A stretch of DNA of 62,507 nucleotides, the filler included, from Candidatus Zapsychrus exili (lineage in GTDB: Bacteria > Omnitrophota > Gorgyraeia > Zapsychrales > Zapsychraceae), in NCBI GenBank assembly GCA_030765585.1. It is 7 parts of 7 records of this genome, joined end to end, with 100 filler letters (N's around TTAATTAATTAA, not from the genome) between each part and the next. Parts side by side here need not be neighbours in the genome. Positions count along the whole stretch, not along the records: positions 1 to 16,588 come from JAVCCJ010000008.1; 6 more parts are not named here. The stretch is one strand, 5' to 3'. Numbering within the stretch: position 1 is the first letter of the stretch; the number at the start of each line of letters is the position of its first letter. The notes beneath the pieces are model-generated. The model worked only from the letters and a program-made list of their open reading frames with translations. It did not search any database and had not been told where the DNA came from. The position numbers were made by a program, and so were the translations under genes. Shown here piece by piece: positions 1 through 62,507 of this stretch.

Positions 1-31
1 ATTCTGTCAAGTGTTTTTTTAGGAGAAAAAA

Positions 32-235
32 ATGGACAAAAAGAAGTTAGGTAAGAAGATTAAGTTAGCCCGCATTGAAATGGATTTAAATCAAACCCAG
101 CTTGCTCATAAAATTAAGGCAAAACAGAAAAGTATCTCTCGCTATGAAACAGGGGCATCTTCACCATCTATAAAAACATTAGTTAAAATCGCTGAAGTGC
201 TCAAGAAACCAGCAGGGCATTTTTTAGATGAGTGA
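32..235 (+). CDS. XRE/Cro-C1 HTH regulator, probable RM controller protein
   Basis: 67 aa HTH_3 pattern (LNQTQLA...SISRYETG...PSIKTL), directly upstream of hsdR. Confidence 0.8.
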   Translation: MDKKKLGKKIKLARIEMDLNQTQLAHKIKAKQKSISRYETGASSPSIKTLVKIAEVLKKPAGHFLDE

Positions 236-266
236 GAAGCCTGTTATGAGAAGGGTAGTTTAACGT

Positions 267-2792
267 ATGGCAAGAGAAGCAAAAGCACGAATACGAATAA
301 ACAAATATCTTGAAGATACCGGATGGCGGTTTTTCGATACAGACTCCGGATCTGCCAATATTTGCTTGGAGACGAATGTTAAAATTACTGAACAGGCGCT
401 CAACGATCTTGGTGAGGATTTTGAAAAGACAAAAAATGGTTTTACTGATTATATCCTTTTAGATTATAAGGGCTTTCCTTTTGTAGTTTTAGAGGCAAAA
501 AAAGAGGATAAAGATCCTTTAGCTGGCAAAGAGCAGGCTCGTAAATATGCAAAGAACCTTAATGTTCGTTTTGTGATCTTGTCCAATGGTAACCTTCATT
601 ATTTCTGGGATATTGAAACAGGCAACCCGCATGTTATTACTACCTTTCCTACATGTGAATCATTGACTTTTAAGAAATCTTTTAAGCCTAATACGGATAA
701 TTTGGTTCGTGAATATGTTACTTCAGATTATATTGCTATTACTCAAAAACCAGATTATAAGAGTGACCCCAATTGGATGAACGAGGATAGACGGAATGAT
801 TTTATTAGTGATAATAGCCTTAAATTTTTAAGAGACTATCAAATAAATGCCATTAAATCTTTGCAAGATGCTGTGAAAGAAAACAAAAGCCGCTTTTTAT
901 TTGAAATGGCAACAGGTACAGGAAAAACTCTTGTTGCAGCAGGTGTTATCAAATTATTTTTAAGGACCGGAAACGCCAAGCGGGTGCTTTTCTTGGTTGA
1001 CAGATTAGAGTTAGAGGATCAGGCTTGGAAGAATTTTGTAAAATACCTTAAGTACGACTATAAATCAGTTATCTACAAAGAAAATCGCGGCGATTGGAAA
1101 AAAGCTGAAATTGTAGTCTCCACTGTTCAGTCGTTTCTTTTTAATAACAAGTACAAGGATTTATTCTCTCCGACTGACTTTGATTTGGTTATATCAGATG
1201 AGGCGCATAGATCAATAGGTGGTAATAGCCGGGCGGTTTTTGAATATTTTACCGGATATAAATTAGGGCTTACAGCAACACCTAAAGATTATCTGAAAAA
1301 AGTAGATGAAAAAAAATTAGCAGAAAGAGACCCTCGCAAATTAGAACGACGCCAGTTATTGGATACCTATAAGACTTTTGGATGCGAGGCGAGCAGTCCA
1401 ACATTTAGGTATACTCTTTTGAATGGAGTAAAAGACGGTTATCTTGTAAATCCAATTGTTGTAGATGCCCGAACAGACATAACGACAGAATTACTTTCAG
1501 AAATGGGCTACTCTGTATTGATAGAAAACGAAGAAGGCAAAGAAGAAGAAAAGATATACTTTCAAAAGGATTTTGAACGAAAATTTTTCTCGGAAAAAAC
1601 GAACGGGACATTATGCAAGACATTTTTAGAGAAAGCCCTAAAAGATCCTTTAACAGGTGAGATCGGTAAAAGCATTATTTTTTGTATTAGCCAAAATCAT
1701 GCTTCCAAAATCACACAGATACTTAATGTATTTGCACATAAAATTTATCCTGGTAAATATAATTCTGATTTTGCGGTGCAGGCAACATCTTTTATTGATA
1801 ACGCACAGCAGATGACAATTAATTTTTCAAATAATAATCTAAATGGGCATACGACCTTTAAGAGCGGCTATAATTCCAGTAAGACCCGCGTTTGTGTCAC
1901 CGTAGGAATGATGACAACGGGTTATGATTGTGAAGATATTTTAAATTTATGCTTAATGCGGCCTATCTTTTCCCCTCAAAATTTTATTCAGATGAAAGGT
2001 AGGGGAACCAGGAAATATGACTTTGTTTATAGAGAAAGAGACGACTCGGGAAAGGTGGAAAAATATATAGTCAAGAAGAAGCGCTTTAAACTTTTTGATT
2101 TTTTCGCCAATTGCGAATATTTTGAAGAAAAATTTAATTATGACGAAGTGATAGAATTGCCTCCAGAAACAGGGGGAGGTCCGGGACCTGATCCACCCCC
2201 GCCCCCACCGGTAGACGAATATGAGAGTACCAGGTTGGATCCCTTAAAGGAATTTGCCGAAACATCTATCGGTCTTGAAGGTATGAAAATTGACCGGAAG
2301 TTTTTTGAAAAGTTTGAAGAGGTTATTAAGGGTAATGAATATATTAAAGACAAAATTTATGAAGGCAAGTACGAAGAGGCAGAGAGTTACATCAAAAAAG
2401 AAGTTTTTGATAAGCCGGAAGAATATTTTAACCTTGAAAAGCTCCGCAAATCCGTTAAACTTGACCGCCGCTTAGGCTTAAGAGAAATATTAGAAAAAAT
2501 ATTTGGTCAGATTAAGAAATTTAAAACAAAGGATGATCTGCTTGAGGAAGAGATAGAAAAATTTATTTCTCTTTATCATCCCGAGAATAAGTTTATTCAT
2601 ATTATACGTCAATTCATGAAGGCATATATTTTAGAAACCGAGTTACGGGAAATTTTTAATTCTAAGGAATATGGCCGGCTTGAGACTAACCCAGGTTTTA
2701 CAATGATGGACCTAAAAGAATTAGATGGTTGGAAAGATCCCGTTGTTGAGTACATAAAAGACTATGTGCTGTTAAATACTTTTGTAACTTAA
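267..2792 (+). CDS. hsdR: Type I restriction enzyme R subunit (EcoAI-like)
   Basis: Nuclease motif TDYIL...VLEAKK, Walker A MATGTGKT, DEAH box, LTATP, QMKGRGTR. Confidence 0.9.
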   Translation: MAREAKARIRINKYLEDTGWRFFDTDSGSANICLETNVKITEQALNDLGEDFEKTKNGFTDYILLDYKGFPFVVLEAKKEDKDPLAGKEQARKYAKNLNVRFVILSNGNLHYFWDIETGNPHVITTFPTCESLTFKKSFKPNTDNLVREYVTSDYIAITQKPDYKSDPNWMNEDRRNDFISDNSLKFLRDYQINAIKSLQDAVKENKSRFLFEMATGTGKTLVAAGVIKLFLRTGNAKRVLFLVDRLELEDQAWKNFVKYLKYDYKSVIYKENRGDWKKAEIVVSTVQSFLFNNKYKDLFSPTDFDLVISDEAHRSIGGNSRAVFEYFTGYKLGLTATPKDYLKKVDEKKLAERDPRKLERRQLLDTYKTFGCEASSPTFRYTLLNGVKDGYLVNPIVVDARTDITTELLSEMGYSVLIENEEGKEEEKIYFQKDFERKFFSEKTNGTLCKTFLEKALKDPLTGEIGKSIIFCISQNHASKITQILNVFAHKIYPGKYNSDFAVQATSFIDNAQQMTINFSNNNLNGHTTFKSGYNSSKTRVCVTVGMMTTGYDCEDILNLCLMRPIFSPQNFIQMKGRGTRKYDFVYRERDDSGKVEKYIVKKKRFKLFDFFANCEYFEEKFNYDEVIELPPETGGGPGPDPPPPPPVDEYESTRLDPLKEFAETSIGLEGMKIDRKFFEKFEEVIKGNEYIKDKIYEGKYEEAESYIKKEVFDKPEEYFNLEKLRKSVKLDRRLGLREILEKIFGQIKKFKTKDDLLEEEIEKFISLYHPENKFIHIIRQFMKAYILETELREIFNSKEYGRLETNPGFTMMDLKELDGWKDPVVEYIKDYVLLNTFVT

Positions 2793-2806
2793 AGGAAAAT
2801 AAAAAT

Positions 2807-5317
2807 ATGTTAACGAGTGGAACAAAAAGACGGATTGATACGGCAAGGGATATTCTTGTAGGTAAATTACCCGATCCGAAATCACAGGTTGAGCAAATCA
2901 CGATTGCCTTAATCTATAAATTTATGGACGATATGGATAAGCAATCGGAGGAGCTTGGTGGTAAGGTAAAATTTTTTACCGGTGAATATTCAAAATATGC
3001 CTGGAGTAAAATATTTGATCCTCATGTGAGTGGTCATGAGCTTGTTGGCTTGTATGGGGAAGCTATCCAGCGGATGAACCATAATCCAAATATCCCGCAA
3101 TTATTCAGAAATATTTTTAAAAATGCCTATTTGCCGTATCGTGATCCCGAAACCTTAAAGAGTTTCCTTAAAGCTATCGGAGAGTTTGAGTATGATCATA
3201 GTGAAAAATTAGGTGATGCCTTTGAATATCTGCTTTCTGTGATGGGTTCACAGGGAGATGCAGGTCAGTTTAGGACACCAAGACATATCATTGATTTTAT
3301 GGTGAAGGTAGTTGATCCAGGGAAGAATGAAACTATTCTTGATCCTGCCTGTGGCACAGCTGGATTCCTGATTTCTTCTTATAAACACATCTTAGAGAAA
3401 AATAAAAAAGACGGCCGGATACATTTAGCACCAGCTCAAAAGAAGAGACTCATTGAAAACTTTTCAGGCTATGATATTTCACCGGATATGGTCAGGTTGT
3501 CATTAGCTAATATGTACTTGCATGAGTTTAAAAGTCCTAAGATCTATGAGTATGATACATTAACTTCCGAGGAAAAATGGCAGGAGGTTTTTGATGTTAT
3601 ATTGGCAAATCCGCCGTTCATGAGTCCAAAAGGGGGAATAAGGCCACATAAACGGTTTAGCGTGCAGGCAAAACGTTCTGAGGTGCTTTTTGTTGACTAT
3701 ATCAGTGAGCACTTAAATCCTAACGGCCGAGCGGGAATTATTGTTCCTGAAGGTATTATTTTTCAGTCAGGCACTGCTTATAAGAAACTGAGAAAGATGT
3801 TAGTTGACCACTCACTTTATGCTGTTGTTTCTTTGCCCAAGGGAGTATTCAATCCTTACTCTGGAGTTAAGACATCAATATTGATGTTAGATAAAAATCT
3901 GTCAAAAAAGACAGATAAGATTTTATTTGTAAATATCAACAATGATGGGTTTGGCTTAGGCGCCCAGAGACGAAAGATAAAAGAGAACGATCTGCCATTG
4001 GCTTTAGGGGTAATCACGAGATACAAACAGAGTATTATTGAAAATAAAGACTTTGAATTCAATGCTGATGAGGCAAAGCTTGCTTTTTTGGTTGAGCAAA
4101 CAAAAATCGCAGAAAGCAAGGATTATAGCCTAGATGGAGATGGATACAAAGAAGCTTTTGTTTATACAGGGAAATGGGATTTTGTGGAGTTAGGAGAGGT
4201 TTGCGAGATTTTAAATGGATATGCTTTTAAAAGTGGAAATTATGTTAGGGATGGCATTAGAGTTATTAGAATCACAAATGTTCAAAAAGGTATAATTGTT
4301 GATGAAAATCCAAAATTCTATCCCTTGGATACAAACGATGCCATTGAGCAATACAAGCTTGTTAAAAATGATTTATTGATGTCATTGACAGGAAATGTTG
4401 GTCGCGTTGGCTTATTGCCAGATTATCTTTTACCCGCTGCATTGAATCAGCGTGTGGCTTGCTTGAAAAGCGATAAAGGAAAAATAAACAAAAGATTTTT
4501 GTTTTATTTGTTAAATCAAGATATTTTTGAGCAAAGTTGTATTGCTTCTTCAAAAGGAATCGCCCAGAAAAATTTAAGTACAGTTTGGTTATCAAAATTT
4601 AAAATTCCTCTCCCGCCGCTTGAAGTTCAAGAACAGATTAGTACCGAGTTAGACAATTATCAAAAAATCATTGATGGCGCGCGTCAGGTGGTTGAAAACT
4701 ACAAGTCACATATAGATATTGATTCGGAATGGCCCACCATAAAGTTGGGCGATGTTTGTAATTTTAAACGAGGCCCTTTTGGCGGAAGTTTAAAAAAAGA
4801 GATTTTCGTTGAAACGGGGTATTGTGTTTATGAGCAGCGTCATGCGATTTCTGGAAGTTTTGAACAAGTGAGATATTTTATTAATAGTGAGAAATTCAAG
4901 GAGATGAAGCAATTTGAAGTTAAGCCCGGAGATCTGATCATGAGCTGTTCTGGTACTATGGGCAAGGTTGCTATAGCTCCGGATAATACTAAGAGAGGCA
5001 TTATAAATCAAGCACTTTTAAGATTAACCGCATTGGAAAAGTTAGATAAACAGTATTTGAAATATATTCTAGAAAGCTCTATTTTCCAGAAAGCGCTACA
5101 GGATAATGCGTATGGCGCAGCTATAAAAAATGTTGCTTCGGTTGGCGCGTTAAAAGATATAAAAATAGCGCTACCTAACCTAAAAATTCAAAAGGATATT
5201 GTAAAACGGCTGGACAATGAACAGAAATTAATTGACTCTAGTGGTCAACTTATTAAATCTTTTGAGCAAAAAATTAAAAACCTCATCACGAAAGTTTGGG
5301 GTGAGAAGTTAGTATGA
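2807..5317 (+). CDS. Type I RM N6-adenine methyltransferase fused to specificity subunit (HsdM-HsdS)
   Basis: GQFRTPR, DPACGTAGFL, NPPF, then two TRD/conserved-region repeats (W..VELGEVC...IPLPPLEVQ; WPTIKLGDVC...IALPNLKIQ). Confidence 0.9.
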   Translation: MLTSGTKRRIDTARDILVGKLPDPKSQVEQITIALIYKFMDDMDKQSEELGGKVKFFTGEYSKYAWSKIFDPHVSGHELVGLYGEAIQRMNHNPNIPQLFRNIFKNAYLPYRDPETLKSFLKAIGEFEYDHSEKLGDAFEYLLSVMGSQGDAGQFRTPRHIIDFMVKVVDPGKNETILDPACGTAGFLISSYKHILEKNKKDGRIHLAPAQKKRLIENFSGYDISPDMVRLSLANMYLHEFKSPKIYEYDTLTSEEKWQEVFDVILANPPFMSPKGGIRPHKRFSVQAKRSEVLFVDYISEHLNPNGRAGIIVPEGIIFQSGTAYKKLRKMLVDHSLYAVVSLPKGVFNPYSGVKTSILMLDKNLSKKTDKILFVNINNDGFGLGAQRRKIKENDLPLALGVITRYKQSIIENKDFEFNADEAKLAFLVEQTKIAESKDYSLDGDGYKEAFVYTGKWDFVELGEVCEILNGYAFKSGNYVRDGIRVIRITNVQKGIIVDENPKFYPLDTNDAIEQYKLVKNDLLMSLTGNVGRVGLLPDYLLPAALNQRVACLKSDKGKINKRFLFYLLNQDIFEQSCIASSKGIAQKNLSTVWLSKFKIPLPPLEVQEQISTELDNYQKIIDGARQVVENYKSHIDIDSEWPTIKLGDVCNFKRGPFGGSLKKEIFVETGYCVYEQRHAISGSFEQVRYFINSEKFKEMKQFEVKPGDLIMSCSGTMGKVAIAPDNTKRGIINQALLRLTALEKLDKQYLKYILESSIFQKALQDNAYGAAIKNVASVGALKDIKIALPNLKIQKDIVKRLDNEQKLIDSSGQLIKSFEQKIKNLITKVWGEKLV

Positions 5318-6000
5318 TTAAAACGCAAACACCAACCTATGCGGGTCATCGGCAGAGGATAAAGCATAAATATAAGAAATCAGGCGTAGGCGGCTGGTTG
5401 GATTATGAGGTTTTGGAGTTGGTTCTTTCTTATGCTGTGGCGCGGAAAGACACAAAACCGATCGCCAAAGAATTAGTAACTCGGTTTAAAACAATCAATG
5501 GAGTTTTAGACGCTGACGGCAAAGAGCTAAAAGCTATATCAGGCATCTCAGAACATACAACCTTGTTTTTGAAATTGTTAAAAGATATCGCCATTCTTTA
5601 TTTAGAGAATGGTTTACACAATAAAGATTTGCTTTCATCTCCCGAAGTAGTTTTTGATTACCTAAAGGCTTCTCTGAAGGGATGCGTGGATGAGGAATTC
5701 AAAGCCCTCTTTTTAAATGGCAGAAATCAGCTGATAGCGATTGAGACACTTCAGACAGGTATTGTTAGCAGAGCGGTAATTTATCCAAGGAAGATAGTTG
5801 AGAGGGCACTGCATCATCATACTGTTGGTGTTATTATCGCGCATAACCATCCCGCGGGCACATTAACACCTTCAAAGGAAGATTGCGCGGTAACAAAATC
5901 TATTAAGGATGCGCTCAAGACAGTTGAGATTAGATTATTGGATCATATCGTCATTGGCGGTAATGGCTACTTTAGTTTTAATACAAAAGGCCTTTTGTAG
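5314..6000 (+). CDS. radC: RadC-family JAB domain protein
   Basis: GHRQR N-terminus, YPRKI, AHNHPAG...PSKED, LLDHIVIG. Confidence 0.92.
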   Translation: MIKTQTPTYAGHRQRIKHKYKKSGVGGWLDYEVLELVLSYAVARKDTKPIAKELVTRFKTINGVLDADGKELKAISGISEHTTLFLKLLKDIAILYLENGLHNKDLLSSPEVVFDYLKASLKGCVDEEFKALFLNGRNQLIAIETLQTGIVSRAVIYPRKIVERALHHHTVGVIIAHNHPAGTLTPSKEDCAVTKSIKDALKTVEIRLLDHIVIGGNGYFSFNTKGLL

Positions 6001-6137
6001 TGGACGATTTATTTGATGAATTTCTGGGATACGACTTTACTATGGGCGAGGACATGGTGAAATATCCACATTACATAGAAGTTGTCGAGCGATATATTGA
6101 AAAATATATTTAATTACATAATTTAATGAGGAGAAAT

Positions 6138-7340
6138 ATGGCGAACGAAATATTTCATGATCCACAAAAGGAAATATGCGAAGTAAGGAACCAGCTTTCC
6201 TATGTAAAAAGGATTGGCTTCTTATTGGGTGCAGGTACTTCTAAGGCATTAGATATATCTGATCTTTCTGGTTTGACAAAAAAAGTAAGAGAAAAAATAG
6301 AGCAAAAATATAAAGATATTTTGAAAAACGTTGAAACGGGTTTGCAGGTAAAAGAGGATGACGATCCGTTGACAATCGAACAGATTCTCGATCAAGTGCG
6401 ATTGATAAGGCAGCTTGCAAATGATAAACCGGATAGGAACTTTGAAAAAGTGAGCGGGAAAAATGCTGCTGACTTAGACATGGAAATCTGCAATCGTATT
6501 TATGAAATTATAATAGATGAGGAGAAAGACGTTGATCTGTCCCATACAAAGAAATTTGTGACATGGCTAAATTGGTTAAGCAGAGATTATTCAAAAGAAA
6601 TTTTTACTACTAATTATGATTTGATCATAGAAAAAGCGTTGGAAAGTTTACATATTCCACATTTCGATGGATTTGTAGGTGCTCATCAGCCATTTTTCTT
6701 TTCTGAAAGCCTCGAGAGCAAAAATACATATGATATACCTCCAATCTCGTGGATAAGACTTTGGAAGCTCCATGGTTCAATAAACTGGTTTTGGAAGAAA
6801 AATAATAGTGGAAAATCCAATAAAGTTGTTCGTCTTGGAGTTGAATCTAAAAAACTTAATAATGAGAATGAATTAGTGATTTATCCTTCAAAAGAGAAAT
6901 ATGAAACTTCCAGAAAACAACCATTTATTGCCTATTTCGATAGGCTTAGGAACTTTCTCCAAGACGGGGAAGGAATTTTTGTTATAAATGGATATTCTTT
7001 TTCTGATGAGCATATTAATGCTGTGATTATTGATAGCTTAAAGCAAAATAACAGGCTTCATATTATTGGATTCTTCTTTTCCGATGATGACTTAGCGAAG
7101 ATATGTGAGCTCGGCACGTTCTTAAACTTCACTGCAATAGGTCCTCGAAAGGCAATAATTAGAGGATTCTTAGGGGAGTGGAAAAAAGCAAAATTAGATC
7201 ATTTGTTGGATAATTTTTGGGATGTGGGAGGCAATCGCCTAAAGATAGGGGATTTTAAAGAAATGGTGAAATTTCTTATGGCAATATCTGGTAAGCAGGA
7301 AAAGATCGAAGAAGTTATGAAGGAAGCAAATGATAAATGA
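6138..7340 (+). CDS. SIR2-like (SIR2_2) NADase of Sir2-HerA defence system
   Basis: LLGAGTS, FTTNYD, KLHGSINW, GYSFSDEHIN; RBS GAGGAG before ATG 6138. Confidence 0.88.
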   Translation: MANEIFHDPQKEICEVRNQLSYVKRIGFLLGAGTSKALDISDLSGLTKKVREKIEQKYKDILKNVETGLQVKEDDDPLTIEQILDQVRLIRQLANDKPDRNFEKVSGKNAADLDMEICNRIYEIIIDEEKDVDLSHTKKFVTWLNWLSRDYSKEIFTTNYDLIIEKALESLHIPHFDGFVGAHQPFFFSESLESKNTYDIPPISWIRLWKLHGSINWFWKKNNSGKSNKVVRLGVESKKLNNENELVIYPSKEKYETSRKQPFIAYFDRLRNFLQDGEGIFVINGYSFSDEHINAVIIDSLKQNNRLHIIGFFFSDDDLAKICELGTFLNFTAIGPRKAIIRGFLGEWKKAKLDHLLDNFWDVGGNRLKIGDFKEMVKFLMAISGKQEKIEEVMKEANDK

Positions 7341-9147
7341 AATTACTTATTTAGGAAAAGTAATCAATGTTAATAGCTCGAGTGTTGAAATTGAGATATC
7401 TCGAGATATTCCTTCAGCGACTCCGATTATTAACGGACGTTTATATAAATTAGGCCAAATTGGAACATTTGTAAAAATCCCTGTAGGCGGATTGACTTTG
7501 TTCGGAATTGTTTCTTCAGTAAGTAATACTCCTTCTTTAGTTGAAGTTAATAAATATGAGCCGGACTATGGCTCCAGATTTTTGCAAGTCCAACTTATTG
7601 GAGAACAATTGGGCGGAGACTCTTTTAAAAAAGGAGTCGGGACTTATCCTACAATTAATGATGAAGTGCATATAGTAACAGAGGATGATTTGAAGATCAT
7701 CTACGGCGATCACGATGATGGAGTTATTGAAATAGGAAAACATTCTTCTTCAGAAAATCTTCCTGTTTATTTGGATTTACATAATCTCATACTGAGGCAT
7801 AGTGCCATTCTCGGATCTACGGGTAGTGGAAAATCGAACACGACTGCGCATATACTTAAGCGTATTTTAAGCGATTACCCTGGTTCAAGGATTGTTTTAG
7901 TTGATACGCATGGGGAATATGCTTCTGCATTCGGGAATGGTGCAAAAGTTTTTAAGATCAACGATGCTAAGAACCCCCTATATATTCCTTTTTGGGCTAT
8001 GTCATTTGATGAGCTTTCATTTTTTTTAGTTGGTAGGCTATCTGGAAGCGAGAGGCCAGAAGATAAAAAATTACGCGAAGCTATTGTGAAACTCAAAAAG
8101 GAAAATGCATCGAAGTTAAAGGCAGGAAAAGTTAATACGGATTTTGTTACCGCAGATTCCCCTATTCCTTTCGATATACGAAAAATGTGGTATGACTTTA
8201 ATCGAGAAATTAATGCAACTTATTTTGAAGCGGCGGCGGATAAACAAACAAAAGATAAGGAAGAACTAGAAAAAGAAGGAGATCCTCAAAAATTAATTCC
8301 AGCAAAATTTAAGCCATATTCTATGGGTGCTGTTGCCCCTTTTAAGGCGAAAGAACAGACGATGTACTCGTATGAAATGAAAATACTGTCAAGGTTGAAG
8401 GATACGCGTTTTGATTTTATGTTTAATCCCGGAGATTTTTACGACATGACAAGCAAACACGATATTGATCAGTTACTTAGGGATTGGATAGACCACGAAC
8501 AGCGGCTCACGATCTTGGATTTAAACGAAGTGCCTTTCGAGCTGATTGATATATCTGTTGGATTAATAACAAGATTGATTTTTGATTCAATGTATTGGGG
8601 TAGGCATGAAGAATATACAGGGAGAAATCGAGCGATATTGATGGTTTTTGAAGAGGCACATTCCTATTTACCAAAAAACGAAAGCAGCTCACACATATAT
8701 GGATATGCGAGGAAGTCCGTTGAAAGGATATATAAAGAGGGGCGGAAGTTTGGCGTTGGAGCAATGGTTGTTACTCAGAGACCCTCTGAAATTTCTGAAA
8801 CGATTCTTGCTCAAGTGGGCACTTTTATTGCCCTTCGACTTACTAATAGTAGTGATAAGAACAACGTCCAGTCAGCTTCACCCAATAACATGAACAGCCT
8901 GATGGAGCTTTTACCATCCTTGAGAGTTGGGGAGGCAATAATTGTTGGGGAGGCAATAAATATTCCATCGCGAGTTCGAATTGAGCTTGTGGAACCAAGG
9001 CCAAGCAGCAATGATCCCAAATTGGTCGAAGGATGGATGGAGAAGTTTGCTGTGAATGTAGCGCATTACAAGAATATTGTTAGGGCATGGAGAGAACAAA
9101 AACATTTAAAAAAAAGGGGGATAGGCTATGGAAATGATACTAGTTAA
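7330..9147 (+). CDS. HerA/DUF87 ATPase
   Basis: HAS-barrel-like N-terminus, GSTGSGKS, EEAH, KEGRKFG, TQRPSE; overlaps SIR2 stop. Confidence 0.9.
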   Translation: MINEITYLGKVINVNSSSVEIEISRDIPSATPIINGRLYKLGQIGTFVKIPVGGLTLFGIVSSVSNTPSLVEVNKYEPDYGSRFLQVQLIGEQLGGDSFKKGVGTYPTINDEVHIVTEDDLKIIYGDHDDGVIEIGKHSSSENLPVYLDLHNLILRHSAILGSTGSGKSNTTAHILKRILSDYPGSRIVLVDTHGEYASAFGNGAKVFKINDAKNPLYIPFWAMSFDELSFFLVGRLSGSERPEDKKLREAIVKLKKENASKLKAGKVNTDFVTADSPIPFDIRKMWYDFNREINATYFEAAADKQTKDKEELEKEGDPQKLIPAKFKPYSMGAVAPFKAKEQTMYSYEMKILSRLKDTRFDFMFNPGDFYDMTSKHDIDQLLRDWIDHEQRLTILDLNEVPFELIDISVGLITRLIFDSMYWGRHEEYTGRNRAILMVFEEAHSYLPKNESSSHIYGYARKSVERIYKEGRKFGVGAMVVTQRPSEISETILAQVGTFIALRLTNSSDKNNVQSASPNNMNSLMELLPSLRVGEAIIVGEAINIPSRVRIELVEPRPSSNDPKLVEGWMEKFAVNVAHYKNIVRAWREQKHLKKRGIGYGNDTS

Positions 9148-9340
9148 TTCTTCAAATCTGGCGGCTATAGGGTATGATTCGGATTCTGCAGCGTTGTGTA
9201 TAGAATTTAAAGATGGTTCAGCTTATGAATATTTTGATGTGCCACAACATGAATATGATGGTTTGATGTCAGCTGATTCGCATGGTACATATGCTCATCA
9301 AAATATTTATAAGAAATATCGGCAAAATAAAATCCGATAA
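9128..9340 (+). CDS. KTSC domain protein
   Basis: SSNLAAIGYD...IEFKDG..YEYFDVP...LMSADSHG signature. Confidence 0.88.
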   Translation: MEMILVNSSNLAAIGYDSDSAALCIEFKDGSAYEYFDVPQHEYDGLMSADSHGTYAHQNIYKKYRQNKIR

Positions 9341-9348
9341 AAGGAGAT

Positions 9349-10404
9349 GTGATGTCCTTTATAAATTTAAATCAGAAGCTTAATCGTGTGGAAATAAAAG
9401 ATTTTGAGTTGTCGAACGAGGTAGTCTTTAATTACTTCAATAATCTTTCAGCAAATGAGAGGGATGAGAAACTTATTCGAGCAATTTATATAGGGGTGTT
9501 GGCATTAATGGAAGATAGAATCTCTGCATTCCTCGCAAAGACTACGAATGAGCTAGGGACGGAGTTGGAAAGCTTGAAGATGATTTTTGAAATGAAAAAA
9601 GAGTTGTTTTACAAGACAACAATCAAAGGGTTTGTTGCTGAAGAGCAAGTAGCGGAGTTTTTAAATAATTATTTCGTTGCAAAAAAAATTAACGACAAAG
9701 CAGTATTAATAGGTAATGTTACAGGAGTTTTACCGAAAAATAAAACTGGAGATATTATCTGTGAATTAAATGGCAATCCCGATTTAAGGATTGCGATTGA
9801 ATGTAAATTTGATAAAAGCATTAAACTTGGTAGTATCGATTCAAAAGATATTTTCACAAAGAAAATGGACACTGCTTGGAGCCAATTGCTGGAGGCTCAA
9901 GCCAATAGAGATTCTAAAGTTGGCATAATTGTTTTTGATGTATCGTTGGTTGATAACAGCATCCTGAAATCTTATGAAAATGTTGGTTATATCAATGGTA
10001 TTGGATTTGTCGCAGTTATTAATTCTCAGGCAGGTGATTATTCTAACCTTGCGATTGCGTATATGCTGGCAAGGGATATAGCTTTAAATACCAAAGATGT
10101 TGAATTAGACGCAACATTGCTAGCTATCATTGTTAGCCGAATCATTAAGGATATTAATGATGTTCTAACGGTTAAGAAGTTTGTTGAGAATAATATAGCC
10201 AATAATAAAGAAATCCTTAAACAGTTAGAGAAAAGTATTATGATGATGGAATTTAATCAAGAATATCTAACCAAGTTTCTCGAGGAAGGCAAACTGAATA
10301 AGAAGGATATGTTGGATTTTTATTCTGGGGAAAAAGTTAAAGAGAAATATAGGCCATTGGAAAAAGATATTGTGAAAATAGGGGACGGTTCTATTTTAAA
10401 GTAA
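9349..10404 (+). CDS. Hypothetical protein with putative PD-(D/E)xK nuclease core and helical regions
   Basis: E...TGDII...IAIECK motif; last codons (GDGSILK*) lie inside the repeat at 10381. Confidence 0.55.
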   Translation: MMSFINLNQKLNRVEIKDFELSNEVVFNYFNNLSANERDEKLIRAIYIGVLALMEDRISAFLAKTTNELGTELESLKMIFEMKKELFYKTTIKGFVAEEQVAEFLNNYFVAKKINDKAVLIGNVTGVLPKNKTGDIICELNGNPDLRIAIECKFDKSIKLGSIDSKDIFTKKMDTAWSQLLEAQANRDSKVGIIVFDVSLVDNSILKSYENVGYINGIGFVAVINSQAGDYSNLAIAYMLARDIALNTKDVELDATLLAIIVSRIIKDINDVLTVKKFVENNIANNKEILKQLEKSIMMMEFNQEYLTKFLEEGKLNKKDMLDFYSGEKVKEKYRPLEKDIVKIGDGSILK

Positions 10405-10421
10405 TTATATATTGTGTCCCC
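10381..10421 (+). repeat. Cassette-boundary element type A
   Basis: GGGGACGGTTCTATTTTAAAGTAATTATATATTGTGTCCCC; terminal GGGGAC/GTCCCC inverted repeat. Confidence 0.9.
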
Positions 10422-10441
10422 AGAATTTAGGATAACTAAAT

Positions 10442-11257
10442 ATGAACAATACATTTTTTGCCACAATTGCTGTGCAGCTTGTCGTATTCTTGGGTGTACT
10501 CTTGACACTTCGGGAGAACCAACGTCGTTTTGAAACCAACCTGTGGGAAGAACGAGAAAAAGCAAGAAAGGAAAGAGAATTTCTTGCGAAGCATAAGGCT
10601 CTGTTATCGGCCGCAGAGTCTGTAACAAGATTTATTAATTATTACATGACGCTTCCGGACAGAGAACTTCCTAAAGATGGTACCACTCCAGACGATGTCG
10701 CTGAAATGGGAGTTACACTTAATAATCTTCATTTTTACTGCGACATTGAAACCATTCAGCATTCAATAGACATGAGCCAAATACTAAGTACGTCATTTAC
10801 GAAGGCTTTAAAAGCTAAAATGCCATCTATGTTTATTGCCGATGATATTAAGATAATCGATCTTCAAATTGTGGGGCTTGAAACAATGAATAGCCAGTTT
10901 CAACAAGAAATTCTAGCGCTACTTTCGTCAGATTCATCGAAGCCACTTCTTATATCCAATAGGCAGCAGTTAGTGACCAATTTTAAAAAGATTGCAGAAC
11001 TTCATGGGAGAAAAGTCACTCTAATTAAAGCAAAATACCATGCAACAGAAGCTTGCCGTGATGTAATAAGAAAAGATCTGAAAGAGATCTATGGGGCGCT
11101 AGGTAATGTCCTGTTGATGGCCAGAAGGGAGCTTGCTTTTCCAATTGATGAAAGTCAGTATGCAACTATGCTTAATCGAGCAACTGAATTGGCTCTCGCT
11201 AACATGGAAAGTCTATTCGATGAAATAAGGGCACAGATAGCACAAAAGTTACAATAA
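10442..11257 (+). CDS. Hypothetical helical protein with N-terminal TM helix
   Basis: 271 aa ORF with a hydrophobic N-terminal stretch, bounded by type A elements. Confidence 0.65.
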   Translation: MNNTFFATIAVQLVVFLGVLLTLRENQRRFETNLWEEREKARKEREFLAKHKALLSAAESVTRFINYYMTLPDRELPKDGTTPDDVAEMGVTLNNLHFYCDIETIQHSIDMSQILSTSFTKALKAKMPSMFIADDIKIIDLQIVGLETMNSQFQQEILALLSSDSSKPLLISNRQQLVTNFKKIAELHGRKVTLIKAKYHATEACRDVIRKDLKEIYGALGNVLLMARRELAFPIDESQYATMLNRATELALANMESLFDEIRAQIAQKLQ

Positions 11258-11285
11258 TCCCAACAAAAAATAGTAAAGGAAAAGG

Positions 11286-11304
11286 GGGGACGGTTCTATT
11301 TTAA
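11286..11304 (+). repeat. Type A element, left half
   Basis: GGGGACGGTTCTATTTTAA exact core; a CCTGTCCCC right-half-like motif follows the next gene at 12135-12143. Confidence 0.85.
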
Positions 11305-11360
11305 GGGAAAAGAAGTCAGACACCTTTTTTATTGATAATAAAAAATTGGTGAATTGGTGA

Positions 11361-12110
11361 ATGGAGAAAAGGTTGAATGAATCAGATAAGCCTGCTTTAG
11401 TAGGTATTGTTCCAAGAAAGAATCTTTGGACTGTAATCCAAAATCAAAGATGGTATCATATTCCGGTTAACTCAGCTCCTCATAATGTATTGGGCGTAGA
11501 GTATGTGGCTTTTTATTTTCCTTCGGCTTTTGGAGAAAAACTTAAATATCAAGTAATTTATTATGCTCCAGTTTTAAATATAGATACTGTTAAAAGAATT
11601 CAGCTCTTTCCTGACGAACCCAAACATCCTAGGAAAGATGAGAATTATTATCAATTTCATTTAGGCGAGATTAAAGATTTGCCTCAACCTATTCCCAGCA
11701 AAAGATGGAGAAGAATTGTTCACATTCCTACAAGTTTCCAGAAATTACATTCTGCTAAGGAAATAAATGATTTATATGATACTAGCCCTTTGGAAGAAAA
11801 AATGTATAAGGCTTTGAAGAGAAAAGAAATTAATCCAGAAAGGCAATGGCATGTTCGTTTGAATAACCAGAATTATTTTTTAGATTTTTGTATATTCTGT
11901 CAAAAAGCAAATATTGATTTAGAATGTGACGGCGAAAGATATCATAATATACCTGGCGCTTATACTAGAGACCGTCTTCGTAATAATCAACTAACTAGTT
12001 TTGGTTGGCATGTTTTAAGATTTTCTGGTACAGAAATCTACAGAAAACAAAGTAATTGCCTATCCACAATTGAAAAAACTATACATGCGTTGAAGGGGCT
12101 GAAGGGTTAA
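11361..12110 (+). CDS. DUF559/Vsr-like endonuclease with extra N-terminal domain
   Basis: SPLEEKMY...YFLDF...LECDGERYH...RDRLRNNQL..FGWHVLRFSG. Confidence 0.8.
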   Translation: MEKRLNESDKPALVGIVPRKNLWTVIQNQRWYHIPVNSAPHNVLGVEYVAFYFPSAFGEKLKYQVIYYAPVLNIDTVKRIQLFPDEPKHPRKDENYYQFHLGEIKDLPQPIPSKRWRRIVHIPTSFQKLHSAKEINDLYDTSPLEEKMYKALKRKEINPERQWHVRLNNQNYFLDFCIFCQKANIDLECDGERYHNIPGAYTRDRLRNNQLTSFGWHVLRFSGTEIYRKQSNCLSTIEKTIHALKGLKG

Positions 12111-12323
12111 GGGGTTATTCTTAATAAATGGGTGCCTGTCCCCTTTTAATATTTGTACTTATTATGGACGAAATGAAGGAACTAAATATAGATATAGGGA
12201 GAAGAAAATAAGAGAGTTAGATTAGAAAAATACAAAGTCCACTGGCTCTTTTAACTTAGAAGAGATTATCTTCTCTGTTGTAGGGGAACAATAAGAAAGA
12301 TAAGAAAAAAAGGAATAATATAG

Positions 12324-13505
12324 ATGAAAAGAATAATAATAATTTTTATTGCGCTTTGTTTTTTTTCTGTAAATACTTGTAGCGGCGAAGAATTAAATCC
12401 ACCAGAAATTATGGACAAGTATGGAGAGGCAGTAGTGTTAATTGCAACAGTTAAGAGTAATAACGAAATGGGGCTTGGAAGTGGATTTATAGTTACGGAA
12501 GGCGGCGTTATTATAACAAATTACCATGTAATAGAGGGAGCTTATCCTGCTATTGTTAAGTTGAAAAATGGAGATATTTATGAAGAGATATCAGTAATAG
12601 ATTATAGTGAAAGAAAAGATATAGCTGTGATTAAAATAAAAGGTTTCGATCTACCCCTTGTTGAACTTGGTAATTCCAATGAAGTTAGGATTGGAGAAGA
12701 AATAGTTGTAATAGGCAATCCCCAAGGTTTAGAAAACACAATATCCAACGGGTTGTTATCGCAAATACGAGATACTGAGGGAGGTTATAAGCTTCATCAA
12801 ATAAGTGCGCCAATATCACCAGGAAGTAGTGGTGGACCTGTCTTCAATTTAAATGGGGAGGTTATTGGTATAGCAACTTTAACATGCGTTGAAGAATATA
12901 GTCAAAATTTAAACTTCTCGGTTCCTATAAATTATGCAAGAGCTATGATGAATGGTCCAGTAAAGCAAACTCTTGAGGAATTTTCAAAAGGTGAAGGAAG
13001 GGAGGTTGCAAAAAAATCTAAAGAAGATGATTTGACAAATTTTTTGAATGATTTCCGCGATTGCTTCAATATATATATCACAGCATGTAATCTTCTAGAT
13101 GAGGGGCGAAGAAAGACGAAAAGAAAATATGAATGGGTATATAATGAATATTGTGCTGAGGAAATTTTCATAGGATACGAGGTTAGTTCTGATATCAAAC
13201 TTTCTAGGGAAATGTTTGCAAAAGCTCTTGATGACGCAATTAATATAAATGAATTTGACACTAAAACGGAAAAGGTAAAGAAATCCCTTATTAGAGCACT
13301 TGAATTGCAAGTTAATGCTACCAGTTTTATTGATGAAGGTTATCGTATGAATTCGAAAAACTACCTAAAAGAAGGAAAGGCTAAGTGCAAAGTAGCAGAT
13401 TCGTACGTGCTAGATGCTCTTAAAGAAACATTAAAGATCGTTCCTGAATCGCATAAACAAATGCGAAAGAAAATGGATAAGAATATACAATATTTTTCGC
13501 GATAG
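12324..13505 (+). CDS. Secreted trypsin-like (S1C) serine protease with helical C-terminal domain
   Basis: Signal peptide; GSGF, TNYHV, KDIA, ISPGSSGGP catalytic triad motifs. Confidence 0.85.
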   Translation: MKRIIIIFIALCFFSVNTCSGEELNPPEIMDKYGEAVVLIATVKSNNEMGLGSGFIVTEGGVIITNYHVIEGAYPAIVKLKNGDIYEEISVIDYSERKDIAVIKIKGFDLPLVELGNSNEVRIGEEIVVIGNPQGLENTISNGLLSQIRDTEGGYKLHQISAPISPGSSGGPVFNLNGEVIGIATLTCVEEYSQNLNFSVPINYARAMMNGPVKQTLEEFSKGEGREVAKKSKEDDLTNFLNDFRDCFNIYITACNLLDEGRRKTKRKYEWVYNEYCAEEIFIGYEVSSDIKLSREMFAKALDDAININEFDTKTEKVKKSLIRALELQVNATSFIDEGYRMNSKNYLKEGKAKCKVADSYVLDALKETLKIVPESHKQMRKKMDKNIQYFSR

Positions 13506-13527
13506 TAATTTAAATAGAGAAGTAATT

Positions 13528-13619
13528 GAGGACTGGTTGTAATTTAAAGTAATTAAGCATTGCGATCGAAGTAATAAAGGGGACGGTTCTATTTTAAAAC
13601 AATTAAGTGTTGTGTCCCC
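13528..13619 (+). repeat. Two tandem type A elements (degenerate 13528-13571; full 13579-13619)
   Basis: GAGGACTGGTTGTAATTTAAAGTAATTAAGCATTGCGATCGAAG then GGGGACGGTTCTATTTTAAAACAATTAAGTGTTGTGTCCCC. Confidence 0.88.
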
Positions 13620-13655
13620 GGATTTCCCATATACGAATAATCACAGGAGGAGAAA

Positions 13656-14438
13656 ATGGAAGTTTATGAACGAAAAGATATATCAGAAATAGTGCTAGAG
13701 GATAAAATTAGACAATGCCCTGAATTAATAGAAGAGGGTCTAAAGTTTGTGGACAGACAGAAGAAAACGCCAAGAGGACCTTTGGATTTACTATTAGTTG
13801 ATTCTAAAATGGCCTTAATTGTAGCTGAATTGAAGATCGTTGAAGATGATAACATGTTGATGCAAGCATTAGATTATTATGACTATATAGCAAATAATAT
13901 CGATACGCTTGCACGTATATACAAACAGAGTAATATTGATCCAACACAAACCCCTAGATTAATGCTTATCGCACCGTCTTTTTCTCATTTACTCATTAAT
14001 CGATGTAAATGGATAACGGAAGATATTCAAATTAGTTTGTATGCTTTTCAATATATTACATTTAACCAAGGCGAGAAAGAAACTACTGTATATATACCTG
14101 TAGAAATTCAGCCACCAGTTTCGATCGAAAAAGAACCAGCTACTATTGACAAACATATAAGCTATATTATACCTAATGCGATAAAAAAGTTGGCTAAACA
14201 AATATTAGATGAGATTCAAAGTTGGGATAAAGCTAAAATCTCTATTGATAGCAAGCAATGGGGTGCATCGATTAAGGTTAGCGGTAGCGTTATCGCATAC
14301 TGGGAACCACGACGTAATTTCATACGTATATCAACCTACGATAAAGATAATAAATGGCAAAGTTCCAATATAAGCACAGAAGAACAAAACAGGCAAATTA
14401 TTGACATGGTTAAAAATTATTACACTTCATTATTGTAG
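13656..14438 (+). CDS. NucS/DUF91-like PD-(D/E)xK nuclease with C-terminal DUF5655-like domain
   Basis: LEDKI...LDLLLVD...VAELK...QALDY...LIAPSF. Confidence 0.7.
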   Translation: MEVYERKDISEIVLEDKIRQCPELIEEGLKFVDRQKKTPRGPLDLLLVDSKMALIVAELKIVEDDNMLMQALDYYDYIANNIDTLARIYKQSNIDPTQTPRLMLIAPSFSHLLINRCKWITEDIQISLYAFQYITFNQGEKETTVYIPVEIQPPVSIEKEPATIDKHISYIIPNAIKKLAKQILDEIQSWDKAKISIDSKQWGASIKVSGSVIAYWEPRRNFIRISTYDKDNKWQSSNISTEEQNRQIIDMVKNYYTSLL

Positions 14439-14488
14439 TATAAATAATCGGGTAGGGAAGGATACATAACTGAGGGTTAAACATAAAA

Positions 14489-15073
14489 ATGGTAAACAAT
14501 TTTCTAGATAAGAAATATGTAGTTATTAGCGTAATGGGACCTCATGCCGGTGAATCCGAAGGAGAAATATTTAAACGTAAGATTGGAGATGCAAAAAATA
14601 TCGGTATAACTTTTTGGCTTATGCGCTCGCGGCAAGCAAAACCCTCTCTCGTACAACGTATTTGCAAAGAAGCAAGGGAAAGAAATAAAAATGTTGTTGC
14701 CTTATTCATTGAAGCCTCTTCAACAGGAGGAGCTATGCCGACGAGCTCTGCAAATTCTGCAACATATTATTCAGCAGATAGAAAATATTGGAAGAATCTA
14801 CCAAAAGGATTAAGCCCTGTTACTGGAAAAATTGATAAAGGAGCATATGCGTTAACTTTTGATTTATTAAATTTGCATAACGGTATGATTGATTTGTGGA
14901 ATTATGCTGACTTTTTTAATCAGGATAGCCCGATACGAATTTTTCAGGGAGCCTCAACGCTATGTGCTATCAAAAAAGATATGTCTGCTCATGATAATAA
15001 AATTAAATCTCACAATAGAAAAATAATCGCAATTGGACAACTTTGTAATCCTTATTGTGTTTGGTTGAAATAG
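14489..15073 (+). CDS. Hypothetical protein
   Basis: 194 aa ORF co-oriented in the array; no family recognised. Confidence 0.6.
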   Translation: MVNNFLDKKYVVISVMGPHAGESEGEIFKRKIGDAKNIGITFWLMRSRQAKPSLVQRICKEARERNKNVVALFIEASSTGGAMPTSSANSATYYSADRKYWKNLPKGLSPVTGKIDKGAYALTFDLLNLHNGMIDLWNYADFFNQDSPIRIFQGASTLCAIKKDMSAHDNKIKSHNRKIIAIGQLCNPYCVWLK

Positions 15074-15111
15074 GATTGTCCATCAATAGTAAAATAGGGA
15101 ACTAGAAAATA

Positions 15112-15150
15112 GGGGGCGGTTCTATTTTAAAGTAATTAAGTATCGTGTCC
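15112..15150 (+). repeat. Type A element
   Basis: GGGGGCGGTTCTATTTTAAAGTAATTAAGTATCGTGTCC. Confidence 0.88.
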
Positions 15151-15181
15151 TTGGGATTTATATGTGAAAGGAGTAATAAAT

Positions 15182-16348
15182 ATGTGCTGTCTTTTTTGTA
15201 AACCGTGGGTATGGATTAAAGAACTGTCAAAAAAGAAAATAATAAAAATACTTTTTTTTATTACTCTTTTATTTATTGTTTGGGTCATTATAAAAACAAA
15301 ATTCAGTGCTATGTATTATTTGTATATAAATAATTTATATATACTTATAGCAGCAACTCTATCTAGCATTATAGCAGTTTTTACGTTTCTCTATGACGGG
15401 AAGAATAATACAAAAAAACACAGAAAGGTTATATGCGGTGCTTCATTGTTTTTGTTGTCTTTTTTTTATGTTTGTTTCCCTTTTTATCTTGTTAGCATGA
15501 AAATACCAGAAATGACAGGCAAAGAAGTTTTTCATCTAATAGATGTGTGTAAGGTGAGTTGCGACGCTTTAAGAAATTTAACACGTTTAAATTATTTGCC
15601 TATTGGACAACCAGTAGATAAATATCATATTACCGGTAATAGTTCTTTTTTTGATGCAACTATATGCTATGCGAAAGGTGATGTATATTATGCGTTAGCT
15701 TTGCAAAAATATAAGGAAGCCACAACAGAACTAAGCAAAAAATATCCGTTAGGTGAAGAAACTAAAAATGATAAAGACTATTGTGAGTACTTTTTTTACA
15801 AAGCATCTATAGAATTAAATTCTGGATTTGTCTACATTAGAAGCAACAATCAAAAAGAAGCAATAAAAGCGCTTAAAGATTCGATAAATAGCACAACTAA
15901 AGTTGCAAATAAATATAATTCTTTATCACTAAAGCAAAAAGAGTATATAACAAGTAAAAATGACAAAATCAAAGAGAGTTTTAAGGGTTTTTCATGGGCG
16001 TATTTTAATTTAGGATTATTATGTTTTGATAGTGTTATTCAAGGAATAGAATTACCAGATGATGCTAAACGAGCAAATGAAGAATCGATAACAGGGGAAG
16101 ATGTTCTTTGGCAGGCAGTACGTTATTGGGGGGATAAGGACGATTTACCTTACTATTGTTTGCTTTATGGGTATAGTAAGCAACTTGATGACGTTAAAGA
16201 TGAGAATAAAGCAACAGATATAGAAAGTAAAATAAAAAAATTAACTATAATTGCCAAGGAAAAACTTGATAAGAAGACATATGAATGTTTTTTAAAAAAA
16301 GCTGAAATGGTATATCCAGAAATAGAGGACGATTCTACTTTAAAGTAA
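15182..16348 (+). CDS. Membrane protein (about 3 TM) with TPR-like helical C-terminus
   Basis: Hydrophobic N-terminal segments, AYFNLG TPR-like motif; ends EDDSTLK* inside a type A element. Confidence 0.6.
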   Translation: MCCLFCKPWVWIKELSKKKIIKILFFITLLFIVWVIIKTKFSAMYYLYINNLYILIAATLSSIIAVFTFLYDGKNNTKKHRKVICGASLFLLSFFYVCFPFYLVSMKIPEMTGKEVFHLIDVCKVSCDALRNLTRLNYLPIGQPVDKYHITGNSSFFDATICYAKGDVYYALALQKYKEATTELSKKYPLGEETKNDKDYCEYFFYKASIELNSGFVYIRSNNQKEAIKALKDSINSTTKVANKYNSLSLKQKEYITSKNDKIKESFKGFSWAYFNLGLLCFDSVIQGIELPDDAKRANEESITGEDVLWQAVRYWGDKDDLPYYCLLYGYSKQLDDVKDENKATDIESKIKKLTIIAKEKLDKKTYECFLKKAEMVYPEIEDDSTLK

Positions 16349-16367
16349 TTAAACATTGCGATTGAAG
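16325..16367 (+). repeat. Type A element (variant)
   Basis: GAGGACGATTCTACTTTAAAGTAATTAAACATTGCGATTGAAG, near copy of 13528-13571. Confidence 0.8.
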
Positions 16368-16434
16368 GAAATCCTGAGTATTTTTGAAGGCGGTTCGCAG
16401 ATTCACTAAATAGCTATGAGAATGGAGATATAGA

Positions 16435-16588
16435 TTGAAATCCAAAATTGGAATTGTTGTCTTTATATTAATCCTTGCTGTAATCGGTGGGGGTTTTTGT
16501 TTTGCTGGGGAATTTTATCCGGCCAGCGTGAGTGATATATCCGATCGGGATTATGAACAGGCCGTTATTGAATTGATTGATAATGCCA
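16435..16588 (+). CDS. Secreted protein, probably phospholipase D/nuclease family (5' part, cut by contig end)
   Basis: Signal peptide then DRDYEQAVIELIDNA, typical of PLD-like N-termini; GGAG RBS plus TTG start. Confidence 0.55.
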
Positions 16589-16688
16589 NNNNNNNNNNNN
16601 NNNNNNNNNNNNNNNNNNNNNNNNNNNNNNNNTTAATTAATTAANNNNNNNNNNNNNNNNNNNNNNNNNNNNNNNNNNNNNNNNNNNN
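16589..16688. other. Artificial contig linker (also 22978-23077, 29491-29590, 51614-51713, 56453-56552, 59415-59514)
   Basis: N-run + TTAATTAATTAA (stops in all six frames) + N-run, 100 nt each. Confidence 0.98.
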
Positions 16689-16965
16689 ATTGTGCTTAAC
16701 TTAGGTAATTATATTTTTGAATATAATCATCTTCGTAGACATGGGGGCTTGAACTATGAGACCCCTTTTGATAAACTAAAAAGAGTTACCGAATTAGTGA
16801 GCTAGTACAACAGACCCCCGTCTGTCCCCATTATTGTTAACTACAAGAAGAAAGCGTTTTCTTAAAACATCCCTACTAGTCTTATTATTAAAAGAAATAT
16901 GTTTTATACTTAATATAGGAGAGGGTTATTAGCTATTTACTATAGTTAATAGCTAAGAAAGGAAA

Positions 16966-19900
16966 ATGAATCAAATGGCTTTAAGGGGCGGCACTATCAA
17001 TAAATCACCTATATATAAAGTAATAGTAGTACTTATTATATTATCCTTTATTTCGTCTACTATTGCGCCTATATCCTATGCCCAAATCCTGCCTGCTGTA
17101 GGAACTACTGTTTCGTTAAGCGCTGTGTTTAATCCTGTTGTTATAAAGGGCCTTAAGTTGTATCCTAGCAATCCTTTAAAGTTTGATTTTATAGTAGATC
17201 AAGCAGATTCTAATTTAGTTCAAGAACAATTAAAACAAGAATCCACCAAGCTCATTAAATACTTTTTAGCTTCTTTAACAACCCCTGAAGATGATATGTG
17301 GGTCAACTTAAATCCTAAAGAGAGAGATAGAATAATCCCTCAAGATTTTGGTGTAACTCAAATGGGTCGTGACTTGTTGGCTCAAGATTATATTTTAAAA
17401 CAAATAACAGTCTCTTTAATGCATCCAGAAAAAGAGACAGGCAAGAAATTTTGGGACAAGATATATAAACAGGCTTTTGATAAGTATGGCGTAGTTGACA
17501 TTGATACTGATGTTTTAAGCAGAGTATGGATAGTACCTGAAAAGGCTGTAGTGTATGAGGCAGAGGACAGAGCCTTTGTTGTAGAAAGTAAGCTTAAAGT
17601 ATTGTTGGAAGAAGAATATCTTAATAAGAGTTCAGTGCTAAGTGATACGTGGTCCGAATCAGAATTAAAACGTACCACTTACCACGTACCACTTACTACT
17701 AATATTATTAAATCAGTAATCGTTCCTGCATTAGAAAAAGAAGTAAATCAAGGCAAACACTTTGCTCCTTTGCGTCAGATATATCATTCTATGATCCTTG
17801 CTACTTGGTATAAACGAAATTTAAAAGAAACTTTGTTGGGCAAGGTTTATATAGATCAAAACAAGACCAAAGGCGTAGACATAAAAGATAAAGATGAAAA
17901 GTTTAAGATATACAATCAGTATTTAGAGTCTTTCAAACAAGGAGCTTATAACTATATAAAAGAAGAGTATGATCCTGTGACACAGGAAATAATCCCTAAG
18001 AAATATTTTTCTGGTGGACTTACAGGGTTAAAAATGAAAGATCTTGATGTTATTCAAAGTTTAAATCAAGACCAGTTAAATGATTTTGCAATGGTTACAG
18101 AAGAGAATCGTTTTAAGACAGTTACATCAGATTTATCAGTTTTAAGAGATCAGGCAATGATGGCGTCAAAAATTAGAGATGATATTGCAAAAATTGTCAA
18201 GTCATCGAGGGGGGAAAAGGTAAATTTTGCCGAATTTATGAAATTGGCAAATACTGGTTATTATTCTTATATAGCTGAAATAGGAAAAAATATGGATTTT
18301 GATACTTTCGCGGAGAAAAGATATTTTGGAGAGGCTGTTAGTAATCAAATAATTCAAATGTGGGAAATTATGGGTAAGTCTCATAAATTTAGCATTGTTG
18401 AGATGGGCGCAGGCAACGGAGTTTTAGCGTTTAATGTTATTGACCTTTTAAGAATAAAGGCTCCAGGCTTATTTAACGCTCTTGAGTATGTGATAGTTGA
18501 TGTTGGAGATAAGCTTGTAGGAAAACAAAAAGAAGTTTTAAAAAGTTTTGAAGGTAAAGTTAGGTGGATAGAAAAATCTATCGAAGATATAAAAGATAGT
18601 GATTTGAAAGATATCGAAGGAGTTTTTCTTTCTAATGAGCTTGTTGACGATTTGCCTGGACATAGGATTAAAAAGGTTGATGGTAGTTTAAAAGAAATTT
18701 ATGTAATTTATAAAGATGGCGAGTTTCGTGATGAAATTGGTGATATATCGGAAACGTTGGAAGGTTATATTTCTGGGAAAGATATTCTGTTAAATGAAGG
18801 AGAAGAGACCATAGTAAGACCTTCTGTGGGAAGAATGCAAAAGATTATATCAAATTCTCTTAAGAAAGGTTTTGTTCTGACCATTGATTATGGCGGGAAA
18901 ATTCAAGAGAATGTTGAGGGAAGAGAATATGCTGTTTGGGGTGGAAACAAAGAAAATATAGCAATTGATGAACTTTATGGGTTAATAGGCGCTTCTGAGA
19001 TTACAAGTGATGTTGATTTTTATGACATTGTTCAAGAAGGAAAGAAAAATAATATTAAAGTTAATGATTTTATACATCAAAGGAATTTTATAGGTAATTT
19101 GGTTGATTTTGAGACTTTAGAGAGATTGCCAAATAAAGAGTATTCTGATTTTAATACAAGTTTTGGATTTAAAGTTTTAGTGCAAAGCAAGGGTATAGAT
19201 GAAAGCGTGCAACTAGAAGGTTTTAAAAAGAATAGAAGATATGATTTTGGGGCTACACTTTCTAAAGAGGTAATAGTTAAGATACCAATGCAATTTATGG
19301 ATTTTAAATTTATTGTTATATCTGATTTTTATACTAATGTTCCTAAGGACAAGATCAGGGGCGGTATAAAAACTTTGGAGTCTTATATAAGAGAAAGAGG
19401 ATATGTCTCTTATGGATTTGTTCAAATAGAAAGTATATCGTCAGGATATTTTAAGATCAAAAGAGAACATATTAAGGATATGGTTATAAGAGATGATAAA
19501 GGCAATGTTGTATTCAATGCAAAAGAATACTTTGAGAAAGATAGTAATAAAATTGAAGAGTATGCTCTTTCAGAGAATAGTTTTATTGACAGATATTCTT
19601 CTAGGTTAGATTTGAGTGTTCCATATGTATATAGAATTCCAAAAACATTTCATTTAGAAATAAAAGAAAGTAAAGTAGTTTCATTTGTTGCTAGCCCTAT
19701 AAGTAATTTTGATCAGGCTATGATGGCTGTCGAAGAAGAACAATTGAAATTAAAATTTAATCAGCAAATGGAGTTATTTTCTCAAGAAGAATTAAAAAGA
19801 CTGTTGAATAAGAAGTATGATATGGAAGGTAGTTTTGTTAATAAAAAAGATTCAAAGAAATATAAGCTGTCTGTGATTTCTAGAGGAGTAAGAATTGAAG

Positions 19901-22848
19901 AGGCAATATATGAGTGGGGAAAAACAATTAAAGGACTTTCAGAAGACGATAAAGAAAAGGTAGATTTTAGTTATGAATATTGGTTGAATAATTTCAGAGA
20001 GAGTCCAGAAAGTTTTCTTATTAAGGTAGAAACAACTAAGGGTGAAATAGCTGGTATGATGCTTTTTAAAAAGCAGGAAAAGTCTGAAGCTCATTTTTCA
20101 CAGCAGCCTGTTTATTTTATTGATATTGTAGAGGTATTGCCTTCTTTTAGGGGAAAAGGTTTCTTTACTATTCTTATGGCAGCTGTTTGTGAGATATCTT
20201 TGAAAGATGAAAATGTTTCTAGATTAGATATTGAAAGAAGTACAGATATATTAACAGCGCATCCGAAAGAATCAACTGAAGATCTTGAAGAAGGTAGGTT
20301 GACTAGAGAAATATTTTATAAAGCAGGATTTAGCAATATTTGGGATAGGACTGTAGGCCCAACAGATATTTCTCAAGCTGAGTTTGATTTTCCTCTCGAA
20401 GGTTTAAGTAACAATATTAGTATGGAAAAAGGAGAACAAGAAAGATATCTTTTTGTTGGATTGTCTTTAGCAAGAGCGGAAAGTCTTCTAGAAAAAGCGA
20501 AAGGTTTGATGATTAAGGAAGCTTCGAATGTAAAAATGGTAACAAAAAATGATGATTTGGCAAGAAGGCAACATAGCCTTCAAAAAGAATATACAAAAAT
20601 AAGAGGAATGGACGACTATAAAGGCATATTATTCAATTATGGTTTTAGGTTTAAAGTAAATAAATCACGATCAAGCGACCTTAGCGCGATTATTCATCTT
20701 ACTTATCGTAATATTTTAAAACGTGGCGAAAAAAGATCTGTGCGCGTAGCTGACGCTGGATGTGGTTTAGGAGTTTATCTTTCAGAGATTATGAAAGATA
20801 AAGCTTTTAGTAATCGTGTGGAAACTTATGGTGTAGATGCTGTAGATTGGAAGGCAAAAGACTTTAGTGATAAAGCCCTTAAAAAATTTCATGATTATTA
20901 TTCTAGAAAGTATGATTTAGAAATGCGTAATCAGTTTTTGAATAAAGAATTATTGACTAAATTTGTTCAAGCTGATATTGCAGAAGTCGAATTCTCAGAA
21001 AATGAAAAGCCAGACATAATCACATCTTTTTATGTTCTTCAATATCATAAAAATCCTTTAGCAGCCTGGGTTAATCTTTTTAATCAGATGGAATTTGATG
21101 GTAGCATTTTTAGTAATTTTGTTTTACCTAAAGAAAGAAAAGAAACAGAGCAAATTATAAAACAATATCGAGAGTTTGTAGATACATTACAAAAACAGGG
21201 AGTTGATATTGTAATGTATTTAAGCGAGAACAAGGAAAAAGAAGAGTTAGATTATATAGAATTTATTTTAATAGCAAGCCCTTCTAAGGGTCAAAGTCTT
21301 AAATTAAATTTTATTCCAGAAGTGCTTAAGCCGGCTTTATTAAAGAATCCTGATGGTTCAGAATATGAAATACAAGTAGTTGATTACCATAAAAATAACG
21401 ATAAGTTGCCTGTAGAGGTTGTTTCTGTAGATAAAAAGTCGGAAGACAATGCTATGGTATCAGAGAGTGTTTTTAATTTTGACGAATTCATCAACACAGG
21501 TTCTACTTATTACGAAATAGCGGGAATGAAACTAGAATTTATTTTAAGAGAATTTGGTAATGCAGATAATCCGCAATATTTAATCGATGTGGCTTTAGAC
21601 AGAAATAGGACAGGAGAGACAAAGATAGCTCAGATGGATTTCTTGGTGAGGAAAAAGAAAAAGAGAGCCAAGATTGATAGGGCGGTGACTCTTCCTAAAG
21701 ATAAGGAAGATATATTGTTAGATAGGGGTTGGCGCATTACGTCGCATAAGGTGCCTAATATACCAATAGAGCATACCGCAGGATTATATGTAGTCGAAGA
21801 ATATAGAAATGGTGGAGAGAAGGGTGTACAAAATTTAGGCAAGCTTCTTATAGAAATAGCATTTAGAATAATGGAAAGAGATGGTGTTAAAACTGCTACA
21901 ATAATTCCAAAGGCAGATGTAAAGAGAATAGAGTTTTATGAGAATAATCTTAGTGCAGTAAAGTCAGATAATTCGAGTGATGGGCCAAACGCCTTAAAGG
22001 TTGATTTAAAGAATAGAAAAAAGAGCGAGCTTCTTAAAATTAAGAGAGAAAAAGGAAAAGTTTTAAGAATAATAGTTGATACTAGCGTACCTTCAAATTT
22101 GAAGACTTCTGATGATGCAATGTTGTCAGACATTGGAGATGATGTTGAAGTTGTAGGTAAAATAGATTATAGAAATGTTTTCTCTAATGAGCTATCTCAA
22201 GAGTATTTTAATGAGTTAATTGAAAATAACAGGGTTTTTATTAAAGTCTCTGAGAATGATATGTTTGAGTTTCAGTTAGTAGAGTTTTCTAAAGACAAAT
22301 GGTATTCTATTGTTGTTAAAACAGAAGATGGTCGCGAGATCGGATATTTTGATTTTCGCTTAGGTATCGCAGACTATGGCTATGATCGTGAGGATTTAAA
22401 GAGTGTTGCTATAGAAGTTAAAGAGGATATAAGTAAAAAGTATAAAGGTATAGGTAGAGCTCTTGTTTCGTTTGCTTTAGCTATATCAAAAGTAAATGGT
22501 AGAAAAAAGTTTTTTGCACGTTCTTCGGCAAAGGATAAGTTTTGGAATGATTTGGGATTTATTAATGTGTATAAGAACAATTTGGAGTATAGCCTAGAGA
22601 ATCAGCCGATACTGAATATAATAATAAAAGAAAAAGAGCTTGGTGGTATCGACCTAAATGCAAGCAATTTAGAGATAGAAAGTATGGGGGAGAAAATAGA
22701 TTTTAATGATTTCTTTAATGTAAAAGATTTCCAAAATATTGAAGGTTTTGTGCCTGTTATAATAGATATCTCACCTGTAACAAACGTATATCAAATGCTT
22801 GGATTAGACTCAACATATCAAGTACCTGCAGAAGGATCTTCCACTTAA
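16966..22848 (+). CDS. 1960-aa modular protein: N-terminal export/conserved region, MidA-like SAM methyltransferase, GNAT, class I SAM methyltransferase, two further GNAT-like domains, C-terminal GGIDLN region
   Basis: N-terminal hydrophobic segment; VEMGAGNG...SNELVDDLP...TIDYG (Methyltransf_28-like); FRGKGF, YRNG..LGKLL and YKGIGRAL GNAT-like motifs; ADAGCGLG; D-x-A-M linkers. Confidence 0.8.
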   Translation: MNQMALRGGTINKSPIYKVIVVLIILSFISSTIAPISYAQILPAVGTTVSLSAVFNPVVIKGLKLYPSNPLKFDFIVDQADSNLVQEQLKQESTKLIKYFLASLTTPEDDMWVNLNPKERDRIIPQDFGVTQMGRDLLAQDYILKQITVSLMHPEKETGKKFWDKIYKQAFDKYGVVDIDTDVLSRVWIVPEKAVVYEAEDRAFVVESKLKVLLEEEYLNKSSVLSDTWSESELKRTTYHVPLTTNIIKSVIVPALEKEVNQGKHFAPLRQIYHSMILATWYKRNLKETLLGKVYIDQNKTKGVDIKDKDEKFKIYNQYLESFKQGAYNYIKEEYDPVTQEIIPKKYFSGGLTGLKMKDLDVIQSLNQDQLNDFAMVTEENRFKTVTSDLSVLRDQAMMASKIRDDIAKIVKSSRGEKVNFAEFMKLANTGYYSYIAEIGKNMDFDTFAEKRYFGEAVSNQIIQMWEIMGKSHKFSIVEMGAGNGVLAFNVIDLLRIKAPGLFNALEYVIVDVGDKLVGKQKEVLKSFEGKVRWIEKSIEDIKDSDLKDIEGVFLSNELVDDLPGHRIKKVDGSLKEIYVIYKDGEFRDEIGDISETLEGYISGKDILLNEGEETIVRPSVGRMQKIISNSLKKGFVLTIDYGGKIQENVEGREYAVWGGNKENIAIDELYGLIGASEITSDVDFYDIVQEGKKNNIKVNDFIHQRNFIGNLVDFETLERLPNKEYSDFNTSFGFKVLVQSKGIDESVQLEGFKKNRRYDFGATLSKEVIVKIPMQFMDFKFIVISDFYTNVPKDKIRGGIKTLESYIRERGYVSYGFVQIESISSGYFKIKREHIKDMVIRDDKGNVVFNAKEYFEKDSNKIEEYALSENSFIDRYSSRLDLSVPYVYRIPKTFHLEIKESKVVSFVASPISNFDQAMMAVEEEQLKLKFNQQMELFSQEELKRLLNKKYDMEGSFVNKKDSKKYKLSVISRGVRIEEAIYEWGKTIKGLSEDDKEKVDFSYEYWLNNFRESPESFLIKVETTKGEIAGMMLFKKQEKSEAHFSQQPVYFIDIVEVLPSFRGKGFFTILMAAVCEISLKDENVSRLDIERSTDILTAHPKESTEDLEEGRLTREIFYKAGFSNIWDRTVGPTDISQAEFDFPLEGLSNNISMEKGEQERYLFVGLSLARAESLLEKAKGLMIKEASNVKMVTKNDDLARRQHSLQKEYTKIRGMDDYKGILFNYGFRFKVNKSRSSDLSAIIHLTYRNILKRGEKRSVRVADAGCGLGVYLSEIMKDKAFSNRVETYGVDAVDWKAKDFSDKALKKFHDYYSRKYDLEMRNQFLNKELLTKFVQADIAEVEFSENEKPDIITSFYVLQYHKNPLAAWVNLFNQMEFDGSIFSNFVLPKERKETEQIIKQYREFVDTLQKQGVDIVMYLSENKEKEELDYIEFILIASPSKGQSLKLNFIPEVLKPALLKNPDGSEYEIQVVDYHKNNDKLPVEVVSVDKKSEDNAMVSESVFNFDEFINTGSTYYEIAGMKLEFILREFGNADNPQYLIDVALDRNRTGETKIAQMDFLVRKKKKRAKIDRAVTLPKDKEDILLDRGWRITSHKVPNIPIEHTAGLYVVEEYRNGGEKGVQNLGKLLIEIAFRIMERDGVKTATIIPKADVKRIEFYENNLSAVKSDNSSDGPNALKVDLKNRKKSELLKIKREKGKVLRIIVDTSVPSNLKTSDDAMLSDIGDDVEVVGKIDYRNVFSNELSQEYFNELIENNRVFIKVSENDMFEFQLVEFSKDKWYSIVVKTEDGREIGYFDFRLGIADYGYDREDLKSVAIEVKEDISKKYKGIGRALVSFALAISKVNGRKKFFARSSAKDKFWNDLGFINVYKNNLEYSLENQPILNIIIKEKELGGIDLNASNLEIESMGEKIDFNDFFNVKDFQNIEGFVPVIIDISPVTNVYQMLGLDSTYQVPAEGSST

Positions 22849-22858
22849 ACAAGAACGT

Positions 22859-22977
22859 TGTAGATTCTAGTTTCTAGTGCAACAGTTTAAAGAATACCTC
22901 ATTAGGTGTATAAAAATCATGTACTTTTCGAGGCCTGTCGTTTAATAGTTCTTGGACCTCTTTTAATTTCTTTTCTG
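22859..22977 (-). mobile_element. IS30-family element, right end (transposase C-terminus + IRR)
   Basis: Reverse complement of 51714-51832; encodes LNDRPRKVHDFYTPNEVF; terminus TGTAGATTCTAG...GCAACA. Confidence 0.88.
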
Positions 22978-23243
22978 NNNNNNNNNNNNNNNNNNNNNNN
23001 NNNNNNNNNNNNNNNNNNNNNTTAATTAATTAANNNNNNNNNNNNNNNNNNNNNNNNNNNNNNNNNNNNNNNNNNNNAAAGATAACTTAATCAACATTAT
23101 ATCAGGAGAAAAATAGTAAAAGTATGGGTTTTATATACCCGATAGTATCAGGAAACGCTTCTTCTTAAGGACATGAAGATATAGCTGGTGATGCGTAATA
23201 GGGATGGGCGATATAGAAAGACTATATAACAGGGAGCTATGAG

Positions 23244-23762
23244 ATGAAAGTAGGTATTTATGCAAGAGTTAGCTCTGATGATCAAACCACAGAGACTCAG
23301 TTGATTCCATTAAGAGAACATTGTAAGAGAATGGAGTATGAAATTATTGGTGAATACGTTGATGATGGCTACTCAGGTAAAGATGATAAAAGGCCAGCAT
23401 TCGAGCGTATGCTGTTCGCTATGCGTTCTGGCAAACTGGAAGCTGTAGTTTGTTATAAGCTTGATAGAATAGGTAGAAGTTTAAAGCATCTATTGAATCT
23501 GTTTGAAGAATTTGAGAACAGGAAGATTGGTTTTGTATCGTTGTCACAAAACATTGATACGAATACACCTGAAGGCAGAATGTTTCTAAAGATGTTGATG
23601 GTTCTTAGTGAATATGAGCGAGAACTTATAGTGAGTCGGACACTGGAAGGGATTAAGAGGGCAAGGAAACAGGGGAAGACATTAGGAAGACCTAAAGGTA
23701 AATGTGATAGTAGGCCACGAAAGAAAGGTGGCTATTATTTGAGGTATATGAGTAACAAATAA
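23244..23762 (+). CDS. Small serine recombinase (resolvase/invertase family)
   Basis: YARVSS..Q, YVDDGYSG..DKRP, KLDRIGRS, EYERELI..RT..G, GKTLGRP. Confidence 0.92.
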   Translation: MKVGIYARVSSDDQTTETQLIPLREHCKRMEYEIIGEYVDDGYSGKDDKRPAFERMLFAMRSGKLEAVVCYKLDRIGRSLKHLLNLFEEFENRKIGFVSLSQNIDTNTPEGRMFLKMLMVLSEYERELIVSRTLEGIKRARKQGKTLGRPKGKCDSRPRKKGGYYLRYMSNK

Positions 23763-23840
23763 TCCTCCCCCCGATTTACGGGGCTATATAGCGGGGTTTT
23801 TCCACTGACAAAAAAACGTCCGATTGTTTGAGGAGGTAAT

Positions 23841-24047
23841 ATGGCGAAGTTTCCAGAGTGGGTTGATTCTTGGAAAGAGCAATACGAAGAAGAAGCAGAG
23901 TGTGAAGTGTTAAAAGCAGATATAAGAATGGTAATGAGAAAATCGAATGGAGAAATTATTATTCGTTCTTCGGAATATGAAAGCAAGAATATGCCGAAGA
24001 TAGAACTCAATAAAACTCCACAGGGCTCAATACCTATCTGTGGATAG
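23841..24047 (+). CDS. Small hypothetical protein
   Basis: 68 aa with strong GAGGAGG RBS. Confidence 0.55.
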   Translation: MAKFPEWVDSWKEQYEEEAECEVLKADIRMVMRKSNGEIIIRSSEYESKNMPKIELNKTPQGSIPICG

Positions 24048-24248
24048 TGGTAGCTCTATGAAATACGAAGATTGGATGAGGCTTGTTAGAAAACAGCCAC
24101 ACAAGGATTTAAACGGTAGATATATTGTCTCTATATACGGTAAACTAATTGGCGAAATAGTCTATAGAGAAGGTATTGTGATTTCCCGGAAGAAACTAAA
24201 AGTAAAATAAAGCGACTATAATGTCGCTACAAGAAAAAGGGGGTTAAA

Positions 24249-25001
24249 ATGGAGGGCATAAAAGTTTTGCGTAGTACCCAGATAATTATACTGGGGATTT
24301 GTTTTGTGATTGCTACAATAGTCTCAACCATTATATTTTCACAAGGTTTAATGAAGATAAAAAGGTTTTCCTCAGAAGTTATCAAAGTCACTGGTTCTGC
24401 TGAAAAGAATATCATTTCTGACTACATGGTTTGGAAAGCAAGATTTTCAAGGCGTGACCCCACGATGACCGTAGCTTTTAATATGTTAAGGGAAGACTTA
24501 AAGACCATAAAAGATTATTTTGCTACCAAGGGAATTAAGGAAGAGGGAATCATAGTTGCCCCTGTAGTTACATCCATTCTTTATAAAAAGAATGAGAAAG
24601 GTAACGATACAAACGAAATTGAAGTATATCTGTTATCACAGGAGATAGAGATTAGATCCTACGATGTCATAAAGGTAACTGATATCTCTAGGCAGTCAAC
24701 AGAGCTGATTGAAAAAGGTATAGAATTTATTTCTCCGGCTCCAGAATACTTTTACACGAAGTTGGCACACCTTAAACTTGAGATGTTGAAAGAAGCTACG
24801 GGCAACGCCAAGAAACGAGCTGAACAGATGGCATCCGCAGCTAACAACAAAATAGGTATTATGCGTTCCGCAAGGATGGGCGTATTCCAGATAACACCTG
24901 TTAATTCCTATGACGTATCTGACTGGGGATATAATGATACGTCGTCTTTAGAGAAAAAGGTTAACGCTGTAGTGAGTGCAGAGTTTGCAATAACAGAATA
25001 G
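24249..25001 (+). CDS. SIMPL/DUF541 domain protein
   Basis: N-terminal TM, VTGSAEK, EATGNAKKRAEQMA, SARMGVFQI. Confidence 0.85.
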   Translation: MEGIKVLRSTQIIILGICFVIATIVSTIIFSQGLMKIKRFSSEVIKVTGSAEKNIISDYMVWKARFSRRDPTMTVAFNMLREDLKTIKDYFATKGIKEEGIIVAPVVTSILYKKNEKGNDTNEIEVYLLSQEIEIRSYDVIKVTDISRQSTELIEKGIEFISPAPEYFYTKLAHLKLEMLKEATGNAKKRAEQMASAANNKIGIMRSARMGVFQITPVNSYDVSDWGYNDTSSLEKKVNAVVSAEFAITE

Positions 25002-25022
25002 GATATAAAATAAGGGATACTT

Positions 25023-25463
25023 ATGGAATACGATAAAAAAATGTTAGAAGAATGGTGCCGGATGGAAGACTGGGGGAGTTATCTTGATCGGAATGGCGCG
25101 CTGAATAAATTTTCGTCACAAGAGGGATTTCAATTTCTCCAGAGAGAATATTTTTCAGAAGTAAAAAGACGCATAGATTATTGTAAAAATTTGCTAAAAT
25201 ACCATGAGGACGCATTTCTCTGCTATACGCTAGGCGAATTGTGTGATCGGCTTAACGAGGACGAATCACCCGCATATTTATATAAACGACCAGTGAGATA
25301 TTATTGTCTGAAGGCTCTTGAGATCGATCCGGATTTTGCGCCTGCGAAGAACTTGCTAAAGAAAATAAAGGCTTGGATAGAGTTTATTGGTGGCGATGAT
25401 GGAGAAGATATTATGCCTGAGCTAAATGTAGAGGTTTCTAGAGGAAGGAAAAATAGTGTTTGA
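25023..25463 (+). CDS. Hypothetical protein with a TPR-like motif
   Basis: KALEIDPDFAPAKNLL. Confidence 0.55.
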   Translation: MEYDKKMLEEWCRMEDWGSYLDRNGALNKFSSQEGFQFLQREYFSEVKRRIDYCKNLLKYHEDAFLCYTLGELCDRLNEDESPAYLYKRPVRYYCLKALEIDPDFAPAKNLLKKIKAWIEFIGGDDGEDIMPELNVEVSRGRKNSV

Positions 25464-25489
25464 CAAGTGTTACTTTCAGATGTTATACT
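25460..25489 (+). promoter_or_regulatory. Sigma70-like promoter, probably giving a leaderless transcript
   Basis: TTGACA-18-TATACT ending 6 nt before ATG 25496; no RBS. Confidence 0.55.
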
Positions 25490-25495
25490 TTAGCC

Positions 25496-25801
25496 ATGGA
25501 AACAAACGAAGATAAATTTTGGAGATTGATTAAGCAGTTAAAAGAAATACAGATCGAAGCAGTTGAATGCGTAAAATCAGATCAGGATGAACAAAGTCGA
25601 CGTAAGAAGCAAAAGCAACTAATAGGAGCGCAGATTAGAACTTATCGCGTTGAGAACCGCCTTACTCAAGAAGAGCTAGCTACGAGGTTAAACGTCACAA
25701 AGATGGAAATAATACGTTGGGAGTTAGCAAGAAATATGCCAAGCAAAGTGTTTATGGAAATCTTAAAAGAGAAAGGGATAGTAAGGGGAGAAGACCTTTA
25801 G
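25496..25801 (+). CDS. XRE-family HTH repressor-like protein
   Basis: IRTYR...LTQEELA.RL.V....I.RWE...P. Confidence 0.8.
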   Translation: METNEDKFWRLIKQLKEIQIEAVECVKSDQDEQSRRKKQKQLIGAQIRTYRVENRLTQEELATRLNVTKMEIIRWELARNMPSKVFMEILKEKGIVRGEDL

Positions 25802-26003
25802 GGGTTTTTTTGTCTACGGAAGTAACAAGTATGGGTAACATTTATCACTTATTTCATAGAAAAATGTTTAGTTTAGAAAATATTTCAAATTTCCCTAAAA
25901 TTTTCAGAACTTCGGCGTTTAATTATAATGGGTAGCTCATCGCGAAGTGTCTATCCCAAGGGTGTTACTAAAGAGGAAACAGTATTAATAATAGGAGGGA
26001 AGA

Positions 26004-29000
26004 ATGGTTAATCGAGATTTAATAACAAGAATCAAGGAAGCAAACAGGATTGAAGATGTTACAAAGGAATTTGGAGTAGCGTTAAAGAATAATAAAGCTC
26101 TTTGTCCTTTCCACAAAGAAAAGCACGAAAGTTTCAGTATTGAACCCAACAAACAGATTGCCAGGTGTTTTGCCTGTATGCCTAAAGCGGTAGATGTTAT
26201 TGGTTTGGTGATGAAGTTTAAGGACTGTGGTTTTGGAGAAGCAGTGAGCTATTTGGCTAAGCGAGTAAACATAGAAATGGATCCTCTGACCCCTGAAGAA
26301 GAAATTGCCATACAAAAATTCATAAGAAGAAAAGAAATATTGGAAGCAACAGCTCAGTTTTACTACAGTAGGCTTGTTGAGAATAATTATGAGGACAGCC
26401 TGGGCTATATTAAGGAAAGAGAGTTTACGAAAGACCTCCTTAATTTTTTTGTAATCGGATTGGCGGAAGACAGCGGCTTGCGTAATTATTTAGTCAAGAA
26501 TAGGTTTAAGGTAGAGGAATGTATTGAGATGGGTGTTTTAGCTGTAGACGAGAAGAGTGATCGTATTTACGATTTTTTTAGAGATCGTTTGGTTTTTCCG
26601 GTTATGGTTAGGGGTGAGGTAGTTTCGATGACTGCCAGAACTTTAAAAAAAGGTTTTGAACCCAAGTGGCTGCATCTTAAGGGCGAAATCAATAATTTCT
26701 ACAATGAGGATGCTCTTCAAATAGAAGAGGATGTTTTGATTTGCGAAGGTCCTTCCGACACATTGGCAGCTATTATGAAAGGATATAACGCTGTTGGCAT
26801 ACTCGGAGCAAAAACATTTAAAGAAGAATACTTGAAAAAATTTAAGAAAGAGGCGCGGATATACATTTGCCTTGATGGAGACAAGGCTGGCAAAGATGGA
26901 ACCGAGCAAATCAGTGAAATATTTATGGGAGAAGAGAAAATCGTATTGCTACCACAAGGACAAGATCTCGCTGATTATTTTAAAACGCATACTATTGAGC
27001 AATTTGAAGCGCTAAAAAAGCTGGCTAAGAATTGGCAAGAAACAAAACTTGATGAGGATCAAGCAATCCAGATACATCTCAATGATGCAGATGATGCTAA
27101 ATACTCTAATAAGAAGGTAATGATTGATGTAATGGTATGTGCTAAGGGCGAGACCTTTCACGTTCCCAAGATATTCAGGGCTAAGTGTAATAAGAATTGC
27201 AAAAACACCCGTTGCCCTATAAATAATAAATACCGCAAATATCATATCTCGTCTAATAGCAAAGAGTTGATTGATTTCACTATGCTCAGTGATTCTCGAA
27301 TAACAAGTTGTCTTAGGGCGATGATTCATTGTGTGGAAGATATGCAAAAGCGTGGATGTATCAATATTGAAATATTAGAGCAAATAACGATACAGGAGAT
27401 CCTAGTAGTTCCCAAAACTTCAAGGATAGAGGTAAGGCAAGACGGCGAGAGAAACATAGTCATCGATGAGATTGGGAAGGAATATAGGGATAAAAAGATA
27501 TATGTTCAAGCCGCTTTGCCAAAAACAAATCAGTATTTCAGGATTCATGGATGGGTTAAATCAAATCCGAAGAGTCAAGTTGCCACTTTACTTATTTATA
27601 AACTCGAATCAATTAACAATGAGTACGAGAATCTTGAATTGACCGACAAGGTAAAACAGGAATTCAAAGTTTTCCAAGTGATTGGTGATTACACAATCGA
27701 ATCAAAGCTAGACGAAATGTTGGAGGACATCACAAATAATATCACCAAAATTTATGGAGGTCATAGAAAACGGATTTTACTCTGCATGTTATTGACCTAT
27801 TGCTCTCAGATATCTTTTGAGTTTGATGGAGAGGTTCTTAGAAGAGGTTGGGTCGAAATGTTCCTTATTGGAGATACCGGCCAAGGCAAGACCCAGATGT
27901 ATGACAATCTCAGTAAAGCCATAGGACTAGGTGAATTTATAAGCGGGACAGCAGCTTCGAGGTCAGGGATCGTATACGCCTGTGTTCAGGTAGGAGGCAC
28001 TTGGTTTCTGATTTGGGGTAAGTACCCTCTTAATGACGGTAAGCTTCTTTTTATAGATGAAGGGCAGGCATTGGACATTGAAGAATGGGAAAAGATGTCG
28101 AGTGGTCGTAGTGATGGGATTGTGAGAGCAGACAGAGTAAAGAAAGGCGAGCATCCAAGTAGAACCCGTTTAATTATCTCCTGTAATCCTAAGAATAACA
28201 GGGTGCTCGATGACAATATGTGCGGAGTTGAAACATTGATATTTATTTTTAGAGCGGCTGATATAAGAAGATTTGATATTGGTGGTTTTATGAGTAGTAG
28301 CGATCAGTCAAGCGATATTGTCAATCAGGCTAGTAGCGAAAGAATTCGTACTGTTCAGAAAGTATTCCCTGTTGTATTACGTAATTTAGTCTGTTGGGCT
28401 TGGACAAGGAAAACAGAGAATATACTGTTTGAGGAGGAAGCCAAAGATAAGGTATTTACTGTCGCTAAAGAACTTACCATCATTTATAGCTCAGCCAAGA
28501 GCATCCCGCTTATTACTACGGATGTTCGTCATAAGATAGCTCGTCTTTCAGTGGCGCTGGCTACGCTGTTGCATTCGACAGATGACAAACATGAAAAAGT
28601 TATTGTTAGGGTGGATCACGTTAACTATATCAATAAATTAATGCAGGAGATGTTTAACCACGAAAATTGTTGTTTAAATGTATATGCTGAGCTTAAAAAG
28701 GAAAATGCCACCTTAAGTGATAAGGAGTATAAAGAATTTATAGACATGATTATCAAAGAAGGGATGGGAAGAAAAAGAACTGGTCAAGTTATTTTAAATG
28801 ATGATATGCGTATTATCTTTTTTGATTTTGCCAGTAATGATGTTGTCGAACGGACTCAACTAGCAGAAGCCCTTGATATTAATGCTGATAATGTGACTAA
28901 GAAACTCAAGATACTTAAGGATTATAGTCTCATAAGAGGCAGGTCAGGTAAGAGAGGTTATCGCAAAACAGCTAAGTTTAATAAAATATTAAGGAGAATG

Positions 29001-29081
29001 TTTTTAGATAAGTCTCTTCAGAAGGTGGACTATAAAAAAGAGGAAGAGGAAGAAAAAGACCTATGTAAAACAGAAAATTGA
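26004..29081 (+). CDS. DnaG-type primase (CHC2 zinc finger + TOPRIM) fused to MCM-like AAA+ helicase
   Basis: CPFH..K..SF...CFAC; ICEGPSD; LDGDKAG; Cys cluster; IGDTGQGKT, LFIDE, ISCNP, IRRFD; C-terminal HTH-like region. Confidence 0.8.
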   Translation: MVNRDLITRIKEANRIEDVTKEFGVALKNNKALCPFHKEKHESFSIEPNKQIARCFACMPKAVDVIGLVMKFKDCGFGEAVSYLAKRVNIEMDPLTPEEEIAIQKFIRRKEILEATAQFYYSRLVENNYEDSLGYIKEREFTKDLLNFFVIGLAEDSGLRNYLVKNRFKVEECIEMGVLAVDEKSDRIYDFFRDRLVFPVMVRGEVVSMTARTLKKGFEPKWLHLKGEINNFYNEDALQIEEDVLICEGPSDTLAAIMKGYNAVGILGAKTFKEEYLKKFKKEARIYICLDGDKAGKDGTEQISEIFMGEEKIVLLPQGQDLADYFKTHTIEQFEALKKLAKNWQETKLDEDQAIQIHLNDADDAKYSNKKVMIDVMVCAKGETFHVPKIFRAKCNKNCKNTRCPINNKYRKYHISSNSKELIDFTMLSDSRITSCLRAMIHCVEDMQKRGCINIEILEQITIQEILVVPKTSRIEVRQDGERNIVIDEIGKEYRDKKIYVQAALPKTNQYFRIHGWVKSNPKSQVATLLIYKLESINNEYENLELTDKVKQEFKVFQVIGDYTIESKLDEMLEDITNNITKIYGGHRKRILLCMLLTYCSQISFEFDGEVLRRGWVEMFLIGDTGQGKTQMYDNLSKAIGLGEFISGTAASRSGIVYACVQVGGTWFLIWGKYPLNDGKLLFIDEGQALDIEEWEKMSSGRSDGIVRADRVKKGEHPSRTRLIISCNPKNNRVLDDNMCGVETLIFIFRAADIRRFDIGGFMSSSDQSSDIVNQASSERIRTVQKVFPVVLRNLVCWAWTRKTENILFEEEAKDKVFTVAKELTIIYSSAKSIPLITTDVRHKIARLSVALATLLHSTDDKHEKVIVRVDHVNYINKLMQEMFNHENCCLNVYAELKKENATLSDKEYKEFIDMIIKEGMGRKRTGQVILNDDMRIIFFDFASNDVVERTQLAEALDINADNVTKKLKILKDYSLIRGRSGKRGYRKTAKFNKILRRMFLDKSLQKVDYKKEEEEEKDLCKTEN

Positions 29082-29217
29082 ACTGTTTTGCCGCTTTCAC
29101 CTGTTATTTTGAAGACTTGAAAACGGTTTTTTCCTAATCGAGATGAAAAACGCCTGCTTTTAGGTTCAGCAGATAACAGGTAAAACAGGCAAAAGCGTTA
29201 TGAAAGGAGGTATTTAT

Positions 29218-29490
29218 ATGTCAGTGATAGGAGAAAAGTTTAAGACTGGCGATATTGTTTGCACTGCAGGTGTGAATAGTCTGATGCGTGAAGATGAACG
29301 CTTCAGGATGTTTGTCCATGAGTGTTTGGTTAGGCACATGGCCGGTGACTGGGGTGATCTTTATGAAGAGGACAGACAGGCTAACGAAAGAGCTTTGGTT
29401 GAAGGCAGCCGGTTACTTTCTGCCTATAAAGCAAATAGCCTGTCTAAGATTTGGATAATCACAGAGGCAGATCAAGCATCGACGTGCATA
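29218..29490 (+). CDS. Small plasmid/ICE-associated protein (partial)
   Basis: RH..GDWGDL.EED..ANE.AL..G.RLLSAY...IWIITEAD family signature. Confidence 0.75.
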
Positions 29491-29590
29491 NNNNNNNNNN
29501 NNNNNNNNNNNNNNNNNNNNNNNNNNNNNNNNNNTTAATTAATTAANNNNNNNNNNNNNNNNNNNNNNNNNNNNNNNNNNNNNNNNNNNN

Positions 29591-30804
29591 AAATAAGCGG
29601 CGCTAAAAATGCTGCTTTGCCAATAATGGCAGCAACCATCTTGACTGACGAAGAATGCATTATCTCAAACGTACCAAAACTAAGAGATACAATGACAATG
29701 GTAAGCTTGCTTCGCTCGCTCGGCAAATCGGTAGACATTGATAAAAACAATATTAAGATTTCATCAAAAGGTAAACTAAGCCACATTGCAGACTACGATT
29801 TAGTTTCTACAATGAGAGGTTCGTTTTGCGTTTTAGGTCCAATATTAGCCAAGCTAGGGCGCGCAAAAGTATCTTTGCCCGGTGGTTGCGTTATTGGAAT
29901 TCGCCCAGTTGACCTTCATTTAAAAGGCTTAAAGGCCTTAGGCGCTAAGATGACAATCGAAAATGGTTACGTAAACGCAAAGGCTGGAAGTTTGCGCGGT
30001 AGTCATATTTATTTAGGCGGCGTTTTTGGTTCTTCAGTACTCGCGACCGCAAACGTAATGATGGCAGCGGTACTAGCAAAGGGAGAAACCGTAATTGAGC
30101 TAGCTGCTTGCGAACCAGAGATTGAAGACTTAACTAATTTCTTAATTGAAATGGGAGCGAAGATAAGAGGAATCGGATCTCCAAGACTAACGATTATCGG
30201 TGTTAAAAGGCTAAATGGGGTTAATTACAAAATAATCCCTGACAGAATTGAGGCCGGAACCTACATTTTAGCCGCAGCCGCAACTAAGAGTAATAATGTG
30301 ACACTTCGCGGCGCGTGTTTGTCTCACTTGATGGCACTTGTTGATAAATTATCTCAAATAGGAGTGACAGTAACAGAGAATGAAGATGAGATTACAATTA
30401 AATTAAAACGAACTTTAAAACCGGCAAGTGTTACGACGTATCCTTATCCAGGATTTCCAACTGATTTACAAGCTCAACTAATGGCGCTTGCAGCAGTAAC
30501 GCCTGGTGTAAGCGTGATTACTGATAAAGTTTATCCAGACCGCTTTATTCACATTTCAGAATTAAACAGAATGGGCGCAAACATCAGACGTGAAGGAATA
30601 AATGCAATCGTCCAAGGTGTTAAGATTTTACACGGCGCACCAGTGATGGCGTCAGACCTACGCGCTTCAGCAGCACTTGTAATTGCGGGTCTCGCGGCAA
30701 AAGATAAGACAGAGATTCACAGGATTTACCATTTGGAACGCGGCTACGAAGATTTAGATGAAAAATTAAAAGCACTTGGTGCTGTTGTTTACAGGGAAGA
30801 ATAA
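29591..30804 (+). CDS. murA: UDP-N-acetylglucosamine enolpyruvyl transferase (5' truncated)
   Basis: ISGAKNAALP, LPGGC.IG.RPVDLH, PDRIEAGT, PGFPTDLQ, DLRAS. Confidence 0.97.
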
Positions 30805-30854
30805 GAATAAGGTTTAAGGGATAAGTAAAAGCAGAAAAAGGTAAAGTAAGGTAG

Positions 30855-30943
30855 CGTCTTTGCGAGAAGGCGGTCAAAAATCCAAGCCGACGAAGCAATC
30901 TTATCAAGGGGGATTGCCGCGTCGCGTTGCTCCTCGCAATGAC
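30855..30943. repeat. REP/RPE-like palindromic element GTCATTGCGAG..GCAATC..GATTGC..CTCGCAATGAC (copies 31672-31745, 33602-33716, half copy 38394-38431)
   Basis: Near-identical GGATTGCCGCGTCGCKTTGCTCCTCGCAATGAC arms in three intergenic spacers. Confidence 0.88.
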
Positions 30944-30973
30944 AAGAACATTTAGAGGAAAAAGGCAAAACAG

Positions 30974-31549
30974 ATGATTTTGATGATCGACAATTACGAT
31001 TCATTTACTTACAACCTAGTTCAGTATCTTGGCGAACTGGGTGCTAATTTAAAAGTGTTTCGTAATGACGCACTTACAATTGCTGATATTAAAAAAATGA
31101 ATCCAGAGAAAATCGTAATTTCTCCTGGACCAGGCAGACCTAAGAATGCAGGAATATCAGTTGAAATCGTAAAAGAGTTTGCGGGTAAGATTCCGATTTT
31201 AGGGGTTTGCTTAGGTCATCAGGCAATTGGCTACGCTTACGGTGGGAAAATAGTAAGCGCTAAAAAAATAATGCACGGAAAGACTTCTCAAATTCACCAC
31301 GACAATAAAAGTATTTTTAAAGGATTAGAAAATCCTTTTGAGGCAACACGTTACCATTCGCTTGTAATTGATAAAAAAACTCTTGCTGATTGTTTTGAGG
31401 TTGTAGCAACTACAAAAGAATCTGATGGCAACGCTGAGATAATGGCTATTAAGCACAAAAAGCACAAGCTCTTTGGAGTGCAGTTTCATCAAGAGTCGAT
31501 TTTAACAAAAGAAGGTAAGAATTTACTTAAGAATTTTTTGGAGATTTAA
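30974..31549 (+). CDS. trpG: Anthranilate synthase component II (glutamine amidotransferase)
   Basis: IDNYDSFTYNL, SPGPG, GVCLGHQ, RYHSL, QFHQES; trp context. Confidence 0.9.
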   Translation: MILMIDNYDSFTYNLVQYLGELGANLKVFRNDALTIADIKKMNPEKIVISPGPGRPKNAGISVEIVKEFAGKIPILGVCLGHQAIGYAYGGKIVSAKKIMHGKTSQIHHDNKSIFKGLENPFEATRYHSLVIDKKTLADCFEVVATTKESDGNAEIMAIKHKKHKLFGVQFHQESILTKEGKNLLKNFLEI

Positions 31550-31785
31550 AAAAAGATTGCACAGATTTTAAAATGATTTCACAGATAAATGTTTTTAATC
31601 CTTGCCGGTAGACAGGGATCTAGTTTTTAATTTATTGTTTTTTAGAATTTTTTGGAGATTTAACACACTTTCGTCATTGCGAGCGTTTTTTGCGAAGCAA
31701 TCTCATTAAGGGGGATTGCCGCGTCGCGTTGCTCCTCGCAATGACAAATAAAAATAAAATGTTTAAAATGACAGCGGAGTAAATA

Positions 31786-32799
31786 ATGAGAACCTACATT
31801 CAAAAAATAAGAGATGGCGAAAATTTGACACAACCTGAAATTGAAATTGTAATGCACGCGATAATGGATGGTAAAAGTCCTAAACAAGATATTGCAGATT
31901 TCTTAATGGCTTTGCGTTGTAAGGGACCAACAATCGAAGAGATTACAGGCGCGGCTAAAATAATGCGTAAGTTTGCGGTAAAGATAAAGACAAAACACAA
32001 AAAGATTTTTGATATTGTTGGAACCGGAGGAGATAAAAAAGGTACATTTAATATCTCAACCGTAGCGGCAGTTGTTGTCGCAGCCACAGGGGTTGCGGTT
32101 GCAAAACACGGCAATCGTTCAGTATCAAGCAAGTGTGGAAGCGCAGATGTGCTTGAGGCATTGGGAGTTAATTTAAACGCTGAACAAAAGCATTTATCCG
32201 AATGTTTAAATGAGATTGGAATTGCTTTTCTTTTTGCGCAGAAACTTCATCCTGCAATGAAAAATGTTGCACCAGTCAGAAAAGAGCTTGGAGTCGAAAC
32301 CATTTTTAATATCTTAGGTCCTCTGACTAATCCTGCGAGCGCTACACATCAGCTAATGGGTGTTTACAGTCGTGACTTTGTTGAGCCAATGGCACACGTA
32401 TTAAAAAACTTAGGGTTAAAAAGAGCAATTGTGGTTCACGGCGCTGATGGTCTAGATGAAATCACAACAACAGACAGTACTTTTATTAGCGAATTTGATG
32501 GAAAAGATATTTTAGACTACCACATCTCACCTGAAGAGTTTGGAATTAAGCGTGCAAAAGAAGAAGACATTCTTGGTGGCGATTTAAATGAGAATGTTGA
32601 GATTGTCAAAAGTATTTTACAAGGAGAAAAAGGTGCAAAGAGAGACATCGTTTTAGTAAACGCAGCCTACGCACTTTACGTTGCAGAGCGTGTTAAAAAT
32701 ATCTTAGATGGTTTAGAGCTCGCTCGTGAGACCATTGACTCAGGTGCTGCTAAACTAAAACTAGATGAGCTTAAGGAGTTTACAAATCGTGAGCACTAA
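31786..32799 (+). CDS. trpD: Anthranilate phosphoribosyltransferase
   Basis: GTGGD..GTFNIST, KHGNRSVSS.CGSAD, FNILGPLTNP, DGLDE. Confidence 0.96.
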   Translation: MRTYIQKIRDGENLTQPEIEIVMHAIMDGKSPKQDIADFLMALRCKGPTIEEITGAAKIMRKFAVKIKTKHKKIFDIVGTGGDKKGTFNISTVAAVVVAATGVAVAKHGNRSVSSKCGSADVLEALGVNLNAEQKHLSECLNEIGIAFLFAQKLHPAMKNVAPVRKELGVETIFNILGPLTNPASATHQLMGVYSRDFVEPMAHVLKNLGLKRAIVVHGADGLDEITTTDSTFISEFDGKDILDYHISPEEFGIKRAKEEDILGGDLNENVEIVKSILQGEKGAKRDIVLVNAAYALYVAERVKNILDGLELARETIDSGAAKLKLDELKEFTNREH

Positions 32800-33571
32800 T
32801 TTCTTAAAAGATATTTTAGAGCACAAGGCATTTGTAATTGACCGCAACGCTGAATTTTACGAAACATTAGAACATCACATCAGAAACGTAGGCATTGGAT
32901 CTTATCACGTGTTTGAAGAAAGACTCAGAGAGGGAGACAGGATAAATCTGATCGCTGAAATAAAGAAAGCGTCTCCGTCAAAGGGAATGATTAGAGAAGG
33001 TTTTGAGCTCTTGCCAATCGCTGCTGCCTACAACGATTCAGATGTCGCTGCGATTTCAGTTTTAACAGAAGACAAATATTTTTTAGGTAGTCCGAAATAC
33101 GTTGCAAAGGTTCAGGAGAACACAAATGTTCCGGTTTTAGCGAAAGACTTCTTTATTGACAGACGTCAGATTTTTGAGGCTCGTTACAATGGGGCAAGTG
33201 CAATACTTTTGATAGTTGCAATTTTAGAGGACAAGCAGTTTCGTGGATTACTTGAGACCGCAGATTCTTTGGATGTTGATTGTTTAGTTGAGGTACACAG
33301 CGAAGACGAACTTAAACGCGCGCTTGATTTGGGTGCTGAGATAATTGGAGTAAACAATCGCGATTTGACCACATTTGAAGTTGATCTTAAGTTTTCAGAT
33401 AAGCTGATACCGAAGATACCAAAGGATAAAGTGATTGTTGCTGAAAGCGGAATAAAAACTAGAGAAGATATTAAACGCTTGTCTGATCTTGGTGCAAATG
33501 CGGTTTTAATTGGAGAGACCTTAATGAGAGAAAAAGATATTAAAGGAAAAATAAAAGAGTTGTTTGGATAA
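32789..33571 (+). CDS. trpC: Indole-3-glycerol phosphate synthase
   Basis: IAEIKKASPSKG, ISVLTE, LVEVH, GVNNRDL, AESGI; GTG start after AAGGAG. Confidence 0.96.
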   Translation: MSTNFLKDILEHKAFVIDRNAEFYETLEHHIRNVGIGSYHVFEERLREGDRINLIAEIKKASPSKGMIREGFELLPIAAAYNDSDVAAISVLTEDKYFLGSPKYVAKVQENTNVPVLAKDFFIDRRQIFEARYNGASAILLIVAILEDKQFRGLLETADSLDVDCLVEVHSEDELKRALDLGAEIIGVNNRDLTTFEVDLKFSDKLIPKIPKDKVIVAESGIKTREDIKRLSDLGANAVLIGETLMREKDIKGKIKELFG

Positions 33572-33736
33572 ATAATGTAGGGGTGTTGTTATCGCTCGTG
33601 TCGTCATTGCGAGCGTTTTTGGTGCCGCAATCTTATCTGTGTCGTCATTGCGAGCGTTTTCTGCGAAGCAATCTCGTTAAGAGGGATTGCCGCGTCGCTT
33701 TGCTCCTCGCAATGACAAATAAATAAAAGGAATAAA

Positions 33737-34378
33737 ATGTTTAATGTAAATCGAATAAAAGTTAAAGTTTGTGGAATCACAAACCTAGAAGATTTAAAAA
33801 AAGTTGTTTACTACGGCGCTGATGCAGCCGGGTTTGTGTTTTACAAAAAAAGCCCGCGCTACGTATCTCCTAGCAAAGCAAAAAAGCTGGTTGAAGAGTT
33901 ACCACCGTTTGTTACACCTGTTGGCATTTTTGTCAACTTAAAGGAACGTGCGATTAGAGATATTTGTAAGTTCACCGGAATTAATACTGTGCAATTGCAT
34001 GGAGATGAAGATCCTCTTTTTTGTGCTCGTTTAAAAAAACAGTACAACGTAATTAAGGCGTTTCGTGTCGCAGATGATTTTAATTTCAAGAAAACAAAAC
34101 AGTACAATGTGGACGCTTTTCTTTTTGATGCCTACAAAGAGGGTGTTGAAGGCGGAACAGGAGAGGTTTTTAATTGGAAGATAATGAGGTTTGAGAAATT
34201 TGATAAACCTTTTATTTTATCTGGCGGTTTAAACGCAGAAAATATTAAAGACGCAACCGAGGTTCTTAGCCCTTACGCAGTGGACGTTTCTAGTGGTGTT
34301 GAAAAATCTCCAGGGATTAAAAGCCCACAGTTGATCAGAGCATTTTTTGATTCGTTAGATCAATCAAGTATTTCGTAG
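33737..34378 (+). CDS. trpF: Phosphoribosylanthranilate isomerase
   Basis: KVKVCGIT, SPRYV, QLHGDE, GGTG, LSGGL, VDVSSGVE. Confidence 0.96.
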   Translation: MFNVNRIKVKVCGITNLEDLKKVVYYGADAAGFVFYKKSPRYVSPSKAKKLVEELPPFVTPVGIFVNLKERAIRDICKFTGINTVQLHGDEDPLFCARLKKQYNVIKAFRVADDFNFKKTKQYNVDAFLFDAYKEGVEGGTGEVFNWKIMRFEKFDKPFILSGGLNAENIKDATEVLSPYAVDVSSGVEKSPGIKSPQLIRAFFDSLDQSSIS

Positions 34379-34400
34379 GGGCGGGGTTCATCTCCGCCCG

Positions 34401-34435
34401 TTATCTTGAGGTCACAATTTGTGACCTCAAGATAA
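34401..34435. repeat. Perfect 17-bp-arm palindrome upstream of the ORF6N gene
   Basis: TTATCTTGAGGTCACAA-T-TTGTGACCTCAAGATAA. Confidence 0.9.
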
Positions 34436-34526
34436 AAAGCAGTTTACAAAAGAAGAAAAGTAAGTACAATAAAAATATCCTCCTTTTTGATTTCCCTACA
34501 AAGGAAAAAAGAAAGGGGTATTTTTT

Positions 34527-35150
34527 GTGAAAAAAAGTAAAAAGTTGTCCATTAACAGTAAGATTAAAAAGCAACAAGCATTGTTTTTAGATTCATCTGA
34601 AGATATTGTTCAAACAATGATTTATCTGGTAAGAGGTCAGAAGATAATGTTAGATTGCGATCTGGCGTTTCTGTACGGCGTTGAAGCAAAGGTTTTAAAT
34701 CAGGCAGTAAAGCGTAACATCGAACGTTTTCCTGAAGATTTTGCGTTTCAGTTGTCCAAAGAAGAATACAATTCTTTGATATCGCAATTTGCGATATCAA
34801 AAGTCAGTTCTTTAAGGTCACAAATTGTGACCTTAAAGAAAACTTCTAGAGGCAGTCATCGGAAATATTTACCGTACGTTTTTACAGAGCAGGGTGTTGC
34901 AATGCTTTCAGGCGTACTTAACAGCAGTCGCGCAATACAAGTTAACATTGCAATAATGCGCGCATTTACTAAGCTTCGTCGTATTATTTCTTCGCACAAA
35001 GAGCTTTGTAAGAAAATCGAAGAAATGGAGAACAAATACGACAAGCAGTTTAAAGTTGTCTTTATTGCTTTAAAAGAATTGTTAAAGGAACCAAAGAAAA
35101 AAGAAGGTAAGAAGTTACCTCTAGGTTTTCATCCTGTTAAGCGAAAATGA
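34527..35150 (+). CDS. ORF6N-domain (KilA-N-like) DNA-binding protein
   Basis: RGQKIMLD.DLA.LYGV..K.LNQAVKRN..RFPEDF; PYVFTEQGVAMLS. Confidence 0.9.
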   Translation: MKKSKKLSINSKIKKQQALFLDSSEDIVQTMIYLVRGQKIMLDCDLAFLYGVEAKVLNQAVKRNIERFPEDFAFQLSKEEYNSLISQFAISKVSSLRSQIVTLKKTSRGSHRKYLPYVFTEQGVAMLSGVLNSSRAIQVNIAIMRAFTKLRRIISSHKELCKKIEEMENKYDKQFKVVFIALKELLKEPKKKEGKKLPLGFHPVKRK

Positions 35151-35158
35151 TTCGAGAT

Positions 35159-35185
35159 GGGGACTGACCCTTGCGGTCTGTCCCC
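35159..35185. repeat. GGGGAC/GTCCCC hairpin element
   Basis: GGGGACTGACCCTTGCGGTCTGTCCCC just after the ORF6N stop. Confidence 0.75.
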
Positions 35186-35306
35186 AAGATTGCGAAGGCA
35201 CGTAAAATCCCGTTGGGACCACGTCCCTTTACGGGCAGGCAATCTTTTTGTTTTTTTACGTTTTTGTTTTTCCTAACACCTAGGCCCTAGCACCTAATCC
35301 CTGCTT

Positions 35307-35726
35307 TCAAACTATTTCTGCCAACCCAGCATTAAGCAATTCCTGATTCAAAAACTTCCCATCTTTAAACACAATTTCCTTGTCCGTTTCATTTTTTAAA
35401 TAAAACACATCAGCTACAAAGCGGCCGTGCAAATCTACCCTAAATGTCTGAATTACAACTACCGTACCCGCCGGCAGCTGTTCCTCAACAAATGTCTTAG
35501 CAGCGTGGGCTTCCTTAAGCTCTGCCGCACTTTCACTTTTTAGTTCAGCACAGTTGACCGCACGCAATCTAATTCGCTTTTTAGTCCACACGTCAAATCC
35601 AAGATCAATGTTTACATCAAAGGTGTCCCCGTCAACTACGCGTACAACCTCTGTCTTGTAAATGTGAAGGCGATTGTCGCGACGCTTAAGCGTTTGTGCG
35701 CCTGCGTTTGCAATTTGCGCTAACAC
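35307..35726 (-). CDS. Thermonuclease (SNase)-like domain protein, possibly 5' truncated
   Basis: VRVVDGDTF, RIRLRAVNCAEL, DLHGRFVADV, LNQELLNAGLA. Confidence 0.75.
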   Translation of the reverse strand: MLAQIANAGAQTLKRRDNRLHIYKTEVVRVVDGDTFDVNIDLGFDVWTKKRIRLRAVNCAELKSESAAELKEAHAAKTFVEEQLPAGTVVVIQTFRVDLHGRFVADVFYLKNETDKEIVFKDGKFLNQELLNAGLAEIV

Positions 35727-35851
35727 CTCTTCGAACGAAAATCACCGCCCAAACGATTTACTTTTACCCTTTTCCTTAATCCTTTTGCCTTTCCCTACAC
35801 TACCGGCAGGGAACAATTGACTACGTAGTCACTACGTAGTAGAATAAATAT

Positions 35852-36022
35852 ATGGAACAACAAATGATACAAGATATTCGCAAGCTAACTGTCACAGCTG
35901 GCACAACCTATTACGTTACAATACCGCAGTCAATGATAAAGCAACTAGGATGGAAGAAGGGCGAGAAGAAGGTTGTCAAGCTTGATCAAGACAGAATAGT
36001 GATAGAGGACTGGAAAAGTTAG
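35852..36022 (+). CDS. AbrB/MazE-like DNA-binding protein (56 aa, not in ORF track)
   Basis: MEQQMIQDIRKL...YYVTIPQSMIKQLGWKKGEKKVVKLDQDRIVIEDWKS*. Confidence 0.75.
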   Translation: MEQQMIQDIRKLTVTAGTTYYVTIPQSMIKQLGWKKGEKKVVKLDQDRIVIEDWKS

Positions 36023-36035
36023 AGCAATATTTTTG

Positions 36036-36133
36036 TCCTAATCCCCTAATTCCCTAATCCCTAATCCCTGTCTTTCTAGCACCTAGACCTTATCACCTGT
36101 CTTTCCAATCCCTACCAACCTGCTAATCTTAGG
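36036..36133 (+). repeat. Heptamer-like (CCCTAAT/CACCTAG) repeat tract plus module duplicated at 38444-38510
   Basis: CTTTCCAATCYCTACCAACYTRCTAATCTTAGG at 36101 and 38478; related tract at 35271-35302. Confidence 0.7.
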
Positions 36134-36301
36134 TATAAATATTTGCAATTTGATACAGGTGGCATTGGTGTTATAGTTTGATTTGCGTAATTTCATTTAT
36201 TGAAATTACGCTTAAATATCAGATAATTTGCATGAAACTTTAATTAAATAACTTGCATTATCGGAGAAAATGTTTTATACTTTCAATAAGGAGAAAAAGA
36301 A

Positions 36302-36883
36302 ATGAACGCACTTAATAGATTAAAAAAACATTTGAGATCAGGGCAGGTTTATCGCAGGGCTGATCTAGAGCAATGGTCAAACGCTATTGATAGGCATTTA
36401 AAGAAGCTTGAAAAAGATGATGTTTTGCAAAAGATGTCTCGGGGAGTGTATTACTGCTATGCTAAGGCTTCTTTTGGAAATGTGCCTCCGGAAGATGAAA
36501 AGCTGGTACGCGCTTTTTTAAAAAGCGATGATTTTCTTTTAACCTCACCTAATCTGTATAATTCATTAGGAGTAGGAACAACGCAGTTGTACAATAAACA
36601 AGTTGTCTATAATCATAAGCGGCATGGTCGGTTTATGCTTGGTGGAAAATCATTTGATTTTTGTTTGAAACATAAATTTCCAAGGGTTTTGTCAAAAGAG
36701 TTTTTATTTGTTGATCTCTTAAATAATTTAAATGAATTGGCGGAAGACCGTGATGATGTTTTACAGCGTGTTAAAGAAAAGGTATTGAAAACAACAGGAT
36801 TGAGGATGAGACGCGTGGTTAGCGCATATGCCGGAGAGAGAACAAAAACTATGTTTAATAAATGGGAACGCCAGGAGTCATAA
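36302..36883 (+). CDS. AbiEi/DUF6088-like type IV antitoxin
   Basis: wHTH N-terminus (VYRRADL...DRHL...SRGVY), YNSLGVGTTQLYN...YNHKRHG. Confidence 0.7.
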   Translation: MNALNRLKKHLRSGQVYRRADLEQWSNAIDRHLKKLEKDDVLQKMSRGVYYCYAKASFGNVPPEDEKLVRAFLKSDDFLLTSPNLYNSLGVGTTQLYNKQVVYNHKRHGRFMLGGKSFDFCLKHKFPRVLSKEFLFVDLLNNLNELAEDRDDVLQRVKEKVLKTTGLRMRRVVSAYAGERTKTMFNKWERQES

Positions 36884-36920
36884 AATAGAAGGGGACAGCA
36901 GGTCACTACTGGGGGTCCCC
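36884..36920 (+). repeat. Cassette-boundary element type B (also 38694-38731, 46108-46161, 47476-47548)
   Basis: Shared AAATAGAAGGGG(A)CAG/GGTYACTRCTGGGGG pieces and G(T)CCCC-like right ends; TTAAAAAAGATTTRAATAGT shared by the 46131 and 47518 copies. Confidence 0.75.
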
Positions 36921-36968
36921 TTTAATTTTGACTGGCACCAACCATTTCTCGCCGTATAATTAAATAAA

Positions 36969-36997
36969 TTGACATAAATTTTGCCCAGACGTAGAAT
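36969..36997 (+). promoter_or_regulatory. Sigma70 promoter (paralogous copy at 38525-38553)
   Basis: TTGACA-17-TAGAAT; copy TTGACA-17-TAGGAT with similar upstream and spacer sequence. Confidence 0.65.
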
Positions 36998-37092
36998 ATT
37001 CTTTATGTATCAAATTTATAAATATAAACAATACTATAAAAAGACAATCCCGAGAGGGGTTGTCTTTTTATGTCTTCTGGAAAGCATATACT

Positions 37093-38172
37093 ATGAAATC
37101 TAAAAAGAAGAATTCAACGGGGAAACAAATAAAGGAAGTGCAGCAAGCTGCTGCACAAAAAGGTACGTTGCCTTCAGGGTATTCTCAATTTTTGTTGAAT
37201 ATCAAGAAGCAAGTAAGATTAGCGCAGGTAAAGGCTGCGCTTGCAGTTAACAAAGAACTTATATTTCTTTATTGGAATCTTGGCAAAAGGATATGTGAGA
37301 AACAAAAAGAAGAAGGCTGGGGTGCTAAGATAATAGATAGGTTGGCAAAAGATTTAAGGCAAGAATTTCCAGAAATGAAAGGTTTCTCGATTAGGAATTT
37401 AAAATATATGAGAGCATTTGCCGTAGCCTATAAAGATTTAGCTTTTGTGCAGCAACTTGCTGCACAAATACCGTGGTTTCATAATTGTACGATTCTTGAT
37501 AAGGTTAAAGGGCCGTTAGAGAGAAGGTTTTATATGCAAAAGATTATTTCAAATGGTTGGAGTCGTAGTGTTTTGGTACATCAAATTGAAAGTAATTTGT
37601 ATAAAAGACAAGGTAAAGCTCTTACTAATTTTTCAAAAACTCTCCCAAAGCTGCAGTCAGATTTGGCGCAACAAATAGTGAAGGATCCATATGCTCTTGA
37701 TTTTTTAGGTATTTTAGAAAAGGTTTCAGAACGGGAGCTTGAAAATGCATTACTTGTTAAACTAAAAGATTTTTTAATTGAACTAGGCGTTGGATTTTCT
37801 TTTGTTGGAAGTCAATATCATCTTGAGGTTGGTAAACAAGACTACTATTTAGATTTGCTATTTTATCATACTCATTTGCATTGTTATGTGGTAATTGATC
37901 TAAAAATATCAGATTTTATTCCTGAGCATGCTGGAAAAATGAATTTTTATCTTTCGGCGGTTGATGATTTGATTGCTTTAAAAGAGGATAAGCCAAGCAT
38001 TGGTATAATTCTTTGTAAGACAAAAAATAAAGTTGTAGTTGAGTATGCTCTTAGGGACGTTAAACGACCGTTAGGTGTAGCAAGCTATAAATTAAAACCG
38101 TTATCGAAATTGTTAAAGAAACAACTTCCATCATCAAAAGATTTTAAGAAAGAGTTGTCGGATAATAAATAG
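37093..38172 (+). CDS. DUF1016/YhcG PD-(D/E)xK nuclease family
   Basis: LYWNLG...WGAKII..L..DL...GFS.RNL.YM; KDPY.LDFL; ELG.GF.FVG.Q; DLLFYH; GKMNFYL. Confidence 0.93.
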   Translation: MKSKKKNSTGKQIKEVQQAAAQKGTLPSGYSQFLLNIKKQVRLAQVKAALAVNKELIFLYWNLGKRICEKQKEEGWGAKIIDRLAKDLRQEFPEMKGFSIRNLKYMRAFAVAYKDLAFVQQLAAQIPWFHNCTILDKVKGPLERRFYMQKIISNGWSRSVLVHQIESNLYKRQGKALTNFSKTLPKLQSDLAQQIVKDPYALDFLGILEKVSERELENALLVKLKDFLIELGVGFSFVGSQYHLEVGKQDYYLDLLFYHTHLHCYVVIDLKISDFIPEHAGKMNFYLSAVDDLIALKEDKPSIGIILCKTKNKVVVEYALRDVKRPLGVASYKLKPLSKLLKKQLPSSKDFKKELSDNK

Positions 38173-38186
38173 TTACAGGATGTTAT

Positions 38187-38369
38187 TTGAACCCTGCTAT
38201 TGATCAGAAGGCGCCCATATGTAAACAAGAAGCCTTTTTGTTAAAAGATGCGCAAACAAGACAAAGCTACGCGTTGGAACATAAAAAGACAGTAGCTTTA
38301 TATTATAAGGGACAACGGGCATTTGAAGATATTTTGGATGTTATATCAAAGAATTTGGATAAATTGTAA
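38187..38369 (+). pseudogene. Probable C-terminal remnant of AbiEii-type nucleotidyltransferase toxin
   Basis: EAFLL.D...R..Y...T.ALYYKGQ..F..IL resembles the C-terminus of toxins paired with this antitoxin type (recalled, unverified). Confidence 0.5.
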
Positions 38370-38644
38370 TGGTGATAAAACAGCAAAAGCAATCGTCATT
38401 GCGAGCGAAGCGTAGCTGAGCGCGGCAATCTAGTTACTTTTTACCTAGCCCCTAATCCCTACCTTTCCAGTTCCTGCCTTTCCAATCTCTACCAACTTAC
38501 TAATCTTAGGCATAATTAAAAAAATTGACATAAATTTGCTTCAGGTGTAGGATGACTGAACGTATTTAATATAAGTAATTATATAAGTAGTATTACAAAT
38601 AAGTCTTATCGCAATCCCGCAGGAATTTACGCGCAAGAAACATA

Positions 38645-38690
38645 AGCGCCTTTTCATATATGAAGTAAACAATTCAAGAGTGTGAAGTTT
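38645..38690 (+). repeat. 46-bp direct repeat flanking the lipoprotein cluster (second copy 45025-45070)
   Basis: AGCGCCTTTTCATATAYGAAGYAAACAATTCAAGAGTGYGAARTTT, 4 mismatches. Confidence 0.85.
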
Positions 38691-38776
38691 TTTAAAGGGA
38701 CAGGTTACTACATAAATCAGGGAACGTCCCCGTTTATTTGTGTTTTTATTAAATATGAAATAAAGGTAAGCTAGGT

Positions 38777-40135
38777 GTGAAAAAAACTAAACTCGGAAGA
38801 AAAATTGTGTCAATAATTCAATGTTTGTTGTTGATTTGTTTTAGCAATTCAATGCTTGGATGTGCATATACTAGCAAGTACAGTTTTGAGAGTGTTAAGT
38901 CTTCAGATAAGATTTTTTATAATGAGCAATTCTTAGAAGTATCTGAAAAATATGAAGAGTTAGCTAAAAGAGGTGACAAAAATAATGCTCTTTGGAATAA
39001 TCAGTTGGGCACGATTTATCTAGCGCAAGGGAATAGAGAGAAGGCTCTTGATTCCCTTTTAAAAGCACATTACCTGATGAACAATGTGTCTGCCTTTAAA
39101 GAGTTAGAAGTAAGAGCTATATCATGGAGTGGTTCAGAAAATAAGAAAGCATACAAAGGAGATCCTTACGAAAAGGCTATTAACTCATTATATGTGGGTT
39201 TGTTACTTTATGAAAAAGGAGATTATGACAATGCTTTAGCTGCTTTTAGGAATGGTATATTAGCAGACTCTGACTCAAAAGAAGAAAAATATAAAAGTGA
39301 TTTTACTATACTTTATTTATTGGCCTCGCGAATTTCGAAAAAATCAGGAGATGAAACATTAAGTAAAGATTTTGAGAAAGAGGTTCAAGAATTAAAAGAA
39401 GGAAGACGGATTGCCAGTTTAAATGTTAAGGATAACGCAGCTAAAGAGATAGTAAATTTAAACAACAATACTATTTTAGTTCTTGAGCTTGGAAAAGGAC
39501 CATCTAAATATAGGACAGGTAAACATGGTGAAAAAGCAGTAATATCAAAACGAGACTATAAGACTTATGAACCAAAGGTTATAATTGATGGCAAAAGGGA
39601 TACTAGCATAAAAGTGTATTATGATGCGGATGTTTATTTTCAGGCCAATACAAGAGGCGGAAGAGAGATGGATGGAATATTGAAGGGGCAAGCAAAGTTT
39701 AAAGATGATGCTTCAAAAACATCTGTGACAATGCTTAAAGCTTCAAATGAAATGATTGATAGTGCTAATAGAACACGAGCTGCTAATCCTTACGCAGATA
39801 CTACAGGTCAATTAGCAGCAGCGGGTGTACTTGCCTTATTTTCTTTAGGTTCTGCTGTAACAAGCTCTATTACTAATCCTAAGGCTGATATCAGATATTG
39901 GAGTTTACTTCCAGCATATATTTATGTTTTTCCTCTATCGCTTAAACCGGGAATGCATAAATTTGGCATTTCAATAGAAAAGGGTATGTCGTCTGAAATT
40001 ATTAATGAGTTTGAAGTAAATATAAAAGAAGGTAGGGATAATGTTATATTCAAGCGAATTATAAAATATAAAATTTCTAGTGATGTGCCTGTGACAACTT
40101 TAAAGTATCTTAAGTTAAGCCCTGTATACAAATAA
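38777..40135 (+). CDS. TPR-containing lipoprotein (COG3014-like)
   Basis: Lipobox-like MLGC, YKGDPYEK, YDNALAAFRN, ADIRYWSLLP. Confidence 0.75.
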   Translation: MKKTKLGRKIVSIIQCLLLICFSNSMLGCAYTSKYSFESVKSSDKIFYNEQFLEVSEKYEELAKRGDKNNALWNNQLGTIYLAQGNREKALDSLLKAHYLMNNVSAFKELEVRAISWSGSENKKAYKGDPYEKAINSLYVGLLLYEKGDYDNALAAFRNGILADSDSKEEKYKSDFTILYLLASRISKKSGDETLSKDFEKEVQELKEGRRIASLNVKDNAAKEIVNLNNNTILVLELGKGPSKYRTGKHGEKAVISKRDYKTYEPKVIIDGKRDTSIKVYYDADVYFQANTRGGREMDGILKGQAKFKDDASKTSVTMLKASNEMIDSANRTRAANPYADTTGQLAAAGVLALFSLGSAVTSSITNPKADIRYWSLLPAYIYVFPLSLKPGMHKFGISIEKGMSSEIINEFEVNIKEGRDNVIFKRIIKYKISSDVPVTTLKYLKLSPVYK

Positions 40136-40248
40136 ATCGTATGATTTTAAAATGTCTAATTAATGAGAAGAGAATCATAGATTTAAGAATATTTTTATAG
40201 TTTTAGAACAAACAAAAATCGAAAAGAATCTATTTTACTAAAAAGGAG

Positions 40249-40899
40249 ATGATAATGCGTGCACAGTTAATTTATGTATTAGTTTTTAGTGTTGTTGTTT
40301 TGTCCTCATGTACTGCTGGTCCACATTCAGTTTCTCATTCTAAGGTTATATTACCAGATGCAGATGATGGTCTTGGAGGAACTGGTATTGAAGCAACGGA
40401 CATAAGGACTGTAGCTAGAAAAATGGCAGTTTCAATTTTAGAAACGCCCGAAATAATGAATGCTGAAGAGCGCCCTAAAATAGCGCTAATACCTGTTCAT
40501 AATTCTACTCGTTTTATTATTAATAAAGATATTTTTACTAAGAAAATAAGAATAGAATTAAATAAAAATGCTTCTGGAAAGCTAAGATTTCTTGCTAGAG
40601 ATAAAGTAAGAACTGATATAAATAAATATATAATGGAAGAGCGCTTAATAAAACGAGAAGATAAATCAGAAGATGAGTATGGCGTAACTAATGTTACAGC
40701 AAGCAAAGATGTCGATATGCTAGGGGTGGATTTCTTTTTAACTGGAGAACTGACTAGCCTAACTAAAGCTGTAAGAAGTAGTAGGTCAGATTATATTTTA
40801 ATGTCATTTCAACTTATTGACGCTGAAACAAGCGAAATAGTGTGGGAAGATGCCTATGAAACTAAAAGGGTGGGCCACGCGGGCGTTGCTTATCAATAA
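40249..40899 (+). CDS. LpoB-like lipoprotein
   Basis: Lipobox LSSC; DFFLTGEL...FQLIDAET.EIVWED. Confidence 0.75.
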   Translation: MIMRAQLIYVLVFSVVVLSSCTAGPHSVSHSKVILPDADDGLGGTGIEATDIRTVARKMAVSILETPEIMNAEERPKIALIPVHNSTRFIINKDIFTKKIRIELNKNASGKLRFLARDKVRTDINKYIMEERLIKREDKSEDEYGVTNVTASKDVDMLGVDFFLTGELTSLTKAVRSSRSDYILMSFQLIDAETSEIVWEDAYETKRVGHAGVAYQ

Positions 40900-40934
40900 T
40901 AATTGTATTGTTAATATGAGATAGAGAAAAGTAA

Positions 40935-41783
40935 ATGAAAAAGAGAATTAATTGTTTTGCTATTGTTGCGCTTTTTATATTTATTTACGGATGCGCAATA
41001 AATTCAGGTGTTGTTTCAATGGGTCAGGATATTTATATGGTTTCTCGTCAAGCTGCTACTGGTTTTTCTGGTTCTGGAAAACTCAAGGCTAGAGCATTGC
41101 AAGAAGCTGATAAGTTTTGCGAGAAGCAAGGAAGGTTTTTGGAGGTAATTCGTGTTAGTGAGGCTAGTCCACCTTATATTTTAGCTAATTTTCCAAAAGC
41201 AGAAGTTAGCTTTAAATGTTCAGAAGCGGTATTGCCTGAAGGAGATCAAGGGTTAGTAAAATCAGGAATAGAAGTTACTGATATTTTAACTGTGGCTAGA
41301 AAAATGGCGATTTCTATTTTAGAGATTCCTGAAATAATGAATGCCAAAGAAGCTCCGAGAGTAGCATTAGCACCTGTTGAGAATATAGGTAATTTTAATA
41401 TAAATGAAAACATTTTTACAAAGAAAATTCGTATTGAATTAAATAAGAATGCTAGTAAAAGAATTAGTTTTATTGTAAGAGATTTTCTTAATAAGAGCCA
41501 AATAACTGAATATATTATGAAGGAGAGATTGATCAAACGGGAGGAAAAATCTAATGATGAAGTCGGAGTAACAAATATCACATCTAGCAATGATTTGGAT
41601 CTTTTTGGGGTAGACTTTTTTCTAACAGGTGAACTAAATGGTTTAGTAAAAAAGAACATAAGAGGACAATCAAATTATGTGCTCATGTCATTTCAGCTGA
41701 TAGACGCCGAAACAGGTGTGATAGTTTGGGAAGATGCTTACGAAATTAAAAGGGTTGGCATTGCAGGAGTTGCTTATCAATAG
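40935..41783 (+). CDS. Lipoprotein: small N-terminal domain fused to LpoB-like domain
   Basis: IYGC lipobox; C-terminal ~175 aa paralogous to the 40249 ORF. Confidence 0.72.
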   Translation: MKKRINCFAIVALFIFIYGCAINSGVVSMGQDIYMVSRQAATGFSGSGKLKARALQEADKFCEKQGRFLEVIRVSEASPPYILANFPKAEVSFKCSEAVLPEGDQGLVKSGIEVTDILTVARKMAISILEIPEIMNAKEAPRVALAPVENIGNFNINENIFTKKIRIELNKNASKRISFIVRDFLNKSQITEYIMKERLIKREEKSNDEVGVTNITSSNDLDLFGVDFFLTGELNGLVKKNIRGQSNYVLMSFQLIDAETGVIVWEDAYEIKRVGIAGVAYQ

Positions 41784-41873
41784 TACGAATTTACGCAGAG
41801 GTAGCGAAGCTACCGTAGTGTTTATTGTGTAAGAAGTTTTTTAGTAAGAGAAACATCTAAGAAGAGGGGAAAC

Positions 41874-42839
41874 ATGGGATTTAGAAAAATATTACAAGTG
41901 GTTTTAGCTGTATTGCTAGTGGTATCAACCTCAGGTTGTGCGACTATGTTTAGCGGATCTAGTCAACAAGTAAGCATAAGAAGTAATGAAGAAGATGTTA
42001 AGTTTTATGTAAATGAAGTATATGTTGGAAAAGATAGTGCTGTAACAACATTCAAGAAGAAAAAGAATTATACGATTACAGCTAGAAAAGAAGGCTGTGC
42101 TGATGTGACCACCATACCGACAAAATCTTTTGATGCAGTTACTTTGTTAGGAATTTTTATCGATTGGGGAATAATTACAGTTTTAGTTATTGATGGAGTT
42201 GGAACTGGTGCTTGGAAAAAGTTCGATCAAACAAGTTATGTTCTTGACCCTAGTTGCCATAAGGAATTAAGGCAAGAGGCAATGTTGGTTGACGGGATGA
42301 CAATGGGCAGAACAGAGGACAGATTAGTAAGATCAGGAATAGAAGTTACTGACATTTTAACTGTGGCTAGAAAAATGGCAATTTCAATTTTAGAAACACC
42401 TGAAATAATGAATGCTGAAGAAGCTCCAAAAATAGCGTTAATACCTGTTGCGAATTTAGGTAATTTTAATATAAATGAAAACATCTTTACAAAGAGAATT
42501 CGTGTTGAATTAAACAAGAATGCTAGTAAGAAGATGAGCTTTATTGCTAGAGATTTTATTAAAAAGAATCAAATAACTGAATATATTATGAAGGAGAGAT
42601 TGATCAAGCGGGAGGAAAAATCTAATGATGAAGTCGGAGTAACAAATATCACATCTAGCAAAGATTTGGATCTTGTAGGAGTAGATTTTCTTCTGACAGG
42701 CGAATTAAATGGTTTAGCAAAAAAGAACATAAGAGGACAAGCGGATTACGTGATGATGTCGTTTCAGTTGATAGATGCTGAAACAGGCGTGATTGTTTGG
42801 GAAGATGTTTATGAAATTAAAAGCGTTGCAAAAAATTAA
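41874..42839 (+). CDS. Lipoprotein: PEGA-like domain fused to LpoB-like domain
   Basis: TSGCATMFSG..Q.V.I.S; C-terminal domain nearly identical to that of the 40935 ORF. Confidence 0.72.
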   Translation: MGFRKILQVVLAVLLVVSTSGCATMFSGSSQQVSIRSNEEDVKFYVNEVYVGKDSAVTTFKKKKNYTITARKEGCADVTTIPTKSFDAVTLLGIFIDWGIITVLVIDGVGTGAWKKFDQTSYVLDPSCHKELRQEAMLVDGMTMGRTEDRLVRSGIEVTDILTVARKMAISILETPEIMNAEEAPKIALIPVANLGNFNINENIFTKRIRVELNKNASKKMSFIARDFIKKNQITEYIMKERLIKREEKSNDEVGVTNITSSKDLDLVGVDFLLTGELNGLAKKNIRGQADYVMMSFQLIDAETGVIVWEDVYEIKSVAKN

Positions 42840-42896
42840 GTGTTTTTGATGTAATAAATATAATAATTAATCAGATTAAGTGTGGGGAGATTAAAA

Positions 42897-43325
42897 ATGA
42901 ATAAAAATTTAAAGTTTTTATTGTCAGCATCGTTGTCTTTTCTTATTGTGGGTTGCGCAGCAGGACCTTATAAAGCAACACGATATGATTCTGGGCAAGA
43001 TTTAGAAAGGTTACAAAATGTAGTTATATTGGATAAAAGACTTAGCAATCAATTTGCAACGAAGAGAATTGCTATAATGGGGGAAAAGTCTGAATTGACC
43101 CAAGACAATAGGCTGAAAGTTTTTTGTGAAATAAGAAACATGAAGAACGATACGTTAAAATTGCAGGTTCAAACTGCTTTTAAAGATGAGGGCAATTTCT
43201 CTGTGGAACAAGATACGAACTGGGAATTAATTCTTATTCCTGGATTCTCAACTTTTACATATATAACAACTGCACTTAATGAAAAAGCAAAAAAATATAC
43301 TATAAGAATAAAAGAAGCTAAATAA
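42897..43325 (+). CDS. YcfL/DUF1425-like lipoprotein
   Basis: IVGC lipobox; L.V..EIRN...L.LQVQT.FKD..; position after LpoB-like genes. Confidence 0.65.
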   Translation: MNKNLKFLLSASLSFLIVGCAAGPYKATRYDSGQDLERLQNVVILDKRLSNQFATKRIAIMGEKSELTQDNRLKVFCEIRNMKNDTLKLQVQTAFKDEGNFSVEQDTNWELILIPGFSTFTYITTALNEKAKKYTIRIKEAK

Positions 43326-43343
43326 AAGGGTGGGTGAGCAAGA

Positions 43344-44990
43344 ATGAAGAATAGAGTAATATTTTTATTTAATTTTGTTATTATTTCCTTTGTTTTATAT
43401 TGTACGGTTATTACAAATGTTGGTTTTTGCCAAGATGCTGAGCAGCAAAAGACATTTAAATATAAGCAACGGCGTATTAGCAGGACGAAAGATACGCAAA
43501 AGAACAGAAAAATTAGAGTAGCTGTTTCAAGGTTTGAAGATAAGACTGAGGTTAAGGGAAGTTTGTTTAATGTCATTGAAGAAGAAGATAAAACAGATGT
43601 TAGCGAATCTCAAATAAACATAAGCGATTCAACTGTAACAATTAAGACAGATGTGGACGAGGAGAAGGAAGAGACTTTAACTGAGAAACAATTACTTACT
43701 GGCTTGTTAATTGATAAGCTTAGAAAAACAGGCATATTTGACGTAGTTGAGAGAGATGAAATAAATCAGCTTATGCGTGAAATAAATTTTGAAAGTAGTA
43801 ATTGGGTTAAACAGAATAATGTCAATAAGATAGGCAACATATATAGTGTACAATCTATTATTACAGGAGAAGTGTTGCAAAATAAAGATGGACATAGGAT
43901 AGGTTCGGGGCTTTATACGGTAGCTTTACGCCTTTATAACGTTAATACGGGTGAAATAATTGCTTCAGCTACGAGTAGTGAGAACAGTCTTGATTTAGCG
44001 ATTGAGAGGGGCATTCTGATTATCGCAGATGAGACGAAAGGAAAGCCATGGACTTGTCGAATAGTTAGCATAAAGGAAGGATTTGTTTATATAAATGCAG
44101 GGGATTCTGATGATATAGAAGAAAAAGATGTTTTTAGTGTAATTCGATTGGGAGATGAGATAGTTGACCCTCAAAATAATAAGATTTTAGGTTATGAAAG
44201 AAGCACATTGGCTAAAATAAGGGTTGTGGAAATCGTTAATGATAAGTTATCTAAAGCTGAAATCATAGAAAAGAAGGGTGATATTAAAGTTGATGATATT
44301 GTTTCAGCTAAAAAAATAGACACAGAAGAAGATGAACATAGTTCTCTTTGGATTGATACATTTGGAAAGAAAGATAACGATAAAATGAAAGAAAATACTC
44401 TTAAAAAGAGTGCTTTGTCTTTAAAAAATAATTTAAGTTTATCAGGAGTTGAAGACATAGTTAGAGAGTATGGTGGGTCAATAGTTTCTGTCTTTTCGGG
44501 TGAAGCCCAAGGAAGTGGTTTTATTATCAGTTCAGATGGTTATATTGTTACAAATTCTCATGTTGTAAATGGAGATAGTAGCGTCACTATTAAAATGATA
44601 GAAGAAAATAAAGTGTATTCAAATGTTCAAGTTGTTAAAGATAACAAAATAAGAGACATTGCTCTTCTTAAAATTAATAGTAATGATTCTTTTGCTCCTG
44701 TTATGCTTGGCGACTCTGATTCAGCTGTCGAAGGAGAAAGAATAGTTGCTTTAGGTAATCCAAAAGGCCTAGAAAATACTGTTTCTGATGGGCTGGTAAG
44801 CTCTATTAGGGAAATGGATGGGACAAAAGTATTGCAAATAAGCGCTCCGATATCAAGCGGAAGTAGCGGAGGGCCATTGTTTAATATGAGAGGTGAAGTA
44901 ATAGGTGTTACAACTTTTACTATTGTTGAAGGTCAAAATTTAAATTTTGCAATTTCGATAAATTACGTTAAAGAAGAGTTAGTAGATTGA
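43344..44990 (+). CDS. CsgG/FlgT-like domains fused to trypsin-like protease
   Basis: VAVSRFED, FDVVER.EI, VYINAG; GSGF, TNSHV, ISSGSSGGP. Confidence 0.78.
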   Translation: MKNRVIFLFNFVIISFVLYCTVITNVGFCQDAEQQKTFKYKQRRISRTKDTQKNRKIRVAVSRFEDKTEVKGSLFNVIEEEDKTDVSESQINISDSTVTIKTDVDEEKEETLTEKQLLTGLLIDKLRKTGIFDVVERDEINQLMREINFESSNWVKQNNVNKIGNIYSVQSIITGEVLQNKDGHRIGSGLYTVALRLYNVNTGEIIASATSSENSLDLAIERGILIIADETKGKPWTCRIVSIKEGFVYINAGDSDDIEEKDVFSVIRLGDEIVDPQNNKILGYERSTLAKIRVVEIVNDKLSKAEIIEKKGDIKVDDIVSAKKIDTEEDEHSSLWIDTFGKKDNDKMKENTLKKSALSLKNNLSLSGVEDIVREYGGSIVSVFSGEAQGSGFIISSDGYIVTNSHVVNGDSSVTIKMIEENKVYSNVQVVKDNKIRDIALLKINSNDSFAPVMLGDSDSAVEGERIVALGNPKGLENTVSDGLVSSIREMDGTKVLQISAPISSGSSGGPLFNMRGEVIGVTTFTIVEGQNLNFAISINYVKEELVD

Positions 44991-45127
44991 GTAGTAAACG
45001 AAGCTGAAGCGTTCTATGTAATTTAGCGCCTTTTCATATACGAAGCAAACAATTCAAGAGTGCGAAATTTATAAATAGGAATTTGTTTTAACAAACCCAC
45101 ACAAATCAATTTCAAAAAAGGAGAAAC

Positions 45128-45655
45128 ATGAAAAAAACTGTGCAATTAATTATTGTTTTATTGGTGGTAGCGTTTGTTGTTTCAGTCGCAGTAGCAGAAC
45201 CAAAACCTATTCAGGTATCATTGTTTAATCCCATTCAACTTGTTGATGAGTCTGAAAGTATTCGCGGATTACGTCTTAATTTAATTTATTCTGTTAATGA
45301 TAATATTTCTGGTTTGGATTTAGGCCTTGTAAATAAAGTGACCGGAGATGTTCATGGCGCTCAGTTTGGTTTTGTTAATTTGGTTGATGGCGATGTTATT
45401 GGATACCAAGGTGGTTGCGTAAATATTGTTGAAGGTAATGTCACTGGTTGGCAAGATGGTCATGTAAACATTGTAAAGGGAAGCATGACAGGTTTTCAAT
45501 CAGGTTTAGTAAATATTAACGATAGTCTAAGTGGAGTTCAGCTTGGAATTTGGAATTCTACGCAAACCTTAGATGGATTGCAAATTGGGTTGTTGAATTT
45601 TAATGGAGCAAAAGATCCATTTGGATTCTTGCCTATAGTTAATTTTTCATTCTAG
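45128..45655 (+). CDS. Secreted G/Q/N-repeat surface protein (LA_2272-like)
   Basis: Repeated G.Q.G.VN units; C-terminal LPIVNFSF. Confidence 0.75.
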   Translation: MKKTVQLIIVLLVVAFVVSVAVAEPKPIQVSLFNPIQLVDESESIRGLRLNLIYSVNDNISGLDLGLVNKVTGDVHGAQFGFVNLVDGDVIGYQGGCVNIVEGNVTGWQDGHVNIVKGSMTGFQSGLVNINDSLSGVQLGIWNSTQTLDGLQIGLLNFNGAKDPFGFLPIVNFSF

Positions 45656-45683
45656 TTAAGTAATATATATAAGGAGAGGGCAT

Positions 45684-46094
45684 ATGAAAAAACTTTTGGT
45701 GTTATTAGTGTGCATAGGATTAATTGGATGTGCGTCTAGCCTTCAATTTAGTAACAAAATAAGCGGTACACAAAGCTATGCATTTTCTACAGCTCCTAAA
45801 GACATTACGTTTAATAAGGCTGTATCTGCATTGCAAAAACTAAATTATAACCTTACAAATACTGATAAGCAAGGTGGCATGATTGTCGGCCAAAGAATGA
45901 TTACACTTTTTCGATATTTATCTATAACTGTTAATATGTCTGAAACCGATAAGACTAAAGTCACAACTGTTGTTAGAGACTCTGGTGGAATTGATTCTTT
46001 TGATGTTTTTGGATTTTTTATTAAACATCAAAATGCTTTTTATAAAGAATTAAAAGCCGAGCTTAATAATATCGGTTATGATTTGCATATGTAG
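45684..46094 (+). CDS. Hypothetical lipoprotein
   Basis: MKKLLVLLVCIGLIGC lipobox; AAGGAG RBS. Confidence 0.7.
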   Translation: MKKLLVLLVCIGLIGCASSLQFSNKISGTQSYAFSTAPKDITFNKAVSALQKLNYNLTNTDKQGGMIVGQRMITLFRYLSITVNMSETDKTKVTTVVRDSGGIDSFDVFGFFIKHQNAFYKELKAELNNIGYDLHM

Positions 46095-46410
46095 TTAAAT
46101 AGAATTGAAATAGAAGGGGCAGGTCGGCGATTAAAAAAGATTTAAATAGTTGAGGTGCCCCTTTTGGGGGACCCGTTGTTCCCTTTAATTGTACAGTAGA
46201 AGAATTACTTCTGAAACGTTAGATTAAGTAATCGCACAAGTAGGCGCACAAGTAACCCAACAAGTAAATAGGTTGTGTTAATGTTGTTGAAGGCGAATTG
46301 GATAAGGATTCAGTATGTAAGGATCTCTTACATACTGCCAATGATGAGTTTTGGTGGATGAGTTTTTGCAACACCGCAATCTGATAGATATCAGATGAAA
46401 GGAGTTGCTA

Positions 46411-47403
46411 ATGAAAAGGACATATATGTTTTTAGAAAAAACAGTATTTATTCTTGGAGCTGGCGCAAGCGTTCCTTACAGTTATCCTACTGGATTCAGA
46501 TTAAACGAAGAAATTAAATCGTTATTGGCTAATTTTCCAGAGAGCCCTCAACATTGTTCGAAAGAAATGTTGGAGCATTTCATTTTTTTTAATAAACTTG
46601 GATATAAGCCAAATGACTTAAAAAATTTTGATGAAGCCTTGAGAGATTCTGCAAGATATTCTATTGATAAATTTTTAGAAAAACGTAAAGATTGTTTGGA
46701 ATTAGGAAAAATTTTGATTGCTTATGTTTTAAAGAAAAAGGAATTCAAGCATTTACTTTCAATAGATTTAGATAGTAAAAATTGGTATGCAAAGCTATTT
46801 GATATGCTGGATACGTCAGTTGATAATATTGACAAACATTAAGTTTCTTTTATTACTTTTAACTATGACAGAAGTCTGGAATTTTTTATTTATAATGCTT
46901 TAAGAGCAAGAACGATAAAAGATGACAAAACCGTTTTGTTGGCGTTTAATAAAATTCCTATTGTGCACATTTATGGAACGCTAGGACATTTCCCATGGGA
47001 TAATAAAGGCAGAAAGATAGATTATTCTTATGAAATTGATTCGGAATGTATATCTGCTATGGCAAAAGAGATAAATATCATGAGTAGCGAACGAGAGACT
47101 GAAGAATTGCAAACAGCTCATAAGTTATTAAAGGAGGCTGAAAATATATATTTTTTAGGCTTTGGATACGATAAGCTTAATCTAGATGGACTTAATATAA
47201 TTCAATATGGAAAAGGAAAAAGAATGGTTGGAACACGCTATGGAATAAATGACAAAGAATTGGAAGATATTCAATATTATATAAATGTTCAATCTGAGGC
47301 CAGAAGTCAAAAAACAACTTATGTTGCTAACAATGAAATAACATTTTGCAAAAACAATGAAGACATTATGCATCTACTAAGAGATTATATTATATTCAGA
47401 TAA
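46411..47403 (+). pseudogene. SIR2-like protein with in-frame premature TAA at 46840-46842
   Basis: LGAGAS..Y.YPTG, then DKH*VSFITFNYDRSLE...HIYGTLG...FLGFGYD, all in one frame. Confidence 0.82.
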
Positions 47404-47606
47404 AAGTTTTAAATAATTCAAAAGTTTCTCGATAAATGTTTAAGTCTAAGGTTCTTAATTTATAAAAATAGAAGGAAATAGAAGGGGATAGGTTACTGCT
47501 GGGGGACAGGTGAACGGTTAAAAAAGATTTGAATAGTATCGGTATCCCTTTCGGGTGGCACACCCTCTTTGGCATAAAAACAATTAATTCAAAAGGAGTA
47601 AGAAGC

Positions 47607-47957
47607 ATGAGCGAGACAAAAGATATTGTACAAAAAATAAAGAATTTTCGTGATGAGCGCGATTGGATGCAGTTTCATGACCCAAAAAATATGGCTGTTT
47701 CAATAATATTAGAAGCCTCTGAGCTGTTGGAACATTTTCAATGGAAAACAAAAGAAGAAGTCGAGCAATATGTTGTTGAACATAAAGAAGAAGTACAGGA
47801 CGAAATTGCTGATATTGCCATGTATTTGTTTGAGCTTACAGATAATCTTGATATTGATTTGATTGAGGCGATGGATAAAAAGCTTAAGAAAAATATTGAG
47901 AAATATCCTGTTGAGAAGGCAAAAGGAAACGCAAAGAAGTATACGGAATTATTATAG
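47607..47957 (+). CDS. MazG-like nucleotide pyrophosphohydrolase
   Basis: FRDERDW.QFH.PKN.A.SI.LEA.ELLE.FQW, EIADI, KYP. Confidence 0.92.
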   Translation: MSETKDIVQKIKNFRDERDWMQFHDPKNMAVSIILEASELLEHFQWKTKEEVEQYVVEHKEEVQDEIADIAMYLFELTDNLDIDLIEAMDKKLKKNIEKYPVEKAKGNAKKYTELL

Positions 47958-48004
47958 TTTATAAAATTTTTTAAAAGTGCATATTGATAAAGATTAAATA
48001 ACTT

Positions 48005-50431
48005 ATGCTTTTATATTATGGTTCAACAGTTAAATTTAAAGAAGATGTCTTAAGCAATAAAATAGCTGATTTGTTAAGGACAGCTTTTAGAGAATATTCT
48101 GGGTATGATATTTCTAGAAGCGAATATTCTGCATTTCAAAATTCTCCTCAGTATTTAAAAAATCTTATTGATTTATCTTCGCTTAACGATAATTTCATTT
48201 CTTTAGAATACGAAGTTCCTTATAATACCGGAAGAATAGATTGTATGTTATTCGGAAAAGGACAGGATTCAAAAGATTACGCTGTTCTGATTGAGCTAAA
48301 ACAATGGTCAAAAGTGGAAGAAGTAGAAGGCGAAGATAATTTTGTTGAAACTTTTACGGGCGGGGCTTCTCGAAAAGTTTCTCATCCTTCTCAACAAGTT
48401 GAAGGCTACCATAATCATCTCATTAATTTTGTACAAATTTTTGAAGTTGATCCTAATTATGATTTGTACAGTTGCGCTTATTGTCATAATTATCACAAAA
48501 AGCCTGGGCAGGGTTTGTTTGCTGAACGTTATCAAAAAATTGTAGAACAGTTTCCTGTTTATTGCAAAGAGGATGTTACTACGTTAGCGAAAAAGTTAAA
48601 GGCATTGCTTGGCAAGGGCAATGGATTTGAGATTTTTAATAGATTTATGCAAAGCCCTATTAAGCCTTCTAGAAAATTACTTGAGAATGTTGCAAATATT
48701 GTTGAAAAAAATAAAGCCGTATTTTCTTTGCTTAATGAACAGCTTGTTGCGAAAAATGTGATTATGTCAAAGGTTAAGCAAGCTGAAAAAAAGAAATTAA
48801 AAGGCGTGATTGTAATTCATGGTGGGCCAGGAACAGGAAAAACGGTTATCGCGTTGAATGTTTTGGCTGATCTTGCCAGGCGAAAAAAATTTGTTCTTTA
48901 TGGTTGTAAATCCAAACCGTTTCGGGAGGCATTAGAGAAGTTAGTCGGCACTACTAGTCGAATTCTTTTTTCTAATTTAACTCGATTTTTACCTTCAAGA
49001 GTTAAAGAAGATTCTATTGATGTTGTTCTTATTGACGAAGCGCATCGTATTGCAAGCAATAGCAATGCTCGATACACTAAACGAGCTGATCGAACAGATA
49101 TGCCTCAAATTGATCAAGTTATTCGTTGTGCTAAAACAGCGGTGTTTTTTATTGACGATAATCAAACTGTGCGATTTCAAGAAGTAGGTTCTAGTCAGCT
49201 TATTAAGGCATCTGCTGAAAAATTTGATGCATCTTATGAAGATGTTCATTTGGTTTCACAATTTCGATGTGCTGGTTCGGATAATTATTTAGATTGGCTA
49301 GAATATATTTTAGGCTACAAAGAGAAGCCTGTTGATTTGACAAAAGATGAACGGTTTGAATTTAAAATATTTGATGATCCTAACAAGCTATATCATGTTA
49401 TTAAGGCGTATGAATTAAAAAAACCTAACTCTGCACGACTTGTTGCGGGTTATTGTTGGCCGTGGAGTAAAGAGCTTAATCAGGATGGCTCGCTAATTAA
49501 GGATGTTGTAATTGGAGAATATGGATTTGCAATGCCGTGGGAGGCGCAAGATAATTACGTGGGACAACTTCAAAATGGTATTCCAAAATGGTATCAATGG
49601 GCATATAAACTTGGCGGAGTAGAGCAAATAGGGTGTATTTATACGGCACAGGGTTTCGAATTTGATTATATTGGTGTGATTGTTGGGTTAGATTTAAAGT
49701 ATGACAGAGAACGCGATTGTTTAATTTGTGATATTTCTGCCAATTGCGACCCGACATTGAGACGGGATGCTGCTAATTTTGATACGTATGTAAAAAATAT
49801 TTATCGCGTCTTAATGACTAGAGGAATGAAAGGTTGTTATGTTTATTTTTGCGATAAAGAAGTTGAAGCTTATTTTAGGAGACATATTCATGGTGACCCG
49901 AATTATGTAGAGCCGCTAATGTATTCAGACATACTAAGTGATGAGCAGGAAAATATTATTAAAGTCGAAATTGAAGATCATCTTAAATATACAGAATTCT
50001 TGCCTTTGTATACAGCGGAAGCGGCTTGTGGACAGTTTGGGGAAGGGCGTGTTGTGGAACAGCAAGGTTGGGTTAAAGTTGATGGTGTTGGTATTTTGAA
50101 TAGAAATATGTTTGTTGTTCGTGCGGTTGGTCGATCGATGGAGCCAAAAATCAATGATGGAGATTATTGCATTTTTCGTTCAAACGTTGTAGGTAGTCGT
50201 CAAAATAAAATTGTACTTGTTCAGCATAGCAGCATTAATGATGCTGAGATGGGTGGACAATATACGATTAAGAAATATATTAGTAAAAAGAAGCCTCATT
50301 TGACGGAAGAATGGAAGCACGAAGAGATTCAACTTTTACCGCTTAACAGTGAATACAACCCAATTATTATAAATAATCCCAATGAAGGGGAATTTATGGT
50401 AATAGCAGAGTTTTTGTGTGTTTTAAATTAA
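48005..50431 (+). CDS. DUF2075 nuclease-helicase with C-terminal S24/LexA-like domain
   Basis: RIDCML...IELKQW; GGPGTGKT; DEAH; SQFRC; TAQG.EFDY; YRVLMTRG; GRSMEPKI...TIKK. Confidence 0.87.
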   Translation: MLLYYGSTVKFKEDVLSNKIADLLRTAFREYSGYDISRSEYSAFQNSPQYLKNLIDLSSLNDNFISLEYEVPYNTGRIDCMLFGKGQDSKDYAVLIELKQWSKVEEVEGEDNFVETFTGGASRKVSHPSQQVEGYHNHLINFVQIFEVDPNYDLYSCAYCHNYHKKPGQGLFAERYQKIVEQFPVYCKEDVTTLAKKLKALLGKGNGFEIFNRFMQSPIKPSRKLLENVANIVEKNKAVFSLLNEQLVAKNVIMSKVKQAEKKKLKGVIVIHGGPGTGKTVIALNVLADLARRKKFVLYGCKSKPFREALEKLVGTTSRILFSNLTRFLPSRVKEDSIDVVLIDEAHRIASNSNARYTKRADRTDMPQIDQVIRCAKTAVFFIDDNQTVRFQEVGSSQLIKASAEKFDASYEDVHLVSQFRCAGSDNYLDWLEYILGYKEKPVDLTKDERFEFKIFDDPNKLYHVIKAYELKKPNSARLVAGYCWPWSKELNQDGSLIKDVVIGEYGFAMPWEAQDNYVGQLQNGIPKWYQWAYKLGGVEQIGCIYTAQGFEFDYIGVIVGLDLKYDRERDCLICDISANCDPTLRRDAANFDTYVKNIYRVLMTRGMKGCYVYFCDKEVEAYFRRHIHGDPNYVEPLMYSDILSDEQENIIKVEIEDHLKYTEFLPLYTAEAACGQFGEGRVVEQQGWVKVDGVGILNRNMFVVRAVGRSMEPKINDGDYCIFRSNVVGSRQNKIVLVQHSSINDAEMGGQYTIKKYISKKKPHLTEEWKHEEIQLLPLNSEYNPIIINNPNEGEFMVIAEFLCVLN

Positions 50432-50462
50432 TATTGTTTTTTAATTATGAGAGATTGAGAAA

Positions 50463-51512
50463 ATGAAAGAAAATTTAGCCCAGATACTATTGACTTATCT
50501 ACCAAGTAAAAAAAGTTTGCTTAAAAGTCATCCACTTGGTCAATTTATTCGCCATACGACTCCACATATGATGATTAAATTAGCCTCTATTAGTAAGGCC
50601 TATCAGGTTGAAGGTAGTGTAGGGAAAGGGAGTTGGGCTGAAATACCATGGATATGTGTATTTGATAGAGAAGTTACGCAAACAGCACAAAAAGGTTATT
50701 ATATTGTTTATTTATTTCGTGCTGATATGAAAGGAGTATATTTATCATTAAATCAAGGATGGACTCAATTTAAAGATAGGTTTAGGTCAGTATCTGAGGC
50801 TAAAAGAAAAATACAAGCTTCTGCAGAAATGCTTAGGAACGTTTTGAATTCGCATACGGGTTTCAACGAAAAGCGAATAGACCTCGCAACAAAGCAAACC
50901 TTAGGACAGGGATATGAACTTGGTCATATTTGTGGGAAATACTATGATCGAGATAATTTACCGGAACATTCAGTTTTAATAGATGATTTGAGAAATCTAT
51001 TAGGTGTATATCGAGAGCTTAAAGGGAAGCTTGCTGGAAAGCCTCTTTTAGAAATGTTTTCAGAGCATGCTTATGAATGTGAAAATCTTTATGTTAATGA
51101 AGGGGAAAGACCACAAAAAGAAGATTATGATAATATTAAAAAGTTGATTATAGATATTAAAAGGCCTGAAGAGATCGATTCGTTACTTATTGAGCTTGAA
51201 GAAGAGATGAAAGGGAAAGAGATAAAAACTCGTCAAAGACTAGCAAACACTATAGTACGCAATCAAAAGATTGCAGAACTTGTTAAAATGAAAGCAAATT
51301 ATGTTTGTGCGCTTTGTCAGTGTTCCGGGTTTGAGAAGAGGAAAGGTGGATTGTATGCAGAAGTCCATCATGTAGAAGAATTGTCTGAACATGGTAAGGA
51401 TCTGCCAAGTAATATGATATGTGTTTGCCCTCTTTGCCATAGAAAGATTCATTTTGGAAAAGAAATTAATAATACAGTAATAATACAGAAACGTGTAAGT
51501 TCAAGCCTCTAG
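50463..51512 (+). CDS. DUF3578/McrB-N-like domain + HNH endonuclease (type IV restriction-like)
   Basis: GSVGKG.WAEIPWI...GYYIVYLF...YLSLNQG; C..C...EVHHV...N..CVCPLCH; stop lies in the IS30 IRL. Confidence 0.85.
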   Translation: MKENLAQILLTYLPSKKSLLKSHPLGQFIRHTTPHMMIKLASISKAYQVEGSVGKGSWAEIPWICVFDREVTQTAQKGYYIVYLFRADMKGVYLSLNQGWTQFKDRFRSVSEAKRKIQASAEMLRNVLNSHTGFNEKRIDLATKQTLGQGYELGHICGKYYDRDNLPEHSVLIDDLRNLLGVYRELKGKLAGKPLLEMFSEHAYECENLYVNEGERPQKEDYDNIKKLIIDIKRPEEIDSLLIELEEEMKGKEIKTRQRLANTIVRNQKIAELVKMKANYVCALCQCSGFEKRKGGLYAEVHHVEELSEHGKDLPSNMICVCPLCHRKIHFGKEINNTVIIQKRVSSSL

Positions 51513-51613
51513 CGCAACACTTTACCTGTTATAATAACGGGGAAAGGAGTTGCTTATGGCTAAATATACTAGATTAACTTTTATTGAGCGTGAAGAAATC
51601 AGCCGACAATTAG
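51494..51613 (+). mobile_element. IS30-family element, left end with transposase start (ATG 51556)
   Basis: IRL TGTAAGTTCAAGCCTCTAGCGCAACA (20/26 match to IRR); MAKYTRLTFIEREEISRQL. Confidence 0.88.
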
Positions 51614-51713
51614 NNNNNNNNNNNNNNNNNNNNNNNNNNNNNNNNNNNNNNNNNNNNTTAATTAATTAANNNNNNNNNNNNNNNNNNNNNNNNNNNNNNN
51701 NNNNNNNNNNNNN

Positions 51714-51832
51714 CAGAAAAGAAATTAAAAGAGGTCCAAGAACTATTAAACGACAGGCCTCGAAAAGTACATGATTTTTATACACCTAATGAGGTATTCT
51801 TTAAACTGTTGCACTAGAAACTAGAATCTACA
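51714..51832 (+). mobile_element. IS30-family element, right end
   Basis: LNDRPRK..D..TP.E IS30 C-terminal motif; ends ...GAATCTACA. Confidence 0.88.
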
Positions 51833-52389
51833 ACGTTCTGAGTTACTCCTATCTTATTTTCTCTCGCTTCTTGATATAACTTTTCAAATAATTCAGCATG
51901 TTTAACGTTTGGTGGGATTGTCATAGGTGAAGCGTACCCTTCGCTAATAATTATAGAGTTTATAAGTAAGCAGGCAACGGCGTCAGACCCAATCCCTATA
52001 AGAAAGCGATGTCTATGCTCTAATGTAGGATATTTCTTCCCCAACCGTATAGGCAGATAAACATAAGCCAATAATCGACCATACTTATCTTTCTTCTCAA
52101 CATCATATTCTAATTGAACTTCTGTTCCTACTGGTAGGAGGCTCTTTACAAATTCTGTAGACTGTTTACCTAATTCCTTAATAGTCTCTACATCTTGCCC
52201 TGTTCTTTCAGCATTTCTGTGTAACTTCTTTGATTCATGAGTTTCTGGAGTGTCTATACCTATAAGACAGACCCTTTCGCCATTAGTGAGCTTAAGGGTG
52301 CCTCCATCAATAACTCGCTCAACAGTATAAACTTGGGCATAAGCTGTTGTAGTAAATAATAAAATTAAGATTGTTAGTAGTTTTTTCAT
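51814..52389 (-). CDS. Secreted thermonuclease (SNase) family protein
   Basis: Signal peptide; VERVIDGGT, LIGIDTPE, DKYGRLLAYVY, PPNVKH; stop supplied by the IS30 end. Confidence 0.8.
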   Translation of the reverse strand: MKKLLTILILLFTTTAYAQVYTVERVIDGGTLKLTNGERVCLIGIDTPETHESKKLHRNAERTGQDVETIKELGKQSTEFVKSLLPVGTEVQLEYDVEKKDKYGRLLAYVYLPIRLGKKYPTLEHRHRFLIGIGSDAVACLLINSIIISEGYASPMTIPPNVKHAELFEKLYQEARENKIGVTQNVVDSSF

Positions 52390-52532
52390 AATGTATGAAT
52401 TCTGAATTCCTGTGCCACGCACCGTAACCTTAATTAGTTTAGGTTATGGCGTGTGTCGCCAAAACTATCTTCACTGTTTTGTCAACATAAACGTGAAATA
52501 GCTATATAATACTAGTCATTTTCACGGTTATG

Positions 52533-52570
52533 AATTATTGGGGACAGGTACCAACCTGTCCCCAATAATT
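52533..52570. repeat. Perfect 17-bp-stem GGGGAC/GTCCCC hairpin
   Basis: AATTATTGGGGACAGGT-ACCA-ACCTGTCCCCAATAATT, at the stop of the VF530 gene. Confidence 0.85.
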
Positions 52571-52790
52571 ACTTCGACTTCATACTTAAATAAAGCTTCT
52601 CAACCTTTTTACGTGCCCACGGAGTTTTGCGTAAAAACGTCAAACTTGACTTAATGCTTGGGTCGTAAACAAAACATCTGATATCAATTAGGTCACCTAA
52701 CTCATCAAAACCATAATGCTCAACTAAATCTTCAAGCATCATCTTTAAAGTTATGCCGTGCAGTGGGTCATTTGTTTTGTGTTCTACCAT
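52569..52790 (-). CDS. VF530/DUF2132 DNA-binding protein
   Basis: NDPLHGITL...CF..DPSIKSSLTFLRKTPWAR. Confidence 0.92.
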   Translation of the reverse strand: MVEHKTNDPLHGITLKMMLEDLVEHYGFDELGDLIDIRCFVYDPSIKSSLTFLRKTPWARKKVEKLYLSMKSK

Positions 52791-52914
52791 ACAACAACCT
52801 TACCATTCTGGAGTCTTACTTTCAAGCTCTAGGTGATAATAGTGAGGACAGACTTAAGTATAAGCTGGGACCTATCACCATTTATTTTATCTATTTCTAT
52901 CTATTTCTTCTTTG

Positions 52915-53616
52915 TTATTCAGCTGTTCCTCCAACTATTCCAGTCTGAAGTTTATTTCTGTCTTTTTTCCACACAGTTATTAAAAGGCTAAGCAACCCAA
53001 ACAAAATTGTTAAAATTAATCCAATCAATCCTACTGGCAAATTCCATCTATTTTTATTAGCAAGATCATTTAATTCTCGATTCTTTGATTTCACAAACTC
53101 ACGAATCTCTTCAAAGTTTTCCTTTATAAGCTCCTGATTATTTGATTTTATTGCTATTTCAAGATTTTTTAAAGCTATTCTTTGTTCATTTTGTAATCCA
53201 AAATATGGATCCACTTTCTTCTCGGATTCTATAATTGAAAAAATCATAGAAATCCTTTCTACATTTGGAGAACTGCTCAAATATTCAGATTTAATACAAT
53301 CTTCTAAAGTATTAATATATCCATATTCTTCTAAAATATTGTTACAATGCCTATTTGCCGAATTAAAAATAATCTTAATCTTTCTTTCAAGACTATCTTG
53401 TCCAATTTCTTTATCAGGAATTCCATGTAAAGCAGCAACAAATTCTTCCTTTGCCTTTATTAACTGATTCTTATCCTCATGTTCAGAAATAGCTCGGATA
53501 GAAAAGGAAAAGACTATTACAAGATATACTATGAAGACAATTGTAGTAAAAAAAGGATGCCTCTTAAATACTTTTTTATAAGACAAGAAAATTCTTGTTG
53601 GCATATCTTCAATCAT
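52915..53616 (-). CDS. Membrane protein with N- and C-terminal TM helices
   Basis: Two hydrophobic segments flanking a helical domain. Confidence 0.65.
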   Translation of the reverse strand: MIEDMPTRIFLSYKKVFKRHPFFTTIVFIVYLVIVFSFSIRAISEHEDKNQLIKAKEEFVAALHGIPDKEIGQDSLERKIKIIFNSANRHCNNILEEYGYINTLEDCIKSEYLSSSPNVERISMIFSIIESEKKVDPYFGLQNEQRIALKNLEIAIKSNNQELIKENFEEIREFVKSKNRELNDLANKNRWNLPVGLIGLILTILFGLLSLLITVWKKDRNKLQTGIVGGTAE

Positions 53617-53646
53617 TTTATTCTCCTTTTCACTATTAATAAAACT

Positions 53647-54470
53647 CTAGAAGGAAGTATTTATATTACCTCTAGTGCCTACTTGCTTAGTAATTATTAT
53701 CATCCCATCAGACCGTGTAGTAAGAACATATCTTTTATCTGGTCCACCGCCCCATAAAACACCTTTAGCATGACTGGCATAAATATTTTTCTGCGTTTCA
53801 TGAACAATTTCTTTATCAGATATGACAACAATTTCTGGATGACAGTAGTCAAACACTTCACGACAATACCCGTCTTCCCGTCCATGATGAGAAGCAATAA
53901 AAATATCAACTTTTGCTAAATGATTACAAAATGCATTATTCATTAACAATTTTAACCAGCCCTCTTTCTCTAAATCTCCTGGAAAAATAACGGTTAATCC
54001 ATCACACTCAATGAATGTCACTAAACTCAAATTATTAGTGTCTAAGAAATCAGGATAAGAGTTTTGATAAAAAGTATATTCTAAGTTCTTATAGAAAGGA
54101 GCTGTTAGCGAGGTTACTCCGATTGAGTATTTATCCATCATATTAACAGCTTGTTTCATGGCATCAGTTAATGGTCCAGATTTCTGCTTTATTTTAATTA
54201 AAGTGGCTAAAGAGAGAAGAGAGACCGATTACAAGAAAATGTTTTTATTGGTAAAGCTTTTCGCAAGTTAGGTAAATCACTAACATGGTCTTGATCAAAA
54301 TTTTGAATAATCAACTGTTCAATTCCTTTGCAACCATTCTTTATTAAATATTCTGAAGGGTAAAATTTGGCTCCTTCGTTATGGCCGCAATCAAAAAGCA
54401 TTACATTGCCATTATCTGCAATAAGATACGCACAAAAACCATGCGAAACATCAAATATTTTTATTTCCAT
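53647..54470 (-). pseudogene. ComEC/Rec2-like MBL-fold hydrolase, frameshifted at 54211-54224
   Basis: FDVSHGFCA...FDCG...QNFDQDH in ORF 54207-54470; NNLS...FPGDLE..GW...ASHHGR in ORF 53647-54159; the break is in a TC-repeat tract. Confidence 0.8.
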
Positions 54471-54473
54471 ATA

Positions 54474-55166
54474 TTAATCCTTTGATAGATATTGTTCATA
54501 TAAAATTTTTGCATAATAATGCCCAAATCTACTTATAATAAATTTGCTGAAAAGAACGAACAATATATAAATAATCAACAAAACTACACTAAACAAACAA
54601 GCTGTTTCATTCAAACATAATGATTTAAATATATATATATTAAAAAGAGAAACAGCTATTGCAACTAAACAACCTCCCAAAAAATTCCGTACAAACCCAT
54701 ATTCCATATTATGTCGCAATAACATCTCATTCTTATTCAAAAATGTTCTAATTTGTGAAACAGCCATAACTATTTGTTTTCTTGCTCGGCTCTCATCGTC
54801 TACCTCTTCCTGATTTGACAATAAATTTATTCTAAAATTCAACTCAATCTTATCTCTTATTTGATTTTTTATTTCTAAAGTAAAGTGATCATCTTTTAAT
54901 AATAAATATCTTGTGGTTGGCATATCTTCTTCATCTTTAAAATAAATCCTCTGAAAAACTTCCTTTGATAAAAATCTATTTAAATAAACTAAAGCAAAAA
55001 TAAGAATTCCTGAAAAAGTTAAATCTGCAAATACGGGAAGTCCCCAAAGAAAAGACAAAAACTCATGAACCTTAGTTCCTGTTGTAAAGTAATAGAAAAC
55101 AATGAAAGGCATGCTTGTTAATATTGCAGGAAATAACCTTGCGTAATAATAATATTTATTCTTCAT
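54474..55166 (-). CDS. Four-TM membrane protein, putative defence effector
   Basis: ARLFPAIL...PTT...N..YGFVRN, with two N- and two C-terminal hydrophobic helices. Confidence 0.65.
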   Translation of the reverse strand: MKNKYYYYARLFPAILTSMPFIVFYYFTTGTKVHEFLSFLWGLPVFADLTFSGILIFALVYLNRFLSKEVFQRIYFKDEEDMPTTRYLLLKDDHFTLEIKNQIRDKIELNFRINLLSNQEEVDDESRARKQIVMAVSQIRTFLNKNEMLLRHNMEYGFVRNFLGGCLVAIAVSLFNIYIFKSLCLNETACLFSVVLLIIYILFVLFSKFIISRFGHYYAKILYEQYLSKD

Positions 55167-55257
55167 TTATTATTCTCCAATTTAAATATTATGCTAAGAA
55201 TTAAGAAATACCTTCACTATCTATTATCTTTTATGGGAACGGTCCTACATATTAAAA

Positions 55258-56208
55258 TCACCACTTTTTAATAGCACGTACTGTCTTCCTGTCCCTCAAT
55301 TTCACCTGATTCTGATTTAAATTATCTGGAGTATCAATAAATCTCACATCTGTAGTTCCATTTTCATAGATAGAAATTTTAATAGACTTATTACATTCAC
55401 GAGTAGAAATCATTTTTGAAAGCTTATCCCTCCCATTCACCATAAATCCATTACTATTTTCTTTCTTCGAATATTCGCTATCAACATGTTCATCGCCTGA
55501 TTTAGCAGAAACAATATAAAGATCTGGTTTTCCAGTAGACTCTAAGATATCCGACGTAAAACCTGTTTCATGTCCATGATGTGAGGCAACAAAGAAATTA
55601 ATATTACTAACATGCGATTTTAATGTTTTATTTTCTAAAAACTTATTCCACCCCTCAGCTTCAATATCCCCAGGGAAAAGAATACTTTTCCCTGCATAGC
55701 GAATAACAGTAATATAGCTTCGATTATTAATAATCTTGTCATCACTAGATGATGCGTCCTCCGCATTATCGTAAGAAATTTGCTTTGATTTAAAATAATC
55801 AAAACCCCAATCAGGAGCCTCCTCAGGATCCTTCGTATAACTTGCTTGAAATTTTCTAAATTTTCTTAAAGTCTCTACTCCAATATCACCAGATTTTGCG
55901 GTCTTAATTTTACTCTCCAAAAACTTTAAGGTTTCTTTATCCCGTAATAATGTTTTTGGCTTTTCATACCCCTCTAAACTTCCAACATCACTAAAATGAT
56001 CTCCATGAAGATGCGAAACTATTAATTTTGGAATCCTCCTCTTATTATAATGCACAAGAGACTGGCAATACTCTTTACGAATATACTTTGCAGGTGAAAA
56101 ACATTGCCTTCCTCCAATATCATATAATAAACCATAATCATTAGGAGACTTAATAAAAGCGCAAAACCCATGTTCAACGTCAAATATAATACACTCAAGT
56201 TTTTTCAT
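55258..56208 (-). CDS. ComEC/Rec2-like MBL-fold hydrolase
   Basis: FDVEHGFCA, YDIG, SHLHGDH, NNRS, FPGDIE..GW, ASHHG; GGAGG RBS before ATG 56208. Confidence 0.82.
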   Translation of the reverse strand: MKKLECIIFDVEHGFCAFIKSPNDYGLLYDIGGRQCFSPAKYIRKEYCQSLVHYNKRRIPKLIVSHLHGDHFSDVGSLEGYEKPKTLLRDKETLKFLESKIKTAKSGDIGVETLRKFRKFQASYTKDPEEAPDWGFDYFKSKQISYDNAEDASSSDDKIINNRSYITVIRYAGKSILFPGDIEAEGWNKFLENKTLKSHVSNINFFVASHHGHETGFTSDILESTGKPDLYIVSAKSGDEHVDSEYSKKENSNGFMVNGRDKLSKMISTRECNKSIKISIYENGTTDVRFIDTPDNLNQNQVKLRDRKTVRAIKKW

Positions 56209-56376
56209 TTTATTCCTCCTCCAAATGAATTTTATAAAACATTTCTGCGTATCTTCTTTTAACTTTATAGAACGTTTCTTAACATCCCCTTTAACACCAA
56301 CAACTTCTGACAAGAGTGTCCACCATCGGACACTTCTAACATAAATCCTTTAATTCCAATGGTTTATTTAAACCGT

Positions 56377-56452
56377 TGTAAGTTCAAGCCTCTAGCGCAA
56401 CACTTTACCTGTTATAATAACGGGGAAAGGAGTTGCTTATGGCTAAATATAC
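56377..56452 (+). mobile_element. IS30-family element, left end (another copy)
   Basis: Identical to 51494-51569. Confidence 0.88.
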
Positions 56453-56552
56453 NNNNNNNNNNNNNNNNNNNNNNNNNNNNNNNNNNNNNNNNNNNNTTAA
56501 TTAATTAANNNNNNNNNNNNNNNNNNNNNNNNNNNNNNNNNNNNNNNNNNNN

Positions 56553-57596
56553 CTTATAAAATTAATCTATATTCTTTATGGAGAGAAAGGATTAAGTAAT
56601 AATTCAATTGTAAATTATCTTAATGAAAATGCTATTTCAGCACCAAACGGCAGTAAATGGAGCAAGTCAACCATATGGAGCATTCATCATAATCAGGCGT
56701 ATATTGGTAATACTGTTTACAATATACGTAATTATCATAAACGAAATGGAGAAAGTAAATTTAATCCGAAGAAGGACTGGATTGTTACAGAAAATACCCA
56801 TCAGGCTATTATTACCAAAGAATTATGGAACAAGGTTCAGGCCAGGACAAGGCAGGCTTTTTTAGGTGGAATGTTTCTTACTAAAAAAGATAAACCGCAA
56901 AGCCCTTATTTATTAAGCAGTATTATGTATTGTGGAATATGTAAGTCAAAATGGCAAGGTAGGCGTTATCATCTTAAGGATAGAGTGAGACGTATATATG
57001 TTTGCGGTGGATATCATGCCTATGGTTCTAAATCGTGTGTAAGTTGGCAGATTGATGCTGATGATATAGAAAAGAAAATTATTAGTTGTGTAATGGAAAA
57101 GTTGGATACGGGAACATGGAGAGAAGATTTGGAGAATAGGCTGAGAGAAAAGATTTCTCTGATGCAGGATAGGTCAGATAACCGGCTTAGGGAATTGGAT
57201 ATACAGATTAAGGAAATAGCTTTAAAAATCAGGAATTGGGAGGAAGCAATAGAAAAGGGCCTTAATTTAGATCGGGCAGTAGCAAATATAAATAAATTGG
57301 AGCATACAAGAGATGGTCTTTTGGATGAACGTATTAAAATTACAACAAACCTGGAAGGAAAAACTGACATAGAGAGAATTACAAAGAAAATGATAGGTTA
57401 CTTAGATAATTTTAATGATGTTTTAGAGCATGGCGCTATGGAGGAAAAGAAAAAGTTTATAAAGCAATTCGTAAAAGAAATAATAGTAAATCCAAGAGAA
57501 AAAACGGCTAAAATTATGATTTATAAAAATGCGGAGTATGATATAATAATGGGGATTAGGAATTGTGAAGATTTGGTGGAGATAGATTACCCGTAG
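56553..57596 (+). CDS. Large serine recombinase, C-terminal part (5' truncated)
   Basis: Frame open from contig start: W.KSTI..I..N.AYIG, HQAIITKELW.KVQ, LLSSIMYCGIC zinc ribbon, coiled coil. Confidence 0.88.
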   Translation, partial: LIKLIYILYGEKGLSNNSIVNYLNENAISAPNGSKWSKSTIWSIHHNQAYIGNTVYNIRNYHKRNGESKFNPKKDWIVTENTHQAIITKELWNKVQARTRQAFLGGMFLTKKDKPQSPYLLSSIMYCGICKSKWQGRRYHLKDRVRRIYVCGGYHAYGSKSCVSWQIDADDIEKKIISCVMEKLDTGTWREDLENRLREKISLMQDRSDNRLRELDIQIKEIALKIRNWEEAIEKGLNLDRAVANINKLEHTRDGLLDERIKITTNLEGKTDIERITKKMIGYLDNFNDVLEHGAMEEKKKFIKQFVKEIIVNPREKTAKIMIYKNAEYDIIMGIRNCEDLVEIDYP

Positions 57597-57645
57597 GATT
57601 CAGTAAAAAACGAAGTTTGGGTATTAATTGTTATACGAGAAAAAT

Positions 57646-59414
57646 ATGAATCAGAAAAAAATTGAAGAAAAATTAATTAAAGCTTATCACGACTACAATA
57701 AGAAATCGCACTTCAAGTCAGAATTTGATATCCGTTCCGTTATCAATAGGTTCATTGCTGAAAACAAAATCGAAACATTATCAACAGAATTAAAAGCAGA
57801 ACGTATGGCTTTTAATTTTACGCATAACCTTCTTTGTGAAAATGAAGATTGGCAAACATATTATGGTCCTATATTTATCGGTACTAATGATGCGGGCGAA
57901 CAAGTAGAATATCCGAGCATTAAAGCCATAACACAAGATATTATTTCTTATTGGAAAAAACGCGCAAATGAAGAAACAATAAACCTATTAAAAGGCAGAT
58001 ATGCAGATTTAGTATGGACTTTCTCAAGAATCGTATGTGTAGGTTCACCGGAGGTTGATTTTCCAAGAATAGCGATAGATGCTTTTATAGTATTGCCGAA
58101 CAATGATAATGGCGAAGAGCCTATCAACGTTATCGCATTGTTGGGAAGGGCGTTAAGTCTATCAATGTCAATAAATGACGAGAGTCGAATTGAGATATCG
58201 AAGCAAGCAATATTAAACTATGAACAAAAAGTAGCGATTGACGATAAACCGGGTTTGTGGGGTTTTGTGTATCAACTACTTATTGATAATTCCAAAGTAA
58301 ATCTTACGCAAATCGAAGAAAGTGGAATTATAAATAGAATAGAAAATAGACTTACAAATTTGACAAATCCAGATCATGCTTCCTTTTCTCCTTGGGCGGC
58401 GGAAATTTCCGCCGACTTTCTTGCAAGATACTATCGTAAAAAAAGTATGACTACAGATATGAAAAGGGTTTTATTGGCCTATTCTGCTGCATTTGAACAT
58501 CAATCTTTAAAAGGGGCTCCGTTACAAGTGTCAGTATGGCTTCAAAAGGTATACGCTGTTCTCAAAAGCTTCGGGCTAGAACAAGAAGCAACTGAAATTC
58601 TTAAAAAAATACAAACAAACGCACCCAAGATTTCTGATGATATGCAAGAAATCAAAGTTAAGGCAAACATCTCTCAAGAGGAATTCGACCATTACATCAA
58701 TTGGTTTATCGAAAAAGATTTGGATTTAGCTTTACGGCGCGTAGTAGTAAACTTCATCCCTAAAAAAGAAGATGTTGTCAAGCAATTGTTAAAAATGTCT
58801 GAAGAATCCCCGTTGTATTCAATAGCTAATGTTCAAATTCAAGATTATAAAGGCAGAACTCTTGCAACTCTCGGGAATCTTCAGAATGACTTAGAAGGCA
58901 ATGTTGCGCATCAGATGACAAGAGATTTGGGTTTTGAATCTGCCTTTCTTAATCAAATATTCAAGGCAATAGAAAATAAATTTGAATTCACAGTAGAAAA
59001 CTTATTAAATTATCTCTATAAAGTGTCTATATATACTCCCGAACGAAAAGATATCATTAAATCAGCTATTGTAGAATATTTCAATAAAAATTATTTACAA
59101 TTTATACATTTATCAATCCCCCAAATTGAAGAAATATTTAAGGGGCTGATTGAAAAATGTAAGGGTAGTGTCTTAATTCCAAATAAACACGGTGGTTTTC
59201 ATTTCAAAACATTAGACGCATTATTAAGAGACCCAATTATTGAAAAGGTTTTTGGTGAAGATGTTTCTTTGTATTTCAGAGTTGTCCTGACAGATCCAAG
59301 AGGCTTAAATATTCGAAATGATGTTTGTCATGGCTTAATGCCATTAGAAAATTTCAATGCGGTTATTGCAAATAGACTTTTACACATATTGCTTTGTTTG
59401 TCCTCAGTAAAAGA
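57646..59414 (+). CDS. DUF4209-domain (HEPN-like) protein, 3' end cut by gap
   Basis: IPQIE...LD.LL...G.N.RNDVCHG motif. Confidence 0.78.
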
Positions 59415-59514
59415 NNNNNNNNNNNNNNNNNNNNNNNNNNNNNNNNNNNNNNNNNNNNTTAATTAATTAANNNNNNNNNNNNNNNNNNNNNNNNNNNNNN
59501 NNNNNNNNNNNNNN

Positions 59515-59689
59515 ACCCAACAACAACCGACTCTTCCGCATTATCTATCAATTCAATAACGGCCTCTTCATATTCCCGATCGGATATATCACTCACGCTG
59601 GCCGGATAAAATTCCCCAGCAAAACAAAAACCCCCACCGATTACAGCAAGGATTAATATAAAAACAACTATCCCAATTTTGGATTTCAA
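59515..59689 (-). CDS. Second allele of the PLD-like secreted protein at 16435 (partial)
   Basis: Same N-terminus with about 8 nt substitutions over ~165 bp. Confidence 0.7.
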
Positions 59690-59702
59690 CCTATATCTCC
59701 AT

Positions 59703-59721
59703 GCTTTAAAATAGAACCGTC
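59703..59721 (-). repeat. Type A element core
   Basis: Reverse strand GACGGTTCTATTTTAAAGC directly abutting the anchor-gene leader. Confidence 0.85.
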
Positions 59722-59760
59722 TTTTTTTTACACAAATACTGTAAAATCAAATTAACAAAA

Positions 59761-60690
59761 TTATTTAGCACTAGTTATATATTCATATGACGCTTTAAAC
59801 AAATGCATTAATTTATTAATATCGTAATCCTTGCCTTCGACTTTATATAGCACTTGGTTCCATTGTTCTTCATACCTATAAGGTTTTATGCCTGGAATTT
59901 TTAATTTGTCATTTAACTTTTTTGTCAACTTGAAAAAGATACAGAAGGACTTCGATCCAACCCATGTAATACCAAAAACATTTGGGAATCCATATTTAAA
60001 CCCAACATACCCTTTATTCATTTTTTTATCTAATTTCCATCCCTTTTTCTTAACAAGCTTTTCGATCTTTTGAATCGTATGGAAAAATACTTCTACACTA
60101 TCTTTGTTATAATTTTCCAAATAGAAATTTTTATCATAGCTTTCGCGTCCTTTAGTTATACGCGATCCTTTAGGGCTTTCGGGTTCGAGTTTATTTACAA
60201 AGATAAATTCATTCTTGTCCACTGCAAATTTCTTGATTTCCAAAAGTTCTACTTCATAATTAATTTTATTTATGGTCCTTAATACATTTAACTTGATAGA
60301 TGGTGCTATAATAATTATTTTAACATTCAATGCTTCCCAATTTATGCTAATATCCTCCGGTTTATCTTTACACTCTAACCATAGTGCTTTAATTGAATCC
60401 GGATTGGTTTCTGCCCATAGTGCGTATCTTAAAACCTGTGGTATTATATTCTCATCAACCTTGTAATTTTTCATTTCTATTATTACAACATTGTTTTCCT
60501 TGTCAATTCCTATCATATCAAGAATATCTTTTCCAGAAGAAACTCTTATTTGTCTTTTTAGAATAAAAATATCTCCTAATATTTCCTCAGTTCTATAAAT
60601 ATATGTCTCAAATTCTTCTTCGCTTTTGAAAGGGCTCTCTACGACATTAACCGTTTTGCCATTTACGTTTTTCCAAAATAGATTAGGCAT
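59761..60690 (-). CDS. NucS/DUF91-like PD-(D/E)xK nuclease with C-terminal domain
   Basis: F.SEEEFE...LDMIGID...IIEMK...QVLRYA...IIAP. Confidence 0.72.
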   Translation of the reverse strand: MPNLFWKNVNGKTVNVVESPFKSEEEFETYIYRTEEILGDIFILKRQIRVSSGKDILDMIGIDKENNVVIIEMKNYKVDENIIPQVLRYALWAETNPDSIKALWLECKDKPEDISINWEALNVKIIIIAPSIKLNVLRTINKINYEVELLEIKKFAVDKNEFIFVNKLEPESPKGSRITKGRESYDKNFYLENYNKDSVEVFFHTIQKIEKLVKKKGWKLDKKMNKGYVGFKYGFPNVFGITWVGSKSFCIFFKLTKKLNDKLKIPGIKPYRYEEQWNQVLYKVEGKDYDINKLMHLFKASYEYITSAK

Positions 60691-60726
60691 TTTCTCCTCC
60701 TGTGCTTATTCGTATATGGGAAATCC

Positions 60727-60767
60727 GGGGATACAACACTTAATTGTTTTAAAATAGAACCGTCCCC
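60727..60767 (-). repeat. Type A element
   Basis: Reverse strand GGGGACGGTTCTATTTTAAAACAATTAAGTGTTGTATCCCC, 1 mismatch to 13579-13619. Confidence 0.92.
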
Positions 60768-60826
60768 TTTTTTACAGCGATTTCTTTACATATTATTACT
60801 ATTCTTCCGTCAAATAGTTTCAACAT

Positions 60827-61330
60827 TCAAGGTCTGACCCCGTTATTTATGGCCCTTGCTGCAATAGCAGCATCAATCCAGTCTGCAATATTATCCGCAA
60901 TATCGTTATACGCATCAGATGAATTAGGATTATAGCATTTAACTTTACTAGATAATTTTGCCCCATCGTCGAATGCAAACTGTTCAAAAGGATTTGTCCC
61001 TTTGTTGCAAGTACCATTCCTCGGGCATTTTATATTATGGATATAGATACCGAGCAAGCCCTTGCCATCTTTCCATGCCTTTTTGATTTCATGTTTGACC
61101 CATTTTCTATTAGCTGTTTCTTCTCCGACCAAAACCACAACACAAGAACGATATTTCATGTTATCATCTATCCACTTTTCAACGGCACTATCACCTTTTT
61201 TCTTAATGGATTCCCAATCATTAGTTGAAGCGGGCGTATTTCCTTCAATTACTCCAATATTTCGTATTTGTTGAACACGCATGACATCGTTATTAAAATG
61301 AAAGCTATAGAATATTTGTTTTTTTGCCAT
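60827..61330 (-). CDS. TIR-like DUF1863 (ThsB/MTH538-type) protein
   Basis: IFYSFHF.ND..R.QQIRN...WI...SCVVVLVG..TA.R.WV..EI; GAGGAGG RBS before ATG 61330. Confidence 0.88.
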   Translation of the reverse strand: MAKKQIFYSFHFNNDVMRVQQIRNIGVIEGNTPASTNDWESIKKKGDSAVEKWIDDNMKYRSCVVVLVGEETANRKWVKHEIKKAWKDGKGLLGIYIHNIKCPRNGTCNKGTNPFEQFAFDDGAKLSSKVKCYNPNSSDAYNDIADNIADWIDAAIAARAINNGVRP

Positions 61331-61344
61331 AAATATATCCTCCT

Positions 61345-61791
61345 CTATTTTATAAAATATTTTATTGTGATCTGATAAATAATAATCACTAAGACAATTA
61401 CTGCTGGAATTCCATAAAAAACTCTTAGAGTAATTGACCACATAACCTTTGACCTTGAATCAACTTGATCTTTAAAACGATGAGGATTTAAATCGTATAA
61501 ATGCTCGAATTTCTCTTCAGGCCTTACTTTGAGAACCCACTCATACATTTTTCTATACATCTTTTCCGTTTGAAGAAAGAAAGCATCCAGATACCAGAAA
61601 GCTAACAACGGTATAAAAATAACGAGACACAAATATACAGGGTCAATATTCTTTTCAGTTAACGCAAGCACAACTGTGATAATTGTCAACGCCCATCCTT
61701 TTATCAGAAAAGAATTATGAGCCATTCTATTGATGCAACCTTGAATCAAATCGATTTCTTTATGAATAATTTCTATATTTTTATTAGGCAT
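61345..61791 (-). CDS. Small membrane protein, TIR-associated type
   Basis: IQGCINRMAHNSFLIKGW...FWYLDAFFL..E..YR..Y, with 3 hydrophobic segments. Confidence 0.75.
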   Translation of the reverse strand: MPNKNIEIIHKEIDLIQGCINRMAHNSFLIKGWALTIITVVLALTEKNIDPVYLCLVIFIPLLAFWYLDAFFLQTEKMYRKMYEWVLKVRPEEKFEHLYDLNPHRFKDQVDSRSKVMWSITLRVFYGIPAVIVLVIIIYQITIKYFIK

Positions 61792-61809
61792 AAATGTCCG
61801 CCCTCCTTT

Positions 61810-62507
61810 CTACTCAACGCCCAACGCCTTAAACACCGCATCTATTGGGTCTGCATAAAATCCGCTTTGAAACTTTGACAAAAGCTCACCTGGAACTGTT
61901 TGGAAATCCTTAACGCTGCTTGAAGGAATAAGAACCCTCTTTGCCCCTGCATCAAGGGCAACCCTAAGCGATTCTGCGAGATTTTCCACAGGGATAATAT
62001 TTCCACCTAAACTCATACTTCCCAAGACAACTATCTGAGATTGAACAGGCTTTTGCATTAATGATGAAGCCAGCGCGACGACTGCCGCTAATGTTAGTGC
62101 CTCAGCAAAACCTGAATTATGCAGTTCAACTACATGTATATGGTAATTGTGATCTCCAGCTTTAGGCTTAACACTGACTCTTGTTGCGTTAGCCTTAAAA
62201 TAATCAGAAGCTATTCGAAGGCACTCTTTAGGTGTATTTCCAGATCCCACACCCGAAAACCGTGTCGTTCCATTGCCAGGCGTCATTTGCGTTTCAATTC
62301 GGTAAAGCCCCAAATGTCCGTTGCTGCCGCGAGAAACTGTATGAATAATGCCCGGATTCATAGGGCCATCTGGAATAAGGGTTCCTCCCCCTTGCTCGGG
62401 CACTGAGATATATTTTTCTTCATTGGTTTCCTTATCAGCGTAACTAAAATGAACATCATAGAATTCCATTCCACCGATTTTCTTTAACTGCTCTTTTATA
62501 CGACGGC
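61810..62507 (-). CDS. brxL: BrxL-like Lon protease domain (5' truncated)
   Basis: GGMEFYDV.FSY.D...E.Y.SVPEQGGG...G.M.LGG...AGAKRVLIP...FY.DP.DAVFKALGVE. Confidence 0.85.
   Translation of the reverse strand, partial: RRIKEQLKKIGGMEFYDVHFSYADKETNEEKYISVPEQGGGTLIPDGPMNPGIIHTVSRGSNGHLGLYRIETQMTPGNGTTRFSGVGSGNTPKECLRIASDYFKANATRVSVKPKAGDHNYHIHVVELHNSGFAEALTLAAVVALASSLMQKPVQSQIVVLGSMSLGGNIIPVENLAESLRVALDAGAKRVLIPSSSVKDFQTVPGELLSKFQSGFYADPIDAVFKALGVE

Follow-up and report, generated by a model that had tools for sequence, protein, structure and literature searches.

The question raised by this locus is why a short repeat, always in one orientation, should stand between accessory genes that are unrelated to each other. 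The window, meaning the whole stretch of 62,507 nucleotides analysed here, consists of several joined contigs of one 2.04-Mb metagenome-assembled Omnitrophota genome (MAG; 129 contigs, 96% complete), including C102 (window 1-16588) and C111 (window 59515-62507). Strain mixture is possible within contigs of the MAG. We lean towards an answer in which the repeat is a chimeric doublet of transposon ends and the genes are cassettes exchanged at these elements, most plausibly by an enzyme of the RAYT/TIRYT type.

The repeat is a 51-bp block composed of AAAAGGGGACGGTTCTATTTT (arm A), a linker AAA[G/A][T/C], and AATTAAGTATTGTGTCCCCRGAATT (arm B). Scanning the window with the pattern GACGGTTCTATTTT, with up to two mismatches, gave seven matches (10384, 11289, 13582, 15115, and 16328 on the plus strand; 59708 and 60751 on the minus strand), while 0.81 were expected from shuffled sequence and seven were reached in 0 of 100 shuffles. 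A sixth plus-strand copy, at 13528, is degenerate and was detected by repeat search and nhmmer. The six same-orientation copies of the preliminary description are thus all real and on the plus strand, yet only three carry both arms; one is arm A only, and two join a degenerate arm A to a different right arm (ATTGCGATYGAAG...). The two further copies it placed on contig 7 were both recovered on C111, one full and one with arm A only. Across the 129 contigs, the element is restricted to C102, C111, C118, and C124. A CRISPR repeat was rejected, as elements are 50-2243 bp apart and CRISPR-like spacing is absent, in agreement with the earlier impression.

Table 1 Elements and genes of the arrays in the window (positions along the whole window)
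Feature	Position	Strand	Basis or remark
Type I RM (R; M+S fusion), RadC, SIR2-HerA, KTSC protein	267..9340	+	Pfam, PADLOC, ORFs
Cassette ORF, 351 aa, no family	9349..10404	+	ORFs, Pfam
Full element (arm A, linker AAAGT, arm B)	10377..10427	+	Pattern, repeat, and profile searches
Cassette ORF, 271 aa	10442..11257	+	Comparison with metagenome locus L058
Arm A alone, joined to unrelated sequence after TTTTAA	11282..11304	+	
Cassette ORF, 249 aa, DUF559/MTES_1575 nuclease domain	11361..12110	+	Pfam, PADLOC
Cassette ORF, 393 aa, trypsin-like protease, signal-like N-terminus	12324..13505	+	Pfam, PADLOC
Degenerate arm A, linker, and alternative right arm (ATTGCGATCGAAG...)	13530..13568	+	50 bp before next full copy
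Full element, linker AAAAC	13575..13625	+	With 37-nt 5'UTR almost identical to C111 copy
Two ORFs, NucS_C/PDC-S11-like (260 aa) and unknown (194 aa), no element between	13656..15073	+	ORFs, Pfam, PADLOC
Full element, arm B foot decayed (GTCCTT)	15108..15158	+	
Cassette ORF, membrane protein, no family	15164..16348	+	Ends within next element (EDDSTLK*)
Degenerate arm A, linker, and alternative right arm	16319..16361	+	Final element before PLD-like gene
Upstream region and 5' end of membrane-anchored PLD-like (DrmC-like) gene	16408..16588	+	Common right flank
Arm A alone (C111), fused after TTTTAAAG(C) straight to upstream sequence of PLD-like gene	59702..59729	-	
Cassette ORF (C111), 309 aa, PDC-S18/NucS-like	59761..60690	-	Pfam, PADLOC
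Full element (C111)	60721..60771	-	
ThsB-like TIR and PDC-M50A partner, BrxL C-terminus (C111)	60827..62505	-	Upstream of element; Pfam, PADLOC

The elements sit between the functional units of defence islands (Table 1). Their neighbours had been described as unrelated accessory genes, and Pfam and PADLOC assign them to defence families, namely type I RM, SIR2-HerA, DUF559-type, trypsin-like protease, PDC-S11/S18, ThsB/PDC-M50, and BrxL. No element lies between the upstream defence genes of C102, and the NucS_C/PDC-S11-like ORF and its partner are possibly one two-gene cassette. The fit between genes and elements is close: elements lie 0-35 nt past stop codons and about 8-60 nt ahead of start codons, with median gaps to the flanking ORFs of 25 and 28 nt. 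Several ORFs receive their stop codons from the element, e.g., the 351-aa cassette ORF, whose final seven codons (GDGSILK) and stop are supplied by arm A.

Orientation follows the genes. Among 82 full elements from 45 non-redundant sources, both neighbour genes lie on the strand of the element in 63, and all 23 sources with several copies keep them on one strand, which bears out the single orientation first seen in the window. Where arrays differ in gene content, the breakpoints coincide with the elements as well. C102, C111, and C124 differ in their cassettes and share the terminal PLD-like gene, the right flank of C102 being 95.8-97.8% identical to the ends of the other two. The 271-aa cassette recurs in metagenome locus L058 with 93.6% identity over 847 bp in a different context, and positions 12515-13069 of locus L023 match L067 with 91% identity, the homology being bounded by successive elements and the flanks being unrelated. 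The first reading of the elements as junction scars or recombination sites of cassette capture therefore holds as far as gene content changes at them, while capture or excision driven by an enzyme stays a proposal.

What, then, is the element made of? Conservation, profiled over 94 unique copies from 62 sources, drops sharply beyond the 51-bp block. In the element alignment, which comprises 79 copies and yielded the consensus, mean identity across genomes is 81%, and near-identical copies occur in different genomes. The block is symmetric around a variable central dinucleotide, part of this variability being due to the search pattern, which permits R/Y there. GGGGAC/GTCCCC, at first taken for a terminal inverted repeat, does not delimit one palindrome and is instead the foot common to two different half-sites. 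The arms are also found apart, linkers measure 5 or ~19 nt, arm B can contain hairpin insertions, and sites with only the left arm stop at several different positions. A stable hairpin was rejected: the chimeric DNA folds no better than its shuffles (z from -1.15 to +0.40) and shows no covariation (score 0.134 vs 0.130±0.006, with 120 of 500 shuffles equally high). Homotypic doublets fold strongly, with z of -7.7 for A-A' (L161) and -3.5 for B-B' (C118 5602-5641).

The identity of both arms is established by transposase genes that are bracketed by non-hairpin terminal inverted repeats in other Omnitrophota genomes, and not in that of the window. In G127/G041, a protein termed RAYT-A (P0001) is encoded between inverted A arms and a second, RAYT-B (P0002), between inverted B arms; the two clades share 31% identity. 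One or more B arms are present at 20 of 30 loci with RAYT-B homologues, 11 of the 30 having matches on both strands, and the 30 loci of RAYT-A homologues have A arms in 12 and both-strand matches in 11. Each arm is tied exclusively to its own transposase clade, all 42 arm matches at RAYT-B loci being B only and all 34 at RAYT-A loci A only, with no full element at either. P0001 and P0002 match Pfam Y1_Tnp with 57.9 and 54.1 bits (cut-off 23) and score 68-70 bits against NCBIfam REP_Tyr_transpos, under its cut-off of 80. Both have E. coli TnpA-REP (4ER8) as best PDB match with the HUH motif aligned, and their motifs read HIH/HVH and YIERNP/YILLNP (Y---NP). The element is chimeric, its two half-sites being independent of each other, and it appears somewhat probable that it is a gutted doublet of transposon ends at which cassettes are exchanged, with a RAYT/TIRYT enzyme as the likeliest agent.

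One of the closest known systems is that of TIRYTs or TIRtrons, RAYT-like Y1 HUH proteins of ~220 aa with terminal inverted repeats on either side in place of hairpin REPs, as described by Di Nocera et al. 2013 (PMC3733652) and corresponding approximately to TnpA-Y1 subclass 2.1 of Quentin et al. 2018 (PMC6006769). The TIR motif given in these sources is GGGG[AT][CG]A[CG], with further copies elsewhere as singles, dimers, and clusters in moderate numbers (PMC3733652; PMC6006769). Here, too, Y1 HUH proteins are bracketed by non-hairpin inverted repeats matching that motif, as arm B read outward (GGGGACAC) fits 8 of 8 positions and arm A (GGGGACGG) 7 of 8. However, the dimer here combines the end of one clade with that of another, occurs only in defence islands with 1-9 copies per genome, and coincides with cassette borders, and no cognate gene was found in the genome of the window. 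C-terminal HTH domains are reported for subclass 2.1; for P0001 and P0002, Pfam at E<=0.1 returned only Y1_Tnp, their C-terminal extension of ~80 aa being unassigned.

The suggestion that a Y1/HUH, RAYT-like enzyme acts in trans fits, since in other Omnitrophota genomes each half of the element flanks the genes of a RAYT/TIRYT clade as an inverted repeat; against it, no homologue of RAYT-A or RAYT-B was found in the 96% complete MAG at E<=1e-40 and 1e-30. The three Y1_Tnp genes of this genome are flanked by other hairpins without the arms, and the closest one checked is 30% identical to RAYT-B. The enzyme may be provided in trans, or may have been provided while the elements resided in an earlier host. 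If it works like TnpA-REP of E. coli, it would attach to a single-stranded arm, make its cuts at the edges of the arms or within the linker, and rejoin the strands; a gene unit together with one element could in this way leave its place and be inserted at a different element. Shuffling would be increased further by homologous recombination among the 51-bp copies. Among the assembled contigs, neither an excised circle nor an empty site was seen. For E. coli, TnpA-REP is described as cleaving and recombining single-stranded BIMEs at iREP and linker sites (PMC3333891), with cleavage and strand transfer on single-stranded DNA in vitro (PMC3333891; PMC3337134).

As in E. coli REPtrons and in Pseudomonas REPIN-RAYT systems, the element is an inverted doublet of two units with a variable linker, is extragenic and often placed right after stop codons, and the enzyme gene has its own repeats on both sides; the two units differ in type, which is also true of BIMEs. 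A REP unit is described as bearing a GT[AG]G tag at its foot (PMC3333891; PMC6006769). In contrast, the units here are not palindromes, the consensus has no such tag at the foot of either arm, and the chimera does not fold. Copies are fewer by tens to hundreds, distribution is patchy across the phylum (14/401) rather than vertically persistent, and whole genes lie between copies.

A further comparison is with IS200/IS605 elements and the non-autonomous elements derived from them. IS200/IS605 ends consist of directly oriented subterminal hairpins, and the target tetranucleotide is fixed. The Y1 transposase fold is related, and a strand-specific, single-strand DNA mechanism would explain one-way arrays and tandem end-to-end joints. 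Yet the gene-flanking ends are inverted here, and no constant target sequence was found before sites with arm B only.

The alternative that survives best, which we regard as possible but distinctly less likely than exchange by a RAYT/TIRYT enzyme, is that the elements are passive miniature repeats derived from RAYT/TIRYT transposons and that shuffling is due solely to RecA-type homologous recombination after horizontal transfer of islands, with no site-specific enzyme involved. Near-identical copies across genomes would serve as portable homology, and the lack of a cognate RAYT in the MAG and the low copy number agree with such passivity, as does the varying position at which common cassettes end relative to arm A (before it in L023/L067, after it in C102/L058). 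Nevertheless, arm edges join non-homologous sequence at four loci: arm A alone abuts the PLD upstream region in C111, arm A cuts short a serine recombinase gene in C124 and, in L057 compared with L022, a zinc-ribbon ORF, and arm B stands alone ~170 nt after the tmRNA gene in L030. Likewise, the starts of arm-B-only sites differ by a few bases only, with 26 of 42 sites next to RAYT-B genes and 8 of the 13 array sites beginning at model positions 29-32. Homologous recombination leaves both the non-homologous joints and the clustered starts unexplained.

An RNA-level or regulatory role seems improbable. REP/BIME elements in enterobacteria have been reported with such roles, and the element could act as a signal between the cistrons of a long defence operon, e.g., a processing site, mRNA stabiliser, operator, or antisense promoter, with its border position a by-product. 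Strict co-orientation with the genes, the short distances to stops and starts, the stop codons given to ORFs, and minus-strand promoter-like hexamers in three copies would suit this role. The element nonetheless has no Rfam match at E<=1, is not terminator-like, folds weakly without covariation, and is not enriched in promoter-like sites (28 vs 34.7 in shuffles), and its halves occur separately as the ends of transposase genes.

It is very improbable that the element is the double-strand site of a conventional recombinase (an unusual attC, a Xer/dif-like site, or an attP-like site of the large serine recombinase of the island), as the integron-like look of the array, the symmetry about the central dinucleotide, and the serine recombinases at island edges in L023 and L026 are set against arms that are separable, with two linker lengths and hairpin insertions, and against the absence of the element from 40 relatives, which excludes a conserved dif. 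The previously noted lack of attC and IntI was borne out: RYYYAAC...GTTRRRY is absent from the element ends in the 79-copy alignment and its consensus, so that an attC was rejected, and the genome has 10 tyrosine recombinase genes (PF00589) with none on C102, C111, C118, or C124. The 109 array-locus proteins include no integrase except one by tRNA-Leu/smpB in L026. An att site of the large serine recombinases was also rejected, as their genes overlap the 3' ends of tRNA-Asp (L023) and tmRNA (L026), which points to a different target, and tmRNA 3' ends have no likeness to the element.

The resemblance to integron arrays (CALINs and defence-carrying integrons) is therefore one of layout: compact, co-oriented, mostly single-unit cassettes bounded by repeats, with anti-phage-rich cargo and cassette content that varies by strain at a fixed flank. 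Unlike in integrons, IntI and attC are missing, the site is conserved in sequence and not in structure, and the half-sites belong to HUH transposon ends, so that a nuclease acting on single-strand DNA, and not a tyrosine recombinase, would carry out any catalysis.

In a survey of 401 sampled Omnitrophota genomes, the element was found in 14, none of them among the 14 from the family of the window's genome. Chimeric copies number 1-9 per genome and lie together on one or two contigs, and each single arm occurs 1-11 times; this low copy number is unlike an actively spreading repeat. RAYT-B homologues are present in 10 of the 14 element-bearing genomes and 147 of the 387 others, an enrichment that is only suggestive because the genomes are related, the lists having been compared by eye. 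Four element-bearing genomes have no RAYT-B match and ten no RAYT-A match. The arrays may ride on islands that lie beside tmRNA/tRNA genes and bear a large serine recombinase, which would explain the patchy, horizontal distribution. It is possible, though less likely than not, that Omnitrophota possess a cassette platform built on HUH transposases instead of an integron integrase, in which A/B doublets would be the working sites, RAYT/TIRYT enzymes in trans would cleave single-stranded DNA at the edges of the arms and carry an element with its defence gene from one array to another, and islands would travel by serine recombinase into tmRNA/tRNA genes. Anti-phage genes would in this way be stored and rearranged.

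The Omnitrophota, whose members are very small bacteria, form a phylum that has received little study. Transposases of the RAYT and TIRYT types are widespread, and to our knowledge their biological role is still open. In the literature outside subscription journals, we found none linking REP, RAYT, or TIRYT repeats to the borders of defence cassettes. Here, the ends of two clades are fused in one 51-bp unit, located where anti-phage units are exchanged. If the enzymes catalyse this exchange, integron-like cassette arrays could arise by a second route with a different mechanism, based on single-strand DNA and HUH chemistry, and 'domesticated' transposases would gain a concrete function. If they do not, the elements would show how selfish repeats can supply defence islands with portable homology. 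Searching for the element offers a practical handle to find new defence cassettes in uncultured Omnitrophota.

Seven matches to GACGGTTCTATTTT with at most two mismatches were found in the window against 0.81 expected, 0 of 100 shuffles reached seven, and the repeated motif between genes noted in the preliminary description is thus real. The six plus-strand copies claimed for contig C102 are found when the degenerate copy at 13528 is counted, but only three of them have both arms of the 51-bp element (left arm A, a short linker and right arm B), while one is a left arm alone and two have a different right arm. The two further copies claimed for the seventh contig (C111) are also present, both on the minus strand. 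In the whole MAG (G000; 129 contigs, 2.04 Mb, 34% G+C), the element is confined to contigs C102, C111, C118 and C124. The 62.5-kb window comprises seven contigs of this one MAG joined by N runs, so segments lying side by side in it are not physically linked. The genes around the elements are defence genes, including type I RM, SIR2-HerA, a DUF559-type nuclease domain, a protease, NucS-like PDC-S11/S18, ThsB/PDC-M50 and BrxL, with an AriA/Old-like ATPase, a DrmC-like PLD and HamC also nearby. RM, SIR2-HerA and PDC-M50A/B are multi-gene systems, and none is split by elements.

Coordinates of contigs, repeats and genes in the window and in element-bearing loci (L, genome or metagenome locus)
Feature	Location	Strand	Remark
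Contig C102	window 1-16588
Contig C111	window 59515-62507
N runs around TTAATTAATTAA	window 16589-16688, 22978-23077, 29491-29590, 51614-51713, 56453-56552, 59415-59514
87-nt repeat family of contig C106	window 30869-30955, 31671-31757, 33601-33728
Alternative right arm	window 13552-13568, 16343-16395; L010 about 15990; L072; L087; L033 15304-15400
Copies with palindrome in arm B	L028 3639-3698; L062 5098-5143; L069 about 1000-1050; L035 9989-10060
Large serine recombinase / tmRNA overlap	L026 16208-17974 / 17909-18300	+ / -
Large serine recombinase / tRNA-Asp overlap	L023 39-1751 / 2-80	- / +
Truncated serine recombinase	L010 (G000:C124) 1832-2089	-	Pfam Resolvase, positions 3-46

Half copies of the element proved numerous in a profile search, and pursuing them revealed two genes for Y1 transposases in genome G127 (the same as G041). 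RAYT-A (P0001, 224 aa) has inverted left arms on both sides, and RAYT-B (P0002, 223 aa) has inverted right arms on both sides. The two proteins are 31% identical; both score above the Pfam Y1_Tnp cut-off, match NCBIfam REP_Tyr_transpos below cut-off, and have a match in E. coli TnpA-REP (4ER8) in which the HUH motif lines up. Each protein was searched in 401 genomes of the phylum, and the best 30 loci per protein were scanned with the element profile. Right arms were present at 20 of the 30 best RAYT-B loci and left arms at 12 of the 30 best RAYT-A loci, with hits on both strands at 11 loci in each case. The arms were exclusive, as all hits at RAYT-B loci were right arm only (42/42) and all those at RAYT-A loci left arm only (34/34), and the profile found no full element at the best 30 loci of either protein. 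Arm sequence was preserved even beside proteins just 42-43% identical to the query. Hence, the Y1/HUH link guessed at in the preliminary description holds, in that each arm brackets its own RAYT clade in other genomes. Within the defence island of L033, two 82-aa ORFs without any Pfam match have inverted right arms at their flanks and, aligned to P0002 by eye, may be read as internally deleted RAYT-B genes.

An exact IUPAC pattern run against collections of genome and metagenome contigs matched 21 and 45 stretches, respectively. The genome-contig records are titled Omnitrophota, with some Planctomycetia, one Desulfobacterales and one Patescibacteria by label. Conservation is high across the 51 bp and falls abruptly outside (n = 94 unique copies). 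Variability at the centre is due in part to the pattern permitting R/Y there. Among 82 full elements from 45 non-redundant sources, 63 lie between two ORFs of their own strand, 12 lie between a same-strand ORF and the end of a contig, and seven have a neighbour on the opposite strand. In all 23 sources with at least two copies, these lie on one strand, spaced 104-3326 bp apart. The element was not found in 40 relatives belonging to the MAG's family and order; the phylum sample held it in 14 of 401 genomes from many families, but in 0 of 14 genomes of the MAG's own family, a patchy distribution that fits horizontal spread. In some copies, arm B is interrupted between GTATTG and TGTCCCC by a palindrome of about 20 nt that is rich in G+C. 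In others (L029, L034, L059, L081, L088), and beside RAYT-B genes, the outer GTCCCCNGAATT part is tandemly duplicated.

The arrays lie downstream of tmRNA/smpB in five loci (L025, L026, L030, L033, L035) and of tRNA-Asp in L023. At the island edge, a large serine recombinase gene overlaps the 3' end of the RNA gene, which suggests that the defence island holding the arrays is as a whole an integrative element; an XRE-type HTH gene resembling that at window 32-235 follows. The tmRNA locus of G000 itself (C123) lacks the island and is followed by ordinary genes.

Breakpoints between related loci coincide with elements, as the preliminary description had supposed. Contigs C102, C111 and C124 share their terminal sequence, which covers the 5' end of a gene for a membrane-anchored PLD-like protein and the region upstream of it (95.8-97.8% identity over 165-181 bp). 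The cassettes that precede this gene are not alike, and C102 and C111 represent a single locus in alternative versions. A full-length PLD-like homologue with more elements upstream is found on C118. On C111, a left arm breaks off after TTTTAAAG(C) and passes straight into the sequence upstream of the PLD-like gene, a joint that recurs in contigs from public salt-lake runs. Other joints in the contigs of four public runs (10407>15113 and 15133>16422, each with a 21-nt side, and 10401>16422, where a single letter intervenes) are either the C111-type arrangement again or too short to trust. Summed depth in run X1, about 77 at the PLD 5' end versus 1-9 over the cassettes, is only a hint that many variants have the PLD flank in common. 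Between L023 (12515-13069) and L067 (5162-5716), homology of 91% identity runs from the element (51/51 identical) through an ORF and ends just before the next element, with unrelated flanks. L058 holds a copy, 93.6% identical, of the cassette at window 10442-11257; in L058 a decayed element stands before the cassette and a full one after it, and in C102 it is followed only by a left arm. Arms also end genes: a zinc-ribbon ORF of L057, intact in L022, is truncated by a left arm, and arm A cuts short the C124 serine recombinase, leaving about 50 codons of the catalytic domain (C-terminus ...GDGSILK*). The left arm supplies the last seven codons and stop in both, as well as at window 10381-10404 and 16325-16348. 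A further four Resolvase-domain hits of G000 are located close to or at the ends of contigs (C105:179-601, C38:3-374, C78:103-549, C37:4704-4934).

Several other repeats occur besides the element. An alternative right arm (ATTGCGAYTGAAGGRAGTCCTGAGTATTTTTGAAGG-like), which several genomes carry fused to sequences of arm A or arm B, is possibly an end belonging to a third family of elements. The one C102 cassette junction without the element (window 12100-12145) holds a different intergenic unit (GGGGTTATTCTTAATAAATGGGTGCCTGTCCCC), which may be a decayed left arm with a third kind of right half. Many other G000 hairpins (C34:14891, C60:10537, C63:22905 and on other contigs) carry a GGGGAC...GTCCCC foot, one being a 56-nt palindrome in three copies, so this foot is common to several repeat families. 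The C106 family (TCGTCATTGCGAGCG ... CGCAATGACA, 87 nt, 3-4 copies) is unrelated to the element. At window 40372-42856, a unit of about 880-1070 bp occurs three times in tandem (60-89% identical), probably as paralogous genes. Two contig ends (window 16689-16810 and G000:C123 1-130) carry the same insertion-sequence end, including the C-terminus of an ORF resembling an integrase core, and this is a likely cause of assembly breaks.

Other identities were rejected. A dif/Xer site yielded single hits in 40 relatives, all within conserved coding sequence (QDYILKQ) and not the element; a serine-recombinase attP with a central dinucleotide does not fit arms that also stand alone, or linkers that vary in length; a duplicated tmRNA 3' end was dismissed, as such ends do not resemble the element; and the Y1_Tnp genes of G000 (C49, C33, C65) have other flanking repeats. 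The element also lacks the features of an attC site. Rfam gave no match at E<=1, and terminator and promoter scans gave none above shuffles. Homotypic doublets fold strongly, both A-A' (L161; -16.7 kcal/mol, z -7.7) and B-B' (C118 5602-5641; z -3.5). Folding of the chimeric A/B element is no different from that of shuffled sequence, and the element shows no compensatory change (covariation 0.134 versus 0.130±0.006; 120/500 shuffles as high). The array seen in the preliminary description stands, and the reading given to it there has support in part: its RAYT link and its breakpoints were borne out, but not a hairpin site or enzyme-driven capture.

As to the agent of cassette exchange, homologous recombination is an alternative, yet it would not produce non-homologous joints at arm edges. 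Such joints would be left by a TnpA-REP-like enzyme, and catalysis by a RAYT-type enzyme is what we infer. In the excerpted text of PMC3333891, E. coli TnpA-REP binds REP on single-stranded DNA, transfers strands, and cuts both at the inverted REP and within linkers, in some cases a long way from where it binds. The search of G000 found no cognate RAYT, which together with low element copy numbers argues against catalysis within this genome. RAYT-B homologues occur in 10/14 element-bearing genomes versus 147/387 others and RAYT-A homologues in 4/14 versus 74/387, and the element in 3/5 genomes with the closest RAYT-A and 3/7 with the closest RAYT-B against a background of 14/401; these lists were compared by eye, relatives are not independent, and G127 supplied both queries.

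The closest published description, going by the accessible portions of PMC3733652 and PMC6006769, is the TIRYT/TIRtron class, in which RAYT-like genes lie between terminal inverted repeats (motif GGGG[AT][CG]A[CG]) also found as singles, dimers or clusters. Arm B matches this motif exactly and arm A at 7/8 positions. The pairing of two unlike units around a variable linker recalls E. coli BIMEs and REPINs, as described in the available parts of PMC3333891 and PMC3337134, respectively. A search of literature outside subscription journals found no paper tying REP, RAYT or TIRYT repeats to defence-cassette borders. New in the element are its chimeric make-up, its confinement to defence islands and its coincidence with cassette borders.

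What the first reader, a model, noticed from the sequence alone, without database searches (positions are those of the whole stretch)
16966..22848. Giant modular protein with enzyme domains separated by D-x-A-M linkers: candidate polyprotein effector carrier
Seen: DFAM (18082), DQAMMA (18148), DQAMMA (19711), DNAM (21445) and DDAM (22111) fall at most apparent domain borders. They separate a ~390-aa exported-type N-terminal region, a MidA-like methyltransferase, GNAT plus class I methyltransferase, two GNAT-like modules and a terminal GGIDLN region. The two DQAMMA sites are also near-identical in DNA (GATCAGGCWATGATGGC). Inference: the linkers are protease-processing sites (each cargo would start near Met) and/or microhomologies for domain shuffling. 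Constant termini could route normally cytoplasmic modifying enzymes for export to a host or prey cell.
Basis: partly seen in the sequence, partly recalled or inferred. Interest (0 to 1): 0.8.

Follow-up and report, generated by a model that had tools for sequence, protein, structure and literature searches.

The report
Omnitrophota exported enzyme chain, DxAM joints
This 1,960-residue protein of an uncultured Omnitrophota bacterium strings whole enzymes between a fixed exported head and a fixed tail, with the short peptide Asp-x-Ala-Met at every joint, which may mark where such long bacterial proteins are cut into working pieces.

Summary
ORF 16966-22848 has five D-x-A-M sites at the stated coordinates (0.13 expected; 0 of 5000 shuffles reach five). 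None lies inside a Pfam match.

The gene is one of at least 16 paralogues in this 2-Mb Omnitrophota genome. They share a signal peptide and a ~320-aa head; most also share a GGIDL tail. Cargo differs and includes whole glycolytic enzymes. The family is very large (8,031 representative clusters) and unnamed. This scan has already noted the family and this motif on other DNA (e1-2044926, e1-2026246 and others).

New here:
- Module ends match the native termini of stand-alone enzymes to within 0-15 residues.
- Cysteine is depleted about 9-fold, yet catalytic cysteines are kept.
- The joint motif is set by the genome. Paralogues here use DxAM; head-bearing ORFs in three other genomes use S-S-P-[VIL] at the same positions. 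The head tree needs at least 3 switches.
- The Met is not an internal start codon.
- DNA similarity does not extend beyond the motif.

Best reading: Sec-exported polyproteins whose joints are read by a genome-encoded trans factor, most likely a protease. Cleavage is not shown and no protease was found. Microhomology-driven shuffling is not supported, and delivery to a host or prey is untested.

The parts
16966..22848 (+). Whole ORF, 1960 aa (P0001): signal peptide, head, four or five cargo modules, tail
16966..17082 (+). Sec-type signal peptide (aa 1-39). Basic N-region, hydrophobic core at aa 11-29/15-33, conserved S-[FY]-A|Q site
   Evidence: Hydropathy; helix 15-33 in the model; the A-Q site is conserved in 16 paralogues. 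Cleavage at that site is inferred.
17083..18018 (+). Conserved head domain (aa 40-351, ends ...KKYFSGG). No known family or fold
   Evidence: 46-68% identity to 15 paralogues. 8,031 representative clusters match. No Pfam, NCBIfam or PDB-sequence relative. Foldseek best E 0.11; VIA best Z 3.4.
18082..18093 (+). Junction motif 1, DFAM (aa 373-376), in the low-confidence linker after the head
   Evidence: pLDDT <50 over residues 346-378
18148..18159 (+). Junction motif 2, DQAM(MA) (aa 395-398). It follows a short predicted strand at 383-389 and opens the MidA module
   Evidence: PDB DUF185 chain 1zkd residue 35 aligns to query residue 429, which places the native N-terminus near residue 395.
18157..19710 (+). 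Cargo module 1 (aa 398-915): MidA/NDUFAF7-type methyltransferase (Methyltransf_28 at 458-699)
   Evidence: Pfam E 1.3e-38; PDB 1zkd and 5ztz
19711..19722 (+). Junction motif 3, DQAM(MA) (aa 916-919)
19720..21444 (+). Cargo module 2 (aa 919-1493): GNAT acetyltransferase (1001-1088) plus class I SAM methyltransferase (about 1239-1400)
   Evidence: Pfam
21445..21456 (+). Junction motif 4, DNAM (aa 1494-1497)
   Evidence: A 28%-identical module in paralogue L016 also begins at a DxAM, aa 1644.
21454..22110 (+). Cargo module 3 (aa 1497-1715): no family assigned
   Evidence: No Pfam match at E<=1; language-model lead to GNAT only
22111..22122 (+). Junction motif 5, DDAM (aa 1716-1719)
22120..22641 (+). 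Cargo module 4 (aa 1719-1892): weak GNAT-like signal (Acetyltransf_7 at 1782-1866)
22642..22845 (+). Conserved tail (aa 1893-1960): GGIDLN ... GFVPVIIDISPV...LGL. Predicted extended, with no autonomous fold. In this copy no DxAM stands directly before it
16689..16806 (+). 3' end of a multi-copy transposase-like ORF at the contig edge. Not part of the gene; it is the reason the contig breaks here

Best explanation
The gene encodes one member of a very large, unnamed, Omnitrophota-restricted family of Sec-exported 'head-cargo-tail' proteins.

A signal peptide takes the chain across the inner membrane. A conserved ~320-aa head and a conserved extended tail are the constant parts; their roles are unknown, presumably targeting or anchoring. 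Between them lie complete, apparently active enzymes of cytoplasmic type, joined end to end.

The peptide D-x-A-M-[VLIMT]-[ATS]-[DE] is this genome's version of a junction signal placed exactly at each enzyme's native terminus. It is read by a factor encoded elsewhere in the genome. That factor is most likely an endopeptidase that cuts the chain into separate enzymes, probably at or next to the Ala|Met bond, as in a polyprotein.

Shown here: the architecture, the placement and enrichment of the motif, protein-level selection on it, the genome-wide uniformity of the motif together with switching between genomes, and the cysteine purge.

Inferred: export, the existence of a trans-acting reader, cleavage, and the scissile bond.
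For: Enrichment and placement:
- 86 DxAM sites in 26 family ORFs of this genome against 2.8 expected. The rest of the genome is at chance, 47 against 41.
- Of 100 sites in 26 proteins, 2 lie inside a Pfam stretch against 13.6 expected; 0 of 10,000 randomisations are that low.

Modules are whole proteins:
- The enolase module and the stand-alone enolase both have 36 residues left after the alignment.
- PGK has 1 against 0 left; GAPDH 10 against 4.
- PGK, enolase, PFK and guanylate kinase Pfam profiles start 3-17 residues after the motif's Met.
- The MidA module of this gene starts at the second DxAM by alignment to PDB 1zkd.

Selection is on the peptide:
- Asp codons follow background usage, and Ala uses all four codons.
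- The two DQAMMA sites differ only synonymously.

A trans reader is suggested by genome-wide uniformity with switching between genomes:
- This genome has 86 DxAM and 1 SSP[VILM].
- Three other genomes have 54 SSP[VIL] (1.1 expected) and 3 DxAM (2.6 expected) in 17 of 17 head ORFs read, at the same post-head, inter-module and pre-tail positions.
- Among 227 external proteins, 98 carry only DxAM (two or more copies), 20 only SSP-type, and 1 both.
- A careful tree of 42 heads from 6 genomes needs 4 changes of dialect. Well-supported branches force 3 of them, and 0 of 200 bootstrap trees allow one.

Export and activity:
- A signal peptide is present.
- Family cysteine is 0.136% against 1.25% genome-wide. 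Two of the four Cys of the 2,991-aa paralogue L006 are the catalytic Cys of its two GAPDH modules.

Linkers: the post-head linker is low-confidence in the model. With joints of 0-15 residues, normally oligomeric enzymes would be crowded if the chain stayed intact (inference).
Against: - No cleavage product, proteome or N-terminal data were available.
- No protease was identified. The head has no invariant His, Cys or Ser and no protease-like fold.
- No recurrent neighbour gene appears among 80 ORFs flanking the family loci.
- No head column tracks the dialect; the best balanced accuracy is 0.81.
- A search for a module that would need a free N-terminal Cys directly behind DxAM found none in 401 genomes.
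- 49 of 149 external family proteins have no DxAM. Some genomes show neither dialect in the few ORFs sampled, so a junction signal may not be universal.
- In this very gene no DxAM stands before the tail.
- Why glycolytic and nucleotide-dependent enzymes should work outside the cytoplasm is unexplained.
- The genome-level comparison rests on 6 genomes, and related genomes are not independent samples.
Confidence: 0.45

Rival explanations
1. The junction motif is read by a trans-acting factor that does not cut. Candidates are a chaperone, an outer-membrane or contact-dependent translocation device that handles the chain one module at a time, or a modifying enzyme. The protein works as one long tethered multi-enzyme chain held by its head and tail.
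For: - The genome-wide uniformity and switching of dialects demand a reader, not specifically a protease.
- The tail is predicted extended with a hydrophobic core, as if it binds or inserts into something.
- No protease was found.
Against: - Joints of 0-15 residues leave little room for enzymes that normally oligomerise (inference).
- No candidate machine is linked to the genes.
- A seven-residue motif with a small residue followed by a hydrophobic one resembles protease sites more than known export signals (from general knowledge, not tested).
Confidence: 0.22
2. The motif is an intrinsic structural element, such as a hinge, a helix cap or a folding insulator between domains, with no external reader.
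For: It always lies between domains, in or next to low-confidence linker.
Against: - An intrinsic hinge need not be identical in all 26 family ORFs of one genome and then be replaced wholesale by an unrelated peptide (SSP[VIL]) in all 17 head ORFs of three other genomes whose heads interleave on the tree.
- Ordinary linkers do not conserve seven positions.
Confidence: 0.1
3. The motif is mainly a DNA-level feature: a microhomology that promotes recombination and cargo shuffling between paralogues.
For: - Cargo is combinatorial.
- Heads of L006 and L007 are 91% identical in DNA over nt 1-1106 although their cargo is unrelated.
- Tails of L006 and L021 are 82% identical starting 5-8 codons after a DxAM.
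- Ala codons at the motif are skewed to GCA/GCG: 73 of 86, against 57% for Ala-before-Met elsewhere.
Against: - Only about 9 fixed bases are shared.
- The x codon and third positions vary, and the flanks do not align.
- The L006/L007 identity tract ends 19-26 codons before the motif, not at it.
- Ends of homology between cargo regions were not clearly tied to the motif: 5.6% against 2.8% within 10 aa, from 210 alignments, which is underpowered.
Confidence: 0.08
4. The Met is an internal translation start, so each enzyme is also made separately in the cytoplasm from one long mRNA.
For: The Met stands where the native initiator Met of each enzyme would be.
Against: - A Shine-Dalgarno core precedes 5 of 86 DxAM Met codons (5.8%), like internal Met codons (7.1%) and unlike presumptive gene starts (36%).
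- In the SSP dialect the equivalent residue is V, I or L with background codon usage. ATG occurs 0 of 54 times, and a Shine-Dalgarno core precedes 2 of 54.
- Asp and Ala are conserved as amino acids, not as bases.
Confidence: 0.03

Closest known systems
Omnitrophota giant multi-enzyme proteins ('Archaeovorin' and 'multi-enzyme metabolic cluster' types; bioRxiv 10.1101/2023.11.21.568195 and 10.64898/2026.06.07.730766, passages read)
   Same: Same phylum. Many cytoplasm-type enzyme domains sit in one signal-peptide-bearing chain. The authors suspect cleavage into smaller products and state that cleavage points are unknown. The 9,937-aa giant of this same genome carries 4 full motifs and 0.12% Cys.
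   Different: This gene encodes 1,960 aa, not more than 10,000. It has no transmembrane helices beyond the signal peptide and no Pfam match to a C39, S8 or SecA-like domain. The conserved head, the GGIDL tail and a junction motif are not mentioned in those papers: 'linker' occurs 0 times in both, and 'motif' 0 times in the 2026 preprint, the only one searched for that word.
Viral polyproteins with short conserved cleavage sites (picornavirus 3C, potyvirus NIa; recalled knowledge)
   Same: Complete proteins are joined end to end with one short conserved peptide at every joint. The site 'dialect' is uniform within a genome and differs between genomes, as expected if it co-evolves with its protease.
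   Different: This is cellular, and the family has 16 or more genes per genome. No protease domain was found in cis or nearby, and no cleavage is shown.
MARTX toxins (recalled knowledge)
   Same: Constant terminal regions bracket a variable set of enzyme modules that are released by cutting in the inter-module linkers.
   Different: There are no RTX repeats and no C80 cysteine protease domain. Entry is by an N-terminal Sec signal rather than a type I secretion signal. The cargo is housekeeping-type enzymes, not recognised toxins.
Polymorphic toxins with pre-toxin junction motifs (CdiA VENN, Rhs DPxGL; recalled knowledge)
   Same: A short conserved peptide marks the border between constant and variable parts of a highly polymorphic secreted family.
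   Different: Here the motif recurs at every internal joint. There is no DNA-level conservation around it, no toxin or immunity pair was seen, and there are many modules per protein.

Membership tests
Omnitrophota head-cargo-tail family (unnamed; seen earlier in this scan) | N-terminal signal peptide followed by the conserved ~320-aa head ending in ...KKYFSGG | tested here: met
   46-68% identity to 15 paralogues. Invariant columns in 59 sequences. phmmer finds 6,227 representatives at E<=1e-30, in the 150 listed nearly always starting near the protein's N-terminus.
Omnitrophota head-cargo-tail family (unnamed; seen earlier in this scan) | C-terminal GGIDL ... G-F-x-P-V-I-I ... L-G tail | tested here: met
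   The tail aligns to 13 other ORFs of this genome and to 61 tails in alignment A3, with invariant G59, G60, D62, P96 and I98.
Omnitrophota head-cargo-tail family (unnamed; seen earlier in this scan) | Recurrent junction peptide at module borders | tested here: met
   5 sites against 0.13 expected; none lies inside a Pfam match.
Omnitrophota head-cargo-tail family (unnamed; seen earlier in this scan) | Strong depletion of cysteine | tested here: met
   2 Cys in 1,960 aa. Family 0.136% against 1.25% for the genome.
Proteolytically processed polyprotein | Short conserved site at each junction between complete proteins | tested here: met
Proteolytically processed polyprotein | A protease that recognises the site, in cis or in trans | tested here: inconclusive
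   The head shows no protease signature or fold, but the model has pLDDT of only 66. No recurrent neighbour gene. The rest of the genome was not screened for proteases.
Proteolytically processed polyprotein | Observed cleavage products | not testable with these tools
   No proteome was available. No RNA run was listed for this stretch.
MARTX toxin | RTX-type repeats at both ends and a C80 autoprocessing cysteine protease domain | tested here: not met
   The Pfam scan of the whole protein at E<=1 lists neither.
MARTX toxin | Type I secretion (C-terminal signal, no N-terminal signal peptide) | tested here: not met
   An N-terminal Sec-type signal peptide is present.
Omnitrophota giant proteins as published (>=10,000 aa, many TM helices, SecA-like or C39 domains) | Size and membrane-embedded architecture | tested here: not met
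   1,960 aa, and the only hydrophobic segment is the signal peptide. No Pfam match to such domains.
MidA / NDUFAF7-type methyltransferase (Pfam PF02636), cargo module 1 | Match above Pfam's gathering score over nearly the whole profile | tested here: met
   133.3 bits against a cut-off of 23.3, profile positions 2-245 of 249. PDB relatives 1zkd and 5ztz. Catalytic activity was not tested.
GNAT acetyltransferase (PF00583), in cargo module 2 | Match above the gathering score | tested here: met
   40.3 bits against 20.7. For module 1494-1715 there is no match. For the last module, 15.5 bits alone against a cut-off of 27.

The most novel reading that the evidence does not exclude
Omnitrophota run a cellular polyprotein system. 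Dozens of genes per genome (about 5% of this genome) encode Sec-exported chains of complete, active housekeeping-type enzymes. A dedicated protease, whose recognition code (DxAM, SSP[VIL] and others) co-evolves with all its substrates in a genome, cuts them at a genome-specific junction code. The released enzymes would work outside the cytoplasm or inside a host or prey cell.
Probability: 0.3. Interest if true: 0.9.

Novelty: new variant of a known kind. Interest (0 to 1): 0.68.

Why it matters
Published work on Omnitrophota giant proteins asks whether they are cut into pieces and states that cleavage points are unknown (passages read). A strict junction peptide that sits at the native termini of whole enzymes, is uniform within a genome and is swapped for another peptide in other genomes gives concrete candidate cut sites. 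It also gives a comparative handle for finding the enzyme that reads them.

Existing proteome data from a cultured Omnitrophota enrichment could test this directly (see next steps).

If the chains are cut, this would be a large cellular polyprotein system that exports cytoplasm-type enzymes. That bears on how these ultra-small, host-dependent or predatory bacteria feed.

Tried and rejected
- **Free N-terminal cysteine test.** I searched 401 Omnitrophota genomes for DxAM followed within 0-4 codons by C-G-[IV]-x-G, the N-terminus of Ntn-type amidotransferases. A hit inside a family ORF would fix the scissile bond. There were 8 hits against 3 in the reversed-pattern control. Of the 4 in frame, none lay in a family ORF; one was an ordinary asparagine-synthase start. 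No informative case.
- **Homology-breakpoint test.** Among 175 family proteins there were only 210 cargo alignments, and 53 ran across a motif. Ends fell within 10 aa before a motif in 5.6% against 2.8% at random. Underpowered.
No PDB sequence match (best E = 1). The Atlas returned only Omnitrophota clusters. Foldseek best E was 0.11, with scattered ClyA-type toxin rows at E 0.3-0.9 and TM-scores about 0.1. VIA best Z was 3.4 (latherin), which is noise level. No head column tracks the dialect.
- **Tail fold.** pTM 0.23 and no secondary structure. I did not search libraries with it.
- **Linked accessory gene.** Among 80 ORFs flanking the family loci, no family recurs at 3 or more loci.
- **Other junction dialects.** RSE.R and [TV]N[AS][AS]VL are not enriched in head-bearing proteins sampled here: 0 in this genome, and 6 against 4.5 expected and 0 against 0.2 expected externally. 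De novo k-mer search in genomes with neither dialect gave nothing convincing.
- **RNA evidence.** No RNA holder was listed.
- **One contig in run X1** joins 19539 to 22611, but with only 21 letters on the shorter side. I treated it as a repeat or paralogue artefact.
- **Literature.** 'Omnitrophota' plus 'polyprotein' returned 0 papers. 'DxAM' and its variants returned only unrelated uses in the 10 of 66 papers listed.
- **Same-cargo relatives.** The cargo of this gene matched none of 174 other family proteins at E<1e-10. I ran no further search on finding relatives with the same cargo.
Full report
**1. The observation**

The ORF at 16966-22848 (+) is intact and encodes 1,960 residues. D-x-A-M occurs five times, at aa 373, 395, 916, 1494 and 1716. 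Composition predicts 0.13 sites, and none of 5,000 shuffles reaches five. Every Ala-Met dipeptide of the protein lies in this context.

Pfam supports a MidA-type methyltransferase (458-699, E 1.3e-38), a GNAT (1001-1088) and a class I methyltransferase (about 1239-1400). It gives only a weak GNAT signal in the last module and nothing for module 1494-1715. No motif lies inside a Pfam match.

The two DQAMMA sites share 16 of 18 bases. Both differences are synonymous, and the flanks do not align.

**2. Context caveat**

The window is a chain of contigs joined by N runs and 'ttaattaattaa' spacers. The gene is alone on a 6,289-bp contig whose two ends are multi-copy repeats. The upstream one is the end of a transposase-like ORF. 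Gene neighbourhood within the window therefore says nothing.

Short contigs from three public salt-lake metagenome DNA runs tile the gene and bridge the junctions at 18148, 19711 and 22111 without differences. The best holder may be the source sample.

**3. The family**

The genome (2.04 Mb, 129 contigs) holds 16 ORFs with the same signal peptide and head (46-68% identity). Tails of the same type occur in 14 ORFs. Lengths run from about 600 to 2,991 aa.

The 26 family ORFs and fragments total 34,537 residues, about 5% of the genome.

Their cargo differs completely:
- One paralogue (L006) carries two GAPDH modules, PGK, enolase and a class II aldolase.
- Another (L007) carries UDP-glucose pyrophosphorylase, PFK and PGI, followed after a stop codon by a phosphoglucomutase ORF.
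- Others carry guanylate kinase, NUDIX, HATPase, methyltransferase and helix-turn-helix modules.

Stand-alone GAPDH, PGK, enolase, PFK, PGI and PGM genes exist elsewhere in the genome at 25-38% identity. The cargo copies are therefore additional, not the cell's only ones.

Outside this genome the head matches 8,031 representative clusters (6,227 at E<=1e-30). In the 150 listed it nearly always starts near the protein's N-terminus, in proteins of 376-5,808 aa. Named hits are 'hypothetical protein' of Candidatus Omnitrophica/Omnitrophota or come from unclassified metagenomes.

The head has no Pfam, NCBIfam, PDB-sequence or Atlas relative. The cargo of this particular gene matched none of 174 other family proteins.

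This scan has already reported the family and the DxAM junction on other DNA (e1-2044926, e1-2026246, e1-1052402, e1-1126079, e1-4810686, e1-1039343). It also reported other junction peptides in related proteins (e1-3167129, e1-1898619, e1-853785). I treated those notes as leads and re-tested what I use.

**4. The motif is a family-wide junction mark**
- The 26 family ORFs carry 86 DxAM against 2.8 expected. The other ORFs of the genome are at chance, 47 against 41.
- The consensus is D-[KQNE]-A-M-[VLIMT]-[ATS]-[DE].
- The six-residue form occurs 84 times in family contigs and 9 times elsewhere. Four of those 9 lie in the genome's 9,937-aa giant protein.
- Among 149 external relatives there are 302 sites against 23.6 expected, although 49 proteins have none.
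- Of 100 sites in 26 proteins with Pfam matches, 2 lie inside a match against 13.6 expected (0 of 10,000 randomisations).

**5. Modules are whole proteins**
- PGK, enolase, PFK and guanylate kinase profiles begin 3-17 residues after the motif's Met and end 13-16 residues or less before the next motif.
- Against the genome's own stand-alone enzymes, the enolase module and the free enolase both have 36 residues left after the alignment. PGK has 1 against 0, and GAPDH 10 against 4.
- For this gene, PDB chain 1zkd residue 35 aligns with residue 429, which places the native N-terminus at the second DxAM.

The junction is therefore little more than native C-terminus, D-x-A, M, native N-terminus.

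**6. Level of selection and two rivals closed or weakened**

Codon usage: Asp codons at the motif follow background (GAT 65, GAC 21). Ala uses all four codons but is skewed to GCA/GCG (73 of 86, against 57% for Ala-before-Met elsewhere). This skew is unexplained. The x codon varies.

Internal initiation is not supported. A Shine-Dalgarno core precedes 5.8% of motif Met codons. The figure is 7.1% for internal Met codons and 36% for presumptive starts.

DNA microhomology is not supported beyond about 9 fixed bases. Heads of L006 and L007 are 91% identical in DNA over nt 1-1106 despite unrelated cargo. Tails of L006 and L021 are 82% identical from 5-8 codons after a motif. So constant ends do recombine or convert between paralogues, but the head tract stops 19-26 codons before the motif.

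**7. The junction code belongs to the genome, not to the gene**

At the pre-tail position many relatives carry S-S-P-[VILM] instead of DxAM.
- Among 227 external head proteins, 98 have two or more DxAM only, 20 have two or more SSP-type only, and 1 has both.
- I then read all retrievable head ORFs of three SSP-type genomes. All 17 of 17 carry SSP[VIL]: 54 sites against 1.1 expected. DxAM is at chance there, 3 against 2.6.
- The SSP sites occupy the same places: after the head, between modules (for example directly before the KILVVDD start of receiver domains), and 4-9 residues before GGIDL.
- This genome shows the reverse pattern, 86 DxAM to 1 SSP-type.
- Two other genomes sampled at several loci are also uniform, 20:0 and 30:1.
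- A careful tree of 42 heads from six genomes needs four changes of dialect. Well-supported branches force three, and no bootstrap tree allows one. One SSP-genome head is sister (99/99) to three heads of this genome.
- No head column separates the dialects.
- In the SSP dialect the hydrophobic residue uses background codons, and ATG never occurs (0 of 54).

Paralogues of different head lineages thus share whatever code their genome uses. That is what a reader encoded elsewhere in the genome predicts, and it is hard to explain by an intrinsic structural role. The sample is six genomes, and related genomes are not independent.

**8. Export and activity**

All heads start with a basic stretch, a hydrophobic core and a conserved S-[FY]-A|Q site. 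There is no later transmembrane segment in this protein.

Cysteine makes up 0.136% of family residues against 1.25% in the rest of the genome. The 2,991-aa glycolytic paralogue has four Cys: one in the signal peptide, one elsewhere, and the two catalytic Cys of its GAPDH modules. In those modules the second Cys of the usual SCTTNC motif is replaced by Ala. This fits enzymes kept active while being adapted to export or an oxidising compartment. That is an inference.

**9. Head and tail**

The head model (59 sequences; pLDDT 66, pTM 0.60) has long helices and two beta hairpins. The stretch with the first DxAM is low-confidence. A short strand (383-389) lies between the first two motifs. No fold match stands out: Foldseek best E is 0.11 and VIA best Z is 3.4. 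There is no invariant His, Cys or Ser.

The tail model (62 sequences) has no secondary structure (pTM 0.23). Its PVIINITP...LLLGL core is hydrophobic enough to score as a membrane segment in nine paralogues. It probably needs a partner or a membrane.

**10. Mechanism and odds**

I take the family to be Sec-exported chains of complete enzymes whose joints are read by a genome-encoded factor.
- That a trans-acting reader exists I put at about 0.7.
- That it is a protease which releases the modules I put at 0.45. This rests on the site-like nature of the motif, the minimal joints between normally oligomeric enzymes, and the parallel with viral polyproteins.

Against this: no product, no protease, no linked gene, and an uninformative N-terminal-cysteine test. 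Some relatives lack any recognisable code. There is also no explanation for why nucleotide-dependent enzymes should act outside the cytoplasm.

Rivals:
- A non-cutting reader, 0.22.
- An intrinsic hinge, 0.10.
- A recombination microhomology, 0.08.
- Internal starts, 0.03.

**11. Comparison with what is known**

Two preprints describe Omnitrophota giant multi-enzyme proteins, suspect cleavage and say the cleavage points are unknown. Neither mentions linkers, and the 2026 preprint (the only one searched for the word) does not mention motifs (passages read). A search for 'Omnitrophota' with 'polyprotein' returned no paper, and 'DxAM' returned only unrelated uses among the 10 of 66 papers listed.

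The gene works like a viral polyprotein or a MARTX-type carrier. It fails the membership tests for MARTX: no RTX repeats, no C80 domain, and a Sec signal. It is far smaller and simpler than the published giants.

I rate it a new variant of a known kind: the multi-enzyme chains of Omnitrophota. The head, the tail and the genome-specific junction code are, as far as my searches reach, undescribed in print.

Noticed in passing
window 16589-16688, 22978-23077 and other N runs: The window is several contigs joined by N runs with a 'ttaattaattaa' spacer. Eight contigs of the genome map to it (C102, C103, C105, C106, C107, C110, C111 and others). Adjacency across these gaps is not evidence of linkage.
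   Followed up: yes
window 16689-16818 and 22852-22977: Both ends of the gene's contig are multi-copy repeats, each shared with 4-5 other contigs at 96-100% identity. The upstream one is the 3' end of a transposase-like ORF (...NYNHLRRHGGLNYETPF...). The same upstream stretch also precedes another family gene, on contig C43.
   Followed up: partly
G000 contigs C83, C39, C67, C73, C119 (loci L007/L023, L024/L016, L025/L018, L008/L017, L014/L022): In five loci, a family ORF without a tail (three of them carry the head) is followed directly by a head-less family ORF; four of these carry the tail and the fifth, L023, runs off its contig. Three pairs are separated by a single in-frame stop (TGA, TAA, TAG) and two by a short overlap in another frame. 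These may be split genes, pseudogenes, assembly errors or recoding. The downstream halves lack a signal peptide.
   Followed up: partly
G000:C80:14983-23955 (L006) and G000:C83:3439-9519 (L007): Two paralogues carry much of glycolysis as chains: GAPDH x2, PGK, enolase and aldolase in one; UGPase, PFK, an RNA polymerase alpha-CTD-like piece and PGI in the other. Ordinary stand-alone copies exist elsewhere in the genome. The only Cys kept in the GAPDH modules is the catalytic one.
   Followed up: yes
G000:C24, ORF of 9,937 aa (residues 5768-6263): The genome's giant protein carries four full junction motifs (DEAMVA, DAAMLS, DAAMTS, DDAMLA) within 500 residues and has 0.12% Cys. It seems to use the same code as the head-cargo-tail family.
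   Followed up: partly
head loops of L002, L009, L010, L013, L014 (alignment A1, columns ~255-290 and ~345-385): In-frame insertions of similar low-complexity peptides (such as ...VIASSAKQSAAISE.DEIASSSSTPRNDA... and ...ARRQSENQ.D.AIS..EIASQN.LAMT...) sit in the same two head loops of several paralogues. This recalls the translated palindromic repeats noted earlier in this scan (e1-2035850 and others).
   Followed up: no
the 86 DxAM sites of the family in G000: The Ala codon of the motif is GCA or GCG in 73 of 86 sites, against 57% for Ala-before-Met elsewhere in the genome. Unexplained.
   Followed up: partly
window 41253-41757 and 42324-42828: Two neighbouring ORFs (40935-41783 and 41874-42839) share a 505-bp stretch at 88.7% identity: a tandem pair of paralogues.
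   Followed up: no
aa 373-398 of this protein, and pairs such as 1575/1599 and 2185/2209 in L015, 1473/1507 in L013: Two junction motifs often lie 20-35 residues apart, enclosing a short strand-like spacer. If the motifs are cut, peptides of about 22-34 residues would be released.
   Followed up: no

Follow-up and report, generated by a model that had tools for sequence, protein, structure and literature searches.

Except in integrons and in hotspots carried by phages, little is understood of how the genes of defence islands are shuffled one by one. P2 prophages and P4 satellites carry hypervariable defence hotspots, and they provide the model of a conserved element with a slot in which differing defence genes reside. 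In Pseudomonas aeruginosa, cDHS1 and cDHS2 are reported to be defence hotspots flanked by core genes (PMC10250203). Phage-defence cassettes are known from integron cassette arrays and from CALINs, which are attC clusters that lack an integrase (10.1101/2024.07.02.601719; PMC12614218). SNIPE is reported to be a nuclease bound to the membrane that cleaves phage DNA as it is injected (PMC13190303). As for the Omnitrophota, our search for literature on their defence islands or phage defence returned a single passing mention of the phylum and no paper on islands of the kind described here.

In this report, we analysed a window of 62,507 nucleotides (the whole stretch of DNA, filler included), which consists of seven whole contigs, with N spacers between them, of the 129-contig, 2.04-Mb metagenome-assembled genome (MAG) of Candidatus Zapsychrus exili (GCA_030765585.1). 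Contig 1 (C102; window 1-16588) and contig 7 (C111; window 59515-62507) end in the same gene, here called the anchor, whose family was followed through 48 loci in metagenomes and 78 in species genomes (numbers beginning with L below). We document the anatomy and recurrence of the islands in which the anchor resides, their variability on both sides of it, its horizontal spread, and a two-part repeat that, within the MAG, is confined to the anchor contigs. The interpretation that we consider probable, with considerable room for doubt, is that the anchor is a stand-alone, recurring accessory cassette gene and a hallmark of Omnitrophota defence islands, and that it does not form the border of a conserved mobile element. 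The picture is that of an uncultured phylum with a recognisable island grammar, composed of a lineage-hopping gene for an exported-type nuclease, a two-part repeat and genome-specific cargo, and it raises the question of whether the repeat is a recombination site or a regulatory site.

These islands resemble integrons and CALINs in their single genes or small modules that lie in the same direction, in the short conserved repeat between them, in their defence cargo and in the half-sites at junctions. They differ by being without IntI, by a repeat of about 55 nt that is conserved in sequence, lacks an attC hairpin (as judged by folding of six copies and by inspection of the pairing) and lies just ahead of the next start codon, and by a hallmark nuclease gene that is not known to have a counterpart in integrons. 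Like cDHS1 and cDHS2, they hold variable defence sets that differ per strain beside a recognisable conserved flank; unlike them, this flank is not core, is found at different chromosomal sites and can occur twice per island. The P2 and P4 hotspots correspond to the model that a first, sequence-only reading of the window put forward, and the islands depart from it in that no conserved element genes surround the slot and that viral contigs gave two weak, partial PLD matches only.

Two contigs that end in one gene

Contig 7 reads along the minus strand. It opens with the C-terminal 231 aa of BrxL (Lon-like), cut by the contig end (61810..62505; PADLOC BrxL, 1.7e-86), and continues with the small membrane protein PDC-M50A (61345..61791; 5.6e-42) and its partner, a ThsB-type TIR protein (PDC-M50B/ThsB; 60827..61441). 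In the TIR reading frame the family match begins at residue 40, so that the true start probably lies further in. A full copy of the repeat, with both arms (60715..60772; nhmmer E 1.5e-16), ends 25 nt ahead of the start of a NucS-like candidate defence gene of 309 aa, also matched as PDC-S18 (59761..60690; NucS_C 1.3e-4, PADLOC PDC-S18 1.3e-119). Beyond this gene is a copy that consists of the left arm without the right (59702..59722, core 59705-59719; nhmmer profile positions 8-28), whose core is separated by 4 bases from the shared ribosome-binding leader GGAGATATAG (59690..59705), where homology with other anchor copies starts. The anchor stub itself (59515..59689) begins with a TTG codon at 59689 and is cut by the contig end after 58 codons. 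The same type of joint between left arm and anchor is also present in public contigs.

Contig 1 reads along the plus strand, and its defence cargo is different: a type I R subunit, a fused M-S subunit, RadC and a SIR2-HerA pair (267..9147). Copies of the repeat follow, namely a full one between two genes without known function (10377..10429), a left arm on its own (11286..11304), a full one plus leader (13575..13631) with a right-arm fragment ahead of it (13535-13567), and the last full one (15107..15163), ahead of a gene for a 394-aa membrane/repeat protein (15164-16348). A degenerate copy (16321..16368; 2 mismatches, nhmmer E 1e-6) overlaps the stop of that gene and lies 56 nt upstream of the leader of the anchor, which is cut by the contig end after 51 codons (16435..16588).

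The sequence-only reading had described two contigs that end in one gene behind different defence genes, and this description holds: the gene has a TTG start and is cut 51-58 codons in, PADLOC and domain matches together with the repeat positions bear out the order BrxL, membrane protein, TIR, repeat, NucS-like, repeat, anchor on contig 7, and anchor homology there does follow the repeat core directly. Its estimate of about 8 substitutions between the two copies was accurate, 168 bases (16419-16586 aligned to 59705-59538) containing 8. On contig 1, restriction-modification genes, SIR2-HerA and anchor are in the order it gave; the repeat that it placed by the anchor is only the degenerate copy, the last full one preceding the 394-aa gene.

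Matching of the anchor against the assembly and related genomes, which that reading had proposed, found the same gene beside different cargo on four MAG contigs and in dozens of public loci. In the MAG, a third near-identical copy is carried by C124 (242 aa there) and a paralogue of 48% identity by C118, each with different cargo. The copies on C102, C111 and C124 represent three alleles, 94-98% alike (C111 is 95% identical to C124 over residues 1-58), and it is because the anchor exists in several alleles or copies that contigs 1 and 7 stop within it. A short-read assembler would have been able to trace each cargo only 165-190 bases into the common gene. Exact 127-base overlaps, typical of an assembly graph with k=127, are common to many MAG contig ends, and 16 of the 48 metagenome contigs begin or stop inside the anchor. 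For the C124-type anchor, the C-terminal third and the downstream sequence are missing from the MAG, which by itself would thus still allow a conserved partner downstream of the anchor in this population; L015, L040 and other loci argue against one.

How many loci these contigs represent is a matter on which the evidence is close to balanced. C102, C111 and C124 may be versions of one island at one chromosomal site, in co-existing strains binned together, with no second locus per cell, a reading to which we lean slightly less than to its opposite. All three contigs break inside the anchor no more than 25 bases apart, and the similarity among their alleles (94-98%) does not exceed that to alleles found in other samples (L015, L016, L052 and L056; 93-97%). 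The remainder of the C111 BREX system is absent from the MAG; a search for further BrxL pieces and PglZ found none. The MAG also contains another multi-allele junction: C36, C117 and C127 each end in a full tRNA-Ser(gct), each beside a different tyrosine integrase. Depths in public contigs of about 3 for the C124-specific flanks, 11 for the C111-type joint and about 15 for the L015-type junction point the same way, but they are contig means of short, mostly repeat pieces and cannot rank the parts. Against co-existing strains stand the related genomes with more than one anchor (a single contig has two in L038 and in L019, and 25 of 75 matching genomes have at least two matches), the clearly separate paralogue on C118, and a marker contamination of 0.68% with few other near-duplicate contigs. 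For users of MAGs the case calls for caution, as contigs that end in one gene can be strain alternatives and not separate loci. In composition, the island contigs (34-35% GC against 34% for the genome, tetranucleotide distance inside the MAG range) are no outliers.

A two-part repeat between cassettes

The repeat is about 55 nt long and has two parts, a left arm ending in GGGGACGGTTCTATTTTAAA and a right arm starting with GTAATTAAGTATTGTGTCCCCGGAATT, and it lies between cassettes of the same direction. With up to 2 mismatches allowed, its core pattern is found 7 times in the window, where 0.43 would be expected, and none of 100 shuffles reached 7. The four anchor contigs account for 2.2% of the genome and contain all 13 nhmmer matches in the MAG, and no match was found in 44 other genomes of the MAG's family. 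Among the public loci it was detected in 15 of 48 from metagenomes and 11 of 78 from genomes, most loci being without a detectable copy. Island genes are nearly all co-directional, and 32 of 34 matches in loci are on the anchor's strand. The repeat is intergenic, 0-70 nt past a stop codon, and mostly ends 1-70 nt ahead of the next start. It is found directly past the anchor stop in L017, L018, L019, L023, L030, L038, L077, L079, L099 and L108, and ahead of the anchor as a full copy in L023, as a right arm in L038, L079 and L019, and as a left arm in C111 and L077. It is a general spacer between cassettes that flanks the anchor too, and not the marker of one slot. The proposal of a variable defence slot bounded by the repeat survives in part: cargo beside the anchor is variable and several loci have the repeat bordering the anchor, but cargo varies downstream as well and the repeat lies between cassettes generally.

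In public contigs of four runs, the repeat has at least five different continuations on each side, and the depth of anchor and repeat is several times that summed over the C124-specific flanks; these data are DNA contigs assembled from 20 runs, covering at most 0.39 of sampled words, and parts without cover are uninformative. BLAST end points showed a modest enrichment at gene borders (36% versus 18%) and at repeats (3.2% versus 0.75%), to which we give no weight, as the test was swamped by fragmented matches within the anchor.

In our preferred explanation, the islands are runs of almost exclusively co-directional genes, many of them separated by the repeat, and the anchor is one such cassette, often the nearest to the core genome and in some loci adjacent to tRNA-Ser or tmRNA. 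Cargo would be swapped by recombination, for which the 1.1-kb anchor and the short repeats could serve as common homology, and the repeat may double as a common expression or regulation module ahead of each cassette.

It is conceivable, though we hold this only tentatively, that the repeat is chiefly such a shared module (promoter, operator or leader), spread by gene conversion, and marks gene starts and not recombination borders. Its constant short distance upstream of the start codons of unrelated genes, always in gene direction, is what such a module would show, as is the conserved leader with a ribosome site that follows the right arm ahead of the anchor in L019, L021, L023, L029, L038 and L054. 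The opposite strand of three C102 copies reads GGGACA-16 nt-TAAAAT, a sigma-70-like pair, but this pair faces away from the genes, and promoter-like matches in the region (28, against a shuffle mean of 34.7) are not commoner than in shuffled sequence. No consensus promoter was seen on the forward strand, and some half-copies, such as the left arms that stand past stop codons, are not followed by a gene start.

Less likely in our view is a site-specific cassette system, integron-like without IntI, in which the repeat is the crossover site, cassettes travel as circles with one full site each, and half-sites are old junctions or array ends. Such a system would account for one-direction cassettes with a repeat between them and for the distribution of half-copies: about 9 copies with a left arm only end at positions 20-31 of the profile, and about 10 with a right arm only start at positions 16-31, mostly 25-28, so that the arms part within TTTTAAA|GT. 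L077 has a left arm at the border of core and island, a full copy inside and variant copies at the far border, and on C124 a resolvase gene is truncated exactly at a repeat. The contig 1 repeat plus leader at 13575..13631 and the copy on contig 7 are 95-97% identical over 94 nt, and yet the genes behind them share only 23% protein identity. Several observations speak against site-specific movement, however. The integron integrase is missing, the best TIGR02249 score being 92 bits against a cut-off of 265, with none on C102, C111, C118 or C124, and the arrays have no consistently linked recombinase. Folding of six copies gave z-scores of -1.1 to +1.2 and neither a stable structure nor one in common, not all copies keep the GGGGAC...GTCCCC pairing, and Rfam matched nothing at the repeat or at a recurrent small reverse-strand segment in scans that covered the window, C124, C118 and 12 metagenome loci. 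Many cassette borders are without the repeat, common cassettes often start exactly at the start codon and not at the repeat, and no circular junction was observed.

PLD-family enzymes work via a covalent phosphohistidine, and some of them nick and rejoin DNA. A more speculative and distinctly improbable version of cassette movement is that the Omnitrophota have a capture system of their own that does without integron integrases, in which crossover in the repeat (TTTTAAA|GT) would move defence genes from array to array as single cassettes and the cutting and joining would be performed by the HKD nuclease with its winged-helix domains or by an unlinked serine recombinase.

The anchor protein, its spread and its neighbourhoods

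In the full-length anchor protein of about 376 aa, a membrane helix at the N-terminus is followed by an HKD nuclease domain of Nuc/NucT-like type, and the C-terminal part is winged-helix-like; the C111 stub covers the helix and the beginning of the nuclease domain. PLDc_2 matches in anchor copies range from 4e-24 (the 242-aa C124 copy) to 3.5e-25, and the HxK(x)4D motif (H131, K133, D138) is invariant across 39 homologues. A single HKD motif with invariant H, K and D is likewise present in Nuc of plasmid pKM101 (1byr), NucT of Helicobacter pylori (6ehi) and Zucchini/MitoPLD (4ggj), all three matched in a profile search of the PDB. Profile and fold matches to these enzymes have E values of 1e-7 to 1e-9 and target TM scores of 0.63-0.75; in Foldseek, the AlphaFold model (pLDDT 77.8; helix 2-21) matched NucT and Nuc at E 3e-9 and target TM 0.70-0.75. 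The anchor is predicted from these models to be a single-HKD PLD-superfamily nuclease of the Nuc/NucT/Zucchini type. Nuc and NucT are exported proteins, and Zucchini is anchored in the membrane; the anchor has an N-terminal hydrophobic helix as well. Unlike these enzymes, it has about 190 more C-terminal residues with winged-helix-like folds, which are weak leads (in a protein-atlas search with the C-terminal half all fell below threshold, with scores of 0.85-0.87). It also differs in its defence-island setting and in being multi-copy and multi-allelic in the Omnitrophota, where it is known here from sequence and model. The protein may be an envelope-located nuclease, perhaps protective itself. 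The likeness to SNIPE, by description and not by sequence, extends to the general idea of a predicted envelope nuclease among defence genes; the anchor has a PLD-type domain, and a protective role is presumed.

Source-given organism names of 230 homologues of about 376 aa are all Omnitrophica or Omnitrophota. Of 401 sampled Omnitrophota genomes, 75 match the anchor (1e-30), 25 of them with at least two matches. In the MAG's own order, none of 54 sampled genomes matches, and a full-length anchor is found in none of 40 genomes of relatives, one of which has a weak, partial PLD match (32% identity, about 100 residues, E 8.5e-6). With neighbours that differ between genomes, the anchor is not a core gene at a fixed site. 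It is 80% identical between the MAG and L038, where the adjacent core block is only 43-60% identical, and this difference points to gene transfer.

In all 33 comparisons with C102, homology on the start side begins at 16393-16435 or within the gene, and on the end side, relative to L015, it stops at about 2257-2261, the stop codon being at 2276. The conserved DNA is thus the anchor gene alone, from about 40 nt upstream of the start codon to about the stop, with the caveat that, for anchors just 77-85% alike, homology ending at the gene border may reflect diverged non-coding flanks, true breakpoints being given solely by the few alleles at 94-98%. No conserved upstream context was seen: neighbour gene clusters vary by locus upstream and downstream of the anchor.

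A conserved mobile element with one hypervariable, repeat-bounded defence slot (a phage satellite, ICE or plasmid-like backbone), as the sequence-only reading had proposed from what is variable cargo beside a conserved gene, is very improbable and largely refuted by the public loci, for although the anchor spreads between lineages and some loci lie by tRNA or tmRNA genes or, in L095, by a large serine recombinase, nothing past the anchor gene is conserved on either side, no recurrent integrase, replication, conjugation or packaging genes were seen beside the anchor in the loci, and a search of 2.9 million viral contigs yielded merely two weak, partial PLD matches with the anchor and none with the repeat.

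The stand-alone cassette that we favour often resides at the switch from core to island genes, which is clear in only about 11 of 31 loci, core genes being defined by a crude proxy as those shared with this MAG outside its island contigs. Examples are L077 (alr, then the anchor and three genes, then an ilvB-like gene), L078 (restriction-modification genes to RhuM, the anchor, then tex), L084 (SmpB-tmRNA, then the anchor) and L086 (cargo, the anchor, then seven shared genes). In seven of the loci scanned (L045, L084, L095, L103, L123, L132 and L135), the anchor has a tRNA-Ser, tRNA-Asn or tmRNA no further away than about 650 nt, and among these a recombinase adjoins the anchor in L095 only. For the anchor contigs of this MAG, no tRNA or tmRNA link was found. 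In L038, L039, L032, L033 and L084 the anchor island is followed by a core block that in this MAG is unbroken within C63; the tmRNA of C123 is followed by other genes and a repeat-bounded contig end, with no island link established; and on C54 a tRNA-Ser(gga) lies 112 nt from the contig start, in a stretch that matches no known anchor flank.

Among 98 neighbours (one representative per cluster), 25 match PADLOC models at 1e-8, and they are present on both sides of the anchor. Many neighbours match no family, and the anchor and the repeat can be used together to harvest new defence genes from Omnitrophota metagenomes.

Contig ends in a Nuc-like gene and their cargo

The 62.5 kb of the window are seven complete contigs joined by N spacers, not one genomic stretch, and come from a metagenome-assembled genome (MAG) of 129 contigs (2.04 Mb, 96% complete, 0.7% contamination). 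Contig 1 (1-16588; C102 of the MAG) and contig 7 (59515-62507; C111) end in the same TTG-start gene, designated the anchor, next to different cargo genes. The minus strand of contig 7 carries, in order, the C-terminal 231 residues of BrxL, a membrane protein of the PDC-M50A family, a TIR protein of the ThsB type, a full copy of a two-part repeat, a NucS-like gene (PDC-S18), the core of the repeat and an anchor stub of 58 codons with a TTG start, beginning MKSKIGIVV. On contig 1, type I restriction-modification (RM), RadC, SIR2-HerA and several further genes precede an anchor stub of 51 codons. Both stubs are truncated by the contig ends, and they align over 168 bases, from starts at 16419 and 59705, with 8 substitutions. 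The sequence-only reading had described these gene orders, the shared MKSKIGIVV gene and about 8 substitutions, and all are present. It had also placed the repeat beside the anchor, which holds for the repeat core of contig 7 but less well for contig 1, where only a degenerate copy abuts the anchor and the last full repeat sits before a 394-aa gene.

These loci are most likely cassette-style Omnitrophota defence islands, with a Nuc-like gene and the two-part repeat as recurring fixtures. We rate them as defence islands or hotspots, which are known, with a cassette grammar; our literature search found no published work on such islands in Omnitrophota.

The anchor protein has a PLDc_2 domain in which the H-K-D triad is invariant. 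Its nearest solved relatives, by profile and by fold, are the single-HKD nucleases Zucchini, Nuc and NucT (predicted structure with pLDDT 77.8; target TM 0.70-0.75 to NucT and Nuc). A hydrophobic helix spans residues 2-21, with lysines ahead of it, and by the positive-inside rule the remainder of the protein would point outward, as it does in the exported nucleases Nuc and NucT. The last 190 residues weakly resemble winged-helix modules.

At least 230 proteins of about 376 aa belong to the family, and every organism name supplied with them is Omnitrophica or Omnitrophota. Among 401 sampled Omnitrophota genomes, 75 gave anchor matches, 25 of them two or more; none of the 54 sampled genomes of the MAG's own order matched, and no full-length anchor was found in 40 close relatives. 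Between this MAG and L038, another anchor-bearing locus, the anchor is 80% identical and adjacent core genes 43-60%. This difference, together with the patchy occurrence in the phylum, argues that the anchor gene moves between lineages.

Gene maps and protein clustering of 48 loci from metagenomes and 78 from species genomes show that the anchor's neighbours change from locus to locus, upstream and downstream. PADLOC matches (cut-off 1e-8) were obtained for 25 of 98 neighbour proteins (at most four genes from the anchor, one representative per cluster), on both sides of the anchor; they include RM types I and II, PDC-S02/S04/S05/S13/S18, AbiD, PD-T7-4, a CBASS cyclase, Ppl, OLD/Gabija-like ATPases, a pAgo-like protein and RmrA/CapP-like proteins. 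The conserved DNA is the anchor gene itself: homology to C102 starts at most 42 nt before the start codon or within the gene in all 33 comparisons. In comparisons made against locus L015, where the identical start coordinate is partly due to L015's own junction, homology stops about 15-20 nt short of the stop codon.

A 566-aa ORF in locus L040 (3248-4948) consists of the N-terminal 321 residues of a Tex-like protein followed in frame by the anchor sequence from residue 125 or so, as also seen in P0071 and P0072. In nine loci, a 200-450-nt segment near the anchor, on either side, carries two small ORFs that run counter to the cassettes, one with a helix-turn-helix and the other a 70-109-aa protein: L007 (C118 of the MAG) 60-495, L020 698-1049, L022 8037-8506, L029 3806-4061, L031 3533-3786, L032 448-674, L038 9159-9354 and 12998-13211, and L060 85-350. 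No tRNA or Rfam family was found in it.

The two-part repeat and proposed cassette exchange

The repeat has a consensus of about 55 nt. A nine-copy profile gave 13 matches in the MAG, all on the four anchor contigs, which represent 2.2% of the genome, and none in 44 further genomes of the family; copies do occur in anchor loci of other species, with both anchor subfamilies. Matches lie on the gene strand in 32 of 34 cases, starting 0-70 nt past a stop codon and mostly ending 1-70 nt ahead of the next start. The anchor itself is flanked by the repeat like any other cassette, that is, a gene or module between repeats: a copy directly follows its stop codon in ten loci, and ahead of its leader lies a full copy (L023), a right arm (L019, L038, L079) or a left arm (C111, L077). 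Half-copies are common: roughly nine left arms break off at profile positions 20-31, and roughly ten right arms set in at 16-31, mostly 25-28. The repeat is therefore made of two parts that separate within TTTTAAA|GT.

The same repeat variant and its leader, down to the ATG, are 95-97% identical over 94 nt between C102 and C111, and the proteins behind them share only 23% identity. Public contigs from four runs show several different continuations on each side of both repeat and anchor. They contain both the joint type of C111, in which the repeat core meets the anchor leader, and the junction type of L015. Summed depth of repeat and anchor is several-fold above that of DNA specific to C124, a third anchor contig of the MAG, in these runs, where contig depths cannot rank the parts.

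We propose that cargo would be swapped at shared homology, provided by the 1.1-kb anchor and the short repeats, and that the repeat may also act as an upstream module common to the cassettes. A live alternative is a site-specific mechanism for the cassettes, similar to that of integrons, favored by the repeat half-sites and by a resolvase gene cut off at the repeat on C124. However, unlike integrons, these islands have no IntI and a repeat that does not resemble attC, and they show no consistent link to any recombinase. The resolvase remnant of C124 (L001 1832-2089, minus strand) is an 85-aa ORF that retains no more than about the first 45 residues of a serine recombinase (Resolvase domain) and ends inside a full repeat.

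The repeat has no Rfam match and no stable fold. Its reverse strand resembles a sigma-70 promoter, with GGGACA (AGGACA in the third copy), 16 nt and TAAAAT on the minus strand at window positions 13591-13618, 10393-10420 and 15124-15151; such matches are not enriched in the region. The pair opposes the genes and would fire back into the preceding gene.

Anchor copies and assembly breaks within the MAG

The anchor copy of C124 spans 242 codons and runs off the contig start; it is 97.8% identical to that of C102 and 94.2-94.6% to that of C111, and the last third of this gene type was not found in the MAG. Its cargo comprises an S24 peptidase, PDC-S11, PDC-M30, HNH and TIR-like genes, a DisA-type cyclase with sensor domains, DUF4238, the resolvase fragment and a TPR protein. 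The cyclase (L001 9608-11353, minus strand), a 581-aa protein within the defence cargo, joins a diadenylate cyclase domain of the DisA type to DACNG and DACNH sensor domains and matches no PADLOC model. C118 carries a full-length paralogue of 381 aa, 48% identical, surrounded by other accessory genes including an OLD-like ATPase.

Exact 127-base overlaps, common to many contig ends of the MAG, are the signature of a k=127 assembly graph breaking at repeats. The anchor is present in several alleles or copies that a short-read graph cannot resolve, which is most likely why contigs 1 and 7 stop in it; other assemblies break there too, and 16 of the 48 metagenome contigs start or end within the anchor. 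The composition of the island contigs is ordinary for the MAG.

The anchors of C102, C111 and C124 may be strain variants of one site. In each of the three contigs the break falls at this one position, their alleles are no closer to one another than to alleles in other samples, and the rest of C111's BREX system is absent from the MAG. Moreover, three other contigs end in the same full tRNA-Ser(gct), each next to a different tyrosine integrase (C36 3702-3793, C117 34-126, C127 11985-12077), which is a second place in the MAG with several alternative island junctions. The copies may also be several loci in one cell, consistent with the separate paralogue on C118 and with relatives that have multiple anchors per genome or per contig (L038 and L019 each have two).

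Contig 1 starts 31 nt ahead of a 67-aa XRE gene. Contig C37 (4.9 kb) matches window positions 23-3693 at 81% identity across 3.7 kb, covering this small XRE regulator and the type I R subunit, and upstream carries a TIR-like nucleotide-binding gene and a resolvase truncated by the contig end. The XRE gene alone recurs with other cargo in loci L016 (97%) and L036 (80%). Another multi-copy repeat, by translation the tail of an rve-type transposase gene, forms contig ends at window positions 16689-16815 (start of C103) and in C19, C23, C43, C65, C123 and C125, with overlaps of 120-133 bases that are 97-100% identical.

Position of the anchor in long contigs

The anchor often lies at the switch between genes that this MAG also has, which serve as a rough stand-in for core genes, and unshared ones, clearly so in about 11 of 31 loci. 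Cargo lies behind the anchor in L077 (alanine racemase, the anchor, three genes with Fic among them, and an acetolactate-synthase-like gene) and similarly in L084, L089 and L105. It lies before the anchor in L078 (RM, DUF6119, RhuM, an intact anchor, then directly tex) and similarly in L080 and L086. In L084, 58 nt separate a tmRNA gene from the start of the anchor behind it, and in L045, L095, L103, L123, L132 and L135 the anchor has a tRNA-Ser, tRNA-Asn or tmRNA no more than about 650 nt away.

The MAG and the metagenome and species-genome loci do show differing cargo beside the anchor, but the mobile-element backbone with one hypervariable defence slot that the sequence-only reading proposed is not supported: only the anchor gene is conserved, its position and its neighbours on both sides vary, a recombinase (large serine type) lies beside it only in L095, and neither the anchor family nor the repeat was found among 2.9 million viral contigs, so that no such backbone was found.

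Among distant anchor homologues (40% identity), a tRNA-Asn gene directly follows in L045 (11078-11153); in L042 (about 11100-11150) and L051 (about 8330-8380), apparently only the 5' half of that tRNA-Asn follows the homologue, and then unrelated sequence.
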